Assembly: GCA_947628345.1 (NCBI GenBank) | Contig: CANQZM010000001.1 | Coordinates: forward strand, 2,534 to 66,533 | DNA: 64,000 nucleotides | Direction of reading: 5' to 3' | From: an uncultured Bacilli bacterium | Lineage (GTDB): Bacteria > Bacillota_I > Bacilli_A > RF39 > UBA660 | Shown: piece after piece, positions 1-64,000 of the stretch | Numbering within the stretch: position 1 is the first letter of the stretch | Layout of the letters: each line of letters opens with the position of its first letter | Notes under the pieces: model-generated | What the model was told of the DNA's origin: nothing | Seen by the model: the letters and a program-made list of their open reading frames with translations, nothing else | The model's database searches: none | Position numbers and translations under genes: made by a program

Positions 1-474
1 TATTTTATTCTGTTTTCTAGTTTTTTGAATATCTATTATTCTTTGATTAGATGAACCTTTAAAACGTAACATTGGATTAGATAATTCTTCTTTAAATTGA
101 CCATCTACTAAAATATCAATATATTTAAACACCTCATAATCTTTAATATCTTCATATAAAAAACCTGTCCAAATCCATATTGATTTATCTTTATATTTTT
201 CTTTAAAAGCCTTAGCTAATTTAGTAGTGCCTTCTATATTTTTTGAGTGAAGTGCTTCTCCACCTAAAATAGATAGCCCAGCAATATAGTCTTTATCACA
301 TAAATCTAATACTTTTTGAATAGTCTCATCTGTAAATTCTTTACCTCCATTAAAATCATGAGTTTCTGGATTAAAGCAATTTTTACAATGAAAACTGCAT
401 CCTTGCATAAAGATTGAAACCCTAACTCCTGGACCATTTGATATATCCATTTTTCTAATTTTATTGTAACGCAT
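1..474 (-). CDS. nrdG: Anaerobic ribonucleotide reductase activating protein NrdG (radical SAM); C-terminus cut by window start
   Basis: Reverse translation from ATG at 472-474 gives MRYNKIRKMDISNGPGVRVSIFMQGCSFHCKNCFNPETHDF... with a CxxxCxxC radical SAM cluster; sits directly downstream of nrdD. Confidence 0.8.
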   Translation of the reverse strand, partial: MRYNKIRKMDISNGPGVRVSIFMQGCSFHCKNCFNPETHDFNGGKEFTDETIQKVLDLCDKDYIAGLSILGGEALHSKNIEGTTKLAKAFKEKYKDKSIWIWTGFLYEDIKDYEVFKYIDILVDGQFKEELSNPMLRFKGSSNQRIIDIQKTRKQNKI

Positions 475-475
475 T

Positions 476-2635
476 TTACTCCTCTGCATCCTTGTTATCT
501 ATATGCATAACACGTTCTTTAATTTCTTGGGTTCTTCCTTTATTCCAAAAATTACTACCAATGTAACCACAAGTACGTCTAGCAACATTTAATTTATCAT
601 GATCTCTGTTACCACAGTTTGGACAATACCATTCTAAATCATCATCAATTAAGATTTCTCCTGTATAACCACATTCTTGACAATAATCTAATTTTGTATT
701 TAATTCAGCATACATTATATTATCATAAATAAATGTAATTACTTCTAAAACAGACTCTAAATTATTACTTAGATTAGGTGTTTCAATATAACTAATTGCA
801 CCACCTGGACTAAGTTTTTGGAATTCACTTTCTAGTTTCAATTTAGAGAAAGCATCAATTTCTTCAAAAACAGGAACATGGTAAGAATTTGTAATATAAT
901 CACGATCAGTAATTCCTTTAATTATTCCAAAGCGGTCTTTTAAGCATTTAGCAAATTTATAAGTAGTAGATTCAATTGGTGTTCCATATACACTGTAATC
1001 AATTTTTTCTACTTCTTTCCATTCATTACATTTATCAACTAAATGTTGCATTACAGCTAAACCAAATTCTTTACCTTTACCATTATCTGTATGAGAATGT
1101 CCTGTCATAAATTTAACACATTCATAAAGTCCAGCATATCCTAATGAAATTGTTGAATATCCATTATGTAATAATTCGTGGATACTTTCTCCTTTTTTAA
1201 GTCTAGCTAAAGCTCCATATTGCCATAAGATAGGAGCAACATCTGAGGTTACTTTACTTAATCTTTTATGTCTTATTTGTAAAGCTCTATGGCATAGTTC
1301 TAGTCTTTCATCTATGATTTTCCAGAATAAATCCATATCTTTATCTGCTGATAAAGCTACATCAACTAAGTTGATAGTAACAACACCTTGATTAAATCTA
1401 CCATAATATTTAGGTTTACCATTTTCATCTACATAAGGAGTTAAGAAAGATCTACAACCCATACATGGATAACATTGTCCATTACCATTTTTATCAATCT
1501 TAAGTTGTTTCATCATTTTTTCAGAAATATAATCAGGTACCATACGTTTAGCTGTACATTCAGCTGCTAACTTTGTTAGATAATAGTATTTACTATCTTT
1601 ATGGATATTATCCTCTTCTAGAATATATAAAAGTTTAGGGAAAGCTGGTGTAATATAAACACCTTTTTCATTTTTCATTCCTTGAATTCTTTGTTTTAAT
1701 ACTTCTTCAATTAGCATTGCTAATTCTTCTTTATATTCTTCTGTTTCACCCAAATACATACAAACACTTAAGAATGGTGCTTGACCATTAGTTGTTGTCA
1801 TAGAATTAATTTGATATTGGAAGGTTTGAACTCCATCTGTAATTTCTTTAGCTAAATCTTCAGCAACAAATTTCTCAACTTGAGCTTTAGTTAATTTTCT
1901 AGCTTTGTACTTTTTCTCATAAGCTTCTTTACTTGAACGAATAAATGGAGCAAGATGCGTTAATGTAATTGTACAACCTCCATATTGACTTGAATTAACT
2001 GCCGTAATTAATTGCGTTGCGATAGTCATAGCTGTTAAGAATCGGTGTGGTTTTTCAATCATTACATCGTTTATATTCGTTCCATTTTGTAACATATCCT
2101 CTAAGTCAATTAAATCACAATTATGTAATGCATTTTGTGCGAAATAATCAGCATCATGGAAATGAATAATTCCTTCATCATGAGCTTTAACAATGTCTTC
2201 TGGTAATAAAAATCTTCTTGTAATATCGGTACTAGTAATACCTGCTAAATAATCTCTTTGAGTTGTAACAACTTTAGCATTCTTATTAGAATTTTCTGTA
2301 TTCCAATATTCACTTTCACCATCAATCAACTCTTTAATAGCTAAATCTGTAGTATTACTCTTTCTAACTAATTCTCTTGTATAACGATAAGTAATATATT
2401 TTTTAGCTAAAGCATACTTACCTATAGACATTAATTTCATTTCAATAATATCTTGTATATCTTCCACTAGAATTCTTTTTTTACCTAGTTTTTCTATATA
2501 TTTAATAATATTTTTTATTTGTGTTCCAGAAGCTTGATCTTCTTCATCTACTTCCATATTAGCTTTGTTTATAGCATTTTCAATTTTTTCTGGACAATAG
2601 TCTACCATATGTCCATCACGTTTAATTACTTTCAT
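476..2635 (-). CDS. nrdD: Anaerobic ribonucleoside-triphosphate reductase NrdD (class III RNR)
   Basis: 740-aa ORF with glycyl-radical C-terminus (RRTCGYIGS) and CxxC zinc motifs (CQECG, CPNCG); probable start MKVIKRDGHMVDY at 2635; ORF track extends to 2698. Confidence 0.9.
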   Translation of the reverse strand: MKVIKRDGHMVDYCPEKIENAINKANMEVDEEDQASGTQIKNIIKYIEKLGKKRILVEDIQDIIEMKLMSIGKYALAKKYITYRYTRELVRKSNTTDLAIKELIDGESEYWNTENSNKNAKVVTTQRDYLAGITSTDITRRFLLPEDIVKAHDEGIIHFHDADYFAQNALHNCDLIDLEDMLQNGTNINDVMIEKPHRFLTAMTIATQLITAVNSSQYGGCTITLTHLAPFIRSSKEAYEKKYKARKLTKAQVEKFVAEDLAKEITDGVQTFQYQINSMTTTNGQAPFLSVCMYLGETEEYKEELAMLIEEVLKQRIQGMKNEKGVYITPAFPKLLYILEEDNIHKDSKYYYLTKLAAECTAKRMVPDYISEKMMKQLKIDKNGNGQCYPCMGCRSFLTPYVDENGKPKYYGRFNQGVVTINLVDVALSADKDMDLFWKIIDERLELCHRALQIRHKRLSKVTSDVAPILWQYGALARLKKGESIHELLHNGYSTISLGYAGLYECVKFMTGHSHTDNGKGKEFGLAVMQHLVDKCNEWKEVEKIDYSVYGTPIESTTYKFAKCLKDRFGIIKGITDRDYITNSYHVPVFEEIDAFSKLKLESEFQKLSPGGAISYIETPNLSNNLESVLEVITFIYDNIMYAELNTKLDYCQECGYTGEILIDDDLEWYCPNCGNRDHDKLNVARRTCGYIGSNFWNKGRTQEIKERVMHIDNKDAEE

Positions 2636-2698
2636 TTTTAAAACCTGCCTCTCTTGTATTCTACAACCAAAGCATAGCACCTTTTTATAAAAATGCAA

Positions 2699-2714
2699 TG
2701 TTGCAATTGCAACA
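2699..2714. promoter_or_regulatory. Perfect 16-bp palindrome TGTTGCAATTGCAACA in divergent nrdD/crp-fnr intergenic region, just upstream of extended -10 TGtTATAAT (2727-2735)
   Basis: Read directly; position overlaps the -35 region of the + strand promoter, typical for a class II Crp/Fnr-type site. Confidence 0.35.
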
Positions 2715-2754
2715 GTTTACAAAAAATGTTATAATTTTTTTAAGAGGTGTAAAC

Positions 2755-3384
2755 ATGAATGAATTATTTCTTAATATTAGCAAGAATAATCAAGAAAAAA
2801 TATTAAAAATAACTGAATCTGACAACTTTACATTTAAAAAAAATACTAATATTTCAACATTAACTAATGATAATAATAATTTAATAATTATTACATCAGG
2901 AAAAATTCAATTAATTAGAAACGATTATAATGGTAATAGAATTATTATGAACGAATTTATAGAGGATGATATTATTGGTTCAATTATCATTCCTTTAGCT
3001 AATCAAGAATATGAATTAATCACTAAGGAAGATACCAATGTAATTGTAATGGATTATAATCGCATAATTAATTATAATGAAAATTGGTCTTATTATTATC
3101 AACAATTTATTAAAAATCTTTTAAATATAATTACCAATAAAATGAAAGAAAAAAATAACAGAATTGAAATATTAACGAAAAAAACTATTCGTGATAAATT
3201 ACTAGAATATTTTAAAATGGCAACTCAAAAAAGTGGTTCAAAAATTATTTATTTACCATATTCATTTTTAGAATTAGCTGAATATTTATCAGTTGATAGA
3301 AGTGCCATGTCTAGAGAACTAAAATATTTAAAAGAAGAAGGTTTTATTAAAGTTGATTACCGTAAAATTACACTTTTATACTAA
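2755..3384 (+). CDS. Crp/Fnr family transcriptional regulator (cNMP-binding domain plus C-terminal HTH)
   Basis: C-terminal HTH SVDRSAMSRELKYLKEEGFIKV; RBS AGAGG before ATG 2755 (ORF track starts 2698). Confidence 0.75.
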   Translation: MNELFLNISKNNQEKILKITESDNFTFKKNTNISTLTNDNNNLIIITSGKIQLIRNDYNGNRIIMNEFIEDDIIGSIIIPLANQEYELITKEDTNVIVMDYNRIINYNENWSYYYQQFIKNLLNIITNKMKEKNNRIEILTKKTIRDKLLEYFKMATQKSGSKIIYLPYSFLELAEYLSVDRSAMSRELKYLKEEGFIKVDYRKITLLY

Positions 3385-3385
3385 G

Positions 3386-5542
3386 TTATTTATTTGTAAT
3401 CAAACTTAAACTAACCTTCTCTTTTTCGATTGAAATATCATCTACATAGCAATCTACAATATCCCCAACGCTGAATAAATCTGATGGATGTTTTAGATAT
3501 TGATTACTCAATTTAGAAATATGGGCAAGTCCATCATTATGTAAACCTATATCAATAAATAAACCAAAATCAACCACATTTCTGACTGTTCCTTGTAACT
3601 TCATACCTATTACTAAATCTTTTATATCTAAAACATCACTTTTTAAAAGTGGTTGAGGCATATAATCTCTTGGATCTAAATTAGGTTTTTTTAAAGAAGC
3701 AATTACATCATTTAAAGTATATTCATCAGTATTTAATTTTTGAGCATACTCTTTAACAGAAAGTGAATTTAATTTATCAATTAATTCTGGTTTACCAATA
3801 TTTTCTTTGCTATAACCCAATTCATTCAATAAATTAATGGCAATACCATAGCTTTCGGGATGAATAGCCGTAGCGTCTAAAATATTATCGCCATCAATAA
3901 TACGTAAAAAACCAATAGCTTGTTGATAAGTCTTATCAGTCAAAATTTTCTTCTTTTTGATTTCTTCACGCGACGTTATTTTACCATTACTTTCACGATA
4001 ATTAATTATTTTTTCAATAGTTTTTTTGGTTAAACCTGATACATATTTTAGTAGTGAAAAAGATGCAGTATTGATATTTACTCCTACACTATTAACACAT
4101 TTTTCAACTACAAAATCTAAAGAATCAGTTAATTTTTTTTGACTAACATCATGTTGATAAAGTCCCACACCAATTCCTTCTGGCGGAATTTTTACTAATT
4201 CTGCTAAAGGATCCTGAAGTCTTCTACCAATACTTACTGCGCTACGTTTTTCAACAGCTAAATCCGGAAATTCTTCAAGTGCAATAGGTGATACTGAATA
4301 GATTGATGCGCCTGCTTCAGAAACAATTACATACTTACAATTTAAGTTGTATTCTTTAATCATCTCTGCACAAAACTTTTCTGATTCACGAGAGGCTGTT
4401 CCATTACCAATGGCAATAATATCAACATGATACTTCTTTATTAGGTTAACAACTATTTCTTTAGATAATTTAATCTGCTTTGATTCTTGACCTTTAATAA
4501 AAGGCTTTATAACTGTAGAATCTAAATATTTACCATTTTTATCAACAACGGCTAATTTACAACCATTAACATATCCTGGATCAAAAGCTAAAACAATTTG
4601 TTCTTTCATAGGTGGAGTTAGCAATAAAGCCTCTAAATTTTTACCAAAGTTATCTATAGCACTATTTTCTCCTTTTTCAGTTAATTCACTACGTACTTCT
4701 CTTTCAATAGAAGGAGCAATCAATCTTTTATAAGCATCTTCTATAGCCTCTTTAATATAGTCAACTACAAAGCTACTATTATTTTTAATTAGCTTTTTCT
4801 CCAAAAAATCTAAAATACCTGTTTTATCAACATCAATAGAGACTGTTAAGACTTTTTCACTTTCACCACGATTAAGAGCTAATATTCGATGAGGTTTAAT
4901 TGATTTAATTGATTCATTATAATCATAGTACATTTCATAAATTTTACCATCATCTTTAGCATTCTTTTTTAAAGAAGATACAATAATTCCATTTTTATAG
5001 AAATAAGATCTAATATATTTACGGTAACTAGCATTATCACTAATCCATTCAGCAATAATGTATTTAGCTCCTTCAACACATTTATCTGATGGTAAATCTT
5101 CTTTTACAAATTTAGCAGTTAAATCTAAAATACTGCCCTTAGTAGGAAAAGCCATCATCATTTTGGCTAAAGGTTCTAAGCCATTCTTAATAGCTTCTGT
5201 TGCTTTAGTCTTTTTCTTTTCCTTATATGGTCTATATAAATCTTCTACTTCTATTAATTTCGAACATTTTAAAATATTTTCTTTTAAATCCTCTGTAAGC
5301 AAGCCCTTTTCATCAATTAATCTAATAACATCTTCTTTTCTTTTTAATAAATTAACTTGATATTCATATACTTCATTAATTTTTTTGATAGTTTCTTCAT
5401 CTAAAGCACCAGTTGCTTCTTTTCTATATCTAGCAATAAAAGGTATGGTATTTCCATCACTCAATAAATCTAGTACTGTTTTAACTTGTGCTTCCCTTAT
5501 ATTTAAATCTTGACTAATTTCTTTAATTATTTTCTCATTCAT
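3386..5542 (-). CDS. tex: Transcription accessory protein Tex (YqgF/HhH/S1 domains)
   Basis: 718 aa; C-terminal S1 domain (GMKLQGTVRNVVDFGLFIDIG), YqgF-like and HhH regions. Confidence 0.9.
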   Translation of the reverse strand: MNEKIIKEISQDLNIREAQVKTVLDLLSDGNTIPFIARYRKEATGALDEETIKKINEVYEYQVNLLKRKEDVIRLIDEKGLLTEDLKENILKCSKLIEVEDLYRPYKEKKKTKATEAIKNGLEPLAKMMMAFPTKGSILDLTAKFVKEDLPSDKCVEGAKYIIAEWISDNASYRKYIRSYFYKNGIIVSSLKKNAKDDGKIYEMYYDYNESIKSIKPHRILALNRGESEKVLTVSIDVDKTGILDFLEKKLIKNNSSFVVDYIKEAIEDAYKRLIAPSIEREVRSELTEKGENSAIDNFGKNLEALLLTPPMKEQIVLAFDPGYVNGCKLAVVDKNGKYLDSTVIKPFIKGQESKQIKLSKEIVVNLIKKYHVDIIAIGNGTASRESEKFCAEMIKEYNLNCKYVIVSEAGASIYSVSPIALEEFPDLAVEKRSAVSIGRRLQDPLAELVKIPPEGIGVGLYQHDVSQKKLTDSLDFVVEKCVNSVGVNINTASFSLLKYVSGLTKKTIEKIINYRESNGKITSREEIKKKKILTDKTYQQAIGFLRIIDGDNILDATAIHPESYGIAINLLNELGYSKENIGKPELIDKLNSLSVKEYAQKLNTDEYTLNDVIASLKKPNLDPRDYMPQPLLKSDVLDIKDLVIGMKLQGTVRNVVDFGLFIDIGLHNDGLAHISKLSNQYLKHPSDLFSVGDIVDCYVDDISIEKEKVSLSLITNK

Positions 5543-5744
5543 TTTTACACCTCGTGTTTATCATTTATTTTTTATATAATTTTGTTAGTATATTATATAA
5601 AGTATAAGGAGTTTGTCTTGATAGCTCGTATTTTATCTCCTATTTATACATTTTACTCTATTTCTATTAAAAATGAAAGTTCTTTTCTTAATAACACTTA
5701 TATAATAAATAAAGAATGAATCCACCAACCAAATTCATTCTTTA

Positions 5745-6050
5745 TTATTCATAATCATGATGTTGCATCTTCTGAATTCTTTGTTTAATCATAGTGATTA
5801 ATTTTGTAGGACCATTTATTTTATTTAAAACTAATAAACTATCCTGTAATTTTGTCTTTAATGATAATTCTTTATCAATTTTACTAGCTTCTAGGCGATA
5901 ATTAAAATTAGGAATAGGATTAGTTTCTATAAAATTACGAATATATAATTCAATATCTTTTAAAACATAAACTTTTAAATCATATTGGTCCATTTCTCTT
6001 ACACCATAATAGGCTCCTACTAAATATTTAAATTCATCTTGTAATTCCAT
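5745..6050 (-). CDS. Hypothetical protein (101 aa)
   Basis: ORF only. Confidence 0.4.
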   Translation of the reverse strand: MELQDEFKYLVGAYYGVREMDQYDLKVYVLKDIELYIRNFIETNPIPNFNYRLEASKIDKELSLKTKLQDSLLVLNKINGPTKLITMIKQRIQKMQHHDYE

Positions 6051-6074
6051 AATTTCATCTCCTATGACATAGTC

Positions 6075-6721
6075 CTATTTTGCACTTCTTAAGACTTCTA
6101 CTGTAATATTTTTTTCAATACCACTCTTATTTTCTATCGTATTAGTAAGCATATCAATTAAAAAGGTTTTTCCAAGACCAATTTGAGAGCCTCGATCTAA
6201 TGCTATAGCTAAAACATTATTTCCTAAGGAAGAATTCTTAATTCGTAGAATAGACCAAATTGGAATTTCTTTCCCTACTGCGACAATTCTAACATTTCCA
6301 TATTGTTCATCATTATAATATAATTTTCCATCATTAATGTTGATTCCCGCAGCAGTTGTTCCATAACAACCTCGACAGTTAGCATTGTAAAAGCTCATTG
6401 TTCCTGTATAAGTATCTAAAACTGAAGTATCTTCTTCTGACTGTTTTTTTTTTCCTTATTAGCTTCTAAATTTATATTATCGGTCTTTTCAGTAACTATT
6501 TCTTGATTGTTGTCTTCTTCTTCATCATTTACTAAAACATCACTTCTACTATCATCTATAGTTGCAACAGCAACTTCTTCTTGTTTAGAAATCAAATTAG
6601 AAGCTAATACCTTAGTATCAATACTAGCATCAATTGTCTTTGTACTAACATTAACAGTTAATAATACAACGGGTATTAAGGATGCTAATAATATATTTAT
6701 TAATTTTATTATTTTTTTCAT
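6075..6721 (-). pseudogene. Secreted 3D-domain (MltA-like) cell-wall protein, reading frame broken at an A10 homopolymer (6444-6453)
   Basis: ORF 6416..6721 encodes a signal peptide (MKKIIKLINILLASLIPVVLL). ORF 6075..6398 encodes a 3D domain (AIALDRGSQIGLGKTFLIDM). Inserting one A in the A10 run fuses them in frame (…EKKKQSEEDTSVLDTYTGTMSFYNANCRGC…). Confidence 0.6.
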
Positions 6722-6817
6722 AAAAAAACTCCTTGTATAAATATGTTAACACATATACACAGAGTTTACAATATATTGACAGAAATTGCCATTTATATAC
6801 ATGTATATTTTAGTAAA

Positions 6818-7873
6818 TTATTTTTTAATACAAGTATAGCCACCAGATGTCATTTCTGATTCAATTATACCAATATCTTGGTATAAATAAAATTCCTGAA
6901 AATAAGTTCCACCAGCTTCAGTATATGCAGTAGTTGCTTTTTTAACATCAATTTTAGCATAATCCAAAATTTGTTTACTAGTATTAATTCCATCTTTTAA
7001 ACTACAACTGATAGTAACTCCACCTAAATTTTTAGCCCCTTGTTGTAAAGTTAAACATTCTTCATTTAAAGTTTTTAACTCGTCTTTATCCTTCAACTTA
7101 TCACCTGTATGAATTAATGTATAGGTCATTTTAGTTAGTTTACTATCACTAAAATCAAATAAAACATTAGTATTTATATCTAAAGTATCAGTAGTTTTCT
7201 TATTACTACACTCTAAAACACCTGTTGTAATTTGTTGTTGAGTTCGTTTTGTTTGAAAATCACTAACAAAATCAGATATCTGTGGTAAAAAGTAAATCAT
7301 AACCATTAAACCAATAAGTAAGATTGCTGCAAAGACACGTTTAAAAGTAGTAGGTCCATCATTTTTACCACCTTTATTATTTTCAGCATCTACTGATTTC
7401 GCAGGTGGAATGTTTTGCTCTTTATTATTTGGTTGAGATTGTTTATCTTTTAATTGTTGCTCTGCTAACTTTTTCTTAGCTTCTTCTTGTTGTTTTAATA
7501 ACATTTGTTGTTGGGCTTGTTGTTGAGCTAATAATTGTTGCTGCCTTAATTTTTCTTCAGCCTGTTTTTTTTGTGCCAAAATAGCCTCTTGTTGACGTTG
7601 CATACGTAACTGTTCATCTTTCAAAGCTTGTTGCTGTTGTTGTTGCAATTCAAGTTGCTTTTTTCTTTGTAAGTCTTCTTGTTGTTTTTTCAACTCCTCC
7701 ATCATTTGAATTTGTTGTTCCTTGGTTAAATTTTTTATACGCTCCATTTGTTCAGCTAAAGCTTCTTCGTCGCCTTTTACGACTTCTTCAACATCTTCAG
7801 AAGAAATCATGCTTTTATCCTTAGGTTCTTCTACTACAGGTTGTACTTGTTCTTTTTCATTCTTTTTAACCAT
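6818..7873 (-). CDS. Hypothetical membrane-anchored protein with Gln/Lys-rich coiled-coil N-terminal region, one TM helix and a Cys-containing C-terminal domain
   Basis: 351 aa; QQQQQQ/LKQQEE low-complexity segment; TM segment FAAILLIGLMVMIYFL. Confidence 0.5.
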   Translation of the reverse strand: MVKKNEKEQVQPVVEEPKDKSMISSEDVEEVVKGDEEALAEQMERIKNLTKEQQIQMMEELKKQQEDLQRKKQLELQQQQQQALKDEQLRMQRQQEAILAQKKQAEEKLRQQQLLAQQQAQQQMLLKQQEEAKKKLAEQQLKDKQSQPNNKEQNIPPAKSVDAENNKGGKNDGPTTFKRVFAAILLIGLMVMIYFLPQISDFVSDFQTKRTQQQITTGVLECSNKKTTDTLDINTNVLFDFSDSKLTKMTYTLIHTGDKLKDKDELKTLNEECLTLQQGAKNLGGVTISCSLKDGINTSKQILDYAKIDVKKATTAYTEAGGTYFQEFYLYQDIGIIESEMTSGGYTCIKK

Positions 7874-7888
7874 ATTGCCATCTCCCTT

Positions 7889-8521
7889 TTACTCTCTTAA
7901 ACTATCTATTTGTCTTTGAAAATCATCACTACTAGTTATATAGCTACCTGATACCAAGATATCACACTCTTGGCAATACTCTTTTGTACTATTATTTACG
8001 CCTCCATCAACACTAATTAATGCCTTACTTTTGTATTCATTTAACAATGTTCTTAACTCTTTAATTTTTGTCTCTGTTTCTACTATGAAGGCTTGTCCAC
8101 CCATTCCTGGTTCTACAGACATCACTAAAATAATATCTAATAACGGTAAATATGGAACTAATTCTTTTACTTCTGTATCAGGTTTTATGGCAAGGCCACA
8201 TTTGATCCCACAGTTTTTAATTAATTTTAAATTAGCTTCAATATCATCATCTATTTCTAAATGAATAGTAATATACTCAGTATTTAATAAAGCATAATTT
8301 AAAATGTATTTTTTAGGTGATTTAACCATCAAATGAACATCTAATCTTTTAGAAGTATATTTATAAATATGACGCATTTCTCTAAATGGCATTGTTTTAT
8401 TTTTTACAAACTTACCATCCATTACATCTAAATGAATATAATCAGTATTAGTATTATCTAATTTTTTTAAATCATTAATAATATCTTTACTACTCAAAAA
8501 AGAAGTTGAAATTAACACCAT
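7889..8521 (-). CDS. rpe: Ribulose-phosphate 3-epimerase
   Basis: HLDVMDG, HLMV, VMSVEPGMGGQAF motifs. Confidence 0.9.
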   Translation of the reverse strand: MVLISTSFLSSKDIINDLKKLDNTNTDYIHLDVMDGKFVKNKTMPFREMRHIYKYTSKRLDVHLMVKSPKKYILNYALLNTEYITIHLEIDDDIEANLKLIKNCGIKCGLAIKPDTEVKELVPYLPLLDIILVMSVEPGMGGQAFIVETETKIKELRTLLNEYKSKALISVDGGVNNSTKEYCQECDILVSGSYITSSDDFQRQIDSLRE

Positions 8522-8522
8522 A

Positions 8523-9350
8523 TCACTTTCTTTCTATAAACTTTAAATAATTATTATATCTACTTCTAATAATATTATTAGCATTAACTGCTTCTTTTAC
8601 CATACAGTTTTGTTCATTATTATGCATGCAATCTTTATATGCACATTTATATTTTTTAAATTCAACAAAAGCATCCCTAATTTCAGATGAGTTGTAATCA
8701 TTAAATTCTAAGGCGGAAAAACCAGGTGTATCTAATATCTTCTTATTATCTAACTCAAATAATTCCACTACCTTAGTAGTATGTTTACCTCGTCCTAAAG
8801 CTTTAGATATCTCTCCTGTTTTTAACTGCCAATTAGGATTTAATTTGTTAAGCAACGTAGATTTGCCAGCTCCAGTTTGGCCAGTAAAAACACTAGTTTT
8901 ATTTTCTAAAAGTTGATTTATTTTAACTAAATCTGTATTATAAACAACAATGTAGCCTATTTGTTCATAATAAGCTAAAATTGTTTTAATGTTATTTAAT
9001 TCTTTTTCTGATATTAAATCACTTTTAGTAATACAAATAATTGGTTTAACATGATGTAATTCCATTAAAATAATTAATTTGTCTAATAAATTAAGTGATA
9101 AATTAGGTGTAATTAAACTAGTTACCAAAAAAGCTTGATCAATATTAGCAACCCTTGGACGTTCAAAAGAATTTTTTCTAGGTAAAATTTCCTGGATTAC
9201 TTTTTTTTCTTCATCAAAGATAACATAATCCCCTACTCGTGGAGTAATTTGGTCTTTCCTAAATTTACCACGACATTTACAAGCAATAGTTTCTAGACCA
9301 CAACTAACTACATGCAAATCGCTTATTATTTTAATAATTTGACCCTTCAT
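8523..9350 (-). CDS. rsgA: Ribosome small subunit-dependent GTPase A
   Basis: GQTGAGKSTLLNKL P-loop, circularly permuted GTPase motifs, C-terminal zinc Cys cluster. Confidence 0.9.
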   Translation of the reverse strand: MKGQIIKIISDLHVVSCGLETIACKCRGKFRKDQITPRVGDYVIFDEEKKVIQEILPRKNSFERPRVANIDQAFLVTSLITPNLSLNLLDKLIILMELHHVKPIICITKSDLISEKELNNIKTILAYYEQIGYIVVYNTDLVKINQLLENKTSVFTGQTGAGKSTLLNKLNPNWQLKTGEISKALGRGKHTTKVVELFELDNKKILDTPGFSALEFNDYNSSEIRDAFVEFKKYKCAYKDCMHNNEQNCMVKEAVNANNIIRSRYNNYLKFIERK

Positions 9351-9366
9351 TTAACCTCCCTGATTA

Positions 9367-11142
9367 TTAATCACTACTAGAAGAACCCTCAGTATCTGTC
9401 GTTTCATCAGTATTGTTATTATTTGGTTTTTTATTATTATCAGTTGTTTCAGTTGGTTTAGCAGCAACTTCAACAGTTAAAGTGGTTCCTTCAATTATTT
9501 CTGAACCAGCGATACGTGACTGACTAATTATTTTACCTGGTGAATACTGATTAGTTTCAACATAGACTGTCTTTAAAGTTAATTTATATTTAGTACAGAA
9601 AGCTGCAGCATCATCAATACTATATCCTTCAGCAACCATATCTGGGAAAACTTCAACAATATTAGGAATATATAAAGTAATTGAGTCTCCTTCTTTTACT
9701 TCTGATCCTTCAGCCAAAGATTGTCCAATAATTTCTTGTTCATCATAATTACTTCCGGTAACATCTTTTTTCTCGATATTTACTTTTAATTTATATTGAG
9801 TTTGGAGAATAGTTTGAACTTCAATATAATTTTTACCTGTATAATCTTCTAATTTATATGTTTTCTTGCCTGTTGATTTATATAGCGTAACCTTACTACC
9901 TATTTTTACTACCTTACCCTTTTTAGGATTTGTTTTAATAATTCTTCCTTTATCTACAGTATCACTACTTTGAGTTTTAATATCAACATTTACTTCTAAG
10001 CCTAAATCCTCTAGTTTATCAGTAGCCTTACTAACAGTTAATCCTTTAACACTAGGTATAGTAACAGTCTTGGCTTTAGTAAAATGTGGTACTATAAAGA
10101 AAATAGTTAGGAAAATTAAGATAATAGCACCTAAAACACAAGACAAAATGATAATAACTTTTTTACTTTTTTTGTCATCGCTGTCTTCTTCATCTATTTT
10201 TTCAGCAATTTGTTGTTCTTCTGTTTCGTTTTCCAATTCTTCTAATTTTTTAATTCTTTTAGTATTTTCTATTTCATGTTCTGGATATTTATAAACAAGT
10301 GGATCTTCGTTAATTCTTTCATCATCAAGTGCAGTTAATAAATCATCATGCATTTGTTGAACACTATCATAACGATTTTTAGGATTTTTAGCTGTAGCCT
10401 TTAAAATAATATTTTCAATACTTTGTGGAATATTATTATTATCTTCTTTTAAACTAGGAAGTGGTTCTTTCATATGTTTCAAGGCTATTTCAACAGCATT
10501 ATCACCTTTAAATGGTAATTTACCGGTTAATAATTCATAAAAAATAATACCAAGTGAATATATATCACTTTTAGTAGTTGAACCCTTACCACTAGCTTGC
10601 TCCGGTGGTAAATAATGAACTGAACCCATCACTGAATTGGTTTGAGTAAGTTGAGTTGAATTAAGAGCCATAGCAATTCCAAAATCAGTAATTTTAACTT
10701 GACCGTCATCTTGAATCATGATATTTTGTGGTTTCAAATCACGATGGATAATATATGAATCATGGGCATGAGCCATTCCATCAGTAAGTTGTAACATAAT
10801 ATCAATACTTTCAGATAAAGTAAGATTGCCCCTTCTTTTTAGTAATTGTTTTAAAGTTTTTCCTTCAACATATTCCATTACAATATAGTAAAGTCCATCG
10901 TCTTCACCAACATCATACATCTGAACAATATTAGGATGTGAAAGACTAGAAGCTGATAATGCTTCTCGTTGGAAACGTCTTACAAATTTTTCATCGTTAG
11001 ATAAATCCCCTCTTAGTACCTTAATAGCCACATTACGATCTAATATTTCGTCATAACCAAGGTAAACATTAGCCATGCCACCTTCACCAATATTTTTGAT
11101 AACTTCATATCTATCGTTAATTTTTTGCCCCTTTGTTATCAT
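9367..11142 (-). CDS. prkC: Ser/Thr protein kinase PrkC with TM segment and PASTA repeats
   Basis: Hanks kinase motifs (HRDLKPQN, DFGIA), TM helix, three PASTA-like repeats. Confidence 0.9.
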   Translation of the reverse strand: MITKGQKINDRYEVIKNIGEGGMANVYLGYDEILDRNVAIKVLRGDLSNDEKFVRRFQREALSASSLSHPNIVQMYDVGEDDGLYYIVMEYVEGKTLKQLLKRRGNLTLSESIDIMLQLTDGMAHAHDSYIIHRDLKPQNIMIQDDGQVKITDFGIAMALNSTQLTQTNSVMGSVHYLPPEQASGKGSTTKSDIYSLGIIFYELLTGKLPFKGDNAVEIALKHMKEPLPSLKEDNNNIPQSIENIILKATAKNPKNRYDSVQQMHDDLLTALDDERINEDPLVYKYPEHEIENTKRIKKLEELENETEEQQIAEKIDEEDSDDKKSKKVIIILSCVLGAIILIFLTIFFIVPHFTKAKTVTIPSVKGLTVSKATDKLEDLGLEVNVDIKTQSSDTVDKGRIIKTNPKKGKVVKIGSKVTLYKSTGKKTYKLEDYTGKNYIEVQTILQTQYKLKVNIEKKDVTGSNYDEQEIIGQSLAEGSEVKEGDSITLYIPNIVEVFPDMVAEGYSIDDAAAFCTKYKLTLKTVYVETNQYSPGKIISQSRIAGSEIIEGTTLTVEVAAKPTETTDNNKKPNNNNTDETTDTEGSSSSD

Positions 11143-11888
11143 TATACTTCACCTTCTTTTTCGCGAATTAAATATGCTACTGATATATTATCAGTTCCAC
11201 CACGATTATTAGCCTTACGAATTAAACGTATTACTTTTTCTTCAATATCCATATCTTCACTCAGCAGTACTTTTTCTATTTGACTTGCTTCTAACATATT
11301 AGTAAGACCATCACTACAAAGCATAATTTCATCAATTTCCATATCACAATCAAAAATATCAACATCAACTGTTGTTGAAGCTCCTAAGGCTTTCATAAGC
11401 ACATTCTTTTTAGGATGATCTTTAGCTTCTTCTTTAGTTAACTCTCCAGCAGAAACTAATAAATTGACTAAGGTATGATCATAAGTAACCTTATGTAGAG
11501 TACTATCTTTCATCACAAACCCAGATGAATCACCAATATTACCAAACAATAAATAATCTTTAGTTAATATTGCCATAACTAAAGTTGTTCCCATACCCTT
11601 ACTTTCAGGATGAGTTTTTTCATATTGAAAAATTAATGTATTAATTTCATTTACACAATCTCTAATCCAATTTACTGAATCAACTTTACTCATATTTAAA
11701 AATGTTTCATTAAAATGTTTACCTAAATAACTAATAGCAATTGATGAAGCTACTTCTCCAGCTGAATGTCCTCCCATACCATCTGCTACAGCCATTAAAT
11801 AATCATTATTAGCATTTTTAACAATTATGACACTATCTTCATTATGATCTCTAACTTTACCTGCATCAGTTAGATAAAATGATTTCAT
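11142..11888 (-). CDS. stp: PP2C-family Ser/Thr phosphatase Stp/PrpC
   Basis: DGMGGH and DGLT motifs; overlaps prkC start. Confidence 0.9.
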   Translation of the reverse strand: MKSFYLTDAGKVRDHNEDSVIIVKNANNDYLMAVADGMGGHSAGEVASSIAISYLGKHFNETFLNMSKVDSVNWIRDCVNEINTLIFQYEKTHPESKGMGTTLVMAILTKDYLLFGNIGDSSGFVMKDSTLHKVTYDHTLVNLLVSAGELTKEEAKDHPKKNVLMKALGASTTVDVDIFDCDMEIDEIMLCSDGLTNMLEASQIEKVLLSEDMDIEEKVIRLIRKANNRGGTDNISVAYLIREKEGEV

Positions 11889-12910
11889 AGACTTTCCTCC
11901 TTACTTCTTAGTTGTCCACACGCCGCACTTATCTTACTACCAAATTCCCGTCTGATTGTTACGTTAACTTTATTCTTTTTTAGTATATCATAAAATTTCA
12001 TAATTTGTATAGTTTTACTACGATTAAATTCTAAATTTTCAGTATCATTGTAAGGAATTAAGTTTACATAGGCATTCATTCCTTTAATTAAATTCGCCAA
12101 TTCTTGAGCATGCTGTTGTTGATCATTAATTCCATCTAATAAAATATATTCAAATGTGAGACGACGATTAGTTTTTTTTAGATATTTTTTTAAAACCTGC
12201 ATTAATTCAGATAAAGGATAAACTTTATTAATTGGCATCAATTTATCCCTAAGTTCATTATTTGGGGCATGCAGTGAAATAGCTAAATTAACTTGATAAT
12301 TAAAATTCATAAATTCTTCAATTTTGGGAATTATTCCACAAGTGGAAATAGTAATATGTCTACTTCCTATTTGTAATCCCTTAGGATGATTAATTATTTT
12401 AATAAAACGAATTACATTATCATAATTATCAAATGGCTCTCCAATTCCCATTACAACCACATGACTAATTCTTTCTTTAATATCTTCTTCTACTTGTAGT
12501 ATTTGTAATACCATCTCATAAGTATTAAGATTTCGTACTTTTTTACGACGACCACTTTCACAAAACTTACAACCCATGTTACAACCAACTTGGCTAGAAA
12601 CACATATACTATTACCATAATCATGACGCATCAAAACAGCTTCAATATATTCACTATCATAAAGTTTAAATAAATATTTATTAACATCAACATCTTTTTC
12701 AACTTTAACTAACTCCAATTTCTTTAAACTATAATCTTTAGCTAGTTCATCTAAAATATCTTTTTTAATATTAGTTACTTTATTATAACTATTAATTCTT
12801 TTTTGATATAACCAACTAAATAATTGATCTGCATGAAATTTTTTACAATTATGAGATAAAAAATATTCTTCTAATTGGTCTATATCTAAATTATAAATTG
12901 ATTCCATCAT
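11885..12910 (-). CDS. rlmN: 23S rRNA/tRNA m2A methyltransferase RlmN (radical SAM)
   Basis: CNMGCKFCESG cluster; conserved rlmN-stp-prkC-rsgA-rpe order. Confidence 0.9.
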   Translation of the reverse strand: MMESIYNLDIDQLEEYFLSHNCKKFHADQLFSWLYQKRINSYNKVTNIKKDILDELAKDYSLKKLELVKVEKDVDVNKYLFKLYDSEYIEAVLMRHDYGNSICVSSQVGCNMGCKFCESGRRKKVRNLNTYEMVLQILQVEEDIKERISHVVVMGIGEPFDNYDNVIRFIKIINHPKGLQIGSRHITISTCGIIPKIEEFMNFNYQVNLAISLHAPNNELRDKLMPINKVYPLSELMQVLKKYLKKTNRRLTFEYILLDGINDQQQHAQELANLIKGMNAYVNLIPYNDTENLEFNRSKTIQIMKFYDILKKNKVNVTIRREFGSKISAACGQLRSKEESL

Positions 12911-12924
12911 ACCACTTCCATAAA

Positions 12925-13794
12925 TTATTTAACTTCTTCAAACTTTTTTTGTTTTTTATTTTCTAATCTTTCCTTTTCTTTTTCAAGTTCTTTTAAACTT
13001 TTCTCAGGTGTTGGCATTTCTTCAGGCAACATTCCCCCAATATCTTGAATAGCTTTTCGTACCTTTTTCCCAACTTCGTAATGAACAGATTTAGCATTAT
13101 TTTCGCCTTGCACATTATCCCGAATTAATCTTTGTTTTGTTTGATTTATTCTAAATAGATTAGCCACTAATTCATCTTCATTCATATTATCTAGTATATC
13201 TTCTCTATAACGTAATTTTTTTCTTTTAAAAATATCATCAGCAGTTTCACCATTATATAATCCCCTATAACCCGCATTATGAAATTCTGCCATATTTTTA
13301 ACGCCAGCAGATGAAGCAACTTTTTGAAGTGTATAATTGCCTTGCTTAGTTAATTTTCTTTGATAGAATCTTTTTTCATCATCCGATAGCGAATCATATT
13401 CTTGCTCTGTAATTTCTTGTTTTCTTGTTTGAATAGCAAAATAAGTTTGAGCAAGTGCTATACTTTCTTTTCTAGAATCTCCATTTTGAGCAATCAGATA
13501 ACAAGCATATCTTGATAGTTCATAATCATCAATTGTTTTTGTAGCACCTTTAGGCATATCTATCGTTTTGCCGATGTCGGCAAAATGATCATCAATGTTA
13601 TTATTGCTTAACTTACAAGCACTTTTTGCTTTGTCAATAACACCTACAAAGTTGCTCCACTTTGAGTATTCAAGTGTTACCATTAACTCACGAGCGAGCC
13701 AATATTCATTTCCATATTCATCTAAATGTTTTATACTTTCAAAATTACTATCACTATATTTATTATCTAAAACTTTATTTATCATGTAAGTCAC
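12925..13794 (-). CDS. dinD: DNA-damage-inducible protein D (DinD)-like / Bro-N family protein
   Basis: Strong recalled similarity to E. coli DinD across its length (LSRYACYLIAQNGD, QTYFAIQTR, NAGYRGLYNG, ANLFR, MPEEMPTP). Confidence 0.7.
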   Translation of the reverse strand: MTYMINKVLDNKYSDSNFESIKHLDEYGNEYWLARELMVTLEYSKWSNFVGVIDKAKSACKLSNNNIDDHFADIGKTIDMPKGATKTIDDYELSRYACYLIAQNGDSRKESIALAQTYFAIQTRKQEITEQEYDSLSDDEKRFYQRKLTKQGNYTLQKVASSAGVKNMAEFHNAGYRGLYNGETADDIFKRKKLRYREDILDNMNEDELVANLFRINQTKQRLIRDNVQGENNAKSVHYEVGKKVRKAIQDIGGMLPEEMPTPEKSLKELEKEKERLENKKQKKFEEVK

Positions 13795-14069
13795 TTCCTT
13801 ATTATTTATTTTAACAAAATCAGTTCTTTAATTAATTCTTTTTGAGACATCTTACATAAGTGATTTATAACATTATTATATTATCTTTCATAATATTTTC
13901 CCTAGTTATATCGTAATTTTTGATGTTCTTCTTCAAAGTTTTAGCATTACATGAATCAACAATAAATCCGTATCTTCAGTTGATATTTATAAAATTTTGT
14001 TGAGTTCTTCATACACCCCATTATACTAGAAAACCAAATAAAAAGATAGTCGTAACTATCCCTATAATT

Positions 14070-14603
14070 TTATTCAATTTTTAATGATGCAATCATCTTA
14101 TCAAAATTTTTATTACACTCTTTAGCTTTAGTCTTAGTTAAGTAAGTTGATTGATTAATAACTTCTATACTATATAATTTATCATCATAATTAATCGCAT
14201 AATAACTTATAGTAGGTTTAGATCTAACTGTTGTAAAATAATCCCATTTACTCTTATTAATAGTTTTAGTTTTTATCTTTTCAATTATGAATCCATTTTC
14301 TTCTAAATTTGCTTTAGTATTAGTTAAAAATTCTTTATTACTATTAGTTTTATTAATACAAATTGTTCCACAAGTACTTTCTTTATAACTCATTCGATAA
14401 ATTTTATCACAACTAGTATCTTCAAACTCATTCATTCCCATAACAACTTTATACTTCAGTTTATCCATTGTTTCAATATGTTGTCTACTTCTATAAAATA
14501 AGAAAAAAGCTCCTACTGATATTGTTATAACAATTAGAAAAATTATGATATTTTTTCTAGTACGATGAATTTGGAAAGAGTAACTAAAATATTTATTAGA
14601 CAT
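14070..14603 (-). CDS. Hypothetical membrane-anchored protein (177 aa)
   Basis: N-terminal TM helix; no recognised domain. Confidence 0.4.
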   Translation of the reverse strand: MSNKYFSYSFQIHRTRKNIIIFLIVITISVGAFFLFYRSRQHIETMDKLKYKVVMGMNEFEDTSCDKIYRMSYKESTCGTICINKTNSNKEFLTNTKANLEENGFIIEKIKTKTINKSKWDYFTTVRSKPTISYYAINYDDKLYSIEVINQSTYLTKTKAKECNKNFDKMIASLKIE

Positions 14604-14623
14604 ATTACCAACTCCTCTAAATA

Positions 14624-15271
14624 TTAATTATCGTTTCTATTACCAAATAACTCCAACAATCTAATAAATATATTGATAAAATCCAAATATAATTGGAATG
14701 CACCAAAGACTGCGGCTTTATCTTCATCAAAAGCAGCTACTAAATATTTAATTTTATTGATATCATAAGCTACATAACCCAAGAAAATTACTATTACTAG
14801 TAGTGATAAACCTAGTTCTAAGCCACTACTTTTAAAGATAAATATATTTAAAATAGAAATAATTATTGAGGCAATAAGAGCTACAAATAAAACTGTTCCT
14901 ATTTTTGTAATATCTTTTTTCGTCTTATAACCATATAAAGCCAGTAATCCAAATAAAATTGATGTTACTAAAAAGACCAAAATAATTGTTTTCATTTGAT
15001 AAGCTAAAAATATTGTTCCAAAAGTAATTCCAGTAACTATTGAATATATTAAATAAAATATTTTAAGCATTGTAGGACTAAGCTTGTTAATAAACATTGA
15101 CATCACAAAGGCAACTACTAGTTCTAATATACAAATAGGAATAATTCCTACACTTAAAATTTTAACTAGTAAAACAGGATTTAAAGACAAAGCATACCCT
15201 GAAATGAATGTAACTAATAACCCAATAAATAGCCAACTAAATAATTTTGAATAAACTCTATTTTCCATATT
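14624..15271 (-). CDS. Bax inhibitor-1/YccA family membrane protein
   Basis: 7 predicted TM helices, BI-1-type C-terminal region; start MENRVYSKLF. Confidence 0.6.
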   Translation of the reverse strand, partial: NMENRVYSKLFSWLFIGLLVTFISGYALSLNPVLLVKILSVGIIPICILELVVAFVMSMFINKLSPTMLKIFYLIYSIVTGITFGTIFLAYQMKTIILVFLVTSILFGLLALYGYKTKKDITKIGTVLFVALIASIIISILNIFIFKSSGLELGLSLLVIVIFLGYVAYDINKIKYLVAAFDEDKAAVFGAFQLYLDFINIFIRLLELFGNRNDN

Positions 15272-15296
15272 ATCACCTCTATCTAATTTTAACATA

Positions 15297-16226
15297 TTAA
15301 ATTTTTTTCCACAAATTTTTGTTATATTCTTTTTTTTCAATTAACTCTTCTAGTGCTTTTTTAACACCTGGTAAATCCTCTTTATAAGTTACTCCATACC
15401 AAGTTGCAGTAGTTTTAATAACATCCACTGTAGCAAATTTATCTTGAATACTATCAAATAAAACATCTGGTATTAAGTATTCAAAATCTGCCAAATGATC
15501 TCTATTGTTAGCTAAATATTCTGGAAATTTTTGCTCAATATAATCAAATATGGTTGGATTAAATAGCATCATATTTAAAGATACCAAAGTTCCTTCTAAA
15601 ACAGTAAAACTATTAGTTCCATTAAGTGGTTTAGCAATAATTTCTCCATTTACTCTTTCAATACTACTTTCTGTTAGTTTAACTAATTTATCATTTTTTA
15701 CTTCACAAACAGCTCGTTTAACTGCCCCATTTTCTGTCATTGTATTTTCTACTTTATAACCAACTAAACCATAGTGCTGTTGTGGATCACTTTCTTGTTT
15801 TTTAGTTAAAAATTCATATGCCTTGATATAAGCATCTTTTCCTAAGAAATCATCAGCATTAATAGTAGCAAATGATCCTTTTATATGATCCTTACAGCAT
15901 AGAATCGCATGAGCTGTTCCTAGTGGTTTTACTCTTGTTTTTAATTCATCATAACCAGCGGGTAAATTATCATTCTTTTGAAAACAATACTCTACTTTTA
16001 TATAAGGTTCTACTCTCTTTCCTATTGTTTCTTTAAAAATTTCATAATTTTCTTCTTTTATTAAAAATACAACTTTATTAAATCCCGCTTCAATAGCATC
16101 ATGAATAGCATAATCTATTAAAAATTCACCATTAGGTCCCATTGGTTGAATTTGTTTTAAACCTCCAAATCTACTTCCCATACCACCTGCTAAAACTAAT
16201 AAAGTAATTTCATTTTCTTTCTGCAT
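15297..16226 (-). CDS. Sugar-phosphate nucleotidyltransferase (NTP_transferase fold)
   Basis: LAGGMGSRFG signature at N-terminus. Confidence 0.6.
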   Translation of the reverse strand: MQKENEITLLVLAGGMGSRFGGLKQIQPMGPNGEFLIDYAIHDAIEAGFNKVVFLIKEENYEIFKETIGKRVEPYIKVEYCFQKNDNLPAGYDELKTRVKPLGTAHAILCCKDHIKGSFATINADDFLGKDAYIKAYEFLTKKQESDPQQHYGLVGYKVENTMTENGAVKRAVCEVKNDKLVKLTESSIERVNGEIIAKPLNGTNSFTVLEGTLVSLNMMLFNPTIFDYIEQKFPEYLANNRDHLADFEYLIPDVLFDSIQDKFATVDVIKTTATWYGVTYKEDLPGVKKALEELIEKKEYNKNLWKKI

Positions 16227-16227
16227 T

Positions 16228-16602
16228 TTAAAGTCTCCCTTCTAATTTATTATCTACTTTTTCTGCTAATTTATGAAGTGCATCACTTAAACTTTCACTA
16301 GTACTTGTAATAATATCATTCCAAACTAAATTATCATTATATTCTCCTATCATCATTTTATTTTTGATAGTTACAAAAAATTCTTTTTCATTCATCAAAT
16401 AAGTAATAAATAAAGCTTTCTCAGAACTTAGACAATCATAAAGGTTTGGATAATCTTTTATAAAATTTAAATTAGCTTCATCTAATTGTTCAATATCTAT
16501 ATAATTATTTGTTTCATCTTTCTCACTTAAAGATCCAATTAATTTATTCTGATTATTTTTTCTAATAAATAAATTATAACCATTTATTATTTTATCTTCC
16601 AT
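16228..16602 (-). CDS. Hypothetical protein (124 aa)
   Basis: ORF only. Confidence 0.35.
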   Translation of the reverse strand: MEDKIINGYNLFIRKNNQNKLIGSLSEKDETNNYIDIEQLDEANLNFIKDYPNLYDCLSSEKALFITYLMNEKEFFVTIKNKMMIGEYNDNLVWNDIITSTSESLSDALHKLAEKVDNKLEGRL

Positions 16603-16611
16603 AAAACCTCC

Positions 16612-18711
16612 CTATACTTTAGTTAATTTCTTATGATTTTTCATTAACTTTTTAATATTATATGGATGTTTAAAAGCTACACTAACTAAACTATTAGTAA
16701 CTTCTACCACTCTACCTGCACCAAAAGTTTCATGATAAACATAATCTCCTACTTGATAATCAATATCATCTGTTCTAAATACATCTTCAGATTGCAATTT
16801 AGAAACAACTTTATTTTCATGTCCTAATTCAATATTACTTTCAATTAACTTTGGATCAATCTCAGAAATAAACCTACTAGGTGGATTAATCTGATCCTTA
16901 CCAAACAAAGTTCTCCTTTTAGCATTAACTAGATAAAGATGACTTTTAGCTCTAGTAATAGCAACATAACATAATCTTCTTTCTTCTTCTAGTTCATCAC
17001 TTTCCATTAAAGAATTCATATGAGGAAAAATTCCCTCTTCCATTCCTACTACAAAAACATAATCAAATTCTAAACCCTTAACAGAATGAACAGTCATTAA
17101 ACTAATTCTATTTAAATCATCTTTATACTCTTCTACATCACTAATTAGACTAATTTCTAATAAAAAATCTTCTAAAGAAATTAATCCTTCTCTTTCTTCA
17201 AAGGACTTAGTAATTGATTTAAATTCCTCTAAATTTTCTATTCTAATTTCACTTTCTAAAGTATTATCACTTTCTAATTCTTGTCTTAATCCAGATAATT
17301 CAAGAACTTTATCAATTAATTCAGTTAACGTTAACTCTTCTGATAATTTACGTAACTGTTCAATAATTTCTTTAAACTCTAACTCTTTTCCTGATGAAAT
17401 AATTTCATAAATACTTTTATTTTCTAAGTCTGCTTGTTTAGTTAAATTTTCTATTGTTTTTAGACCAATACCTCTTTTAGGGGTATTAATAATTCTAATT
17501 AGACTAACGTTATCTTTAATATTATGAATTAGTCTTAAGTAAGCAATTAAGTCTTTAATTTCTTTTCTATTATAGAAATAAAAACTACCAACCACTCTAT
17601 AAGGCATATTTTCTTTTAACATTTCTTCTTCTAAAATACGAGATTGGGCATTAGTACGATATAAAACTGCTATATCCTGATAAGAAACACTTTTATTACT
17701 TAATTCTTTTACTTTTCTGATAACATACTGTGCTTCATCGCGTTCATTATAAGCTCGGTAATAGTTAATTTTTTCACCCAAGCCATTAGAAGTCCATAAC
17801 TTTTTATCTTTTCTCAATTTATTATTTTTAATAACACCATTAGCTGCATCTAAAATATTTTGGGTTGAACGATAATTTTCTTCAAGTAAAATTATTTTAG
17901 CGTCTTTATAATCTTTTTCAAAGTTTAAGATATTTTTATAATTAGCACCTCTAAAAGAATAAATTGATTGGTCATTATCTCCTACACAACAAATATTACG
18001 ATACTTTTCACTAATCATCTTAGTAAGAATATACTGAGCTTCATTAGTATCTTGATACTCATCAATTAAAATATATTGAAAATGATCTTGGTATTTTTCT
18101 AAAATATCTTTATATTTTCTAAATAAAATAATAGGTAATATTAATAAATCATCAAAATCTACAGAATTATTTTTCTTAAGTTTTTCTTCATATTTATTAT
18201 ATACTTTTAAAACTACTTTTTCATATTCACTATTAGCATATTTTTCATAATCTATTGGTAAAATCATTTCATTTTTACAACTACTAATTTTATTTCTAAT
18301 AGATCTTGGATTATATATTTTAGGATCATAATTTAATTCTTTTAAAATTTTCTTAATAACAGTTAAAGAATCATCACTATCCATAATTACAAAATTACGG
18401 TCATATCCCAAAATGTTACTATTTTCTCTTAAAATTTTAAGTCCAAAACTATGAAAAGTTGATACTTGAATATATTTGGAATCTTCACCAATTAATCTAT
18501 CTAAGCGTTCTTTCATTTCTTTAGCCGCTTTATTAGTAAAGGTAATAGCTAAAATATTATAAGGACTAATGTTATTTTCTTTTATCAAATAAGCAATCTT
18601 TGTTGTTAAAACTCTTGTTTTACCGCTACCAGCTCCTGCTAAAATTAGAAGAGGTCCTTGATTATATAAAACTGCTTCTTTTTGATAATCATTTAACTTA
18701 TCTATGTTCAT
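16612..18711 (-). CDS. pcrA: ATP-dependent DNA helicase PcrA/UvrD
   Basis: LILAGAGSGKTRVLT Walker A, UvrD helicase motifs, 699 aa. Confidence 0.9.
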   Translation of the reverse strand: MNIDKLNDYQKEAVLYNQGPLLILAGAGSGKTRVLTTKIAYLIKENNISPYNILAITFTNKAAKEMKERLDRLIGEDSKYIQVSTFHSFGLKILRENSNILGYDRNFVIMDSDDSLTVIKKILKELNYDPKIYNPRSIRNKISSCKNEMILPIDYEKYANSEYEKVVLKVYNKYEEKLKKNNSVDFDDLLILPIILFRKYKDILEKYQDHFQYILIDEYQDTNEAQYILTKMISEKYRNICCVGDNDQSIYSFRGANYKNILNFEKDYKDAKIILLEENYRSTQNILDAANGVIKNNKLRKDKKLWTSNGLGEKINYYRAYNERDEAQYVIRKVKELSNKSVSYQDIAVLYRTNAQSRILEEEMLKENMPYRVVGSFYFYNRKEIKDLIAYLRLIHNIKDNVSLIRIINTPKRGIGLKTIENLTKQADLENKSIYEIISSGKELEFKEIIEQLRKLSEELTLTELIDKVLELSGLRQELESDNTLESEIRIENLEEFKSITKSFEEREGLISLEDFLLEISLISDVEEYKDDLNRISLMTVHSVKGLEFDYVFVVGMEEGIFPHMNSLMESDELEEERRLCYVAITRAKSHLYLVNAKRRTLFGKDQINPPSRFISEIDPKLIESNIELGHENKVVSKLQSEDVFRTDDIDYQVGDYVYHETFGAGRVVEVTNSLVSVAFKHPYNIKKLMKNHKKLTKV

Positions 18712-18841
18712 TTTTTAACCTACTTCCTATTTTAATTATATCCTATTTATGAAAAAAGGCAAAGAAAAAGTGTCAATTACTAATTTATAGACAACTTAAA
18801 ACAGTTAGCATTTCTTAATATACTAACTGTTTTTCTATACA

Positions 18842-19849
18842 TTATATATTTAATAACTCATCTAACTTTGTTCTATTATTGACAGAATTATACGTAATTA
18901 TTGGCTTTATCTGAGAATCCTCTTCCTCTATAAAATCATCTTCATTAATTTCTTGTTCAGTTTGTACTATTACCTCTTCAGAAAAATCATCTTTACTATC
19001 TTCTACTTCATCTTCAATATTAATCATATTAGTTTTATCTTGATTATTTTTTAAAATATCCAAAACTAATTTATAATCATCTAAAGTAAGCATATTTTCA
19101 TACTCTTTAATTAATTTTTGATCTATATCCATTTTTTCTTCTAAAGTAACTGTTGCTTGTTTTTGATCAACAACTTTTTTTACTAATACTGGTGGAGTTA
19201 TTTCTACAATACCAGCAATATTTTTTTTAAGCGGAACTTTAACGTATTTAGTTATGACTTTTTCTACTTCTTCTTTTTTCTGAGTTGCTCTAATAAATTT
19301 ATAAATAAGTAAAAATAGTAACCAAACTATAAATACTATACTACTTAAGCTAATCAAAGCTGCAACTTGTTCATTCCCATAAATTGAGCTTTGATCAAAA
19401 ATATCAAGTTTTTTAATATGTACAATATTTAAAATCAGCACCAAGAAATAATGCATAATACAAAATATAAAGGTATTAATAACTTTTAATAATTTATCTT
19501 CTTTATAATTAAAAATAGTAAACCATAAAATAATATTAGTTATAATTATAGCTCCTAAATAAATTGCTACATTAGGGAAGTAAAAAACAATAAAGAAGTT
19601 ATTCATCATATAATCAACCATACTTTTCAAAGATGTTTTATATAACACAATAATAGCAATTATACTTAACACATAAAGACCTATAAATAATAATTTAGTT
19701 GCTTTAGCATTCTTCTTATTTACTGTTAAAAATATGAAAGCCAAAAATATTAAAGCAAAAATTGCAATTATATAAATTTTTGAAGATGATGCAACATCAA
19801 CAAAAATTTTAAGTTTTTCAAAAAATGACAAATTGTTCATCATCTTCAA
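18842..19849 (-). CDS. Hypothetical polytopic membrane protein with acidic C-terminal tail
   Basis: Multiple TM helices; no recognised domain. Confidence 0.4.
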   Translation of the reverse strand: MKMMNNLSFFEKLKIFVDVASSSKIYIIAIFALIFLAFIFLTVNKKNAKATKLLFIGLYVLSIIAIIVLYKTSLKSMVDYMMNNFFIVFYFPNVAIYLGAIIITNIILWFTIFNYKEDKLLKVINTFIFCIMHYFLVLILNIVHIKKLDIFDQSSIYGNEQVAALISLSSIVFIVWLLFLLIYKFIRATQKKEEVEKVITKYVKVPLKKNIAGIVEITPPVLVKKVVDQKQATVTLEEKMDIDQKLIKEYENMLTLDDYKLVLDILKNNQDKTNMINIEDEVEDSKDDFSEEVIVQTEQEINEDDFIEEEDSQIKPIITYNSVNNRTKLDELLNI

Positions 19850-19863
19850 CCCCCTTTTTATAA

Positions 19864-20523
19864 TTATTCAATAGACTCTAATTCTGATATATAAATAGTT
19901 TGTGTCTTACTATCATTATTAGTACATGTAACTAATGTCAGTGTTGTTCTATTTTGATTTCTATAAACAGCTATATGACCAATTTTATCAACTTTATAAA
20001 TATTAACAATTTTATATGTATATACTTTATCGTTATATTTTATCTTTAATTCATCATCAACAGCAAGTTTATATAAATCGTTAAAAAATGAATTCCAGGC
20101 AGTTCCCGAATGTCCAGCAATAATTAAATTACCTTTAGCTACATTTGGATAATCAGATTCTTTTACAACTAACAAATTCTTATCTACATCATTTAAACTT
20201 GATTCCTTAGGATAAAATCCTTTGGAAAAATTAAGTTTAGGTATCTCTAAATATCCAATGTACTTATTTGGATCCATTTCTTGTTCTGGAATTCCTTCAT
20301 CGCCATTATGAATATTTTCCTCTTCTTCTTTTATATTTTCCTCATTTTTACTGTAAAAAACGTTACTCATATAATCATATACCATAACTTTTTTACTCAT
20401 AATATAGTTATATGAAAGAAAGAATCCACCTATTATAATCATAATAGTACCTATACAAGCTACTAAACTAGGTGAGATTCTTTTTTTACTTTTATTATTA
20501 TCCTTGTCTACGTTTGTATACAT
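19864..20523 (-). CDS. Sortase family transpeptidase
   Basis: N-terminal TM anchor, IIAGHS, TLVTCT catalytic Cys motif. Confidence 0.75.
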   Translation of the reverse strand: MYTNVDKDNNKSKKRISPSLVACIGTIMIIIGGFFLSYNYIMSKKVMVYDYMSNVFYSKNEENIKEEEENIHNGDEGIPEQEMDPNKYIGYLEIPKLNFSKGFYPKESSLNDVDKNLLVVKESDYPNVAKGNLIIAGHSGTAWNSFFNDLYKLAVDDELKIKYNDKVYTYKIVNIYKVDKIGHIAVYRNQNRTTLTLVTCTNNDSKTQTIYISELESIE

Positions 20524-22396
20524 ATCCTATACCAGTTATCATAATAGCGATACCTAAAGTGTAGAACAATATATTATTAGATCCTGTATTAGGAACTTCT
20601 ACGTAACATTCATTATCATCTAAACCACCATTTTCACATGTTTTAGGAACATCTTTAATAGTAATTTGATAAGATAAATGTTGATTATCAATTGTGAATG
20701 ATTGCTTTTCTTCATTTAAGAAATAACCATTTGGAGCTTCAACTTCTTCTACAGTATAAGTTCCATCTGCTAAATCCTTTAATACATAAGTTTCTTTTGT
20801 TGAAGTAAATCTAGCAACTTCTTCACCTTTTTCATTAGTAACTACAATTACTGCCCCTGCTAAAAGATTACCAGTTGCACTATCTACTTTAGCAATAGTT
20901 ACAGTTCTATCTTTTGGAGTATTATAAAATTTAACTTCTACTGATTTTGATGAATCACTTAATGTAAATGTTTCTTTTTCAGTACTTAATTCATATCCAG
21001 CTGGAGCTTCAACTTCTTCTACGGTATAAGTTCCATTTGATAATCCTGTAATACTATTACCATTAATAGATGTAGTAATTCTTTTTATTTCATTACCATT
21101 TGCATCTTTAATCGCTAATACAGCTCCTGCAACTGGTTGATTAGTTTTCTTATCTAATTTTTTAATTGTTACCACTGATGATTTTGCTTTATTGTAAAAT
21201 TTAACTTCAGCATTTCTAACAGAATCAGTAATAGTAAATGTTTCTTTAGTTGTACTTAATTCATATCCTGTTGGTGCTGTTACCTCTTCCACTGTATAAG
21301 TACCATTTGCAAGATTGTCTAGCTTATATGCAGATGAAGTTGATGTAAATTTAGCAATCTCTGTACCACTGGCATTTTTAACTACTAATACAGCTCCAGA
21401 AACTACAGCATTAGTATCCTTATCCAACTTTAAGATACTAGCAGTTGCTGGTGTAGGTGTTGGAGTTGGTGTTGAAGCAGGTGTTGGTGTAGATACTGGT
21501 GTAGATTTAGGTCTAGTTGCCTTTACTGTAAGTGAATCAGTAACATCTTTAGATTCAGTATCTAATACCACAATTGGTTGAACGCTACTATCTTTAGGAT
21601 TATACTTATAAGCTTTATTTACTGTTCCAGAAGCCTCAATTTTAACCTTAACTGACTCAGTTTTACCCTCTTTTATACTACTTACTGGAATTCCAATTTT
21701 AAATTTTTCACTAGAAGTAAATGATGATTGAGCTTTTCCATGAACATCAACTACAACTGTTCCTGTTGGTGCTCCAGAAACTGAAACTTTATATTTTCCT
21801 TTGATATTTTTCGCATTAGCATCAATTGCTTTAGTTACATACCATTGTCCATCAGAAGTTAAAGACATTGTATTGGTACTAACTTTAGCATTTAATGATG
21901 GGTTCTCATAACCCTTACTTTTAGCAGTTTTAGCACCACTAACTAATGATTTGATATACTTCCTTAAACCATTAGAATCAGATCCTGTTGATCTAAATGC
22001 TTTGGATAAATTAGAACTTCCAGTAGTATCATCTAAATACCACCAAACTGCTGCTTGAGTAATATAAATATCTTTATTTTTATTACCCGTAAATGATTTA
22101 TTTGGATAACCATTTTCCAAAATATATGCAAATCCAGCATCCATTTGTCCTTCTAAATATTCTTTAATATTAGAAGCGGTTGCCTTATGTAAGTCTAAAC
22201 AATATGCATATCCACCACCACTTAATGGTTTAATATGGAATCTAACCCCTGCAATATACTTAGGTAACCATGTAGCAGTACCTATAGAGACAGATGATTT
22301 AGCCGCATCTGCAGTTTGTAAGTTACTAAACATAACTACTGTTGCTAAAACAAAGGTTGCAATAATTTTACTTATTTTTGAAATTTTGTTTTTCAT
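20498..22396 (-). CDS. Sortase-anchored surface adhesin with N-terminal thioester (TQXA) domain, Pro/Thr linker, three Cna-B/SpaA-type repeats and a (S/P)PxTG-like sorting signal
   Basis: Signal peptide; Cys in AYCLDLHK and Gln in YITQAAVWWY (TQxA(I/V)W); three GTYTVEEVxAPxGYELS repeats; C-terminal VPNTG plus hydrophobic helix plus KRRQG. Confidence 0.7.
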   Translation of the reverse strand: MKNKISKISKIIATFVLATVVMFSNLQTADAAKSSVSIGTATWLPKYIAGVRFHIKPLSGGGYAYCLDLHKATASNIKEYLEGQMDAGFAYILENGYPNKSFTGNKNKDIYITQAAVWWYLDDTTGSSNLSKAFRSTGSDSNGLRKYIKSLVSGAKTAKSKGYENPSLNAKVSTNTMSLTSDGQWYVTKAIDANAKNIKGKYKVSVSGAPTGTVVVDVHGKAQSSFTSSEKFKIGIPVSSIKEGKTESVKVKIEASGTVNKAYKYNPKDSSVQPIVVLDTESKDVTDSLTVKATRPKSTPVSTPTPASTPTPTPTPATASILKLDKDTNAVVSGAVLVVKNASGTEIAKFTSTSSAYKLDNLANGTYTVEEVTAPTGYELSTTKETFTITDSVRNAEVKFYNKAKSSVVTIKKLDKKTNQPVAGAVLAIKDANGNEIKRITTSINGNSITGLSNGTYTVEEVEAPAGYELSTEKETFTLSDSSKSVEVKFYNTPKDRTVTIAKVDSATGNLLAGAVIVVTNEKGEEVARFTSTKETYVLKDLADGTYTVEEVEAPNGYFLNEEKQSFTIDNQHLSYQITIKDVPKTCENGGLDDNECYVEVPNTGSNNILFYTLGIAIMITGIGYVYKRRQG

Positions 22397-22633
22397 AACA
22401 ATTTCCCCCTCAAACTTGTGGCTATATTATACCACTAATTATTTTTTTTTGCAAGTTTTATTTTTTTATAATTTGCTGTATGTATCTATATTATATATTT
22501 TTTTACAATTTTTTCAAGTAAATAATTGAATTTTTGTAGTAATATTACACTTTTTATTTAAAATACTACTCAAATAAAACATTAACCTTTTTATAAAGTC
22601 ACACATATAATACTATGATTGAAAGGAGAATAT

Positions 22634-23257
22634 ATGAAAAAATTTATTATTTATGCAGTTAGTGGGGTTATTATCTTATTTTTAGCTTTTTTAGTATTAT
22701 TTGATTTTAATAAGGATTCTAATAATAAACAATTAGAAAAAGTCACTTTAGCAGAAGTCGCTCATACCATTTTTTATGCGCCACAATATGTTGCCATAGA
22801 AAAAGGATACTTTAAAGACTATGGAATTGATATTGATCTAGTTTTAACATCAGGAGCTGATAAAGTAACTGCAGCCGTATTATCAGGAGATGCTGATATT
22901 GGTTTCTGCGGAAGTGAAGCAACAATTTATGTCTATAATGGTGGTGAAAAAGATTATCTTAAAACTTTTGCACAACTTACCCAAAAAGATGGTACTTTCT
23001 TGGTATCTAGAAAAAAAATAGATAATTTTACTTTAAATGACTTAAAAGGAAAAACTATTATTGGTGGTCGTGCTGGTGGTATGCCTGAAATGACTTTTGA
23101 ATATGCCTTAAGACAAAATGGAATTAACCCAAAAAAAGATGTCAATATTGATACATCTGTTGCCTTTGCCGCTATGAGTGGAGCATTTATTGGTGGGCAA
23201 GGAGACTTTGTTACACTATTCGAGGATAGTGCAATAATAATTACTCTCTATCATTAA
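22634..23257 (+). pseudogene. 5' portion (about 207 codons) of an NMT1/SsuA-type ABC substrate-binding protein gene, interrupted after ...GDFVTLFE
   Basis: Lipoprotein/TM N-terminus, NMT1-like region; the rest of the gene resumes in frame at 44558. Confidence 0.7.
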
Positions 23258-23287
23258 AGATAAATAGAATATAACTATTAGATTTTT

Positions 23288-25297
23288 TTATTTTATTACA
23301 TCTTTTCTTTTACCATCTATAATGACGTATTCTTCATTGACTTTAGGATCAAATACATAAGTAGCTTCTTCTGTGTCACTATTACTATCTTCATTTATTA
23401 AATTATTTTCTTTCTTTATAGAATTTTGATTATAGTTAAAAAATATTCTTTCTAATTTATTTTTTATTTCTTCTTTTGTAAATGGTTTTGCTATATAATC
23501 AATAAAACCTTCTTCTTCATACCTTTCTTTAGCACCTGATACTGCATCTGCAGTTAGTGCTATTACTGGAATATTAAAATCTTGATCTTCTTTTAATTTT
23601 CTTAAAGTAGTTTCTCCACTCATTTCTGGCATCATAATATCCATTAGAATTAAATCATATTTTTCGCCTTTGTTAATCTTATCTAGGCATTGCTCTCCAC
23701 TTTCACTCTCGTCTACAATATATCCTAAACTCTCTAAATGTTTTCTGGCTACTTTTATATTTAATTTATTGTCATCTACTACTAATACTTTCTTATTACT
23801 ATTTTGTTTCTCATAGATATCACTTGACTCTGGTTTTATAATTTCTATTTCGGTTTGTGATGTATTTTGATTTTCCTGTATTGGGTTTACCATTTTGCTT
23901 ATTTTTTGAGGAATTTGTACTACAAATATCGAACCCTCTCCAAATTGAGATTGCACATTAATATGCCCTCCCATCATGTCAACTAAGGCTTTAGTAATTG
24001 CAAGTCCTAATCCTGTTCCTTCGGTGGTTGTATTTTTTTCCACATCAAGTCGTTCAAATTTAGTAAATAATTTATTGATATTTTCAGCTTTTATTCCTCT
24101 ACCTGTATCTTGAACACTTATGATTAACATACATTTATCATTTTGATTGATACATTTTGTATTTAAGGTTATTGTACCTTTTTCGGTATACTTAATTGCA
24201 TTGGTAAGTAGATTATTGGCAATTTCTTTGATATGAGCCTTATCTCCCAATAACTCACAAGGAATATCTGGAGCAAAATTTATTTTAAAGTCAATTGGTT
24301 TATCTCCAATTCTAGTTGCTGTAACACGTGCCATTTTTTCTATTTCTTCTACATAATTATATGGTATTTCTACTATTTCCATTTTTTCACTTTCGATTTT
24401 GTTTATATCTAAAATATTACCTACTATTTCTAGTAATGTTTGAGATGCATTTTGAATATCTTCTGTATCTTCAATTACTTCTTTTGGAACTTGTTCTTTA
24501 TAACTTGCGATATCCTCTGAAAGTCCTACAATTGCATTAAGTGGTGTTCTAATCTCATGTGACATACTAGATAAGAAATCACTTTTAGCACGATTAGCTT
24601 TTTCTGCTGTATTTTTTGCAAGTTCCATTTCTCTTAACATCTTTAAATCAGGATTTTCTATTGTAAAATACATTAACAAAACAATAACAGACTCAACACA
24701 ATCTATTATTACAATATCAGGATATTGATTCTGTATGATTATTGATATTGTCGCACCAATCATAAATAAAAATAATGGTAAAGCTTTCTTTTTATCCAAT
24801 TTATTTAATTTTGTTAATATAATAATAAATAATAATATTGAAACTATACCTGATAAAGTATATATTACTTTAACATCTAATCCATGTGTATAAAAAATCA
24901 TTTTATCCATATTTATATATATCTCTTGGGGTAAAAAATATAATAGTATATATATAATAATTGTAGTAACTAATAAACATTTTACGTATACATCCTTATA
25001 TTTCAAATTAGAAATTATACATAAGTATGCAAGTAATAAGGTACCATATGCAAAATAATAAATTAGATATGTTTTTAGTACAAATGTTGATATATATAAT
25101 GGCAAGAAATTATAATTGTATGATACATAATCAGCAAGTAAATGAAATATTAATCCAATTAAATTTAATATTAAAAGTAATCTATATAGTTTATTTTCTT
25201 CGTTATTAATCCTTTTTTTAGAAAAATATATAAATGAAAGCCCTATCATAAATAAGATACATATTATTACAGCAAATGTCATTTTAGTTATAACCAT
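23288..25297 (-). CDS. Hybrid sensor histidine kinase/response regulator with N-terminal multi-TM sensor domain
   Basis: H-box SHEIRTPLNAI, HATPase_c G-boxes, C-terminal receiver (LVVDDN...DLILMDIMMP). Confidence 0.8.
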   Translation of the reverse strand: MVITKMTFAVIICILFMIGLSFIYFSKKRINNEENKLYRLLLILNLIGLIFHLLADYVSYNYNFLPLYISTFVLKTYLIYYFAYGTLLLAYLCIISNLKYKDVYVKCLLVTTIIIYILLYFLPQEIYINMDKMIFYTHGLDVKVIYTLSGIVSILLFIIILTKLNKLDKKKALPLFLFMIGATISIIIQNQYPDIVIIDCVESVIVLLMYFTIENPDLKMLREMELAKNTAEKANRAKSDFLSSMSHEIRTPLNAIVGLSEDIASYKEQVPKEVIEDTEDIQNASQTLLEIVGNILDINKIESEKMEIVEIPYNYVEEIEKMARVTATRIGDKPIDFKINFAPDIPCELLGDKAHIKEIANNLLTNAIKYTEKGTITLNTKCINQNDKCMLIISVQDTGRGIKAENINKLFTKFERLDVEKNTTTEGTGLGLAITKALVDMMGGHINVQSQFGEGSIFVVQIPQKISKMVNPIQENQNTSQTEIEIIKPESSDIYEKQNSNKKVLVVDDNKLNIKVARKHLESLGYIVDESESGEQCLDKINKGEKYDLILMDIMMPEMSGETTLRKLKEDQDFNIPVIALTADAVSGAKERYEEEGFIDYIAKPFTKEEIKNKLERIFFNYNQNSIKKENNLINEDSNSDTEEATYVFDPKVNEEYVIIDGKRKDVIK

Positions 25298-25355
25298 ATT
25301 ATCACCTACAATTACTACTGTAATTATTGTAACATATAAATTAAAAAAAGAGAAT

Positions 25356-27245
25356 TTATTTTCTCTTTACCTTTTCCTTATTTTCTAATAAGTTTGATTT
25401 ATCTATATAAATAAATCCTTCTGTTTCTTTTGACAAAAATTCTGTATCTCTTTTTCCTGATGGTTTATATGGAAAATTATTTCTAATTTTAAAATACATT
25501 GGTACCATATCAATATTATTATATTGCTTATATAATATTTCTTGAAATTCGGATAATCTATTTGCTAGTTGTTCATAATCTTTATATTTATCCTCAAATT
25601 CTTTAGCAAATATGATATGTAACCCTAAATCTTTTGAACCATTTTCATTAGGTTTTCCAATGCAATCACAATCAGTAACATCAGTTAAAGATCTAATTGG
25701 CGTTTCTATATCAAAATTATATATTTTCTTATCATTTACTATTGTATAGTCTTCTTTTCTTCCCTCTACAAATAAATCGCCATTTGAAGCCATATAACCA
25801 ATATCTCCAGTACAATTCCATTTACGTCCATATTCATCATAATGAAAATATTGGTCTGTAGCTTCTTTATTATTAAAGTATTCTAACATTCCACAAGGAG
25901 TATTAACTAATATATTACCTCTTTGTCCATATTTTAATTCGTTAAAATCATCATCAAAGATAGAAACAATAACACCAGGAATAGGTAACGCTACTGAACC
26001 TATATGGTGTTCAACATATTGAGATGGACTAGTAACAGTAGCTCCGCACTCACATTGCCCATATCCAGCAGTTAACTTTGAGTTACAGCCCATTTTCTTC
26101 CAGTTTGCCTCTATTTTTTCTTTGACTTCACGGGATAATGGTTCTCCTCCTTCAAATGGATTGCCTAAGTGTGTTAATTTTTTACCTTTAATTAACTTTT
26201 CATCAAGAAATCCTTCATACATACTGGTTGGAGCAACAGTATAATCAATTTTATGCTTAATAATGTTATTTACAAATACATCTCTTTCAAATCTAGGATC
26301 TTGAAATACAATTAATCCACTATGTAATCCAAGATGAATAGATGTATTTAACCCAGTTGAATACCAAGGTGGAATTATTTGATACATTTTTTCTCCTCTA
26401 TTTAAATCAAATTTATTAGCATTATAAGATAATACCGAATTTTGAAAACTATCATGTGATAAAACGATAGCCTTAGAAGCACCAGTAGTACCAGATGAAT
26501 ATACCATACATAATGGATAATCTTTTTCATATTCAAAAGTTTTAGGTATTGCTTGATATTTACCATCCTTTATAAATTGATTCCACCACAATTCATTAGC
26601 ATAATTAATTTTTATTTTATCTTTACTAGTAATAAATCTTAAAGGGCTAGAATTTAGAGTTGGTATGACGATAACCTTCTTTATAGATGATTTATCTATA
26701 GCACTTTTTATTTGTGGATAAAATGTATCCATAACAATCAAAGTATCACTATTACATTCTGCTATTCTATCTATCATTTGATCGTGTTCAAAATATGGGG
26801 CCATTAAATTAGCTACAGCTCCAATTTTAGCAAGAGCATAAACTGAATAAACAAGTTCTGGTATACCAGCACAACAAATAGTAACATAATCTTTCTTTTT
26901 AATTCCATATTCGACAAATGATTTTGCTGCTTTATCGATATTATTAAATAACTTCTGATACGATATATTAGCAAAGAAAAATTCAAGTGCTTGTTGATTA
27001 AGATAGTTCTTATTATTATAAATTATATCTTGATAAATTGTCATGTTGTTATTTATATCATAAAATTTATCCATATTATAATGATTTTGCCATGGTCTAT
27101 CAATAGTTGGATAACCAGTGTTAAAATCAAATGTTTTCCCAATATTAATATCTTTTAATATTTCTTTTTTCTTTTCTTCATTGATATGTTTAGAATTAAT
27201 TACTTGTCTTTTTAATAATTCAAGTTCTTTTATTTTATTATTCAT
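25356..27245 (-). CDS. AMP-dependent synthetase/ligase (acyl-CoA synthetase-like)
   Basis: AMP-binding motif YSSGTTGASKAI. Confidence 0.7.
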   Translation of the reverse strand: MNNKIKELELLKRQVINSKHINEEKKKEILKDINIGKTFDFNTGYPTIDRPWQNHYNMDKFYDINNNMTIYQDIIYNNKNYLNQQALEFFFANISYQKLFNNIDKAAKSFVEYGIKKKDYVTICCAGIPELVYSVYALAKIGAVANLMAPYFEHDQMIDRIAECNSDTLIVMDTFYPQIKSAIDKSSIKKVIVIPTLNSSPLRFITSKDKIKINYANELWWNQFIKDGKYQAIPKTFEYEKDYPLCMVYSSGTTGASKAIVLSHDSFQNSVLSYNANKFDLNRGEKMYQIIPPWYSTGLNTSIHLGLHSGLIVFQDPRFERDVFVNNIIKHKIDYTVAPTSMYEGFLDEKLIKGKKLTHLGNPFEGGEPLSREVKEKIEANWKKMGCNSKLTAGYGQCECGATVTSPSQYVEHHIGSVALPIPGVIVSIFDDDFNELKYGQRGNILVNTPCGMLEYFNNKEATDQYFHYDEYGRKWNCTGDIGYMASNGDLFVEGRKEDYTIVNDKKIYNFDIETPIRSLTDVTDCDCIGKPNENGSKDLGLHIIFAKEFEDKYKDYEQLANRLSEFQEILYKQYNNIDMVPMYFKIRNNFPYKPSGKRDTEFLSKETEGFIYIDKSNLLENKEKVKRK

Positions 27246-27692
27246 ATTTCACCTAAACTCTTTCTAATTTCTAATACCGCTCGAAATTAATTTGTATTAT
27301 AATAAGTCAAAATCTATTTGTCAATATTAAGTTTTTTTTCTAAATTAGCTTCATATCGTTCTTTTTGTGTTGTAAACAAATCATCTAGTACAGATAAGTA
27401 ATTAAAATCAGCAAAAGTATTGATTAAAGAAGAATGACAATCAATTAAAGTATAATCATAATTTTTTTATATTTTTTAAACAATTTCTCAATATTCTTTG
27501 TCTATTCATAGCACTACATTAATTAAACTTAAATCCATTGCAAATAAATTTAAACTTGCTAGAATTAAATAAATATTTTTTGCATGATGCAAAATGATTG
27601 CTGTGAGTTTATATAACTACCATTTATAGGTGTTGAGATAGTAGTATATTTTTTTAAACTCTAGTAATTCATATATATAGTGTTAATCTAAA

Positions 27693-27719
27693 AATACACT
27701 TCCAGATGGAAGTGTATTC
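27693..27719 (-). terminator. Perfect hairpin AATACACTTCCA-GAT-GGAAGTGTATT followed by a T-run on the minus strand (downstream of the MMPL gene)
   Basis: Read directly. Confidence 0.5.
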
Positions 27720-27741
27720 GGTAAATCTTTTTTTCAACATT

Positions 27742-30700
27742 TTACTTTTTAGTTTCTTTATAATAACCTTTTCGACAAATTAATTTATCTGTGGTAGCTA
27801 ATACACCAGGTAATAGAAATAATATTAATACTACTGCTGCAAATGTACCTTGTGAAATAGTTTCACATATTTTAGCAGCAATTGCTGAGGCAAAGTTAGC
27901 TACTACTAGTGTTACAATAACTAATATAGAAGAAGAACTAATAATAGTGTGAATAGACTTATTATAAGCATTAATTATAGAATTTTTAATATTCATAGTC
28001 AATCTAGATTCTCGATAATAGGATGTATAAACAATTGCATAATCTATAGTTGCTCCCATAAGTATTGCTTGAACAATCAATAAAGATATAAAATACTCTG
28101 AACCCCCTGTTAATGAAATAGCACTCATTGTAATATAAACAGCTGTTTGGATAATTAACACTAAAACAAATGGAATAATTAAATCTTTAAATGTTATTGC
28201 CACTACAATAAATATAAAAATCATTGTTAATATAGTAATTTTATTCAATTCGTTATTAAATGTTTTACTCATTTCAACTGCCATAGGAGAGTTCCCTACT
28301 ACATAAACATCATCATTTTTATCAACTTTACTTTTTATTCTATTTACAAACTTATAGGTATCTTTATCTTCAAAAGCATATTTTGTATTAAGTACCACTC
28401 TTGAATACTTATCTGAAACAATTAATTTTTTTGATTTATTAACTATTTTTTTAGCATCAGTTATAATAGTTCTTTTTTCATTATCAATAAAATTATCAAA
28501 TTTACTATCTTTTAAAATATTAACATTTAAATAATTAATAAATTCTTCAATAGTCATCTTCCATTTTTCATTATATTCTCTATTACTTCCATAATACATA
28601 TAAACTAAATCTAATAGAGATTTATCTAAGTTATTACTTAAAATACTTAATGTTTTAAAAGCTTCTGTTGTACTATATTTTATATTATTTATAGAGTTAT
28701 CCATTAAATCATTAATAGTAGTTAATTTCTGCTTTTTAATATCATCAAAACTAGAAGCATATTCCTTATTATTCATAACATCTTTAATAATAAAATCAAC
28801 ATAATTATATAAAGAAATAGCTTGATTAGATTGAATATATTTGGAATTATATAAACTAAATAATAATTTCGTTATATCATTATCAATACCTAGTAGTGAA
28901 CTTAATTGTGAAGATGTATATTTTATTTGGCTTATGGTCGAATTCATAACTTCTTTTACCAAAGATAATTCATTGACTGATGAGGTAGATAATTTTCCTT
29001 TTAATAATTCATTTTCCTTATTATTCAATATTAAGTTTACAAATTCTAAAGGTGTTAATGTGGTTTGTTGATGATAGTAATCATAAGCACCAAATATCAT
29101 ATTTACTGTTGATGCATTAGTAATTGTTATAGTACTTATTTCTTGGTAATTATAAACTGTATTAGTATTATTGACTAATAGATATGCTAAGTTTAAAGTT
29201 TCATTTTTTTCAACTAAGTATTGAGCTAGTAATGGATTATTTTTATTTTCATAAAGAAAGTTAATTAAATTTTTAATAGATATCTTTACGTTAGTTAAAT
29301 TATTAGCATCATGATATCCATATATTACACTTATAACACTTTGATTTATATTTGGATTTAATGATGATAAAGCTATTACTAAATCACTCATCTTATACTG
29401 TGTAGTAGCATTTTCCATAATATATTGAGCAACTTTTAACTCTGCTATTGTATCTGATAATTCTTCATTGGATGATATTATAGTTAATACTTTATTTACA
29501 AAATCTTTAGGAGTCAAAGAAGTATCAAGAATATATTTATCTAATAACGATTGTACTGTTGGATCTATCTCAAACATTGAATATAGTGATGACTTTGGTA
29601 ATGATGTTTTATAATAAGTAGTTAATTTTGGAATGTTCGTTAAAAGTTTTTGCACCTTAGAATCACTAAAATAAGATTGATAAGTCGGATTTTTCGCAAT
29701 TTCTTGGGCAGCATTAGCAAAGTCATTTAAAGTTAATAAAGTATTTGAATAATATCCTGTATAGCAATAATATAAAAGTGATATAGAGTCATTATCTAAA
29801 CTAATCCCTAAATTATCAAGACTCTTTTTCATATTATCCTTATCTAATTCAACATTTATATTCTGATTATTACTTAAGGTTTGTAAAATAGTTAATTTTT
29901 GAATAGACTTATCATCAAACATATTTTTATAAGCTGCATTACTAGACATTTCTAGAGCAAAGGTAGAAAATTCATTTAATGTCAATTTAGTATTACTTTC
30001 TATTGTGGTTCTATAAAACAAGAATAATTGTTCTATTAAATCTTTATCTATACCAAAAATATTAGCTAGTTCTTGAGAAGTCATTTTTTTATTTATTTTA
30101 GAAAAATCAGTAAAACTTTGTAATTGTTTTAATTTAGAAATCGTTGTTTTATCTAATCTTGTTGAATATTTTGGATCATTAGCTACATCATTAAGCATAA
30201 AATTTACAAATTCTTTAATTGTCATAGTAGTATTTAAATTTTTACTATTATAGTAAATTAAAATATTTTTAGCATCATCTTCATTCATACCTAAAATTTG
30301 GGCAATTTCTTGAGTAGTTCTTGGTTTAGTTATTAAAGATGCTGAGGTAAAGTTTTCAAGTAACTCTAAATTATCTTTTGTTTCCTGATTTAAAGAATTA
30401 TTAAACTTATTATTAGTATAAATATCTGATTTAATAAATGAAATAAACTCATTTAAAGTCATTTTATTGCTTTTATCTTGATTATAATAGTTATAGTAAA
30501 TAAGTTTAATTAAGTAATCATCTATTTCTACATTTTGTCCTAAATCTTTAAATTTCTTATTTAACTCATCATAAGCTAACTTTTCATTGATTGTATTAGA
30601 ATAGCACAATACTTGATCTATTTTTTGATCTTTTTCTAATTCTTTACAATACTTAGAAATTATATCTTCATATTTATTATTATATACAATAGCTATTTGA

Positions 30701-31821
30701 TTGGTAGCTGGAAAAACTTTACCTACTTTATCTTGTTCTGAACCCGTATATAAAATATTAATATTTCCTTTTAATAAATAAGATAATACAAACAATACTA
30801 ATAATAAAGAGGCTTGAATAAATCTAGTTTTATATATAATTCTACCTAATTTAGTTAAATTAAAATTAGGAGCTTTTTTCTTGGTTTTAGCTATTAAATC
30901 ATCAAAAATTAAAAGTAAAGCAGGTAAACAGAAAAATATACTTACAAGACTTAATAGAACTCCTTTAGCAAGGACAAAGCCTAAATCTTTACCAATTGTA
31001 AAACTCATAAATACAAGTGCAATTAATCCTACAATTGTTGTAATAGAACTACTAGATATAGATTTAAATGATTGATATAGAGCTTCTTTCATGGCTTCTA
31101 TTTTATTAGAATGATTTTCTTTTTCCTGTTTATATCTATTTGATAACATAATAGAATAATCCATAGACAAGGCTAATTGTAAAATAGCTACAATAGAATT
31201 TGTTATTGAAGAAACACTATCAAACATAATATTAGTACCTTTATTGATAAATATAGCTATTCCAATGGAAATTAAATATAACCATGGTTCAACATAAGAT
31301 TCACTGAGTATTATTAATATAATCATTGCAAACGTAATAGCAAGTACAACAATCCATAATTGTAAAATAGGTTTGTTTTCATCATAAATTGAACCACTCA
31401 TTCCCGCAGTCTTAAAATGATTTTTAACATCATTGTAAACGTTTGTTGCAGTTTTAGATTGTGCATAATCATCTACATTCAAAACATATAAAGTATAATT
31501 CTTTTGATTATATTGCTTCGTATCTGCATAATCAACAGAACTTACTCCATTAATATTTTTTAATTTCTTTAGGATATCTTTTTTTTCATTACTAGAAAGT
31601 CCTTTAAACATAACATTCAATATAGAAGAATCTTGTTCAATAAATTCTTTTTCCATAATATCTTTACCAATTTTGGTTTCAGATGTCGCTGGTAAATATT
31701 TCATAATATCTTCATTGATATCAACCTTGGTTGAAAAATATAAACCTACTGCTGCTAAAATAATAAATAATGATAAAAAGAAATATCTTCCTTTCACTAT
31801 AAAATCTGTGATTTTTTTCAT
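27742..31821 (-). CDS. MMPL/RND-superfamily membrane protein with a giant extracytoplasmic insert of about nine ~75-aa tandem helical repeats
   Basis: Two multi-TM MMPL-like halves flank about 800 aa containing repeated modules (L/M)T(L/I)xEFxxF...KLxxLQ...S..EL...GID.D....L..YY; start MKKITDF at 31821 with RBS GAAAGGAAGGA. Confidence 0.65.
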   Translation of the reverse strand: MKKITDFIVKGRYFFLSLFIILAAVGLYFSTKVDINEDIMKYLPATSETKIGKDIMEKEFIEQDSSILNVMFKGLSSNEKKDILKKLKNINGVSSVDYADTKQYNQKNYTLYVLNVDDYAQSKTATNVYNDVKNHFKTAGMSGSIYDENKPILQLWIVVLAITFAMIILIILSESYVEPWLYLISIGIAIFINKGTNIMFDSVSSITNSIVAILQLALSMDYSIMLSNRYKQEKENHSNKIEAMKEALYQSFKSISSSSITTIVGLIALVFMSFTIGKDLGFVLAKGVLLSLVSIFFCLPALLLIFDDLIAKTKKKAPNFNLTKLGRIIYKTRFIQASLLLVLFVLSYLLKGNINILYTGSEQDKVGKVFPATNQIAIVYNNKYEDIISKYCKELEKDQKIDQVLCYSNTINEKLAYDELNKKFKDLGQNVEIDDYLIKLIYYNYYNQDKSNKMTLNEFISFIKSDIYTNNKFNNSLNQETKDNLELLENFTSASLITKPRTTQEIAQILGMNEDDAKNILIYYNSKNLNTTMTIKEFVNFMLNDVANDPKYSTRLDKTTISKLKQLQSFTDFSKINKKMTSQELANIFGIDKDLIEQLFLFYRTTIESNTKLTLNEFSTFALEMSSNAAYKNMFDDKSIQKLTILQTLSNNQNINVELDKDNMKKSLDNLGISLDNDSISLLYYCYTGYYSNTLLTLNDFANAAQEIAKNPTYQSYFSDSKVQKLLTNIPKLTTYYKTSLPKSSLYSMFEIDPTVQSLLDKYILDTSLTPKDFVNKVLTIISSNEELSDTIAELKVAQYIMENATTQYKMSDLVIALSSLNPNINQSVISVIYGYHDANNLTNVKISIKNLINFLYENKNNPLLAQYLVEKNETLNLAYLLVNNTNTVYNYQEISTITITNASTVNMIFGAYDYYHQQTTLTPLEFVNLILNNKENELLKGKLSTSSVNELSLVKEVMNSTISQIKYTSSQLSSLLGIDNDITKLLFSLYNSKYIQSNQAISLYNYVDFIIKDVMNNKEYASSFDDIKKQKLTTINDLMDNSINNIKYSTTEAFKTLSILSNNLDKSLLDLVYMYYGSNREYNEKWKMTIEEFINYLNVNILKDSKFDNFIDNEKRTIITDAKKIVNKSKKLIVSDKYSRVVLNTKYAFEDKDTYKFVNRIKSKVDKNDDVYVVGNSPMAVEMSKTFNNELNKITILTMIFIFIVVAITFKDLIIPFVLVLIIQTAVYITMSAISLTGGSEYFISLLIVQAILMGATIDYAIVYTSYYRESRLTMNIKNSIINAYNKSIHTIISSSSILVIVTLVVANFASAIAAKICETISQGTFAAVVLILFLLPGVLATTDKLICRKGYYKETKK

Positions 31822-31972
31822 AATTTTCCTTCCTTTCAAGTGCATAAGCTCTACTATATCACCTATCATTTTATTCGTAAATATCAAAAATATTGTTTGT
31901 GTCAAAATTTTTACTTTTTTTTGAATTTTATCAAAATTATGATATACTACTTCTTAGATGGGAGTTGATTAT

Positions 31973-32521
31973 ATGAAAGTAAAAGGGATAAATTCTTCTT
32001 CTAGAAAGACTAAAGAAAAAATTAGACACGCTTTTGCAGAACTTCTTTCGGAGAAGAAAAGTTTGAACAAATTGACGGTGACAGATTTAGTTATGAAGGC
32101 AGATATAACAAGAAGTGCCTTCTATACACATTATGACAATATTTATGAAATTGCCAAAGAATTTCAAGAAGAAAGTCTTGCTATTTTTGTTGAGAACATG
32201 AAAAAGGCACAATCTATTGCAGATATAAATCTTTATTTCGATGAGATTAAGAACTATTTAGAAGCTAATGAAGAAATTTATACAATGATTTTATCTAGTA
32301 AAGATCCTCTTCTTTTTATAGAATCTTTTAGTGAAGTTATCTCGAAAAATTTATATAACTTATTAAAACAAAAAAATATCAACAACCTAGAATTTCATAT
32401 TCCATTTTTTGTAGATGGTTGTATGCATCTAATAATTAAACATTATCGAAAAGAAGTTCCATATTCTCTTGATGAAATTATAAATTATATGAAATTAATG
32501 TTTAAACGATTATTTTTGTAG
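31973..32521 (+). CDS. TetR/AcrR family transcriptional regulator
   Basis: N-terminal HTH (LTVTDLVMKADITRSAFYTHY); divergent to the MMPL gene. Confidence 0.7.
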   Translation: MKVKGINSSSRKTKEKIRHAFAELLSEKKSLNKLTVTDLVMKADITRSAFYTHYDNIYEIAKEFQEESLAIFVENMKKAQSIADINLYFDEIKNYLEANEEIYTMILSSKDPLLFIESFSEVISKNLYNLLKQKNINNLEFHIPFFVDGCMHLIIKHYRKEVPYSLDEIINYMKLMFKRLFL

Positions 32522-32572
32522 TAAATTAGGATCATTAAAGAAAAAGAAACTATGTATTAGTCTCTTTTTATA

Positions 32573-33493
32573 TTATCCCATTACTTCTCCACCATTATTG
32601 TGGATAACTTGACCTGTCATATAACTAGAATCATCTGATGCTAAAAACACAAATGTTGGAGCTAATTCACAAGGCATAGCACCTCTTGCCATCGCAGCAT
32701 TTGATCCCAATGAAGGAATCTTTTCTTTTACCCAACAAGCTGGTTGTAAAGGTGTCCAAAAAAAGCCTGGAGCTATAGCATTTACACGGATGTTTTTTAA
32801 AGCTAAATTTCTAGCTAAAGCTCTAGTAAATCCCACAATAGCCCCTTTTGTTGTAACATAATCTATTAATTGTGGATCTCCATAAAATGTAGTTACAGAA
32901 CTTAAATTGATAATTGATGCCCCTGATTTTAAATATGGTAATACCGCTTTAGTCAAATAAAACATTCCATAAACATTGACTTTCATTGTACGATCAAATT
33001 GTTCATCACTAATTGAGGCAAGTTCATCTTGCTGATATTGTACACCGGCATTATTTACTAAAATATCTATTTTTCCAAAAACATTTAAAGTAGTATCAAC
33101 AATTTGTTTACAAAATTTCTTATCCGAAATATCCCCAGACATGATGATACATTCTCCACCAAGTTTTTCAATATATTGTTTTGTATATTGTGCATCTTTA
33201 TGTTCATTATAATATGGTATTACAAGCTTAGCCCCTTCTTTAGCAAACGCAACAGCGGCAGCTCTACCTAAACCACTATCTCCTCCTGTAATAATCGCTA
33301 CCTTATTTTTAAGTTTTCCACTTCCAACATAATTAGGATTATCAAAGATAGGTAAAGGTTTCATTAAATATTCCATCCCAGGCTGAGTATTTTGGGATTG
33401 TTCTGGTGCTAGAATCTTATATTCTGTACTTCTAATTCCATTTGGATAAAAGTATTGATAATATTGATTTCCATATTGATAATCAAAATTCAT
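32573..33493 (-). CDS. SDR-family NAD(P)-dependent oxidoreductase (general stress protein 39-like)
   Basis: TGGDSGLGRA Rossmann motif, NNAG, S...Y...K catalytic triad region. Confidence 0.75.
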   Translation of the reverse strand: MNFDYQYGNQYYQYFYPNGIRSTEYKILAPEQSQNTQPGMEYLMKPLPIFDNPNYVGSGKLKNKVAIITGGDSGLGRAAAVAFAKEGAKLVIPYYNEHKDAQYTKQYIEKLGGECIIMSGDISDKKFCKQIVDTTLNVFGKIDILVNNAGVQYQQDELASISDEQFDRTMKVNVYGMFYLTKAVLPYLKSGASIINLSSVTTFYGDPQLIDYVTTKGAIVGFTRALARNLALKNIRVNAIAPGFFWTPLQPACWVKEKIPSLGSNAAMARGAMPCELAPTFVFLASDDSSYMTGQVIHNNGGEVMG

Positions 33494-33567
33494 TATTTTT
33501 CCTCCTCAACTAAATATAGTATATGAGAAGACTTAAAAATGTGACCATTTAGACTAAATTTAATCAA

Positions 33568-35271
33568 TTATAAATAACAATTAACCTGGTAATAAACTGT
33601 ATATCTTTTTGTACCTTTAGTATCATATCCTCTTTTAAACTCATAAGTATTTTTTAAATAAGAACATAATAATGGCTTTTTATAACTTTCTCTGTAAGAT
33701 AAAAAGATATCTAATCTTACTATATTATTATCATTATTAATCTTAGAAACTTTTATATAATTAAGTATCAAACTAATTATTTTATTTATCGTAGATTGAG
33801 AATTAACCTTTAACTTTACAATATCTTCAAATTCTTTAGTTATATTGTCTACTTTGTCTATCTTTTTCTGTGAATTTTTAAGTATATTAATCTCTTTAGT
33901 AAGTTTATTTATGTTATCATTAAACATATTATTTTTTATCATAAACTCATCATTAGATAAACTACCTTGAATATTAAGTTCTAATATTTTATCTTTTTTT
34001 ATATAAAGTTTGTCTAACTCTTTTTTTCTGGTAATAATTTCTTCTTTAAGTTCTTTATCTATTTCTACGCATTTATAACAATTTATAAGAACATCAATAA
34101 TCTTATCAGAATTAATTGATAATTTTTCAATTAAATTTTTAAAAATATAATCTAATTCTGATTCCCTAATATTAGGTGAATCACAAGTAGTTTTACCATT
34201 TTTAAGATACTCTCCACAAACCCATGTTATATCATCTCTACTTTTTCTAAACTTTCTTCTATAAAAGGCTGTATTATGATCTTTACAATAAATTTTAGCA
34301 CTATATAAATATCTATTTGTATAAATCTCTTTATCTTGATTCCGACACTTAAAAGCCTTTTTTCTTGAAATTAACCGTTTATTAGCTCTTTCCCATAAAT
34401 CTTCTGAAACTATTGGAGGAATTTTAACTTTATCTTCTTGGATAATCCAATTATCCTTTTCAAAATATTTTATTTTCTTAGTCATATAATCTACTACTTC
34501 CGACTTTCTTGCACAATAGTAACCCTTATACTTAGGATTTTCAATCATTCTAGAAATTGTTGAAACATACCACTTATGACCTTGATGATTTTTGTTGCTT
34601 TCACTATTTAAAATTTTTACAATTTTAGAAAGAGATAATTCTTCTATGGCATAGTATTCATATATTTGCTTAATTAAACTAGCTTCATCTGGAATAATAT
34701 TTAAAAAACCCGTGTTCTTATCTTTTTTATAACCATAAAGTAAATTATTTCCAAGTATTTCTCTACGTTCTATAGCCCTATTCATTCCAAATCTAACACG
34801 TTCTGATAAACGTCTAATCTCATCTTGAGCCATGGAAGCCATTATAGTAAGTCGAAGTTCAGAATCAGGCATAGCTGTATTTATATTATCATTTACAAAT
34901 AACACAGCTACACCATATGACAAAAGTTCCCTAGTATATTTAATACTATCAAGAGTATTTCTAGAAAATCTAGAAATTTCTTTTGTAATAATCAAATCAA
35001 AATTACCCTGTCTAGCATCTTCAATCATCTTCATAAAATTATCTCTTTTTATATCACTAGTACCAGTTATTCCATCATCTACATATCCTGTTATATAAGT
35101 CCATTGAGGATTTTTCTTTATATACTCCTCAAAATGTTCTACTTGATTTTGTAGAGATTTTTTTTGTTCATGAGAATCAGTTGATACTCTGGCATAATCA
35201 GTAACTTTAAGCTTTATATTAGTAAGTGATATTCCCATATTAAGTTTTTTTCTAACATCATACAAATCCAA
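33568..35271 (-). CDS. Large serine recombinase (resolvase N-terminal domain, recombinase domain, zinc ribbon, coiled coil)
   Basis: YARVSTDSHEQKKSLQNQ catalytic Ser region, recombinase domain, Cys cluster CKDH...C; TTG start preceded by AGGAGG. Confidence 0.8.
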   Translation of the reverse strand: MDLYDVRKKLNMGISLTNIKLKVTDYARVSTDSHEQKKSLQNQVEHFEEYIKKNPQWTYITGYVDDGITGTSDIKRDNFMKMIEDARQGNFDLIITKEISRFSRNTLDSIKYTRELLSYGVAVLFVNDNINTAMPDSELRLTIMASMAQDEIRRLSERVRFGMNRAIERREILGNNLLYGYKKDKNTGFLNIIPDEASLIKQIYEYYAIEELSLSKIVKILNSESNKNHQGHKWYVSTISRMIENPKYKGYYCARKSEVVDYMTKKIKYFEKDNWIIQEDKVKIPPIVSEDLWERANKRLISRKKAFKCRNQDKEIYTNRYLYSAKIYCKDHNTAFYRRKFRKSRDDITWVCGEYLKNGKTTCDSPNIRESELDYIFKNLIEKLSINSDKIIDVLINCYKCVEIDKELKEEIITRKKELDKLYIKKDKILELNIQGSLSNDEFMIKNNMFNDNINKLTKEINILKNSQKKIDKVDNITKEFEDIVKLKVNSQSTINKIISLILNYIKVSKINNDNNIVRLDIFLSYRESYKKPLLCSYLKNTYEFKRGYDTKGTKRYTVYYQVNCYL

Positions 35272-35283
35272 ATTATATCCTCC

Positions 35284-35452
35284 TAATATTATTGAATTCT
35301 TTTAAGATATGTTCTTCTGTATATTTGAACATTTTATATGATATTTTTTGTTCATCAAATAATTGTTTATTTAAAAAAAGAGCTACTTCTAATATTATTT
35401 CTGTATTCTTATTTTTTACTTCTACAATTTTAGTAAAATCATTAAAATTCAT
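35284..35452 (-). CDS. Small protein (about 56 aa) immediately upstream of the serine recombinase, possible recombination directionality factor
   Basis: Strong RBS GAGGAG before ATG at 35452; translationally coupled to the recombinase. Confidence 0.35.
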
Positions 35453-35543
35453 GTAAATTCTCCTCTATTTTAAATTATGAAATAAGTAAGAAAATAATAC
35501 TTTAAGAAAAAATTTAACATTGCAAACATTTTTCTAAAAAAAA

Positions 35544-35578
35544 GAGTCTAATGAATTTTTTTCACTTCATTAGAACTC
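35544..35578 (-). terminator. Hairpin GAGTCTAATGAA/TTCATTAGAACTC downstream of the 35601..36305 gene
   Basis: Read directly. Confidence 0.4.
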
Positions 35579-35600
35579 ATTTAATTTATATTATTTAAGA

Positions 35601-36305
35601 TTATCTTGACTTTGCCCCATCGTTACCATATTGTGTACTATATTTATAAGATTTTTCAATAAAGCCAATTAAATTTTCAATTTCTTCACCAAATTGCGGT
35701 CCTTCATAAAAACTTCCGTCTTTATGTTCATTTACTGTTTGTTTTCCTACTTGTGCACTATACAAATCATACATTTCTTTTAACTCATCATATTCAACTG
35801 TATTATCATATTGGAAGTCAGGGTTTGTTCTTCTTTCTTGCCAAATATAAAACGGAATACTTACACTCTTACAAAGAATTTTCTTTTTTATTTCAGACAT
35901 ATCGCCCTTTGGATCATGGTATTCTGCTATTCCAGTACGATAGCCTATTTCTTGCCACATATTGTATAGTTCCGGAATATCTTGTAATACTTTTGCTATT
36001 CCCGAACCTCTTAAATTAATCATTTCCTTTAATTCATCATGTGCTTTCTTTACATGTTCATCAAACTTAAAAATTTCAAAATGTGTATATAAAGAGTTTG
36101 TTCCATTATCATTTTTCTTTTCTGGATAACCATTTTCCTGATAATACTGATTCTTGTATGATAATAACTTTCCTAATTCTACTTCACAATCCATTATTTC
36201 ATAAAAATTAGGATCTGTATTTGGATTACTTCTTATCCAATCATTAATGCCTTTCATTCTTTCTGATAATTTGTCTGCCATAACATCAAGTGTTTGTTTT
36301 TCCAT
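35601..36305 (-). CDS. Hypothetical protein (234 aa)
   Basis: ORF only. Confidence 0.4.
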   Translation of the reverse strand: MEKQTLDVMADKLSERMKGINDWIRSNPNTDPNFYEIMDCEVELGKLLSYKNQYYQENGYPEKKNDNGTNSLYTHFEIFKFDEHVKKAHDELKEMINLRGSGIAKVLQDIPELYNMWQEIGYRTGIAEYHDPKGDMSEIKKKILCKSVSIPFYIWQERRTNPDFQYDNTVEYDELKEMYDLYSAQVGKQTVNEHKDGSFYEGPQFGEEIENLIGFIEKSYKYSTQYGNDGAKSR

Positions 36306-36399
36306 AAAACTTAAAGCCTCCTGTCAATAATATTTAACTGTATTATACTATTTAATTTTTTTTTGTCAAATTTATGCTTTACAAATTGTGATTATCAAG

Positions 36400-36700
36400 C
36401 GAAAATTTCCCAACTATTATTGTGAATAACTTGACCTGTCATATAACTAGAATCATCTTCATAAAATTATCTCTTTTTACATCACTAGTACCAGTTATTC
36501 CATCATCTACATATTCTATTATATAAGTCCATTAGGGATTTTTCTTTATATTCTCCTAATGTTATTGAATTCTTTTAAGATATGTTCTTCTGTATATTTG
36601 AACATTTTATATGATATTTTTTGTTCATCAAATAGTTGTTTGTTTAAAAAAGCTACTTATAATACTATTTCTGTATCATTAAATTTTATATTTTCATCTT
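36400..36700. repeat. Degenerate, internally deleted second copy of the right end of the upstream island: SDR 3' end, recombinase 5' end and recombinase upstream region
   Basis: 36405-36455 matches 32590-32640; 36456-36560 matches 35028-35130; 36562-36690 matches 35287-35415; all near-identical by eye. Confidence 0.6.
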
Positions 36701-36806
36701 TCATAATATTTCTCATCATGAAGTCCCCTTTAATTAACATTATGAAATTTAAAATAAAACAACACTAATAAAAAACAGTACCTACCCTATAAAGTACTGT
36801 TTATTT

Positions 36807-38117
36807 TTATCGTTTTCTTGTATTAGAATCATTAATTAATCTATCTAACTGTTCGTTATTAATATATATTACTCTACCTCCAGCAGGATTAATTATACGA
36901 TTGCCAAACACTACCCATATTGCATCCATTGGTGTATTTGGCATACTAGCTGCTCCATCTGTGAAAATCACTTTGTTTTCTACACGTTTAGAAAATGCAT
37001 TTATTGCGACTTCAAAGTTAGTACCTCCACCACCAGAAAAAGATAAATTATCAATATCTGTTATATTTTTAATTTCTGAAAAACCATAAAATTTTGTATC
37101 AAAACAGCCTACTTTTACTTTAGATACACTTAAAATATTTTTACATTCTCTTAAAAAATTTCTAAGGAGCGTTTTATTAATAGAACCACTAGTATCTAAA
37201 AGTATTTCTGTTTCTGGATTTGGTAATTCTTCTAAATGTGCGGTTAAAACTCCATCTTCTATACTAGCATTTTGGTATGACCAATCAACATCATATTTAA
37301 TAGCCTCCTTCAATAACTTGCGCCAGTCTAAAAGAGGATTTGCTATACCGATATCACTAATAGTTATTTTGTCACTATTTGTTTTATTCCCATAGCCATG
37401 TGATTCATTTACTAAAGATTCTCTAAGTTCTTCTAATCGTTTTTTGTATTCTATTCGATTTTGTTGATATCCTTCCCTTTCTCCTAATTCAGTAAGTTTG
37501 TTAATAATTTCTTTTTTCTGCTTACTTAATGAATCGTTCATAGGTTCATTATTTTGGGAATTTTTATCATAAGCTTTGGACCATAGTTCGTGAGTGTCAT
37601 GCCCAACTTTATTTATCTCTTTTTGTACTTTAGATTGTCCAGTAGAATTTGACTTTGTTTCAGAATTATTTTGATTATTTGATTGTTCTTGATTGTCTGT
37701 TTGATTACTAGTATTTTCTTTTTGTTCTTTCTTTTCTTGTAAAAGTTTTTGATAAAGCTCCTCGACATCATAGTTTCCGGCATAAGGAATATCAATTGCA
37801 CCTTTAATTAGTGGTAATCCATCTTTTTTTAAATTAGCATTTAATACTCCATCAGCAGCCATATTCCATATTTCAGGATCTTTATCTTTGCACCTTTCGA
37901 TATGATTATAACCTATATGCCCAAGTTCATGAGCAAATACAAATATTTGTTCATCAGCAGTAAGATTTTTTAAAAATTCTGGATTATAGTAAATATTATC
38001 ACCATCAGTTGCAGCCGTTTCAATTGATTTATCAGAAATAAAGCAAGTGTTAGCTATGATACTTCCAAATGGTGAATATTTTACTAATAATCTTCGTTTA
38101 ATATAATCTATATCCAT
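36807..38117 (-). CDS. DUF2201-type protein: N-terminal putative zinc metallopeptidase (HExxH) plus C-terminal VWA domain
   Basis: FAHELGHIGYNH HExxH motif; MIDAS-like DTSGS in the C-terminal half; usual partner of AAA_5 MoxR ATPases. Confidence 0.7.
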   Translation of the reverse strand: MDIDYIKRRLLVKYSPFGSIIANTCFISDKSIETAATDGDNIYYNPEFLKNLTADEQIFVFAHELGHIGYNHIERCKDKDPEIWNMAADGVLNANLKKDGLPLIKGAIDIPYAGNYDVEELYQKLLQEKKEQKENTSNQTDNQEQSNNQNNSETKSNSTGQSKVQKEINKVGHDTHELWSKAYDKNSQNNEPMNDSLSKQKKEIINKLTELGEREGYQQNRIEYKKRLEELRESLVNESHGYGNKTNSDKITISDIGIANPLLDWRKLLKEAIKYDVDWSYQNASIEDGVLTAHLEELPNPETEILLDTSGSINKTLLRNFLRECKNILSVSKVKVGCFDTKFYGFSEIKNITDIDNLSFSGGGGTNFEVAINAFSKRVENKVIFTDGAASMPNTPMDAIWVVFGNRIINPAGGRVIYINNEQLDRLINDSNTRKR

Positions 38118-38125
38118 ATCTAATG

Positions 38126-38527
38126 TTAAATTTGTACAAGCAAAGAATATACTTCATCATTTATTTTTCTAGTATTTAAATCTAAGCAAGTAACAATCAC
38201 TAAACAATTTTTAGGTAATTCAAATGTAGCTATTTTCTTATATTTAAGTATTTCAATAAATTTTACTTGTTCATCTTCATCTACTTCATTTATATTATCA
38301 ATAATCAAAATAGTATAACTTTCTTTACTTTTGTCAATTAACTCTTTATACCAAGTTGGAGGACAAAAAGTCGTTTCTTCATAATGTCCATTTAACTCTT
38401 TTTTATCTATGTTAGCTTTTAGTATTATTGAATTTTCAAAAGCCACAGAAGGTACACCTGGTATAAGTAAATTGCAACCACCCATTTCAATATATTTTTC
38501 TAATAAATCCAATCTTTCTTGACTCAT
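38126..38527 (-). CDS. Hypothetical protein (133 aa) between the MoxR-like ATPase and the VWA/peptidase gene
   Basis: ORF only; overlaps the upstream gene by 4 bp (operon). Confidence 0.4.
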   Translation of the reverse strand: MSQERLDLLEKYIEMGGCNLLIPGVPSVAFENSIILKANIDKKELNGHYEETTFCPPTWYKELIDKSKESYTILIIDNINEVDEDEQVKFIEILKYKKIATFELPKNCLVIVTCLDLNTRKINDEVYSLLVQI

Positions 38528-40128
38528 TTTTTTATACCTCCTTGTGATAAATTATCAGCCATTTGTAATTCACTCAAATATTCTAATCTGCTTTCATCAC
38601 CATGAGTCCACATAGATTCAAAGGCTGCTTTTGGTTCTGCTCCGACCCGTTTCATAAAATCCCGTACTACTGAAAAGTTTTTATCATCAACTGAAGATAA
38701 TCCAACAGCTGTTGCAAATTTTTGAGCTGTATCCATTTCAAAATCTTCATCTGAATAATTATGGTTTAGCACATCTTCAACACTTATTACGTATTGACTT
38801 GTAAACCAAATAAAATCAGATGTTAAATCCTCTCCAATTAAAGCCCGTAACATTTCTGGTTGTTTGGTTTTATATAGTATTTTAGAAGCCAATTCCCATT
38901 TACGGGGATCTGCATTAGGTTTTTTACCAGTAAATGGTGTTCTTAATACATCTTCTCCACTATATGATTTATAAGCTATATATGCATAAATAGATGGATG
39001 AATTTTAGCATTTGGTTTTTCTACATCATAATTTAATCTTTCATAATTTTCTTCTGGAGTAGTCGCCCATTTTAACCAACTATTAACAGTTGTATTAATA
39101 TAAACATGAGCAAATCTATTATATAAAGGTTCTGCCAATTGATTGGCTGCTAAAGAATCCTCTAGATCATTTCCAGCCGCTACTATTCTAGCATTAGGTG
39201 GTAGTTTCCATATACCATTAATTTCTTTATCTAAAACTATATTAAAGGCCATTCCTTGAATTGAAGGAAGTGCGTTGGTAAGTTCGTCAAAAAATACAAT
39301 GTGAATTTTATCCGGTTCTTTTTCACATTTTTCTTTTATTTTAGAATACCAAGTAGGTGGTATATCAATCATTTCCCCTGTTGTAGCATTATATACACTT
39401 TTGCCATTTAAACTATCTGGAGTAGCATTTCTCATATATATAATTTCGCATTCTGGATCAAATTGTTTTACTCTTGCTGACTTACCATCACCAGATTTAC
39501 CATGCAAAAATATAGGAACAGAACTTTCTAAAGCACCTCTAATAATCTCTTCTTCTGTTACACGACTAAAATCAAAGCCATAAGGATTCCTTTGCCTTTT
39601 TGATTTAGTATTATTTAGGTTGTCTAATTGATCTAAATTCCTACTGGTAGGAATTATTTCCTTTGAAAAAAAAGTATCCGTATATTTATTTATATCTGTT
39701 TTACTAAAATCACCACGATAATTATTATCATTTTGAAATTGAACACCTGCAAAAAGAATATATTTAGCAAGAGCTACATCTTTTACTTTATCAACTAACC
39801 ATATAATAGGTTCAACCTTAATCCAATATGGTTGACCTACAATTATTGTTGTACCATTAGATAGTTGGTCTCCTGCACTATTAGTATCTGCAGTAAAACG
39901 AATATACTTACTACCATTATATACGTATTCTAAAAATTCACGTTTTTTAAATTGTTCATTATAACTATCATATGCTACTGAATCAGTTGTATATTTTTTT
40001 CCTGTGATTTTTGAATCTAAAATACCATTATTATAAGCTTGTTCTAATATATCTTGCTTAGATTGTTCTTCAACCCACTGAGGGAATTCTCCATATTGTA
40101 CTTCAAGAATTCCTTGGCGACCTCTCAC
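38524..40128 (-). CDS. MoxR-like AAA+ ATPase (AAA_5) with about 200-aa unknown N-terminal domain; no own ATG start for about 230 codons; in frame with the DGR VR ORF upstream
   Basis: Walker A FLHGKSGDGKSARV, Walker B IVFFDEL, sensor AAGN. The ORF is open in frame upstream to the TAA at 40207-40209 within the VR. Only a GTG without RBS at 40128. Confidence 0.7.
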   Translation of the reverse strand: MRGRQGILEVQYGEFPQWVEEQSKQDILEQAYNNGILDSKITGKKYTTDSVAYDSYNEQFKKREFLEYVYNGSKYIRFTADTNSAGDQLSNGTTIIVGQPYWIKVEPIIWLVDKVKDVALAKYILFAGVQFQNDNNYRGDFSKTDINKYTDTFFSKEIIPTSRNLDQLDNLNNTKSKRQRNPYGFDFSRVTEEEIIRGALESSVPIFLHGKSGDGKSARVKQFDPECEIIYMRNATPDSLNGKSVYNATTGEMIDIPPTWYSKIKEKCEKEPDKIHIVFFDELTNALPSIQGMAFNIVLDKEINGIWKLPPNARIVAAGNDLEDSLAANQLAEPLYNRFAHVYINTTVNSWLKWATTPEENYERLNYDVEKPNAKIHPSIYAYIAYKSYSGEDVLRTPFTGKKPNADPRKWELASKILYKTKQPEMLRALIGEDLTSDFIWFTSQYVISVEDVLNHNYSDEDFEMDTAQKFATAVGLSSVDDKNFSVVRDFMKRVGAEPKAAFESMWTHGDESRLEYLSELQMADNLSQGGIKK

Positions 40129-40169
40129 TTCGTTCGAGGCGATTTTAGAGATTAAAGAGTAAGGTATAG

Positions 40170-40243
40170 CTGGGCGAGCTCCAACATTACGTCCATTAAC
40201 ATCGCTTTAGTCCCTATCACCATTATCATCAACCGCGCGCGCG
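40170..40243 (-). other. DGR variable repeat (VR), 74 bp
   Basis: Identical to 41747..41820 except 8 positions, all of which are adenines in the other copy on the minus (sense) strand (7 A to G, 1 A to T). Differences fall on positions 1 and 2 of AAY codons in one frame. Confidence 0.85.
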
Positions 40244-40455
40244 TATCCGCTATCCGGTGTTTTCGTCCACCAAGCTCCTGTTCTGTCTTTTAAATTATTT
40301 CCTTCATTAGTATAACATGTTGATGATACATACCCACCAAGTAATATAGAAAAATCTGTTATAGCACATTTAGTTCCATATTTTTTAAACATGTCTAATC
40401 GATTTTCACTAAATATTTGATCATTCTCTAAGAATGTAAAGTTACTCATATACAT
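40207..40455 (-). CDS. Small ORF (about 80 aa) whose 3' end carries the first half of the VR; ends at a TAA inside the VR; likely the N-terminal part of a DGR target fused or read through into the MoxR-like ATPase
   Basis: MSNFTF...LLGGYVSST...GAWWTKTPDSGYARAVDDNGDRD*; RBS GGTGA before ATG 40455. Same frame as 38524..40128, separated only by a TAA that is also present in the TR. Confidence 0.5.
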   Translation of the reverse strand: MYMSNFTFLENDQIFSENRLDMFKKYGTKCAITDFSILLGGYVSSTCYTNEGNNLKDRTGAWWTKTPDSGYARAVDDNGDRD

Positions 40456-40499
40456 CACCAATTATATAATAACATACTTTTAATTTGTATAAATAAATT

Positions 40500-41567
40500 T
40501 TAAATTTCCTTTACAAAAATTATGTCAAGTTTAAACTTGATACTTTCATGAGTTATTTTTATGTGATTATAAAAAGCATTTTTTCTTTGAAATATATATT
40601 CTTCATCAACTATTCCTTTATTATATAACTTATTTAATGTTTTTATATGTTTTTTCATTCGTTGTTTTGATGATGCTCGCAATTTTACTATGATTTTCCC
40701 AGTATTACTTAAAATATGCCTATAGCCCAAAAAATCTATACCATTTTTTAGTTCACCTATTTGTGTTTTTTCATTAAGTTTCAAATCTAAAAATTGCTGA
40801 CAAAATGATTCTATTTCTTGCTTACATTTAACTAAATAACCCTTATCTCTATGAATTAAAATCATGTCATCCATATAACGTACATAATATTTTATTTTTA
40901 ATTGCTCCTTTATAAAATGATCTAACTTATTTAAATAGAATAAAGCAAACCATTGACTCGATTGATTACCAAGTGGTAAACCTCTAGTTGCATTATCTGG
41001 CTGTTCTTTAATTATTTTTCTGATTATCCACATTTCATCATCAGAAAAATTTATCTTTTCTAACATTCTTAGTAATATATCATGATTTATACTAGGAAAA
41101 TATTTTCTAATATCACACTTTAAAAAATATATTTTATTGTTTTGATTCTTAAAATATTCTGTTCTTAAAAATTTATGTAGTCTTTTTATTGCAAAAGTTG
41201 TACCTTTTTCTTTTCGGCAAGCACAGTTATCATATATTAATCTTTTATCTATTTTAGATTTTAAACACACATCACAAAAGCATCTAATTACCACTCTATC
41301 TTTAAAAGGTAAGGCTTCTATTAATCGTTGTTTTGGCTCATAAATGTAAAATTTTTTATATTTGCCCAATTTATATTTTTTAGTAGTTAATTCTTTAATT
41401 AAAATATTTAAATTAATTGCTAAATTGGACTCAAATCTAATGACTTCACCCTTGTGTTGTTTAGACTTTCTACAATTTTTATATGCATCATATAAATTTT
41501 CAAAAGTAAAAATTTCATCTAAAGTCATACTTACCTCCAAAAAATAAACACTCCTTATAACGCCCAA
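40500..41567 (-). CDS. Diversity-generating retroelement reverse transcriptase
   Basis: RT motifs: FYIYEPKQRLIEALPFKDRVV, FLKCDIRKYFPSI, DGR-specific motif 4 LGNQSSQ ((I/L/V)GxxxSQ), catalytic YVRYMDD, thumb FLGYR. Flanked by TR and VR. Confidence 0.85.
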   Translation of the reverse strand: MGVIRSVYFLEVSMTLDEIFTFENLYDAYKNCRKSKQHKGEVIRFESNLAINLNILIKELTTKKYKLGKYKKFYIYEPKQRLIEALPFKDRVVIRCFCDVCLKSKIDKRLIYDNCACRKEKGTTFAIKRLHKFLRTEYFKNQNNKIYFLKCDIRKYFPSINHDILLRMLEKINFSDDEMWIIRKIIKEQPDNATRGLPLGNQSSQWFALFYLNKLDHFIKEQLKIKYYVRYMDDMILIHRDKGYLVKCKQEIESFCQQFLDLKLNEKTQIGELKNGIDFLGYRHILSNTGKIIVKLRASSKQRMKKHIKTLNKLYNKGIVDEEYIFQRKNAFYNHIKITHESIKFKLDIIFVKEI

Positions 41568-41746
41568 AGAGTTATTAAACTCATTGTTTGTGTGAGTGTT
41601 TTAATTCTTCCACCGCACTAAGTATAAACTTTTAGCGGTTAGAAAAGAAGAAAATTCCTTCACCTTACAATACTGATATATCTTATATAAAATATATTTC
41701 TCTGATCTGTTTTCTGAATCTATAAAAAATTCCTTCAAAAGTGAAT

Positions 41747-41820
41747 CTGGGCGAGCTCCAACATTACGTTTATTAACATTGTTTTAGTTCCTATTACCAT
41801 TATTATCTACCGCGCGCGCG
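41747..41820 (-). other. DGR template repeat (TR), 74 bp, about 180 bp upstream of the RT gene
   Basis: See VR: carries A at all 8 mismatched positions; AAY-rich in the VR coding frame; begins with (CG)5 and ends with GGAGCTCGCCCAG in sense orientation. Confidence 0.85.
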
Positions 41821-41895
41821 ACCAAAAGCCACGAAAAAACACAACGCTCTAAAAATAAATTTTCTTCTTAATTAAAGGCCTTTCAACCTAAAATC

Positions 41896-42480
41896 CTAAT
41901 TCTTTTTTTTCCATCTATTATCATCACTTTTTTTCCAGGCAACAATTAAGTTAATTACTTCTGCTAATTGCATTGATATCTGCTTATATTGTTTTAATAA
42001 AATGCACCCACAACTTTGCGCTAACATTGCTATATAGCCCAATAATTTTAATTTAACAATTGCCTCTTTTTGATAACTTTCTCTTTTTAATTTATTTGCA
42101 GAAGAATCCATTCTAATAAAATTTGTTTCTAGTAAATTTTCGATTGTATCTAAACAGTAGTTTTGCATTCTATTAACAAATACTCCTCTAAATTTTTTAG
42201 GTGATTTTTCTGTTACTGTAATTACATAGGAGCATAATTTTTTAGCTACTGTAATAACAACCAATTCATTGGCATTATAAGGTATTTTCTCGATTGTTTT
42301 TAAATCTTGATCATCTGCCTCTACTCTTTCTTTTACCCTTTTTTCATAAAACTTTGAATTTTCCGCCATAGCTATTCCCTTTTTTATTGCTATAACATCA
42401 TCTATACTATTTGCTTTTTTAGTAACAACATTAATTTCTTTAGGAATTTTTAAATTCTTTGCTCTACTAACTTGTTCCAT
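41896..42480 (-). CDS. avd: Avd-like accessory variability determinant (four-helix-bundle, 23S rRNA IVS protein family) with N-terminal extension
   Basis: Position immediately upstream of TR-RT (canonical avd-TR-RT order). C-terminal ~120 aa resemble Avd helices (IPKKFRG..., LKLLGYIAMLA...). Confidence 0.55.
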   Translation of the reverse strand: MEQVSRAKNLKIPKEINVVTKKANSIDDVIAIKKGIAMAENSKFYEKRVKERVEADDQDLKTIEKIPYNANELVVITVAKKLCSYVITVTEKSPKKFRGVFVNRMQNYCLDTIENLLETNFIRMDSSANKLKRESYQKEAIVKLKLLGYIAMLAQSCGCILLKQYKQISMQLAEVINLIVAWKKSDDNRWKKKN

Positions 42481-42602
42481 GATACCACAGCCTTATTTAT
42501 AATTAATATTAACAAGCAAGTCACTATCATTATAACAGAAAAAATACAACTTTATTTAAAGTTTACATATTTTATAATTATTAGAAAGACATCTTTGTAT
42601 TT

Positions 42603-43672
42603 AAAAACAAGCTTAACGGCTTGTTTCCTAAATTGAAATTTCAACCGCACCACTAGGTGCGGCTTTTTGATACAATAAAGGAGCCAATCCCGGCAAGGAG
42701 GCTCCTATATGAATTATAAACAATTAACTAAAGAAAAGAAAGCACAAATTGATATTTTACTTGAACAAGGACTATCTATGAGAAAAACAGCTGAAATATT
42801 AGGAATATGTCATTCTACTATCTCTAGATATAAAGCTAATATTTATAAGAAAAGAAAAATAGATATTCATGAAAAGTATGATATTTTTATGCATTATCTA
42901 TATACACACTATGATTATAAAACTTGTTCTATTGAAGTTTGTGTTCATAAATTTAAAAAGACTCATTTAAATGCTAAAAGTCCATCTGTTAAACAAGTAT
43001 ATAATTGGATAAATGAAGGTAAAATTAAACTTAATAAAAAAGATTTATGTTATAAAAAACGAAGAGGAAAGAAAACATCAATGATGAATCATACAAAATG
43101 GAACATAGATCACAAAACTGTACTTCCAATAAGCTTAAGACCTAAATATATCAATAAAAGAGATGAATTAGGACATTTAGAAATAGATTCTATTTTAGGT
43201 AAAAGAAATGAATATGATTCAGTTATTTCTATAGTAGATAGATGTTCAAGAAAAGTATGGTTAATAAAGTCTGAATACAAAAATGAATACTATACAGATA
43301 AAATTATATATGAATATATAATAAGAAACGAAATAAAAGTAAAATCCATTACTGTAGATAATGGATTAGAGTTTCAAGCTTTAGGATTAACAGCTAAAAA
43401 GCTTGGAGTAAAACTATATAAATGTGATCCATACTGTTCCTTTCAAAGAGGAACCAATGAAAGGACCAATGCTTTAGTAAGAAGATTTATTCCAAAAGGA
43501 AATTCTATGAAGAATGTAACACAGTATTATCTAGATAATATTAGTTTTGAAATAAACAGTATGCCACGTAAATTATTTGACTATAAATGTGCTTATGATA
43601 TAGAATTAAAATATAAATAAAATGGTGCGGTTGAAATTACAATAAAGAAAAACAAGCTTAACGGCTTGTTTT
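42603..43672 (+). mobile_element. IS30-family insertion sequence (about 1.07 kb). Ends carry inverted repeats ...AATTTCAACCGCACC/GGTGCGGTTGAAATT... and identical 24-bp hairpin elements AAAAACAAGCTTAACGGCTTGTTT
   Basis: Single DDE transposase ORF with flanking repeats read directly; exact termini uncertain. Confidence 0.6.
42709..43620 (+). CDS. IS30-family transposase
   Basis: N-terminal HTH (LSMRKTAEILGICHSTISRY), DDE region, 303 aa. Confidence 0.75.
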   Translation: MNYKQLTKEKKAQIDILLEQGLSMRKTAEILGICHSTISRYKANIYKKRKIDIHEKYDIFMHYLYTHYDYKTCSIEVCVHKFKKTHLNAKSPSVKQVYNWINEGKIKLNKKDLCYKKRRGKKTSMMNHTKWNIDHKTVLPISLRPKYINKRDELGHLEIDSILGKRNEYDSVISIVDRCSRKVWLIKSEYKNEYYTDKIIYEYIIRNEIKVKSITVDNGLEFQALGLTAKKLGVKLYKCDPYCSFQRGTNERTNALVRRFIPKGNSMKNVTQYYLDNISFEINSMPRKLFDYKCAYDIELKYK

Positions 43673-43677
43673 ATAAA

Positions 43678-44433
43678 CTATTTTATAATAGATTCTAATG
43701 CCAGAGTAATCATATCATTTAGGCTTTTTTCTCGTTCTTCGCCACTTAAAACTTTTTTACTATATTTTGAATCTACTGCAGTCAAAATACAAGCTGCTTC
43801 TTTTTCAAAATGATTTGCTATATGAAATAAACCAAATGCTTCCATTTCCTCTGCTACTACATCTAAGTCTTTAGGGATTCTATTTAATACTCTATCATAG
43901 TCAATATATGGACCAAATACATCCATAGTAGTTATATCTCCAACATGAAGTTTATAATTTAATTCTTCTGCTGTTTCCATAATAGTATTATTTAAAGAAT
44001 TTGAAGGATAAGTAACATGCCCTTCATAATTATCAAATGTATAAGCAAAATTTGACTCTGAATAAGATCTATTTGCTAAAATAAGATCAGGCACATTTAT
44101 AGTTGGTTTTAATGCTCCACATGTACCTATTCTGATAATTTTTTCAACGTCAAAGTAATGAAATAACTCAAAAGCATAAATACCCATACTTGGCATTCCC
44201 ATTCCTGATGCCATAACAGTTATTCTAACCCCTTTATAAAATCCTGTATAACCTAACATATTTCTCAAATTGGCAACATTCTTATTATCTATTGTAAAAT
44301 TTTCTACTATTGCATCATCTAAGAAAGTTTCTGCAATATATTTAGCTCTTAATGGATCTCCTGGCATTAATACAAGTGGAGCTATATCACCTTCTTTTGC
44401 ATTAATATGGATTGGTTCTTCTCCTATAAACAT
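43678..44433 (-). CDS. deoD: Purine nucleoside phosphorylase, DeoD-type
   Basis: Near-identical N-terminal segment to E. coli DeoD (VLMPGDPLRAKYIAETFLDDA...GMGMPS). Confidence 0.85.
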   Translation of the reverse strand: MFIGEEPIHINAKEGDIAPLVLMPGDPLRAKYIAETFLDDAIVENFTIDNKNVANLRNMLGYTGFYKGVRITVMASGMGMPSMGIYAFELFHYFDVEKIIRIGTCGALKPTINVPDLILANRSYSESNFAYTFDNYEGHVTYPSNSLNNTIMETAEELNYKLHVGDITTMDVFGPYIDYDRVLNRIPKDLDVVAEEMEAFGLFHIANHFEKEAACILTAVDSKYSKKVLSGEEREKSLNDMITLALESIIK

Positions 44434-44557
44434 AATTATCGCCTCCTAATTATAATTTTAACAAACTTTTTTAAGTTATAATATATTTTTAATTGATTAT
44501 ATACATTATTAGACACTTTTTTAGTAATATTAGAAACTTCTTATTGTTGCATTAAGA

Positions 44558-44962
44558 GAACCTAATGCTACAGAAGTAGAACAACAAGGATATGGGCATG
44601 TCGTAGCTAGTGTTGGTTCTTTAGGTGGTGTAGTTCCATATACATCTTATTCTGCAAGAATCAGCTATTTAAATAATCATAAAGAATTAATCTCTAATTT
44701 CGATAAAGCTATTCAAAAAGGATTAGATTATGTTAAAAATCATTCAGATAAAGAAGTAGCAAAAACTATTCTAAAACAATTCCCAGATACATCTTTAAAT
44801 GATTTAACTAGTGCAGTTAAAAGATATAGAGAAAATGATACTTGGCCTGATACAACAAAATTCAGTGAAGAATCATTTAATCATTTACAAGATATAATGA
44901 TTGATAGTGGTGACTTAACAAAAAAAGTTGATTATAGTAAGTTGATCTATAATGAAGAATAA
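44558..44962 (+). pseudogene. 3' portion of the interrupted NMT1/SsuA-type ABC substrate-binding protein gene (continues ...PNATEVEQQGYGHVVASVG...)
   Basis: Open frame begins right after an in-frame TAG at 44531. Stop overlaps the ATG of the downstream ABC ATPase (ATGAAGAATAA). Confidence 0.7.
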
Positions 44963-45369
44963 AATTTTAAGTATTCAGCATTTGAAAAAAAGCTATCATG
45001 ATAAGAAAAGTGAAATTAAAGCTTTAGAAGATATAACATTTGATGTTTATGATAAAGAATTTATTTCAATAGTAGGACCAAGTGGATGTGGAAAGTCAAC
45101 AATACTTTCCATTCTTTCTATGTTAGAAAAAAAATCTGGGGGAATGTTCCATTTAAAAGATAATATTACTATCGGTTACATGTTACAACAAGATTCCCTA
45201 TTCTTTTGGAGAACTATTTTAGATAATTGTTTAATTGGTTTAGAAGTAACTAATAAGTTAAATGAAGAAAGTAAACAATATGTATTAGATTTACTAAAAA
45301 CTTATGGATTATATGAATTTAAAGATAAATATCCATCTAGTTTATCTGGAGGTATGAGACAAAGAGTTG
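44952..45369 (+). pseudogene. 5' part of ABC transporter ATP-binding protein (Walker A through LSGGMRQRV), truncated by a 10.4 kb insertion
   Basis: GPSGCGKST Walker A, Q-loop, ends LSGGMRQRVE*; Walker B and H-loop continue at 55771. Confidence 0.8.
45360..45369. repeat. Left copy of 10-bp direct repeat CAAAGAGTTG flanking the 10.4 kb island
   Basis: Identical 10-mer at 55761..55770. Joining the flanks reconstitutes ...GGMRQRVALIRTLAIKPD... Confidence 0.7.
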
Positions 45370-45425
45370 AATGAATAAAGTATAGACACTATAAAAATAA
45401 ATTTGCATCTAAAAAAAGTAAATTA

Positions 45426-46298
45426 TTACTTTTTCTTATCAATCTTATTAGTAACATATATAGTTACATATTTAATATTAAGAGTTCTATGTCTTATAAT
45501 ATCTTTTTTTAAATTATTTTCTATTCTACTAACTTGTTTTAAATTGAGTTTAGAATCAAGCTCTAAATTTAATTGTAATTTATAATAAGCTCCATATTTT
45601 ATTAAACTTATTTCTGTATTTTTTATACCTTTTTTAGAATTAATAAAATCTCTTACTTTATTAATTTTATCATTATCTTCTTCAATTTCTCCAATAAGGG
45701 ATAAAGAATTATCTATAATTATAGTAAATGAAGTTTTTAAAATAACTATACCTATTAAAATTGAGCCTATAATATCTGAATACTTTAATATATAAAATTT
45801 ATTTGAAAATTGTAATAAAATTGTAATTATAGCAACTCCTATTGTAGAATACAAATCTGCCATTGATTCTTTTACTGAAGTTATTAAAACTTGACTATTT
45901 ATCTTATTACCTATTTTATGCATTATAATTATTGCGCTTAATTTTAATATAAATACAACTGAAAGTAATATTAATACAGTAATAGGTGGAATTGTAGACT
46001 TCTTAAAAAAACTACTAATAATTATATAAATACCTAATAATAATAGTACTATTCCTATAAATAAATTAGTTAGATATTCTACTTTTCCAAAACCAAAAGG
46101 ATGATATTTAGTTGGTTTCTTTTTTGATATTTTAGCTCCTATCAAACAAACAATATCAGTAATAAAATCACTCAAAGTATGCATACCATCTGCAAATAAA
46201 GATCCTAAATTTAATATTACTCCACCAACTATTTTAATAACTGAAATAACAAAATTATTAATCATACTATAAATTAATACTTTAAATTCAAGCTTCAT
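45426..46298 (-). CDS. Cation diffusion facilitator (CDF) family metal efflux transporter
   Basis: Six TM helices with HxxxD (MHTLSDFITD) plus C-terminal cytoplasmic domain. Confidence 0.7.
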   Translation of the reverse strand: MKLEFKVLIYSMINNFVISVIKIVGGVILNLGSLFADGMHTLSDFITDIVCLIGAKISKKKPTKYHPFGFGKVEYLTNLFIGIVLLLLGIYIIISSFFKKSTIPPITVLILLSVVFILKLSAIIIMHKIGNKINSQVLITSVKESMADLYSTIGVAIITILLQFSNKFYILKYSDIIGSILIGIVILKTSFTIIIDNSLSLIGEIEEDNDKINKVRDFINSKKGIKNTEISLIKYGAYYKLQLNLELDSKLNLKQVSRIENNLKKDIIRHRTLNIKYVTIYVTNKIDKKK

Positions 46299-46372
46299 AT
46301 ATTACCACCTTAATAGTATTTTATCACAAATCACATTAAAAATAAGATTATATTAATCTTACTTTACAATTA

Positions 46373-46600
46373 TTATGTATTTTTGTAATTTATTTTTTCT
46401 AATTCTTTTAAACTTTTTTCATCTTCTGATAATTCAGAATATTCTTCTTCTGTTATTTCCTGACGTCTTGTTTGTACTGCAAAATATGTTTGTCCAAGTG
46501 CCACATTTTCTTTTCTAGAATCTGCATTTTGTACATTTAGGTAACATGCATAACGAGATAGTTCATAATCATTAATTAATTTTGATGCACCTTTTGGCAT
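46373..46600 (-). pseudogene. Truncated DinD-like fragment (75 codons) inside the island
   Basis: MPKGASKLINDYELSRYACYLNVQNADSRKENVALGQTYFAVQTRRQEITEEEYSELSEDEK matches the central part of the 12925..13794 protein. Confidence 0.6.
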
Positions 46601-46726
46601 AGATATCGTTTTGTCGATATCGACAAAATGATCTTTAATATTAATACTACTATTAATACAAGCATTTTTAGCTTTAAAATATTTAAATTTAATTTTTTCT
46701 AAGAAAAAAAGAAGATTATATTAATC

Positions 46727-47524
46727 TTACTTTACAAATTTTTCATATATTTTTGTAGTATAATCATACCCTTCCATTCGTAGATGTTTAATTTTTCTTT
46801 TAACAGATGAATTTATTTCACTATTTCCATTACAGGTTATATATTCTCCGTCTGACATAATTAATAACTCATTATCACAAATATTATCAGGTATAATAGA
46901 TACTTTTCTATTTTCAGGTATTATAACAGATCTTGTTAAAGTATTATAGCACTTGTTATTTATTGGACCAATAGGAGTTATTTGAATAGTATGTAAATCA
47001 TTATAAACAATAGACCCACTATAACTTAAATTTTGAGCAGTTGAACCAAATGATGTAGATAATAAAATCCCATCACCAATAAACTTTTCAAGTAATTTTT
47101 CATTTATATAAATATTAAGACTTATAGTTTTATTATCTTTTCTTTTTATAACGACTTCATTAAGAGATTGTAATTTTATATTATTATTAGAATTACAAAT
47201 ATCAGTTTGTAGAGTTCCAATTTTTTCTATATTATAATCATTATTTTGTAGTGATTTTAAAAATTTATCTATATCAGTTGGTTTTATATCTTGTGCAAAA
47301 CCAAGAGTACCTGTATTAACACCAAGATAATATATGTCTTCATTAAAATTACAATTTCTAACCATTTGTAAAAATGAACCATCTCCACCTACTGCAATAC
47401 CTAAATCAAAATCTTTACAAACTATTTCATAACCATACTCTGTTAATTTCTTTTGTAATAAATTTACAACATCTTTCGTTCCTTCTTTGGTATAATTCGG
47501 AAATAACTTTATTTTCTTTATCAT
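46727..47524 (-). CDS. nadK: NAD kinase
   Basis: GGDGSFL motif, DGILLSTSFGSTAQNLS, NE..I.R. Confidence 0.8.
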   Translation of the reverse strand: MIKKIKLFPNYTKEGTKDVVNLLQKKLTEYGYEIVCKDFDLGIAVGGDGSFLQMVRNCNFNEDIYYLGVNTGTLGFAQDIKPTDIDKFLKSLQNNDYNIEKIGTLQTDICNSNNNIKLQSLNEVVIKRKDNKTISLNIYINEKLLEKFIGDGILLSTSFGSTAQNLSYSGSIVYNDLHTIQITPIGPINNKCYNTLTRSVIIPENRKVSIIPDNICDNELLIMSDGEYITCNGNSEINSSVKRKIKHLRMEGYDYTTKIYEKFVK

Positions 47525-47529
47525 ACGTA

Positions 47530-48372
47530 TTACCTCCTGTATCTATATAATACACTAGGTCTATGTCCTTCCCCTGTTTTAACTTTTTCCGTTTTCTCTA
47601 CTTTATCTGCAATTATCCTTCTAAATGCAGGAGCTAATAATTTCTTATTTAAAATAACTTCATATACTTGTTGTAAATCTCCTAAAGTAAAATATTCTGG
47701 CATCATATTAAATACAATATCTGTATAATTTAATTTATTTCTAAGTCTTTCTAATCCAGTTAAAATTACTATAGGATGATCAAAAGCAAGATAGTCATTT
47801 TTCTTTGTACTAAATTTATATCTATCTGTTGTCTTTTCTTTTAATTTTTTTTCTAATTCTATAGAAAAACTAACATCTCCATTATCTAGAGTAATAAAAA
47901 CACTATTATCTTTTTCTTCATATAAAGTAATATCAAACCATGATGCATTATTACTTATTTTTTGATCTAATCTATTCTTATCTACTAAAGCTATGTAAGA
48001 AGAAGATATAACTCTCATTCTAGGATCTCTATTAATATCATCAAATGTATATAATTGCTCTAAATAAATATTAGATAAACCTGTTTCTGTTTTTAAAACT
48101 CTCTTAGCACACTCTTCTAAAGTTTCTTCCTTAGGTTTTAAAAAACCTCCAGGTAGACACCACATACCTTTATATGGATAGTCATCTCTTTTAGCAAGTA
48201 AAATACTCATCTTTTTTTTTGATGTCTTACGGTAATTATCCTGTTTACTTGATGATACACTAATAAGTATAATATCTGTAGTCATTGAAAGTCTTTCAAA
48301 TTTATTAGGATCATAATTTTTTAAAAATTCTTCTTCTGTTTTATACTGCATAATATCACCTCTTATATACAC
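47530..48372 (-). CDS. nrtR: NrtR-like Nudix-related transcriptional regulator (Nudix domain plus C-terminal winged HTH)
   Basis: Nudix box GGFLKPKEETLEECAKRVLKTETGL; C-terminal FTLGDLQQVYEVILNKKLLAPAFRRI typical of NrtR; within an NAD gene cluster. Confidence 0.6.
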   Translation of the reverse strand: MYIRGDIMQYKTEEEFLKNYDPNKFERLSMTTDIILISVSSSKQDNYRKTSKKKMSILLAKRDDYPYKGMWCLPGGFLKPKEETLEECAKRVLKTETGLSNIYLEQLYTFDDINRDPRMRVISSSYIALVDKNRLDQKISNNASWFDITLYEEKDNSVFITLDNGDVSFSIELEKKLKEKTTDRYKFSTKKNDYLAFDHPIVILTGLERLRNKLNYTDIVFNMMPEYFTLGDLQQVYEVILNKKLLAPAFRRIIADKVEKTEKVKTGEGHRPSVLYRYRR

Positions 48373-48459
48373 TTTGATTACAACACATAATTAAATATTT
48401 CTATCATTTTGTTTATAATTTTTATACTTATTTTTCCACCATATACCTATCATAATAAT

Positions 48460-49023
48460 TTATAAATACAATTTCTCATTTTTTATAAAATTAAGTACTT
48501 CTTTATCTATCATTTTCTTATACTTATCTAAATTACTTCTAATTAGACTTGATGATATATTAGAAAATGGAATATTTGCAAATACTATATTTTTATAATT
48601 TAAAATATTTTTATTAATATTTTTTAAATCGTTATTTCTATTTATAACTAATAATTTAAAATTAGATAATATGTATTCATAGTTCTTCCAAGTCGTAATT
48701 TCTGATAAATTATCAGTACCACATATAAAATATATTTCATCATCCTTATATTTATTTTTAAAATAATTTAGGGTTTGATAAGTATAAGTTAAATTATTTT
48801 TAATCTCATAGTCAGATATTTCTAAATTATCATATCCTTCTATCATAATTTCAATCATATCATATCTAATTTTAGCATCTATTAAATCATTCTTTTTATA
48901 TTTATTGCCAGTTGGTACATATATAACTTTATCTATATAATTGTTTTTTATTAAATTTAGTGCTATATCTTTATGCATCTTATGTGGAGGATTAAAACAA
49001 CCACCAAATATTCCGATTCTCAT
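48460..49023 (-). CDS. nadD: Nicotinate-nucleotide adenylyltransferase
   Basis: MRIGIFGGCFNPPHKMH (HxGH-type) N-terminus. Confidence 0.8.
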   Translation of the reverse strand: MRIGIFGGCFNPPHKMHKDIALNLIKNNYIDKVIYVPTGNKYKKNDLIDAKIRYDMIEIMIEGYDNLEISDYEIKNNLTYTYQTLNYFKNKYKDDEIYFICGTDNLSEITTWKNYEYILSNFKLLVINRNNDLKNINKNILNYKNIVFANIPFSNISSSLIRSNLDKYKKMIDKEVLNFIKNEKLYL

Positions 49024-49038
49024 AACTATACCTCCATT

Positions 49039-50961
49039 TTAATTATTTATATCGTTTAACCAATCTGTATAATCACTATCACTAGGCATTCTAAGATCTC
49101 CTCTAGGTGATAGGCTAATAGTGCCTACTTTTACTCCATCTGGTATACAACTTCTTTTAAATTGTTGAGTAAAGAATCTCTTAATAAAGAATTTTAACCA
49201 TTTTAATATTTCATCTTCACTATAATCTTTAAAGGTCTTTTTAGCTATAAGGTATATTTTCTTTGGTGAAGCTCCATATCTTAAAAAGTGATATAAAAAG
49301 AAATCATGTAATACATAAGGACCTACAGAATTTTCTGTTAATTGGGTTATTTTTCCGTTTTTATCAGGTGGCAATAATTCCGGAGATATAGGGGTGGCTA
49401 AAATATCTAAAATTGTATTTTTTCTTAATTCATTATTCTCATTTAGAGCAACATATTCTACTAGATATCTAACTAAAGTTTTAGGAATTGATGTATTTAC
49501 TGCATACATACTCATATGATCTCCATTATAGGTACACCATCCTAGAGCAAGCTCTGACAAATCTCCAGTACCAATAACTAAAGCATTTTCTTTATTTGCA
49601 ACATCCATTAATATTTTTGTTCTTTCTCTTGCCTGAGTGTTTTCATATGTAATATCATGAGTATTAACATCATGATCAATATCTTTAAAATGAACTAGGC
49701 AGGCTTCTTTTATATTAACTTCTTTTAAAGTCACATTATAACTTTTTATAAAATTAACGGCATTAGTATAAGTTCTATCAGTAGTACCAAATCCTGGCAT
49801 TGTAATAGCAATAATATTTTTATTATCAATACCTAACTTTTTAAAAGCTTCTACAATTACTAAGAAAGCAAGTGTTGAATCAAGTCCTCCAGATACCCCT
49901 ATAACACATTTATTCATACCGGTATATTTGATTCTTTTAGCTAAAGCAGATGCTTGAATATTAAATATTTCTTCACATCTTTCTTTCCTTTTCAAATCGT
50001 TTTTAGGAACAAATGGATATGGGCTGTACTCTCTTACTATATCTTTTTTATTATCTTTGATATCTATACTAACTCTTATATAATCTAAATCCGTTACAAC
50101 ACCCATATAACTAATATCTTTATATCTATTATTCATAATTTTAAATACATCAATATCTTCATAAATCATATTTGAATTAAAATCAAATCTTTTATTTTCT
50201 TTTAAAATTGTACCATTTTCTGCAATCATAGCATGACCTGAAAATAAGACATCTGTAGTAGATTCATTAACTCCACTAGAAGTATAAATATATGCAGATA
50301 TTGTTTTGGCAGATTGCATTTTAACTAGATTTTTACGATATTCATATTTACCTACTATTTCATTACTACTAGATAAATTAAATATTATACTTGCACCATT
50401 TAAAGTATGATTATTACTAGGAGGAAAGTTACACCATAAATCTTCACATATTTCTATAGCAAAAGATATTGCTTTATTATCTTTATCTTCAAATATAATA
50501 TTAGTAGTAAATGGTATTTTTTCTTTATCTATTTCTATATAATTTTCTCTTTTATTATTACTAGAAGCAAACCATCTTTTTTCATAAAATTCTGAATAAT
50601 TAGGTATATATGTTTTTGGAACTATACCAATTATTTTTCCTCTTGTTATAACAATACCACAATTAAATATTTGATTTTCTGCTCTAATAGGTGCACCAAC
50701 TATAGAAATAATATCTAAGTCTTTAGTTTCTCTACAAATTAATTTTAGACATTCAAGTGACTTTTCTAATAATAAATCTTGTAAAAATAAATCGCCACAT
50801 GTATACCCAGTTATAGATAACTCTGGAAATGAAATTATATCTATATCTTTTTTATAAGCATTTTTTATCTGTTTAATAATTTCTTTGGTATTATACTCTG
50901 TATTAGCAACTTTTAACTCAGGTACAACTGCACCTACTCTTATATATCCATATTCTTTCAT
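49039..50961 (-). CDS. nadE: Glutamine-dependent NAD+ synthetase (nitrilase domain plus NAD synthase domain)
   Basis: 640 aa; N-terminal CN-hydrolase region with catalytic Cys (EICEDLW); C-terminal SGGLDS PP-loop. Confidence 0.85.
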   Translation of the reverse strand: MKEYGYIRVGAVVPELKVANTEYNTKEIIKQIKNAYKKDIDIISFPELSITGYTCGDLFLQDLLLEKSLECLKLICRETKDLDIISIVGAPIRAENQIFNCGIVITRGKIIGIVPKTYIPNYSEFYEKRWFASSNNKRENYIEIDKEKIPFTTNIIFEDKDNKAISFAIEICEDLWCNFPPSNNHTLNGASIIFNLSSSNEIVGKYEYRKNLVKMQSAKTISAYIYTSSGVNESTTDVLFSGHAMIAENGTILKENKRFDFNSNMIYEDIDVFKIMNNRYKDISYMGVVTDLDYIRVSIDIKDNKKDIVREYSPYPFVPKNDLKRKERCEEIFNIQASALAKRIKYTGMNKCVIGVSGGLDSTLAFLVIVEAFKKLGIDNKNIIAITMPGFGTTDRTYTNAVNFIKSYNVTLKEVNIKEACLVHFKDIDHDVNTHDITYENTQARERTKILMDVANKENALVIGTGDLSELALGWCTYNGDHMSMYAVNTSIPKTLVRYLVEYVALNENNELRKNTILDILATPISPELLPPDKNGKITQLTENSVGPYVLHDFFLYHFLRYGASPKKIYLIAKKTFKDYSEDEILKWLKFFIKRFFTQQFKRSCIPDGVKVGTISLSPRGDLRMPSDSDYTDWLNDINN

Positions 50962-50984
50962 ATAAATCTCTCCTCCTAATTATT

Positions 50985-51575
50985 TTATATTTTAAAATAT
51001 TGTTTAGATTTTTCTAATGTGTATTTAGAATTAATGTCTTTTATATAACCTAACTCTACTAATTCTAAAGCTTCTTCATATCTACATTCAAAATATTTAA
51101 TAAACTCATCTTTGTCTAGATTTTGTTTTTTTACTCTTTTACAATCTAGAGCCAAATAACTATAATTATAAGCACTCATACAGCCTTGGTCCTGATAATA
51201 ACTATCTAAAAACTGCATTTTTTTTGGAACATAACCTGTTTCCTCTGTTAATTCTCTTATGGCTGCTAAAACAGGAGTCTCAGCTTGTTCAATATAACCT
51301 GCTGGAAGTTCTACTCCTACGGTTTCTTTAGTGTTAACTCGCGGTTGAACAACTAATATTGTATTATTATCTACAGTAACAGGTAAGATGATAGCTGCAC
51401 TACCATCAGTACCATTCTTTAGTAATTTTTCTCTTGGGATTACTTTTCCATTATTTAATTTATAATATTTTTTTTCAATACTTAGAAAAGTAGATTTATC
51501 AGATGAGTTTATCACTTCTACAGTTTTAAGTTCGTTAATGTAATCTCTTAACTCTTCTAATTTTTCTTTTCGCAT
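50985..51575 (-). CDS. Nudix hydrolase, ADP-ribose pyrophosphatase-like
   Basis: Nudix box LPAGYIEQAETPVLAAIRELTEETGY. Confidence 0.65.
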   Translation of the reverse strand: MRKEKLEELRDYINELKTVEVINSSDKSTFLSIEKKYYKLNNGKVIPREKLLKNGTDGSAAIILPVTVDNNTILVVQPRVNTKETVGVELPAGYIEQAETPVLAAIRELTEETGYVPKKMQFLDSYYQDQGCMSAYNYSYLALDCKRVKKQNLDKDEFIKYFECRYEEALELVELGYIKDINSKYTLEKSKQYFKI

Positions 51576-53050
51576 GGTTTTTTCACCTTTTGATATCCGC
51601 TATTTTCCATTGCAGTTGTTGCCGCATTACTCATTGCTTCAAATAACATATATTCTTTTAACTTTCTTTCTTCTTCTGATAAATCAACATAGTATTTATG
51701 AGGATTATCTATATCTGTAATTCTATCAGTTAAAGTTTCATATTCTTCTTGGCAATAAGCTTGTTTTTCTTTAATTGTTGGTTCATTATAAACTAATTTT
51801 CCATTTATAAATATAGGTACTTGTAATTCTCTTAGCATATAATCATCAATAGTTGTTTTTTTCCAAGGATCTACATCAGATACTAACGTATATTGTTTTT
51901 TTGAAATTATTTCATCATCACGGGCTATGACATCTCCTAATACTTTACCACTATCATTATCATAGAATCTATATACTTTTTTAACTCCTGGATTAGTTGT
52001 TTTTACAGTATCTCCACTAACTTTAATTTTAGGTATTTTTTCTCCATCCTTTTCTATAGCTACTAATTTATAAACTCCATTTAATCTTTCTTTAGAAGCA
52101 GATATATTATCCCCTGCTCCTATTGAATCAATCACTGCCCCTTTATTTAACATATTATTAATTGAATATTCATCTAAGCCATTAGATAGACAGATTGTAG
52201 CATCATGATAGCCTGCATCTACAAGCATTTGTTTAGCAGCTTTTGATAAATATACTAAATCACCACTATCTATTCTAACTCCTTTTAATTTATATCCTCT
52301 AGGTTCAAGATATTCACGACTTACTCTAATAGCATTAGGAATACCACTTTTTAAAGTATCATATGTATCTACCAAAAATACACAGTTATCTGGATGTGAT
52401 TTGGCATATGCTAAAAATGCTTCATATTCATAATCTGCTTCCTGAACAAAAGAATGTGCCATAGTACCAAGTACAGGAATATCGTATTTTTTACCAGCTA
52501 AAACATTACTAGTTCCTTTGCAGCCACCAATAAAAGCATTTTTACTAGCTTCTACTGCAGAATCACTTCCACGTGCTCTTCTTGCACCAAACTCCATTAC
52601 AGGAATATCTTTTGCAGCTGCAGTTACTCTTTTAGCTTTTGTTACTACTAAACCTCCATGATTAAAATTAGCAAGTAAGGCTGTTTCAATTATTTGAGCT
52701 TCTATCATATTAGCTTTTACAGTTAAAACTGGTTCATTTGGAAATGCTGCAGTACCATCTGGCATAGCATAAACATCGCCTGTAAATTTTAAATCTTTTA
52801 AATAAGTTAAAAATTCTTCACTAAAACTACCTGTTGTTCTAAGAAAGTTTATATCATCTTCTGTAAATTTAAAATTTTGTAAATATTTTATTGTCTCATC
52901 AAGTCCTCCTGTCATGGTATATCCTCCATTAAATGGATTAGTTCTGAAAAAGATATCAAAATATGCTTTTTCCTCCTTCTTTCCAGCATCAAAATATGCT
53001 TGAGCCATTGTTAATTCATAAAAATCTGTCATCATTGTTTTATTTTCCAT
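51557..53050 (-). CDS. pncB: Nicotinate phosphoribosyltransferase
   Basis: 497 aa; NAPRTase family conserved regions (GTMAHSF, phosphoribosyl-binding segment). Confidence 0.8.
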   Translation of the reverse strand: MENKTMMTDFYELTMAQAYFDAGKKEEKAYFDIFFRTNPFNGGYTMTGGLDETIKYLQNFKFTEDDINFLRTTGSFSEEFLTYLKDLKFTGDVYAMPDGTAAFPNEPVLTVKANMIEAQIIETALLANFNHGGLVVTKAKRVTAAAKDIPVMEFGARRARGSDSAVEASKNAFIGGCKGTSNVLAGKKYDIPVLGTMAHSFVQEADYEYEAFLAYAKSHPDNCVFLVDTYDTLKSGIPNAIRVSREYLEPRGYKLKGVRIDSGDLVYLSKAAKQMLVDAGYHDATICLSNGLDEYSINNMLNKGAVIDSIGAGDNISASKERLNGVYKLVAIEKDGEKIPKIKVSGDTVKTTNPGVKKVYRFYDNDSGKVLGDVIARDDEIISKKQYTLVSDVDPWKKTTIDDYMLRELQVPIFINGKLVYNEPTIKEKQAYCQEEYETLTDRITDIDNPHKYYVDLSEEERKLKEYMLFEAMSNAATTAMENSGYQKVKKPCEKKN

Positions 53051-53105
53051 AATTAATCTCTCCTTTTCTTTTTAATATTTTATTAATAACATCTTTTAAA
53101 AAAAA

Positions 53106-53690
53106 TTATCTTTTTTTAACTAACTTTATTCCTTGTTGTTCCATAAGTAAATACGCTGCATCTATATAATTTTTCCTTACATCTTCTGCATATGTTGCAA
53201 CAGCATCTTGATGAACTCTAATGTTAACATCTCTATTTACTTGATCATAGTAATTTGCAAGTCCCATTGCTCCATTAAATACGCATATATCTGTACAACA
53301 ACCTACTATATCAACATTTTTAATATTATTGGCATCCCTTACAAATTTTCTAAAAGCAGGTGCTTCCATAAAACTTGTTGAATTCTTTTCAATTAAAACT
53401 GTATTATCTAAACCCAAATATTCAGATAGTTCATCAACTACTAGTTCTTCCCCACTACCTCTAACACAATGTGGTGCTGGAAATCTTTTATGTTCAATTG
53501 AATCCTTTTCGTGTGTATCTTTAATAAATACAATTAAGTTTCCATTTTGGTGGGATTCTTTAATTAATTCAATTTGTCTAGGTATTATGTTACCTATCTT
53601 ATTATCATGTAAAACTCCTTTCTTTACAAAACCGTTAACCATATCTACAACGATTAACATTCCATTATAACATTGTAAATTCTTTATCAT
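53106..53690 (-). CDS. pncA: Nicotinamidase/isochorismatase-family cysteine hydrolase
   Basis: VVDMVNGF, K residue, catalytic Cys in CCTDICV. Confidence 0.7.
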   Translation of the reverse strand: MIKNLQCYNGMLIVVDMVNGFVKKGVLHDNKIGNIIPRQIELIKESHQNGNLIVFIKDTHEKDSIEHKRFPAPHCVRGSGEELVVDELSEYLGLDNTVLIEKNSTSFMEAPAFRKFVRDANNIKNVDIVGCCTDICVFNGAMGLANYYDQVNRDVNIRVHQDAVATYAEDVRKNYIDAAYLLMEQQGIKLVKKR

Positions 53691-54107
53691 AATATCCTCC
53701 CTTTTTGTTATTAACTATTTATTAATAACACTTTTTAAAAATTATACAAGTTTTCTCACTTGTTATTAACATTATATTAATAACAAAACAATTTGTCAAC
53801 ACTTTTTTTGAATTTTTTTTATTTTTTTTACAATAAGTAATAAAATTAATATTCTTTACTTTAAATTTATAAAATATACTATACTGAATATTAATTTTAT
53901 ATTTTTGAAAGGTGATTATATGAAATATAATATTATAGATATTATAGATAAAGATTTAACCGATAAAAAAATAGAGGAAATAATTAATAATAAATTATAT
54001 AAAATTATTGAATTTATGGAGTTAAATGCTAATATTTATGAATAATTGGTATAATGGTATCGGTTATAAATTTAACTTAAAAATTAATTATTGCCTTAAA
54101 AGTAAAG

Positions 54108-55718
54108 GTGATAATAATGAATGAAATGAAAAAGAAATTATTAAGAGTTGGTATTTATTTAAGACTATCTGATGAAGATAATGATAAACAAAATAAATTG
54201 GATAACAGTGAATCAATTAAAAATCAAAGAAATCTACTTCTAGGAGAAATAGAAAAAAGATCTGAATTTCTTCTAGTAGATGAATATTGTGATGAAGATT
54301 TATCAGGCGCAGGAACTTATAGACCAGAATTTGAACGACTTATAAGAGATTGTGAAAATGGTAAAATAGATGTAATTTTATGTAAGAGTCAATCAAGATT
54401 TTCAAGAGATATGGAAATTATAGAAAAGTATTTACATAATAAATTTATCGAATGGGGAGTAAGATTTATAAGTTTTTCTGATAATGCTGATACAGCTAAT
54501 ATTGGTAATAAAAAATCAAGACAAATTAATGGCCTAGTAAATGAATGGTATTTAGAAGATGTATCTAACAATATTCGTAGTGCTTTTAAAACCAAAATGG
54601 AACACGGAGAATTTATTTCTCCCTTTGCTTCATTTGGCTACGAGGTACCAAATTTTGATAATAATAAATTAGTAGTTGATTCTGTAGCTGCAGAAATAGT
54701 AAAAGAGATTTTCAATCTATATTTAATGGGAATGGGTTTTACAGCTATAGCAAAGTATTTAAATAATAAAAATATACCTTCTCCATCTCTATATAAATAT
54801 CAAAAAGGTATTAAATTAAATATTATTAGTAATAGACCTAGAGAAGAAATAAAATGGAGTGCAAATGCTATTAAAACAATATTAACTAATGAAGTTTATT
54901 TAGGACATTTAATCCAAGGAAAAAGAACTACTGTTAGTTATAAAAATCATAAGATTAAAAGCAAAGATAAAAGTGAATGGATAAGAATAGAAAACACGCA
55001 TGAAGCAATCATAGATGAAGATACATTTAATAAAGTTCAAATAGCTATAAAAGAAAGAACTAAACCTATAAAACAAACAGGTCTTGCTCATATTTTTTCT
55101 GGAAAAGTATTTTGTCTTGAATGTAATCAATATATGAGAAAAAAGAATTCTTCAAAACACGAATATTTACAATGCTCAAATAATCGTGATGGTTATAATG
55201 ACTGTATTAATAAACAATCAATTAGATATGATAAATTAGAAAATATAATTTTAAATGAAATCAATAAAAAAATTTGTAAATATTATAATGAAGAAAAATT
55301 AGAAGATTTAGATAAACTAAATAAAAATAATAAATTCACTGATAAAATAAAAGCCTTAAAAAAACAAAGAGAAGAAGTCAGTAATAGCATTGCAAAAATA
55401 AAAAAATATCTAAAAAAACTTTATGAAGATAAAGTAAATGGTATTATTACAGTTGAACAATTCAAAGACTTAATAAAGGATTACAATAAAGATAATGATA
55501 TTTATAAAGATAATCTTAAATCTATTGAAAGTGAAATTTCTTATTATATAAAAAAAAAAGAAAATGTAAAAAAGACTAAGAAAAAATTTAGTAAATATAA
55601 AAATCTTAATAGTTTAAATAAAGTTATTGTAGATGAATTTATTGATAAAATCTATATTGGAAAGTTAAATAAAAAATTAAATAGTAGAGATATTCAAATA
55701 AAATGGAATTTTAAATAA
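54108..55718 (+). CDS. Large serine recombinase (integrase of the NAD island)
   Basis: IYLRLSDEDN...SQSRFSRD resolvase domain, recombinase domain, Cys-rich zinc ribbon (CLECNQY...CSNNRDGYNDC), C-terminal coiled coil. Confidence 0.85.
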   Translation: MIIMNEMKKKLLRVGIYLRLSDEDNDKQNKLDNSESIKNQRNLLLGEIEKRSEFLLVDEYCDEDLSGAGTYRPEFERLIRDCENGKIDVILCKSQSRFSRDMEIIEKYLHNKFIEWGVRFISFSDNADTANIGNKKSRQINGLVNEWYLEDVSNNIRSAFKTKMEHGEFISPFASFGYEVPNFDNNKLVVDSVAAEIVKEIFNLYLMGMGFTAIAKYLNNKNIPSPSLYKYQKGIKLNIISNRPREEIKWSANAIKTILTNEVYLGHLIQGKRTTVSYKNHKIKSKDKSEWIRIENTHEAIIDEDTFNKVQIAIKERTKPIKQTGLAHIFSGKVFCLECNQYMRKKNSSKHEYLQCSNNRDGYNDCINKQSIRYDKLENIILNEINKKICKYYNEEKLEDLDKLNKNNKFTDKIKALKKQREEVSNSIAKIKKYLKKLYEDKVNGIITVEQFKDLIKDYNKDNDIYKDNLKSIESEISYYIKKKENVKKTKKKFSKYKNLNSLNKVIVDEFIDKIYIGKLNKKLNSRDIQIKWNFK

Positions 55719-55760
55719 TCTTACTCAATTAATAGTTAAGATTTGTGTCTTCATAACATT

Positions 55761-55770
55761 CAAAGAGTTG
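55761..55770. repeat. Right copy of 10-bp direct repeat CAAAGAGTTG
   Basis: See 45360..45369. Confidence 0.7.
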
Positions 55771-56102
55771 CTTTAATCAGAACTTTAGCCATCAAACCAG
55801 ATATTTTACTTTTAGATGAACCTATGTCTGCTCTAGATTATCAATCCCGTCTTGCTATTAGTGATGATATTTATAAAATTATTAAAAATGAAGGTAAAAC
55901 CGCTATTATGGTAACTCATGATATTGCAGAGGCTATTAGTATGTCAGATAGGGTCATTGTTTTAACAAAGCGACCATCTAAAGTAAAAAGTATATATGAA
56001 ATTAATCTAACAGATAAATCAACTCCTATAAATAATAGAAAATGTAAAGAATTTTCTACTTACTATGATACTATTTGGAGGGATTTAGATGTCCACATTT
56101 AG
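55771..56102 (+). pseudogene. 3' part of the interrupted ABC ATP-binding protein (Walker B ILLLDEP, D-loop SALD, H-loop)
   Basis: ALIRTLAIKPDILLLDEPMSALD...VTHDI; in frame with 44952..45369 once the island is removed. Confidence 0.8.
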
Positions 56103-56880
56103 TGAAGAACATAAAAAGTATTTAAAAAGACAGCGTCGAGAAAAAATCATTATCTTTATCTTTAGATTATTAATAATTGTGACCTTTTTAATAGGTTGGG
56201 AGTTACTATCTAGATATCATATTATTAATACTTTCTTATCTTCTAGTCCTACTAATGCTATAAAAACCACTATTGATTTATTTAAAGATGGTAGTTTATT
56301 TAAACACATTGGAATTACTTTATATGAGGTATTAATTAGTTTTGGAATTGCTTCTATTTTTGGTCTTATAATTGCAACCATTTTATGGAGTAATAAAATT
56401 TTATCAAAAATAATAGATCCATATTTAACAATATTAAATTCTTTACCAAAAGTTGCTTTAGGTCCTTTAATAATTATATGGGTTGGAGCTAGTATTAACT
56501 CTATAATATTTATGGCTTTATTAATTAATACTTTTATTACAATTATTAATATTTATAATGGGTTTATTTCTACTAATAAAAATTATATTACTTTATTAAA
56601 ATCATTAAAGGCCACCAAAAGACAAATCTTTTTTAAAGTAGTCTTACCAAGTAATTATGTTACTGTTATAAATGCTTTAAAAATAAATATCTCTATGAGT
56701 TTAATTGGTGTTATTATGGGAGAACTATTAGTATCTAAAAATGGATTAGGATACCTGATAATGTATGGTTCTCAAGTATTTAATATTGATCTTGTTATTA
56801 CTTCTGTTGTTATATTAGGTATTATTTCTTATTTAATGTATTTTATAATTGATAAAATTGAACAACATATAAGAAGATAA
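56089..56880 (+). CDS. ABC transporter permease (SsuC/TauC-like)
   Basis: Six TM helices; EAA-like loop region; overlaps ATPase stop. Confidence 0.75.
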   Translation: MSTFSEEHKKYLKRQRREKIIIFIFRLLIIVTFLIGWELLSRYHIINTFLSSSPTNAIKTTIDLFKDGSLFKHIGITLYEVLISFGIASIFGLIIATILWSNKILSKIIDPYLTILNSLPKVALGPLIIIWVGASINSIIFMALLINTFITIINIYNGFISTNKNYITLLKSLKATKRQIFFKVVLPSNYVTVINALKINISMSLIGVIMGELLVSKNGLGYLIMYGSQVFNIDLVITSVVILGIISYLMYFIIDKIEQHIRR

Positions 56881-56884
56881 AGTT

Positions 56885-56920
56885 AAAAGTTGGTTAAAAT
56901 GAAACCAACTTTTAATTTTT
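56885..56920. terminator. Bidirectional rho-independent terminator hairpin AAAAGTTGGTT-loop-AACCAACTTTT with flanking T/A runs
   Basis: Read directly between convergent genes. Confidence 0.55.
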
Positions 56921-56944
56921 ATTACTTTTTGATTTACTACAAAA

Positions 56945-57808
56945 CTATTTTTTATTTTCCAATTTTTCTTTTTTCTCTAAATATTGATAGTTAAGATTAT
57001 TTTGATTACTAATTACTGTTTTACCAAGTTTTTGCTCTAAATTATCTCTTGCCACTTTAGAAACATTACCTCCCATTTTAGCAATAACTTTATTTTGTTC
57101 TAAACCATAAGGCTTATGCTCCTTAGCAAGTTCACGAGTAGCAATTTCTCCTAAATCAGTAAGAACAATTTCTATATCAGACATGTTATCTCTTAATGAT
57201 TCTTTTCTTATACCTTTATATGATTTATATTCACCTGTTTTCATACCCGACCATTCTTTATATATCTCATTAGTTAGAATTCCATATTCATAATCTTTTG
57301 AAACACCTCCCTCTTTCCATATATCAGTTAATTTATTTCTGTCTAATATACCTTTTAATCTAGCTTCAATCCATTTATCAGAATATCCCCTTTTCCGGTA
57401 ATAATTAATTGCTCTTTTAATAGCAATTTCAGGATCAAATACCTCATCGATTCTTTCACTACCTAAATTTGCAAGCCAAAGTTTAAAAGGCTCAGCTTTA
57501 GGCGAAGGAACAGATTCTATAAGTCTTAATATTCCTTTAGTATCTAATGTGTCAGTAGAATAACTTTTTCCATCTTTTTTAGATTTCATTTTCAGTTGTA
57601 CACATTTTGTGGACAACTCACTCTGTTCTTCTTCAGTCATTCTTTTCTTTAACATATTCCAATAATTTCTTGGATTGTTACTTTCAGTTAAATCACTTAT
57701 TACATCTACTACGCTAAAATAATATTCTTCTTTTTCACTATCCCAAACACTTCTGATTTCTTTACCATCAAATAGATTTGAGATTGTTTCTAATTTGTTT
57801 TGATTCAT
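56945..57808 (-). CDS. Bro-N domain / DinD-like protein, paralog 2
   Basis: About 55% identical by eye to 60268..61125; N-terminal Bro-N-like (IRSVWDSEKEEYYFSVVDVISDLT); start MNQNKLET at 57808 with RBS AGGAGG (ORF track starts 57859). Confidence 0.65.
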   Translation of the reverse strand: MNQNKLETISNLFDGKEIRSVWDSEKEEYYFSVVDVISDLTESNNPRNYWNMLKKRMTEEEQSELSTKCVQLKMKSKKDGKSYSTDTLDTKGILRLIESVPSPKAEPFKLWLANLGSERIDEVFDPEIAIKRAINYYRKRGYSDKWIEARLKGILDRNKLTDIWKEGGVSKDYEYGILTNEIYKEWSGMKTGEYKSYKGIRKESLRDNMSDIEIVLTDLGEIATRELAKEHKPYGLEQNKVIAKMGGNVSKVARDNLEQKLGKTVISNQNNLNYQYLEKKEKLENKK

Positions 57809-57842
57809 ATAAATCCTCCTTAATAATGGCATTATATAATAA

Positions 57843-57854
57843 GAACATTTGTTT
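57843..57854. promoter_or_regulatory. GAACATTTGTTT (GAAC-N4-GTTT, clostridial LexA/Cheo-box-like) overlapping a TTGACA -35 upstream of Bro-N paralog 2
   Basis: Motif read directly; identical 70-bp promoter region duplicated at 61148-61212. Confidence 0.45.
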
Positions 57855-57977
57855 GACAATATATTCTTTAAATTATTTTAAATTTAATACAAAAAAGCAA
57901 ACATAAATAGTCTGCTTATAAAAATTTTTTTCTAAAAATATCTATTCCTATATTCTTTAGTATACTATAAACTTCTT

Positions 57978-59024
57978 TTAGAATGGTAATTTTCCTTCAT
58001 ATACATATATCCAAGAATAATTATCGCTAATTTGGCATAATTCATTATCTAGTTTAACCTTAATTAATTTATCTTTAATTTGATCAAATTGTTTCTTTGA
58101 TATTGTTTTTTCGATTATCTTATCATCTCTAATCTCTAAAATTCCCATACCAGCCCAAAAATCAACCATAGATGAGGAGTTAGAAGCTAAATGTAACCAT
58201 AGTTCTCCACCTGCTCCTAAACCGAATGAGCCAAGTAAAGGAATCAAATTATCTTGCTCGAAATACTCTTTTCCTCTTAATTCGTAGTCGATATCCAAAA
58301 ACGCTTCATTAAGAGTTCTTGAATTATATATATATTTACTTCTTTCTTCATCAGATATATTAGTTAAATCTTCTTTACCATTCCACATAATATTGGTTTC
58401 AGCTCTCTTTAATCTAATTTCTTTTTCTTCATCAGATAAGGTATTAAATCTTTCTTGAACTTCAGGTAAATAATCATACATTTTTGTTAATAATTCTTCT
58501 CTATCATAAAAATCTCTAGCCAAAACAACGCTTAAATCTATAGGATATTTTGTTTTATTATTTACAAAATCGATTAATTGTTTAAACACTTTATTATATT
58601 TATCCATACCTTCTTGTGGTGTATTATTCATGTAAGTTAATGCTACTTCTTCTGATTCAAACTCTATTTGAGTTCTTTTTTCTTGAGATTCAGCAATTGG
58701 CAAAACATATTCCATTAAATATTTTATAGTAAATATTTCCGCCCAATCAGGTTCAGGATATGTTGGAGACCAAAAATGCTTGTATCCTCCAAAACAAAAG
58801 CAAAATAAGAAATTTAGGTTGTTGTTTAATATAATATCTACTTTTTCTTCAGTATACTTCTTTGCATCTTCATATTGTGCTTTCCTAGACCATTTTCTTG
58901 AAAATAATCTATTAAGTATTTTATCTTTAATATCTTTGCCTTCAAGTTTATTTGTTTGAATGTTATTAAAGTTTAGTAATTCGTTATTAACAAATTCATT
59001 TACTTTTATATCTAATTCATTCAT
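57978..59024 (-). CDS. Hypothetical protein (348 aa)
   Basis: ORF with RBS AGGGAG; no recognised domain. Confidence 0.45.
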   Translation of the reverse strand: MNELDIKVNEFVNNELLNFNNIQTNKLEGKDIKDKILNRLFSRKWSRKAQYEDAKKYTEEKVDIILNNNLNFLFCFCFGGYKHFWSPTYPEPDWAEIFTIKYLMEYVLPIAESQEKRTQIEFESEEVALTYMNNTPQEGMDKYNKVFKQLIDFVNNKTKYPIDLSVVLARDFYDREELLTKMYDYLPEVQERFNTLSDEEKEIRLKRAETNIMWNGKEDLTNISDEERSKYIYNSRTLNEAFLDIDYELRGKEYFEQDNLIPLLGSFGLGAGGELWLHLASNSSSMVDFWAGMGILEIRDDKIIEKTISKKQFDQIKDKLIKVKLDNELCQISDNYSWIYVYEGKLPF

Positions 59025-59145
59025 TGTATCAACTCCCTTAATTAATTATATCATTAATCTCATAATCTTAATACCAGTGGCAGAAATAAATACTTTATTT
59101 TACTAAATATCTTTTTAATATTTAAAGCAATTTACTGGTTTAACT

Positions 59146-59268
59146 CAAATTTATTGTATTCTTCATCACTTACAGGTTTTAACCAAAAATTCCCTGTATC
59201 TTAACCAGGACTTCTACTGCAATATGACTAAACCAAAAGTCTTTTCTTACTCCATGCTAATGTTTTAT
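59146..59268 (-). repeat. Cupin-gene 3'-end remnant, copy 1 (most degenerate, about 123 bp)
   Basis: Alignable by eye to 62654..62775; overlaps the last codons of the inositol monophosphatase gene. Confidence 0.6.
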
Positions 59269-60042
59269 ATACTTTTCCACTTTTTGTAATATTTTTGAAT
59301 GTGATATTCCATTTGTAATAATAGCTCCTTTTATATCACTATCATATCGCTGTTGTTCACCATATATATTTGTCACTTTACCACCTGCTTCTGTAACAAT
59401 AAGATAAGATGCCGCTAAATCGCAATTACCATGACTAGTTCCTGGAAATATATCACATGAAAAATCTCCTGTTGCAATAGCCATACAACTTCTTGCAACA
59501 CTTCCAATGGATGAAATCGTTGAAGAAGATTTTAATTCCTTTAGTAGAGATACCTCATCGATTATATCGTTATTAAATATTTCAATATTAGTTCTATACC
59601 CTAAATCACCTAAGCTTTTATCATTTACGTGAATTCTAACATTATTGCAATAAGCACCCTCTCCTTTTATTGCAGAGTACATTTTATCTTCATTTGCATT
59701 ATATACTACTCCAACAATAGGCTCACCATTATGAACTAAAGCTAAGGAAAATACAAATACTGGAATATGATTAACATACATACCTGTTCCATCTAAGGGA
59801 TCACATACCCATACATACTCTGAATCTTTTTTATAACTCTCTTCTTCACCATTGACTGAATGATCCTTATATTTTTCTTTTACTTTTTCAATTAGGTAAC
59901 TATTTATTTTCTTATCTACAAGTGTAACAACAGTTTTATCTTCTTTATAGTTTAAATCCATATTATCATTATAATATTCCAACATTATTTTTCCTGCACA
60001 TAAGGCAATTTCTTTAGCAAACTCTAAATACTCATTAAGCAT
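59257..60042 (-). CDS. Inositol monophosphatase family protein
   Basis: WVCDPLDGT motif and metal-binding residues. Confidence 0.75.
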   Translation of the reverse strand: MLNEYLEFAKEIALCAGKIMLEYYNDNMDLNYKEDKTVVTLVDKKINSYLIEKVKEKYKDHSVNGEEESYKKDSEYVWVCDPLDGTGMYVNHIPVFVFSLALVHNGEPIVGVVYNANEDKMYSAIKGEGAYCNNVRIHVNDKSLGDLGYRTNIEIFNNDIIDEVSLLKELKSSSTISSIGSVARSCMAIATGDFSCDIFPGTSHGNCDLAASYLIVTEAGGKVTNIYGEQQRYDSDIKGAIITNGISHSKILQKVEKYIKH

Positions 60043-60060
60043 ATTACTCTCCTCCTATAA

Positions 60061-60255
60061 CTTATCATATTCTTCATCACTTACTGGTTCTAACCAAACA
60101 TTCTCTATATCTTCACCAGGTATTTCTACTGCAATATGGCTAAACCAAAAATTTTTCTTGCTCCATGAAAATGTTTCTCATTTGCAGGTATTACTACAAC
60201 ATCTCCTGGAGATAGTTTTTGTACATATTTTCTTTCCTCCTGATAGGAGGCTAAT
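60061..60255 (-). repeat. Cupin-gene 3'-end remnant, copy 2 (about 195 bp)
   Basis: Alignable to 62654..62850 including ...CCTGGAGATAGTTTTTGTACAT... Confidence 0.6.
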
Positions 60256-60267
60256 ATTTTAGCAAAT

Positions 60268-61125
60268 CTATTTTTTATTTTCTATTTTTTCTTTTTCATC
60301 TATATATTGATAGTTTAATTTGTTTTGATTGGTAATAACTGATTCTCCAAGTAGACTTTCAATTTCATCTCTTGTGTTTTTAGCAACTTGTCCACCTGCA
60401 TGAGCAACTTTTATATTTTCTTTTAATCCTTTAGGTTTCGTTTTCTTTGCTAGTCTCTTTGTTACTTCTTCACTTATATCAGTTAGAGATACTTCTATAT
60501 TATCCATGTTATCTCGAAGGGCCTCTTTACGAAGACCTTTGTACTCCTTATATTGTTTTGCAGTCATTCCAGACCAAGTTTTATATATTTCATTTGTTAA
60601 AATTGCAAATTCTTTACTTTCAGTAATGCCATTTTCTTTCCATACATCAGTAAGTTCTTTTCTATCTTGAATACTTTGCATTCTTTTAGTAATCCATTTT
60701 TCTTCATAACCTTTGGCTCTATATAAATCAATTGCCCTTTGTGCTGCGATTGATGGATCAAATATTTCATCAATTCTTTCACTACCTAATTTCGCTAACC
60801 ATTGTTTTATAGGTTCTGCATTTTTACTCGGAATAGATTCAATTATTCTAAACATATTTTCAATATCAACTACATCAGTTAAACGATATTTGCCATCCTG
60901 AGCTTTAAGTTTCAACTGGTCACAATTTGTGACCGTTTCATTTCCCTCATCTTTTAGTCGACCTTTTAATACATTCCAGTAGTGTCTAGGATTTTTACTA
61001 TCAGTTAGAACTCTTACAATATCAACTACACTAATATAATATTTTTCTTCTTTCTTATCCCACACGGTTCTAATTTTTTCATTATTAAATACTTTGTTGA
61101 TTAAATGCATTTTATCTTGATTCAT
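60268..61125 (-). CDS. Bro-N domain / DinD-like protein, paralog 1
   Basis: N-terminal Bro-N-like (IRTVWDKKEEKYYISVVDIVRVLT); C-terminal half similar to the DinD C-terminus (AHAGGQVAKNTRDEIE); RBS AGGAGG. Confidence 0.65.
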   Translation of the reverse strand: MNQDKMHLINKVFNNEKIRTVWDKKEEKYYISVVDIVRVLTDSKNPRHYWNVLKGRLKDEGNETVTNCDQLKLKAQDGKYRLTDVVDIENMFRIIESIPSKNAEPIKQWLAKLGSERIDEIFDPSIAAQRAIDLYRAKGYEEKWITKRMQSIQDRKELTDVWKENGITESKEFAILTNEIYKTWSGMTAKQYKEYKGLRKEALRDNMDNIEVSLTDISEEVTKRLAKKTKPKGLKENIKVAHAGGQVAKNTRDEIESLLGESVITNQNKLNYQYIDEKEKIENKK

Positions 61126-61159
61126 TCAAAACCTCCTTGATAAAAATATTATATAATAA

Positions 61160-61171
61160 GAACATTTGTTT
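61160..61171. promoter_or_regulatory. GAACATTTGTTT LexA-box-like motif overlapping TTGACA -35 upstream of Bro-N paralog 1
   Basis: Identical to the site at 57843. Confidence 0.45.
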
Positions 61172-61258
61172 GACAATATATTCTTTAAATTATTTTAAAT
61201 TTAATACAAAAAAGCAAACTACATAAATAATTTGTTTGTAAATTTTTAAATTTTTTCT

Positions 61259-61455
61259 GATCTAATTTATTATATTCTTCATCTGTAACTGGTTCTAACC
61301 ACTCGTTTGAAGTTTCTACACCTGGTACTTTTTCGGCAATATGACTAAACCAAAAATTGAGTACCATACCAATGTTTAACATTTGAAGAAATTATTACAA
61401 TATCACCTAGAGATAATTTTTGTACTGGCTTTCCGTTTTCTTGATAGGATGGTAT
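61259..61455 (-). pseudogene. Cupin-gene 3'-end remnant, copy 3 (about 197 bp; stop mutated, spurious 65-aa ORF 61185..61382)
   Basis: Encodes ...NFWFSHIAEKVPGVETSNEWLEPVTDEEYNKLD, matching the C-terminus of the 62654..63076 cupin. Confidence 0.65.
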
Positions 61456-61465
61456 TTTATCAAAT

Positions 61466-62413
61466 TTATTTTGAAACTAAGAAGTTCATTACTAAATCAA
61501 TTAGGATATCTTTTTCTTTAGGGTTAGATTGTGCAATGAGTAACGTAATTGCAACAAGTGTATTGTTATCAATAATTTGTCCTTTTTCACTATACAAAAT
61601 ATTATAGAATTTTAAGAAATATATAAATAACGTGGCTGCTATTCTTTTGTTTCCATCAATAAAAATATGATTCTTAGTTATTAAATATAAGAAATTAGCT
61701 GCTTTTTCTTGAATAGTAGGATACAAGTCTTTTCCATCAAAAGATTGATAGATATCACCTATTATAGATTTTAAACCTTCATTTCTTTCAAGAGCAAATA
61801 AATCACTATCATTTCCAAATTTGAGTTGACTAACTATATTCTTACAATCTTCATAGGTGATTTTTTTATTATTTTTAGTTCCATTTGGTTTAGATATTTT
61901 TTTATGATCATAATCGTCAAGTAAATTTAAAGCATTTGAGTAATTATTTATTACTTTAATTATTTCTTGAGCTTCTGTTCCTTTTAATTCAGTATCTATT
62001 CTACCTGCAATATCTATTAACTTAATCGTTTTTTCAAGATATTCTAATCTTTTCTGATTAACAGCATAACCATTAATCATATAATCTTTTAATACGTTAT
62101 TTGCCCATTTTCTAAAAATAACACCGTTTTTAGATTTTACACGATAACCAACACTTATAATCATATCAAGGTTATAGTAATCAATATTTCTTTTAACATT
62201 TCTATTACCTTCTTTTTGAACTGTCGCAAATTTTGCGACACTTGAATCATCTAATTCTTCTTTTAAAGCATTATTAATATGTTTACCAATTGTTTTTATA
62301 TCTCTATCATATAATTTTGCTAATTGTTCTCTATTAAGCCATACAGTTTCATCTTTCATATTGACTTCCAATTTAACATTTTGATTTTCAAATAATATAA
62401 TTTCATTTTTCAT
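61466..62413 (-). CDS. RhuM-family N-terminal domain plus Fic/Doc-type C-terminal domain protein
   Basis: N-terminus typical of RhuM (ETVWLNREQLAKLYDRDIKTIGKHI, YYNLDMIISVGYRV); C-terminal Doc-type motif HIFIDGNKR. Confidence 0.65.
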   Translation of the reverse strand: MKNEIILFENQNVKLEVNMKDETVWLNREQLAKLYDRDIKTIGKHINNALKEELDDSSVAKFATVQKEGNRNVKRNIDYYNLDMIISVGYRVKSKNGVIFRKWANNVLKDYMINGYAVNQKRLEYLEKTIKLIDIAGRIDTELKGTEAQEIIKVINNYSNALNLLDDYDHKKISKPNGTKNNKKITYEDCKNIVSQLKFGNDSDLFALERNEGLKSIIGDIYQSFDGKDLYPTIQEKAANFLYLITKNHIFIDGNKRIAATLFIYFLKFYNILYSEKGQIIDNNTLVAITLLIAQSNPKEKDILIDLVMNFLVSK

Positions 62414-62555
62414 TTTTATTGTTTCCTTTCTTTTGATTTATCATATTTATTAACTGGTTTTGTCATTTGTCAAATATTCTTCTCTTACTATGTAAAATTT
62501 TAAATATGTTATGACATTATCACCAGAATATAAATTAGTTATTATTTTAATATAA

Positions 62556-62567
62556 AAACATTTGTTC
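62556..62567. promoter_or_regulatory. AAACATTTGTTC (reverse complement GAACAAATGTTT) LexA-box-like motif upstream of the RhuM/Fic-Doc gene
   Basis: Motif read directly. Confidence 0.35.
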
Positions 62568-62653
62568 GTCAATGCTTTTTCGTTATTTTAAAATATTTTA
62601 TTAGACGCAAGAAAAAACAAACCATGTAACTGGTCTGTTTTTCAGTTTCCTAA

Positions 62654-63076
62654 TTAATCTAATTTATTATATTCTTCATCTGTAACTGATTCTAACCAAA
62701 CATTCTCCGTTTCTTCACCTGGTACTTCTACTGCAATATGACTAAACCAAGAGTCTTTTCTTGCTCCATGCCAATGTTTAACATTTGCAGGAATTACTAC
62801 AATATCTCCTGGAGATAGTTTTTGTACATCTTTCCCTTCTTCCTGATAATATCCGAATCCAGCTGTGCAAATTAATACTTGTCCTCCACCAGATTTGGCT
62901 TTATGAATATGCCAATTATTTCTACAAGAGGGTTCAAAAGTTACGTTGGCAAAACTAATTCCGTTATATGTTTTAGCTAACATATTAATATAGCTTTGTC
63001 CACTAAAATATTCAGCAAAAGCATCATTTGGTTGTCCTAATCCAAAGACATTTAATTTATCAAATTCTTGCCTTTT
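62654..63076 (-). CDS. Cupin domain protein (intact copy; source of the repeated 3' fragments)
   Basis: Cupin motifs HIHKAKSGGGQVLICTAG and GDIVVIPANVKHWHGA. Confidence 0.7.
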   Translation of the reverse strand, partial: KRQEFDKLNVFGLGQPNDAFAEYFSGQSYINMLAKTYNGISFANVTFEPSCRNNWHIHKAKSGGGQVLICTAGFGYYQEEGKDVQKLSPGDIVVIPANVKHWHGARKDSWFSHIAVEVPGEETENVWLESVTDEEYNKLD

Positions 63077-63404
63077 CATTGTTATCTTCACTCCCATAAA
63101 CTTCTTCTATTAAAGGAAAGGTACTCCAAGCCTTAGGCCATCCAGAGTAAAATGCAAGTTGCGTTACTACTTCAACAACTTCTTCTTTTGTAAGTCCATG
63201 TTCTTTTCCGATTGCAAGATGGCTTTTTAATTGTGGAAATAATCCTTGTGCAAATAATGCTGATATAGTAATTAAACTTCTGTCCCTTGCTGATAATTTA
63301 TCTTCTCTTGACCATACCTCCCCAAATAATACATCATCATTTAACTCTGCAAATTTAGGTGCAATATTACCTAACCTATCTCTACCTGCTGTTTGTTTTT
63401 TCAT
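63060..63404 (-). CDS. Carboxymuconolactone decarboxylase (AhpD-like) family protein
   Basis: CMD-family pattern SARDRSLITISALFAQG...HLAIGKEHGLTKEE. Confidence 0.65.
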   Translation of the reverse strand: MKKQTAGRDRLGNIAPKFAELNDDVLFGEVWSREDKLSARDRSLITISALFAQGLFPQLKSHLAIGKEHGLTKEEVVEVVTQLAFYSGWPKAWSTFPLIEEVYGSEDNNEKARI

Positions 63405-63522
63405 TATTCATCACCTTCCAAACTTTTAAATTTTATAAAATTGAATTATATCTATATTATCATATAAATAAATATGAACTGCATCAGGAATAATCATTAG
63501 TTCCTTATTACTTGAATAATTA

Positions 63523-64000
63523 CTATTTGTCTATAACTTTCTTAATCTGTTCTAGTGAAATTGGACCTACTCTTAAAATTTTGACTTCTTCAGAAGTACA
63601 ATCCACAATCGTACTTGCCATTGAAAAAGAAACTTTTCCTTCCATAATTCCATCTAAAAGAGGGCACGATTTTTCTATTTCATCTAAATTGGTACATTCA
63701 GGGCTTCCACTTTTATTAGCACTTGTCATAAATATTGGACTTTCTGTTTTTTTAATCAATTCTTTTATTGAATCTGATGTAGCCATTCTTACAGCAATTG
63801 TTGCTTTACCATTTGTAACATATTCTGGCAAAATATTATTTTTCTTTAAAACCAGAGTAATTGGACCAGGCATAAATGCCTTAATTATTTTTTCTGCCGT
63901 TTCATTTACAATTGCTATACTTTTTATCTGCTCCTCATTTGCACACATAACAGGAAAAGGTTTATTTGCAGAGCGTTTTTTTACTTCAATTAGTTTATAA
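63523..64000 (-). CDS. tsaC: L-threonylcarbamoyladenylate synthase (YrdC/Sua5 domain); N-terminus beyond window end
   Basis: YrdC-domain motifs (PGPITLVL, IAVRMATS, MTSANKSG). Confidence 0.7.
   Translation of the reverse strand, partial: YKLIEVKKRSANKPFPVMCANEEQIKSIAIVNETAEKIIKAFMPGPITLVLKKNNILPEYVTNGKATIAVRMATSDSIKELIKKTESPIFMTSANKSGSPECTNLDEIEKSCPLLDGIMEGKVSFSMASTIVDCTSEEVKILRVGPISLEQIKKVIDK

What the first reader, a model, noticed from the sequence alone, without database searches (positions are those of the whole stretch)
59146..62860. Array of four direct repeats of a cupin gene 3' end, each heading a different single-gene cassette
The last 120-200 bp of the cupin gene (62654..) recur at 61259..61455, 60061..60255 and 59146..59268. 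Copies become shorter and more diverged with distance.

Each copy immediately precedes, on the minus strand, a different gene: RhuM/Fic-Doc, Bro-N/DinD-like, inositol monophosphatase, and a hypothetical gene followed by a second Bro-N paralog.

This is the footprint expected from repeated site-specific integration into the 3' end of the cupin gene, with each event regenerating the 3' end and displacing the previous one. It could also be a cassette-shuffling hotspot. No integrase remains in the array.
Basis: seen in the sequence. Interest (0 to 1): 0.6.

Follow-up and report, generated by a model that had tools for sequence, protein, structure and literature searches.

The report
Stacked gene insertions behind a cupin gene
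Behind a conserved cupin gene of an uncultured rabbit-gut bacterium, five single genes (three of them candidate phage-defence genes) have piled up. Each is headed by a leftover copy of the cupin gene's tail, and this looks like ordinary recombination scarring at a gene-swapping hotspot rather than the work of a dedicated integrase.

Summary
The last ~195 nt of the cupin gene (62654-63079, minus strand) recur at 61257-61446, 60055-60245 and 59144-59269 (nhmmer E 1e-28 to 1e-50). I found a fifth ~25-nt remnant at 57933-57957. Contigs from other samples tile the array at 98-100% identity, so it is not an assembly artefact.

Each copy heads one gene:
- RhuM-Fic/Doc (PADLOC candidate PDC-S23)
- Bro-N/DinD-like (PDC-S13)
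- inositol monophosphatase (IMPase)
- an IsnA/PvcA-fold protein
- a second Bro-N gene

Three units also repeat a terminator plus a strong promoter carrying a GAAC-N4-GTTY (LexA-box-like) dyad.

Related rabbit-gut Bacilli MAGs show an empty site, single-gene versions and other contents at this position. It is therefore a genuine variable hotspot.

The integrase model is only partly supported. Displaced cupin pieces start at five or more different positions across genomes. Only one junction type is shared. No recombinase lies in the array or in the related loci examined. The nearby large serine recombinase belongs to a separate element inserted in an ABC ATPase gene.

The best reading is homologous recombination anchored in the cupin gene, with illegitimate right-hand joins. 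Existing duplicates were then reused as homology arms. Moderate interest; a new member of a known kind.

The parts
63060..63404 (-). CMD (carboxymuconolactone decarboxylase family) gene. Conserved left-flank partner of the cupin gene.
   Evidence: Pfam PF02627, E 1e-19. The CMD-cupin pair is conserved in most related loci.
62654..63079 (-). Intact cupin gene (141 aa). Its last 195 nt (62654-62848, from codon Tyr68) is the repeated segment.
   Evidence: Pfam Cupin_2. The exact protein occurs in other assemblies only with the start at 63079. More than 8000 homologues, 89% identity to the closest relatives.
62543..62642 (-). Terminator hairpin (~62613-62640), then a sigma70-type promoter (-35 at 62572, -10 ending at 62544) with the dyad GAAC-AAAT-GTTT (62556-62567) in its spacer. 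Drives RhuM-Fic.
   Evidence: Promoter scan 10/12, dyad search. The block is conserved after the cupin gene in L007, L011, L013, L014 and L133.
61466..62413 (-). Unit 1 gene: RhuM N-terminal domain plus Fic/Doc domain. Matches phage-defence candidate PDC-S23.
   Evidence: Pfam PF13310 and PF02661. PADLOC PDC-S23, E 1e-122. The ORF alone is 90-98% nt identical to L133 while its flanks are 65-80%.
61447..61465 (-). Junction J1, first copy: shared 3' UTR ATTTGATAAAATACCATCC between the RhuM-Fic stop and cupin fragment 2.
   Evidence: Alignment of junctions. The same UTR and join occur after Bro-N1 (60246-60267), in L009, and degenerate in L004.
61257..61446 (-). Cupin fragment 2 (codons 68-141). 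Has a 5-nt deletion, and the stop codon is replaced by CAG.
   Evidence: nhmmer E 2e-47. 81% identical to the intact copy. Frameshift shown.
61148..61240 (-). Terminator-like hairpin plus promoter (61176..61148) with the dyad AAAC-AAAT-GTTC (61160-61171). Drives Bro-N1.
   Evidence: Promoter 11/12, dyad, alignment A2.
60268..61125 (-). Unit 2 gene: Bro-N domain with a DinD-like C-terminal region. Matches phage-defence candidate PDC-S13.
   Evidence: Pfam Bro-N. NCBIfam DinD, partial match. PADLOC PDC-S13, E 7e-114. phrog_15286.
60246..60267 (-). Junction J1, second copy: ATTTGCTAAAATATTAGCCTCC.
   Evidence: The CCTCC together with the cupin TATCAGGAGG forms a palindrome, which scores as a plus-strand terminator at 60236-60250.
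60055..60245 (-). Cupin fragment 3 (codons 68-140). Has a 1-nt deletion and ends in TAG, 12 nt before the IMPase start codon, with a GGAGG ribosome-binding site between.
   Evidence: nhmmer E 4e-50. Fragment 3 plus IMPase are colinear (87% nt) with the intact cupin-IMPase operon of L005. The same coupling occurs in L067.
59257..60042 (-). Unit 3 gene: inositol monophosphatase family. Its stop codon lies in cupin-derived sequence (AAACATTAG).
   Evidence: Pfam PF00459, E 7e-47. Junction read from the sequence.
59144..59269 (-). Cupin fragment 4 (from about codon 89). Carries an in-frame stop and a 1-nt deletion.
   Evidence: nhmmer E 1e-28, translation.
57978..59024 (-). Unit 4 gene: conserved 348-aa protein with an isonitrile synthase (IsnA/PvcA) fold.
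   Evidence: AlphaFold pLDDT 86.8, pTM 0.88. Foldseek hits PIsnA 9dh4 and PvcA 3e59 at TM 0.6-0.69, probability 1.0. Homologues sit in other contexts elsewhere, and homology to the window is limited to the ORF.
57933..57957 (-). Fifth cupin remnant (last ~25 nt of the gene).
   Evidence: The L013 alignment starts 25 nt inside its cupin gene. Alignment A2.
57831..57917 (-). Terminator (57895-57917) plus promoter (57859..57831) with the dyad AAAC-AAAT-GTTC (57843-57854). Drives Bro-N2.
   Evidence: 80% identical over 255 nt to the Bro-N1 upstream region (repeat family D2).
56945..57808 (-). Unit 5 gene: second Bro-N/DinD-like paralogue (PDC-S13).
   Evidence: Pfam Bro-N, E 4e-11. PADLOC PDC-S13, E 3e-113.
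56089..56919 (+). Right flank: convergent ABC permease gene and a shared bidirectional terminator (56879-56919).
   Evidence: Pfam BPD_transp_1, terminator scan. In L006 this gene lies 90 bp from the cupin stop, which is the empty site.

Best explanation
**What it is.** The position just downstream of the conserved CMD-cupin operon is a long-lived gene-swapping hotspot in a clade of AT-rich uncultured Bacilli from the rabbit gut. Alternative occupants exist in different lineages: a Bro-N/DinD-like gene or a RhuM-Fic gene behind a terminator and a LexA-box-like promoter, or an IMPase gene translationally coupled to the cupin gene.

**How the array arose (inferred).** In this genome five such 'cupin-tail plus downstream gene' segments have been stacked. 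DNA from a relative carrying 'cupin-X' recombines with the resident locus. The left crossover is ordinary homologous recombination in CMD-cupin.

The right end is resolved in one of two ways:
1. By an illegitimate, microhomology-type join into the resident cupin 3' region. This leaves the resident tail as a displaced fragment with a new, idiosyncratic boundary. Examples are frag4, the fifth remnant, L098 and L133.
2. By homologous pairing of the donor's displaced fragment with the recipient's intact cupin tail, once a duplication already exists in the gene pool. This inserts the unit and propagates the same junction J1 (UTR plus CCTCC joined to codon 68). Examples are frag2, frag3, L009 and L004.

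New units enter next to the cupin gene. Older tails move outward and decay by frameshifts, stops and deletions. No dedicated recombinase is needed.

**Function (inferred).** The three Bro-N and RhuM-Fic genes are candidate anti-phage genes. Each has its own strong promoter with a GAAC-N4-GTTY dyad, so they are probably derepressed by DNA damage.
For: **Shown directly.**
- Five cupin tails of decreasing length, each heading one gene.
- The array is confirmed by independent contigs.
- Relatives show an empty site in L006, single units in L004, L005, L013, L032 and L067, and stacked units with displaced tails in L009 and L133.
- Fragment 3 plus IMPase are colinear with a native cupin-IMPase operon, including the ribosome-binding-site spacing.
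- There are at least five different right-junction positions in the cupin gene, plus one junction inside a Bro-N gene in L013.
- Short shared strings sit at the L098 and L133 joins.
- J1 shares non-cupin UTR sequence across RhuM-Fic and Bro-N units and across species. RhuM-Fic in L009 and L012 retains a TAA-TAG double stop, i.e. a Bro-N-type stop and UTR.
- Recent exchange is visible. The strain behind L098 is 99.8% identical up to the RhuM-Fic stop and only 82% identical after it.
- Between the window and L133, only the RhuM-Fic ORF is 90-98% identical, while the flanks are 65-80%.
- In L009 the two copies are 98.8% identical over 160 nt and diverge only in the last 35 nt, as expected for recombination or gene conversion between repeats.
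- No recombinase is present in the array or in the neighbouring ORFs tested.
- Tail fragments are pseudogenes. Third-codon-position differences make up 0.40-0.52 of their differences, against 0.60-0.78 for functional orthologues.
Against: - The mechanism is inferred from scars. No recombination intermediate has been observed.
- Two junctions in the window, plus those of L009 and L004, fall at exactly the same cupin nucleotide with a conserved element-side sequence. That is also what an att site would look like.
- In L013 and L133 the donor-side breakpoint falls right at the end of the same 17-nt UTR. This hints at a defined unit end, although microhomology can explain L133.
- Each cupin fragment is closest to its own genome's cupin gene rather than to the cupin genes that natively precede the same cargo. 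Import from other lineages is therefore not demonstrated by phylogeny.
- Only 64 kb of the genome was visible, so a trans-acting integrase may exist elsewhere.
- It is unknown whether this organism is naturally transformable.
Confidence: 0.55

Rival explanations
1. Site-specific accretion. Small integrase-less cassettes carry an attP that mimics the cupin 3' end from codon 68. A recombinase encoded elsewhere integrates them in trans. Each event regenerates the gene and displaces the older tail, as with tRNA-targeting islands, tycheposon arrays or CIME accretion.
For: - The same join (UTR plus CCTCC to TATCAGG at codon 68) occurs twice in the window, in L009, and degenerate in L004, for two different cargo genes.
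- The intact gene is always regenerated.
- Unit ends coincide with the 17-22-nt UTR in several genomes.
- Phage integration into a homologous cupin gene exists in another lineage: L088, where a cupin piece covering aa 52-140 abuts a lysis module.
- Analogous arrays of partial target-gene repeats are documented for tycheposons (bioRxiv 10.1101/2020.12.28.424599).
Against: - Three of the five boundaries in this array, and the boundaries in L098 and L133, lie at other cupin positions.
- No integrase lies in the array, in the ORFs tested in the rest of the window, or next to the cupin gene in 14 related loci.
- J1 has no conserved dyad symmetry.
- Relatives have cupin-IMPase and cupin-RhuM-Fic without any duplication.
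- No phage, plasmid or viral contig carries a cupin tail next to these cargo genes.
Confidence: 0.22
2. In-situ origin. A unit [cupin tail-terminator-promoter-Bro-N-UTR] was tandemly duplicated within this lineage by unequal crossing-over or replication slippage. Individual ORFs were later replaced, and older units were eroded by deletions.
For: - Each fragment is most similar to its own genome's intact cupin tail: 81-86% in the window and 93% in L009.
- All three long fragments share TTT where all functional cupin genes have a Ser codon.
- The Bro-N1 and Bro-N2 upstream regions are 80% identical over 255 nt.
- RhuM-Fic sits in a Bro-N framework.
Against: - Fragment 3 is directly coupled to IMPase exactly as in native cupin-IMPase operons of other species. 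Duplication of a Bro-N unit does not predict this.
- Bro-N1 and Bro-N2 are only ~53-55% identical as proteins, and each has closer orthologues in other species.
- J1 is shared across species.
- The shared C-to-T change could be parallel decay in an AT-rich genome.
Confidence: 0.15
3. The neighbouring large serine recombinase element delivered or shuffles the cassettes.
For: A recombinase 73% identical, in an element with a Mob_Pre relaxase, is inserted at the same ABC ATPase position in other genomes. It carries a RhuM-Fic gene (87% identical) and a Bro-N fragment as terminal cargo (L137-L141).
Against: - In the window that element has clean ends (CAAAGAGTTG at 45360-45369 and 55761-55770) in the ATPase gene, 1.2 kb away from the array and separated from it by the permease gene.
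- The cupin junctions show no similarity to that core.
- Serine-recombinase integration does not create 25-190-nt duplications.
Confidence: 0.05
4. Assembly artefact: alternative alleles of the locus from co-existing strains were chained through the shared cupin tail.
For: - The window comes from a metagenome-type lineage.
- Short-read contigs tend to break at the repeats (L001 ends at the RhuM-Fic stop; L049 ends inside the cupin gene).
Against: - The copies are only 67-89% identical, so they would not collapse or chain in a de Bruijn graph.
- The junctions contain unique non-cupin sequence.
- Contigs from several other samples span every junction at 98-100% identity.
Confidence: 0.02

Closest known systems
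Arrays of integrative elements at one target gene with partial target repeats: tRNA/tmRNA islands, tycheposons in Prochlorococcus, accretion of cis-mobilizable elements (CIMEs) at fda in Streptococcus thermophilus, composite SCC elements at rlmH
   Same: - Successive insertions occur at the 3' end of one gene, and the gene is regenerated each time.
- Older partial copies are pushed outward and decay.
- Some units lack an integrase.
- Cargo includes defence and adaptive genes.

The tycheposon description was read. The other examples rest on my own knowledge.
   Different: - The repeats here are 25-195-nt diverged gene fragments with several different start points, not a constant att core.
- No integrase or integrase remnant occurs anywhere in the array or in the related loci.
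- The units are single genes of 0.9-1.4 kb.
Homology-facilitated illegitimate recombination and homologous allele replacement at core-gene-flanked hotspots (defence hotspots exchanged through conserved flanks)
   Same: - A conserved flank (CMD-cupin) serves as the homologous anchor.
- Right-hand junctions are variable and carry short shared strings.
- Relatives show an empty site and alternative occupants.
- The cargo is enriched in candidate defence genes (PDC-S13, PDC-S23).
   Different: - Insertions here stack rather than replace one another.
- One junction (J1) has been propagated across species and cargo types.
- The right flank is not conserved in most relatives.
Integron cassette arrays
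   Same: - A tandem array of single-gene units at one chromosomal site, each bounded by a repeated element.
- An SOS link is possible. In integrons the integrase promoter is LexA-controlled (my own knowledge). Here the cassette promoters carry a LexA-box-like dyad.
   Different: - There is no IntI, attI or attC hairpin sites.
- The repeat is a fragment of a neighbouring gene.
- Most units bring their own promoter.
Orphan module arrays downstream of rhs/cdiA toxin genes
   Same: Displaced pieces of the main gene's 3' region, each followed by a different small gene, accumulate downstream. They are thought to arise and exchange by homologous recombination (my own knowledge).
   Different: - In rhs/cdiA loci the displaced piece encodes the variable toxin tip and the following gene is its immunity partner.
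- Here the cupin tail is the conserved part and shows no sign of a functional link with the genes behind it.

Membership tests
Site-specific integrative element array (CIME / tycheposon / island type) | A tyrosine or serine recombinase gene (or its remnant) in at least some units or adjacent to the target | tested here: not met
   Pfam scans of all array genes, 30 further window ORFs and 18 neighbour ORFs in relatives found recombinases only in two unrelated elements at 33568-35271 and 54108-55718. The rest of the genome was not visible.
Site-specific integrative element array (CIME / tycheposon / island type) | The same att core at every unit boundary | tested here: not met
   Boundaries fall at cupin codons 68 (twice), ~89 and ~134 in the window, ~117 in L133, and the last 9 nt in L098. 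Only the J1 junction recurs.
Site-specific integrative element array (CIME / tycheposon / island type) | The target gene's 3' end is regenerated and the old one displaced | tested here: met
   An intact 141-aa cupin gene plus four displaced pseudogenised tails.
Site-specific integrative element array (CIME / tycheposon / island type) | Excised circular forms or precise empty sites | not testable with these tools
   Needs reads or PCR. The empty site in L006 belongs to a different species.
Integron | IntI integrase with attI next to the array | tested here: not met
   The flanks are CMD-cupin and an ABC permease. No integrase was found.
Integron | attC-type imperfect inverted repeats at cassette ends | tested here: not met
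   The repeated element is a direct repeat of coding sequence. The inverted-repeat search shows only weak AT-rich pairs.
Recombination hotspot filled by homologous plus illegitimate recombination | A conserved anchor gene with variable content, and an empty site in relatives | tested here: met
   14 related loci show an empty site or Bro-N, RhuM-Fic, IMPase, HTH, WYL and other genes directly after the cupin gene.
Recombination hotspot filled by homologous plus illegitimate recombination | Variable illegitimate joints with microhomology | tested here: inconclusive
   Joints are variable (met). Microhomology is suggested at L098 (AATAA(A)TT) and L133 (ATAyTAGAG), but it was read by eye in AT-rich sequence.
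Recombination hotspot filled by homologous plus illegitimate recombination | Tracts of recent exchange bounded by drops in identity | tested here: met
   L098 is 99.8% identical, then 82% past the RhuM-Fic stop. Against L133, the RhuM-Fic ORF is 90-98% identical and the flanks 65-80%.
Phage-defence island / hotspot | Genes belonging to validated defence systems | tested here: inconclusive
   RhuM-Fic matches PDC-S23 and both Bro-N genes match PDC-S13. These are PADLOC candidate families, not validated systems. The IMPase and the IsnA-like protein have no defence match.
SOS (LexA) regulon promoter | A CGAAC-N4-GTTCG-type dyad overlapping the promoter | tested here: met
   GAACAAATGTTT / AAACAAATGTTC lie in the spacer of the three best promoters. 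The dyad is conserved in relatives and is a perfect CGAACAAACGTTC in L133. The consensus is quoted from my own knowledge.
SOS (LexA) regulon promoter | LexA encoded in the genome, and induction by DNA damage | not testable with these tools
   The genome outside the window is not available, and there are no expression data.

The most novel reading that the evidence does not exclude
The ~0.3-kb module (cupin tail, terminator and LexA-type promoter), bounded by the conserved UTR junction, works as an integrase-free cassette platform. It would be at once a portable homology arm and a damage-inducible expression signal. RecA alone could then stack, swap and delete single defence genes at one chromosomal site. 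That would make it a functional analogue of an integron built from homologous recombination, perhaps itself boosted during the SOS response.
Probability: 0.2. Interest if true: 0.65.

Novelty: new member of a known kind. Interest (0 to 1): 0.4.

Why it matters
**What it shows.** In a barely studied, uncultured gut lineage, single candidate defence genes (Bro-N/DinD-like PDC-S13 and RhuM-Fic PDC-S23) are collected and exchanged at one chromosomal address. The scars record the order of arrival.

**Experimental leads.**
- It offers a concrete pair of candidate defence genes under a probable SOS operator for experimental testing.
- It is a natural test case for whether gene stacking next to a core gene needs an integrase at all.

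**Caution for annotators.** Displaced 3'-end repeats are usually read as att sites of integrative elements. Here most of them do not behave like one.

Tried and rejected
- **Exact cupin protein from the first ATG (147 aa).** Not on record. The real start is 63079.
- **Mosaic test of the intact cupin gene** (5' part versus 3' part against 14 relatives). No clear break at codon 68. L009 and L012 are somewhat closer in the 3' part, but within noise for 195 nt.
- **Codon-position analysis of the fragments.** It gives intermediate values, which cannot separate import from other lineages from in-situ decay.
- **Nearest-neighbour identities of the fragments.** Each is closest to its own genome's cupin gene, so co-import with the cargo could not be shown.
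- **Metagenome scan for the J1 18-mer.** 33 hits, all unrelated chance matches with no cupin, Bro-N or RhuM nearby.
- **Viral-contig scans with Bro-N1 and RhuM-Fic.** No relatives.
- **Viral-contig scan with the cupin protein.** Only flanking or unrelated hits, apart from L088 in another lineage.
- **Plasmid and phage BLAST of the whole array.** Only the conserved RhuM N-domain matched. No vehicle carries a cupin tail.
- **Rfam and tRNA scans.** Nothing found.
- **Xer/dif-type (pdif-module-like) mobilisation.** Considered by eye and rejected. J1 has no conserved dyad-symmetric 28-31-bp site, and the palindrome in frag3 is not conserved in frag2, L009 or L133.
- **Integron.** Rejected (see the membership test).
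- **Contexts of the 348-aa protein elsewhere.** It is not next to cupin genes, so this did not help with the mechanism.

Full report
**1.

The cupin gene lies on the minus strand. Its real start is 63079 and its stop is at 62654 (141 aa). The exact protein was found in other assemblies only with this start.

Its last ~195 nt, from codon Tyr68 (TATCAGGAAGAAGG...), recur three times further down the minus strand: at 61257-61446, 60055-60245 and 59144-59269.
- The repeat finder reports them as one four-member family.
- MAFFT aligns them over their whole length.
- A profile built from cupin tails finds exactly these four places in the 64-kb window, with E-values of 4e-59, 2e-47, 4e-50 and 1e-28.

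The copies are pseudogenes. Fragment 2 has a 5-nt deletion and has lost the stop codon. Fragment 3 has a 1-nt deletion. Fragment 4 has an in-frame stop and a 1-nt deletion.

It consists of the last ~25 nt of the cupin gene, placed immediately before the terminator and promoter of the second Bro-N gene. It shows up because the homology between this region and L013 starts 25 nt inside the L013 cupin gene, and in alignment A2.

The copies get shorter with distance (195, 190, 190, 125, 25 nt). They do not get steadily more diverged: identity to the intact gene is 81%, 86% and 85%.

The array is not an assembly artefact. Contigs from other ENA samples cover 63354..61466 (L001, 100%), 61667..59714 (L097, 100%) and 60391..56904 (L096, 98%). 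L142 spans Bro-N1, IMPase and the 348-aa gene.

**2. Anatomy, read along the minus strand**

| Position | Feature |
|---|---|
| 63060-63404 | CMD gene |
| 62654-63079 | Intact cupin gene |
| ~62613-62640 | Terminator hairpin |
| 62572..62544 | Promoter with a GAAC-AAAT-GTTT dyad |
| 61466-62413 | RhuM plus Fic/Doc gene |
| 61447-61465 | 19-nt UTR |
| 61257-61446 | Fragment 2 |
| ~61208-61238 | Terminator-like hairpin |
| 61176..61148 | Promoter with an AAAC-AAAT-GTTC dyad |
| 60268-61125 | Bro-N/DinD-like gene |
| 60246-60267 | 22-nt UTR |
| 60055-60245 | Fragment 3; its TAG stop lies 12 nt before the next start codon, with a GGAGG site between |
| 59257-60042 | IMPase; its stop codon lies in cupin-derived sequence |
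| 59144-59269 | Fragment 4 |
| 57978-59024 | 348-aa gene |
| 57933-57957 | Fifth remnant |
| 57895-57917 | Terminator |
| 57859..57831 | Promoter with the same dyad |
| 56945-57808 | Second Bro-N gene |
| 56879-56919 | Bidirectional terminator |
| 56089-56880 (plus strand) | Convergent ABC permease |

The three promoters are the three best minus-strand sigma70 matches in the region, at 11/12, 11/12 and 10/12. They account for three of the eight RAAC-N4-GTTY sites in the whole window.

PADLOC places RhuM-Fic in candidate family PDC-S23 (E 1e-122). It places both Bro-N proteins in PDC-S13 (E ~1e-114).

The 348-aa protein has no Pfam hit. It folds with good confidence (pLDDT 86.8) into the isonitrile synthase IsnA/PvcA fold, with TM 0.6-0.69 to 9dh4 and 3e59.

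**3. Related genomes show a hotspot**

The closest cupin genes (76-89% identity) are all in 'uncultured Bacilli' MAGs from rabbit gut. Directly after the cupin gene these genomes carry the following.

| Locus | Content after the cupin gene |
|---|---|
| L006 | Nothing: 90 bp to the convergent ABC permease (an empty site) |
| L004 | A Bro-N1 orthologue, then a ~45-nt degenerate cupin remnant, then the permease |
| L005 | IMPase, coupled as in fragment 3, then an inverted Bro-N gene |
| L007 | A different Bro-N/DinD-like gene |
| L009 | RhuM-Fic, then a cupin piece covering aa 68-141, coupled to a GNAT gene |
| L012 | RhuM-Fic after a 580-bp spacer |
| L013 | A Bro-N2 orthologue followed by a fragment of a Bro-N gene's 5' end |
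| L011 | A truncated Bro-N1 |
| L133 | RhuM-Fic, then the last ~50 nt of the cupin gene, then an old RhuM-Fic from codon 52 |
| L008, L014, L015, L016 | Unrelated genes (an HTH protein, a WG-repeat plus a WYL protein, and others) |

More distant relatives (cupin 66-68% identical) again have cupin-RhuM-Fic (L032), cupin-IMPase (L067) or a decayed RhuM-Fic (L079), without duplications.

The terminator plus dyad-promoter block after the cupin gene is conserved across many of these loci. The dyad is a perfect CGAACAAACGTTC in L133.

**4. Boundaries: the test of the integrase model**

Fragments 2 and 3 begin at the same cupin nucleotide (TATCA, codon 68). Both are preceded by a related non-cupin sequence that starts right after the stop codon of the preceding gene:
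- ATTTGATAAAATACCATCC after RhuM-Fic
- ATTTGCTAAAATATTAGCCTCC after Bro-N1

The same junction, which I call J1, follows RhuM-Fic in L009 (ATTTGACAAAAATACTAGCCTCC|TATCAAG). It also follows Bro-N1 in L004 in degenerate form. In L009 and L012 the RhuM-Fic stop TAA is followed by TAG and this UTR. RhuM-Fic therefore sits in a framework that looks derived from a Bro-N unit.

All other boundaries differ:
- Fragment 4 starts about 60 nt further in, and the IMPase stop codon is made of cupin sequence.
- The fifth remnant keeps only ~25 nt.
- L133 keeps ~50 nt, joined directly to the 17-nt UTR.
- L098 joins the RhuM-Fic stop to the last 9 nt of the cupin gene. L098 is a strain 99.8% identical to the window up to the RhuM-Fic stop and only 82% identical after it.
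- L013 has a join into a Bro-N gene instead of the cupin gene.

Short shared strings at the L098 and L133 joins suggest microhomology. In AT-rich DNA this is weak evidence.

There is thus no single core shared by all copies.

**5. No recombinase is attached**

None of the array genes is a recombinase. Pfam scans of 30 further ORFs of the window found two large serine recombinases and no tyrosine recombinase.

Both serine recombinases belong to separate insertions in the neighbouring ABC transporter operon:
- The ATPase gene is split at 45360-45369 and 55761-55770 (repeat CAAAGAGTTG, inside the ABC signature motif) by a 10.4-kb element ending in the recombinase at 54108-55718.
- The substrate-binding-protein gene is split by a ~21-kb insertion (23243-44542) carrying the recombinase at 33568-35271.

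No recombinase appeared among the ORFs I tested downstream of the cupin gene in 14 related loci.

There is one link worth noting. In other genomes, a recombinase 73% identical to the one at 54108-55718 sits in a mobilisable element (Mob_Pre relaxase) inserted at the same ATPase position. That element carries a RhuM-Fic gene (87% identical) and a Bro-N fragment as terminal cargo (L137-L141). This shows how such genes can travel between lineages. It does not explain the cupin-tail repeats.

**6. Signs of ongoing homologous exchange**

- Between the window and L133, only the RhuM-Fic ORF (about 62440..61470) is 90-98% identical at the nucleotide level. CMD, the cupin gene and the intergenic DNA are 65-80% identical.
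- Against L009 and L012, the RhuM-Fic gene is a mosaic. A divergent patch lies at about 62340..62220, inside otherwise 86-95% identical sequence.
- In L009 the intact tail and the displaced piece differ at 2 of the first 160 positions but at 15 of the last 37. This is the pattern expected from recombination or gene conversion between the repeats up to the point where the two alleles' downstream sequences differ.
- RhuM-Fic proteins at 83-87% identity occur in a very large number of gut genomes, so the gene is highly mobile.

**7. Most likely mechanism**

*Shown:* the site is variable. Units are 'cupin tail plus downstream gene' segments. The intact gene is always preserved. Junction positions vary except for J1. 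Recent recombination tracts exist.

*Inferred:* new segments enter by homologous recombination anchored in CMD-cupin. The right end is resolved in one of two ways. Either an illegitimate join into the resident cupin tail creates a new scar, or the donor's displaced fragment pairs with the recipient's intact tail, which copies J1 along. Older tails drift outward and erode.

I put this at about 0.55. The rivals are:
It is kept alive mainly by the exact recurrence of J1 and by the fact that only 64 kb of the genome is visible.
- In-situ tandem duplication with later ORF replacement: about 0.15.
- Action of the neighbouring serine recombinase: about 0.05.
- Assembly artefact: about 0.02.

**8. Function of the cargo (inferred)**

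Three of the five genes are candidate anti-phage genes. Each has its own strong promoter, whose spacer holds a GAAC-N4-GTTY dyad resembling the Gram-positive LexA (Cheo) box. The consensus is quoted from my own knowledge. E. coli dinD, to which the Bro-N proteins show partial similarity, is itself LexA-regulated, also from my own knowledge. Damage-inducible expression is therefore plausible but untested.

In L014 the same promoter position holds a different perfect palindrome (GCACGAAAAAATCGTGC). This fits an operator site.

The IMPase and the IsnA-like protein are metabolic passengers.

**9. Comparison with known systems, and verdict**

The footprint works like the arrays left by integrative elements at tRNA or protein-gene 3' ends. 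However, the locus fails two defining tests for membership: there is no recombinase and no constant core. It is not an integron.

It fits best with core-gene-anchored recombination hotspots that collect defence genes. Two features are unusual: the occupants are stacked, and one junction is propagated across species and cargo types.

I rate it a new member of a known kind, with interest 0.4. The most novel reading not excluded is an integrase-free, RecA-driven, SOS-linked cassette platform. I give that probability ~0.2.

Noticed in passing
window 45370-55760 (ends at 45360-45369 and 55761-55770): A 10.4-kb element is inserted in the ABC transporter ATPase gene, with the repeat CAAAGAGTTG inside the ABC signature motif. 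It ends in a large serine recombinase (54108-55718). It carries a near-complete NAD salvage and synthesis set: nicotinamidase-like isochorismatase, NAPRTase, NadD-like, NadE, NAD kinase and an NrtR-like Nudix regulator. It also carries a cation efflux gene. Elements with a recombinase 73% identical occupy the same ATPase position in other genomes and carry RhuM-Fic plus a Bro-N fragment instead (L137-L141).
   Followed up: partly
window 23243-44542: A second insertion of ~21 kb splits the substrate-binding-protein gene of the same ABC operon. Residues 9-211 lie at 22634-23242 and residues 200-336 at 44543-44953. It carries a large serine recombinase (33568-35271), a reverse transcriptase (40500-41567) next to a bAvd-like gene (41896-42480), a DUF2201 metallopeptidase/VWA protein, an MMPL transporter and a hybrid histidine kinase. 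The reverse transcriptase and bAvd pairing suggests a diversity-generating retroelement.
   Followed up: partly
window 57978-59024: The 'hypothetical' 348-aa protein has no Pfam hit, but it is a well-conserved family (62-87% identity in many MAGs) with a confident IsnA/PvcA isonitrile synthase fold. Some homologues are fused to a short-chain dehydrogenase, or sit next to DAP-epimerase-like and SDR genes (L091, L092). Here it is an isolated copy whose homology to the others stops at the ORF ends.
   Followed up: partly
window ~62220-62340 (RhuM-Fic residues ~25-65): A short patch of the RhuM N-terminal region is only 41-60% identical at the nucleotide level to L009 and L012, while the rest of the gene is 86-95% identical. 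The same patch is 93-98% identical to L133. This looks like a swapped or diversifying segment inside a candidate defence gene.
   Followed up: no
L014 ~8470-8500 (promoter position after the cupin gene): At the promoter position where other loci have the GAAC-N4-GTTY dyad, L014 has a different perfect palindrome, GCACGAAAAAATCGTGC. This suggests an operator that has switched to another repressor.
   Followed up: no
L088 8001-8267 (IMGVR_UViG_3300045988_005156): In a higher-GC Clostridia-type viral contig, a cupin homologue truncated at about residue 51 (71% identical over residues 52-140) directly follows a phage lysis module at the contig end. A prophage therefore seems to be integrated inside a cupin gene of this family in another lineage, at a different position from J1.
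   Followed up: partly
window 60236-60250: The junction before fragment 3 forms the perfect palindrome CCTCCTGATAGGAGG, built from junction CCTCC plus cupin TATCAGGAGG. It scores as a plus-strand terminator. It is not conserved at the other J1 junctions.
   Followed up: partly
L013 3716-3810; L011 4822-5142; L139 5941-6198: Bro-N genes are often left as fragments next to newer occupants. L013 has a 5' fragment right after a full Bro-N2-like gene. L011 has a copy truncated at residue 99. In L139, residues 98-163 are fused behind RhuM-Fic as an 82-aa ORF. RhuM-Fic repeatedly appears to displace Bro-N genes.
   Followed up: partly
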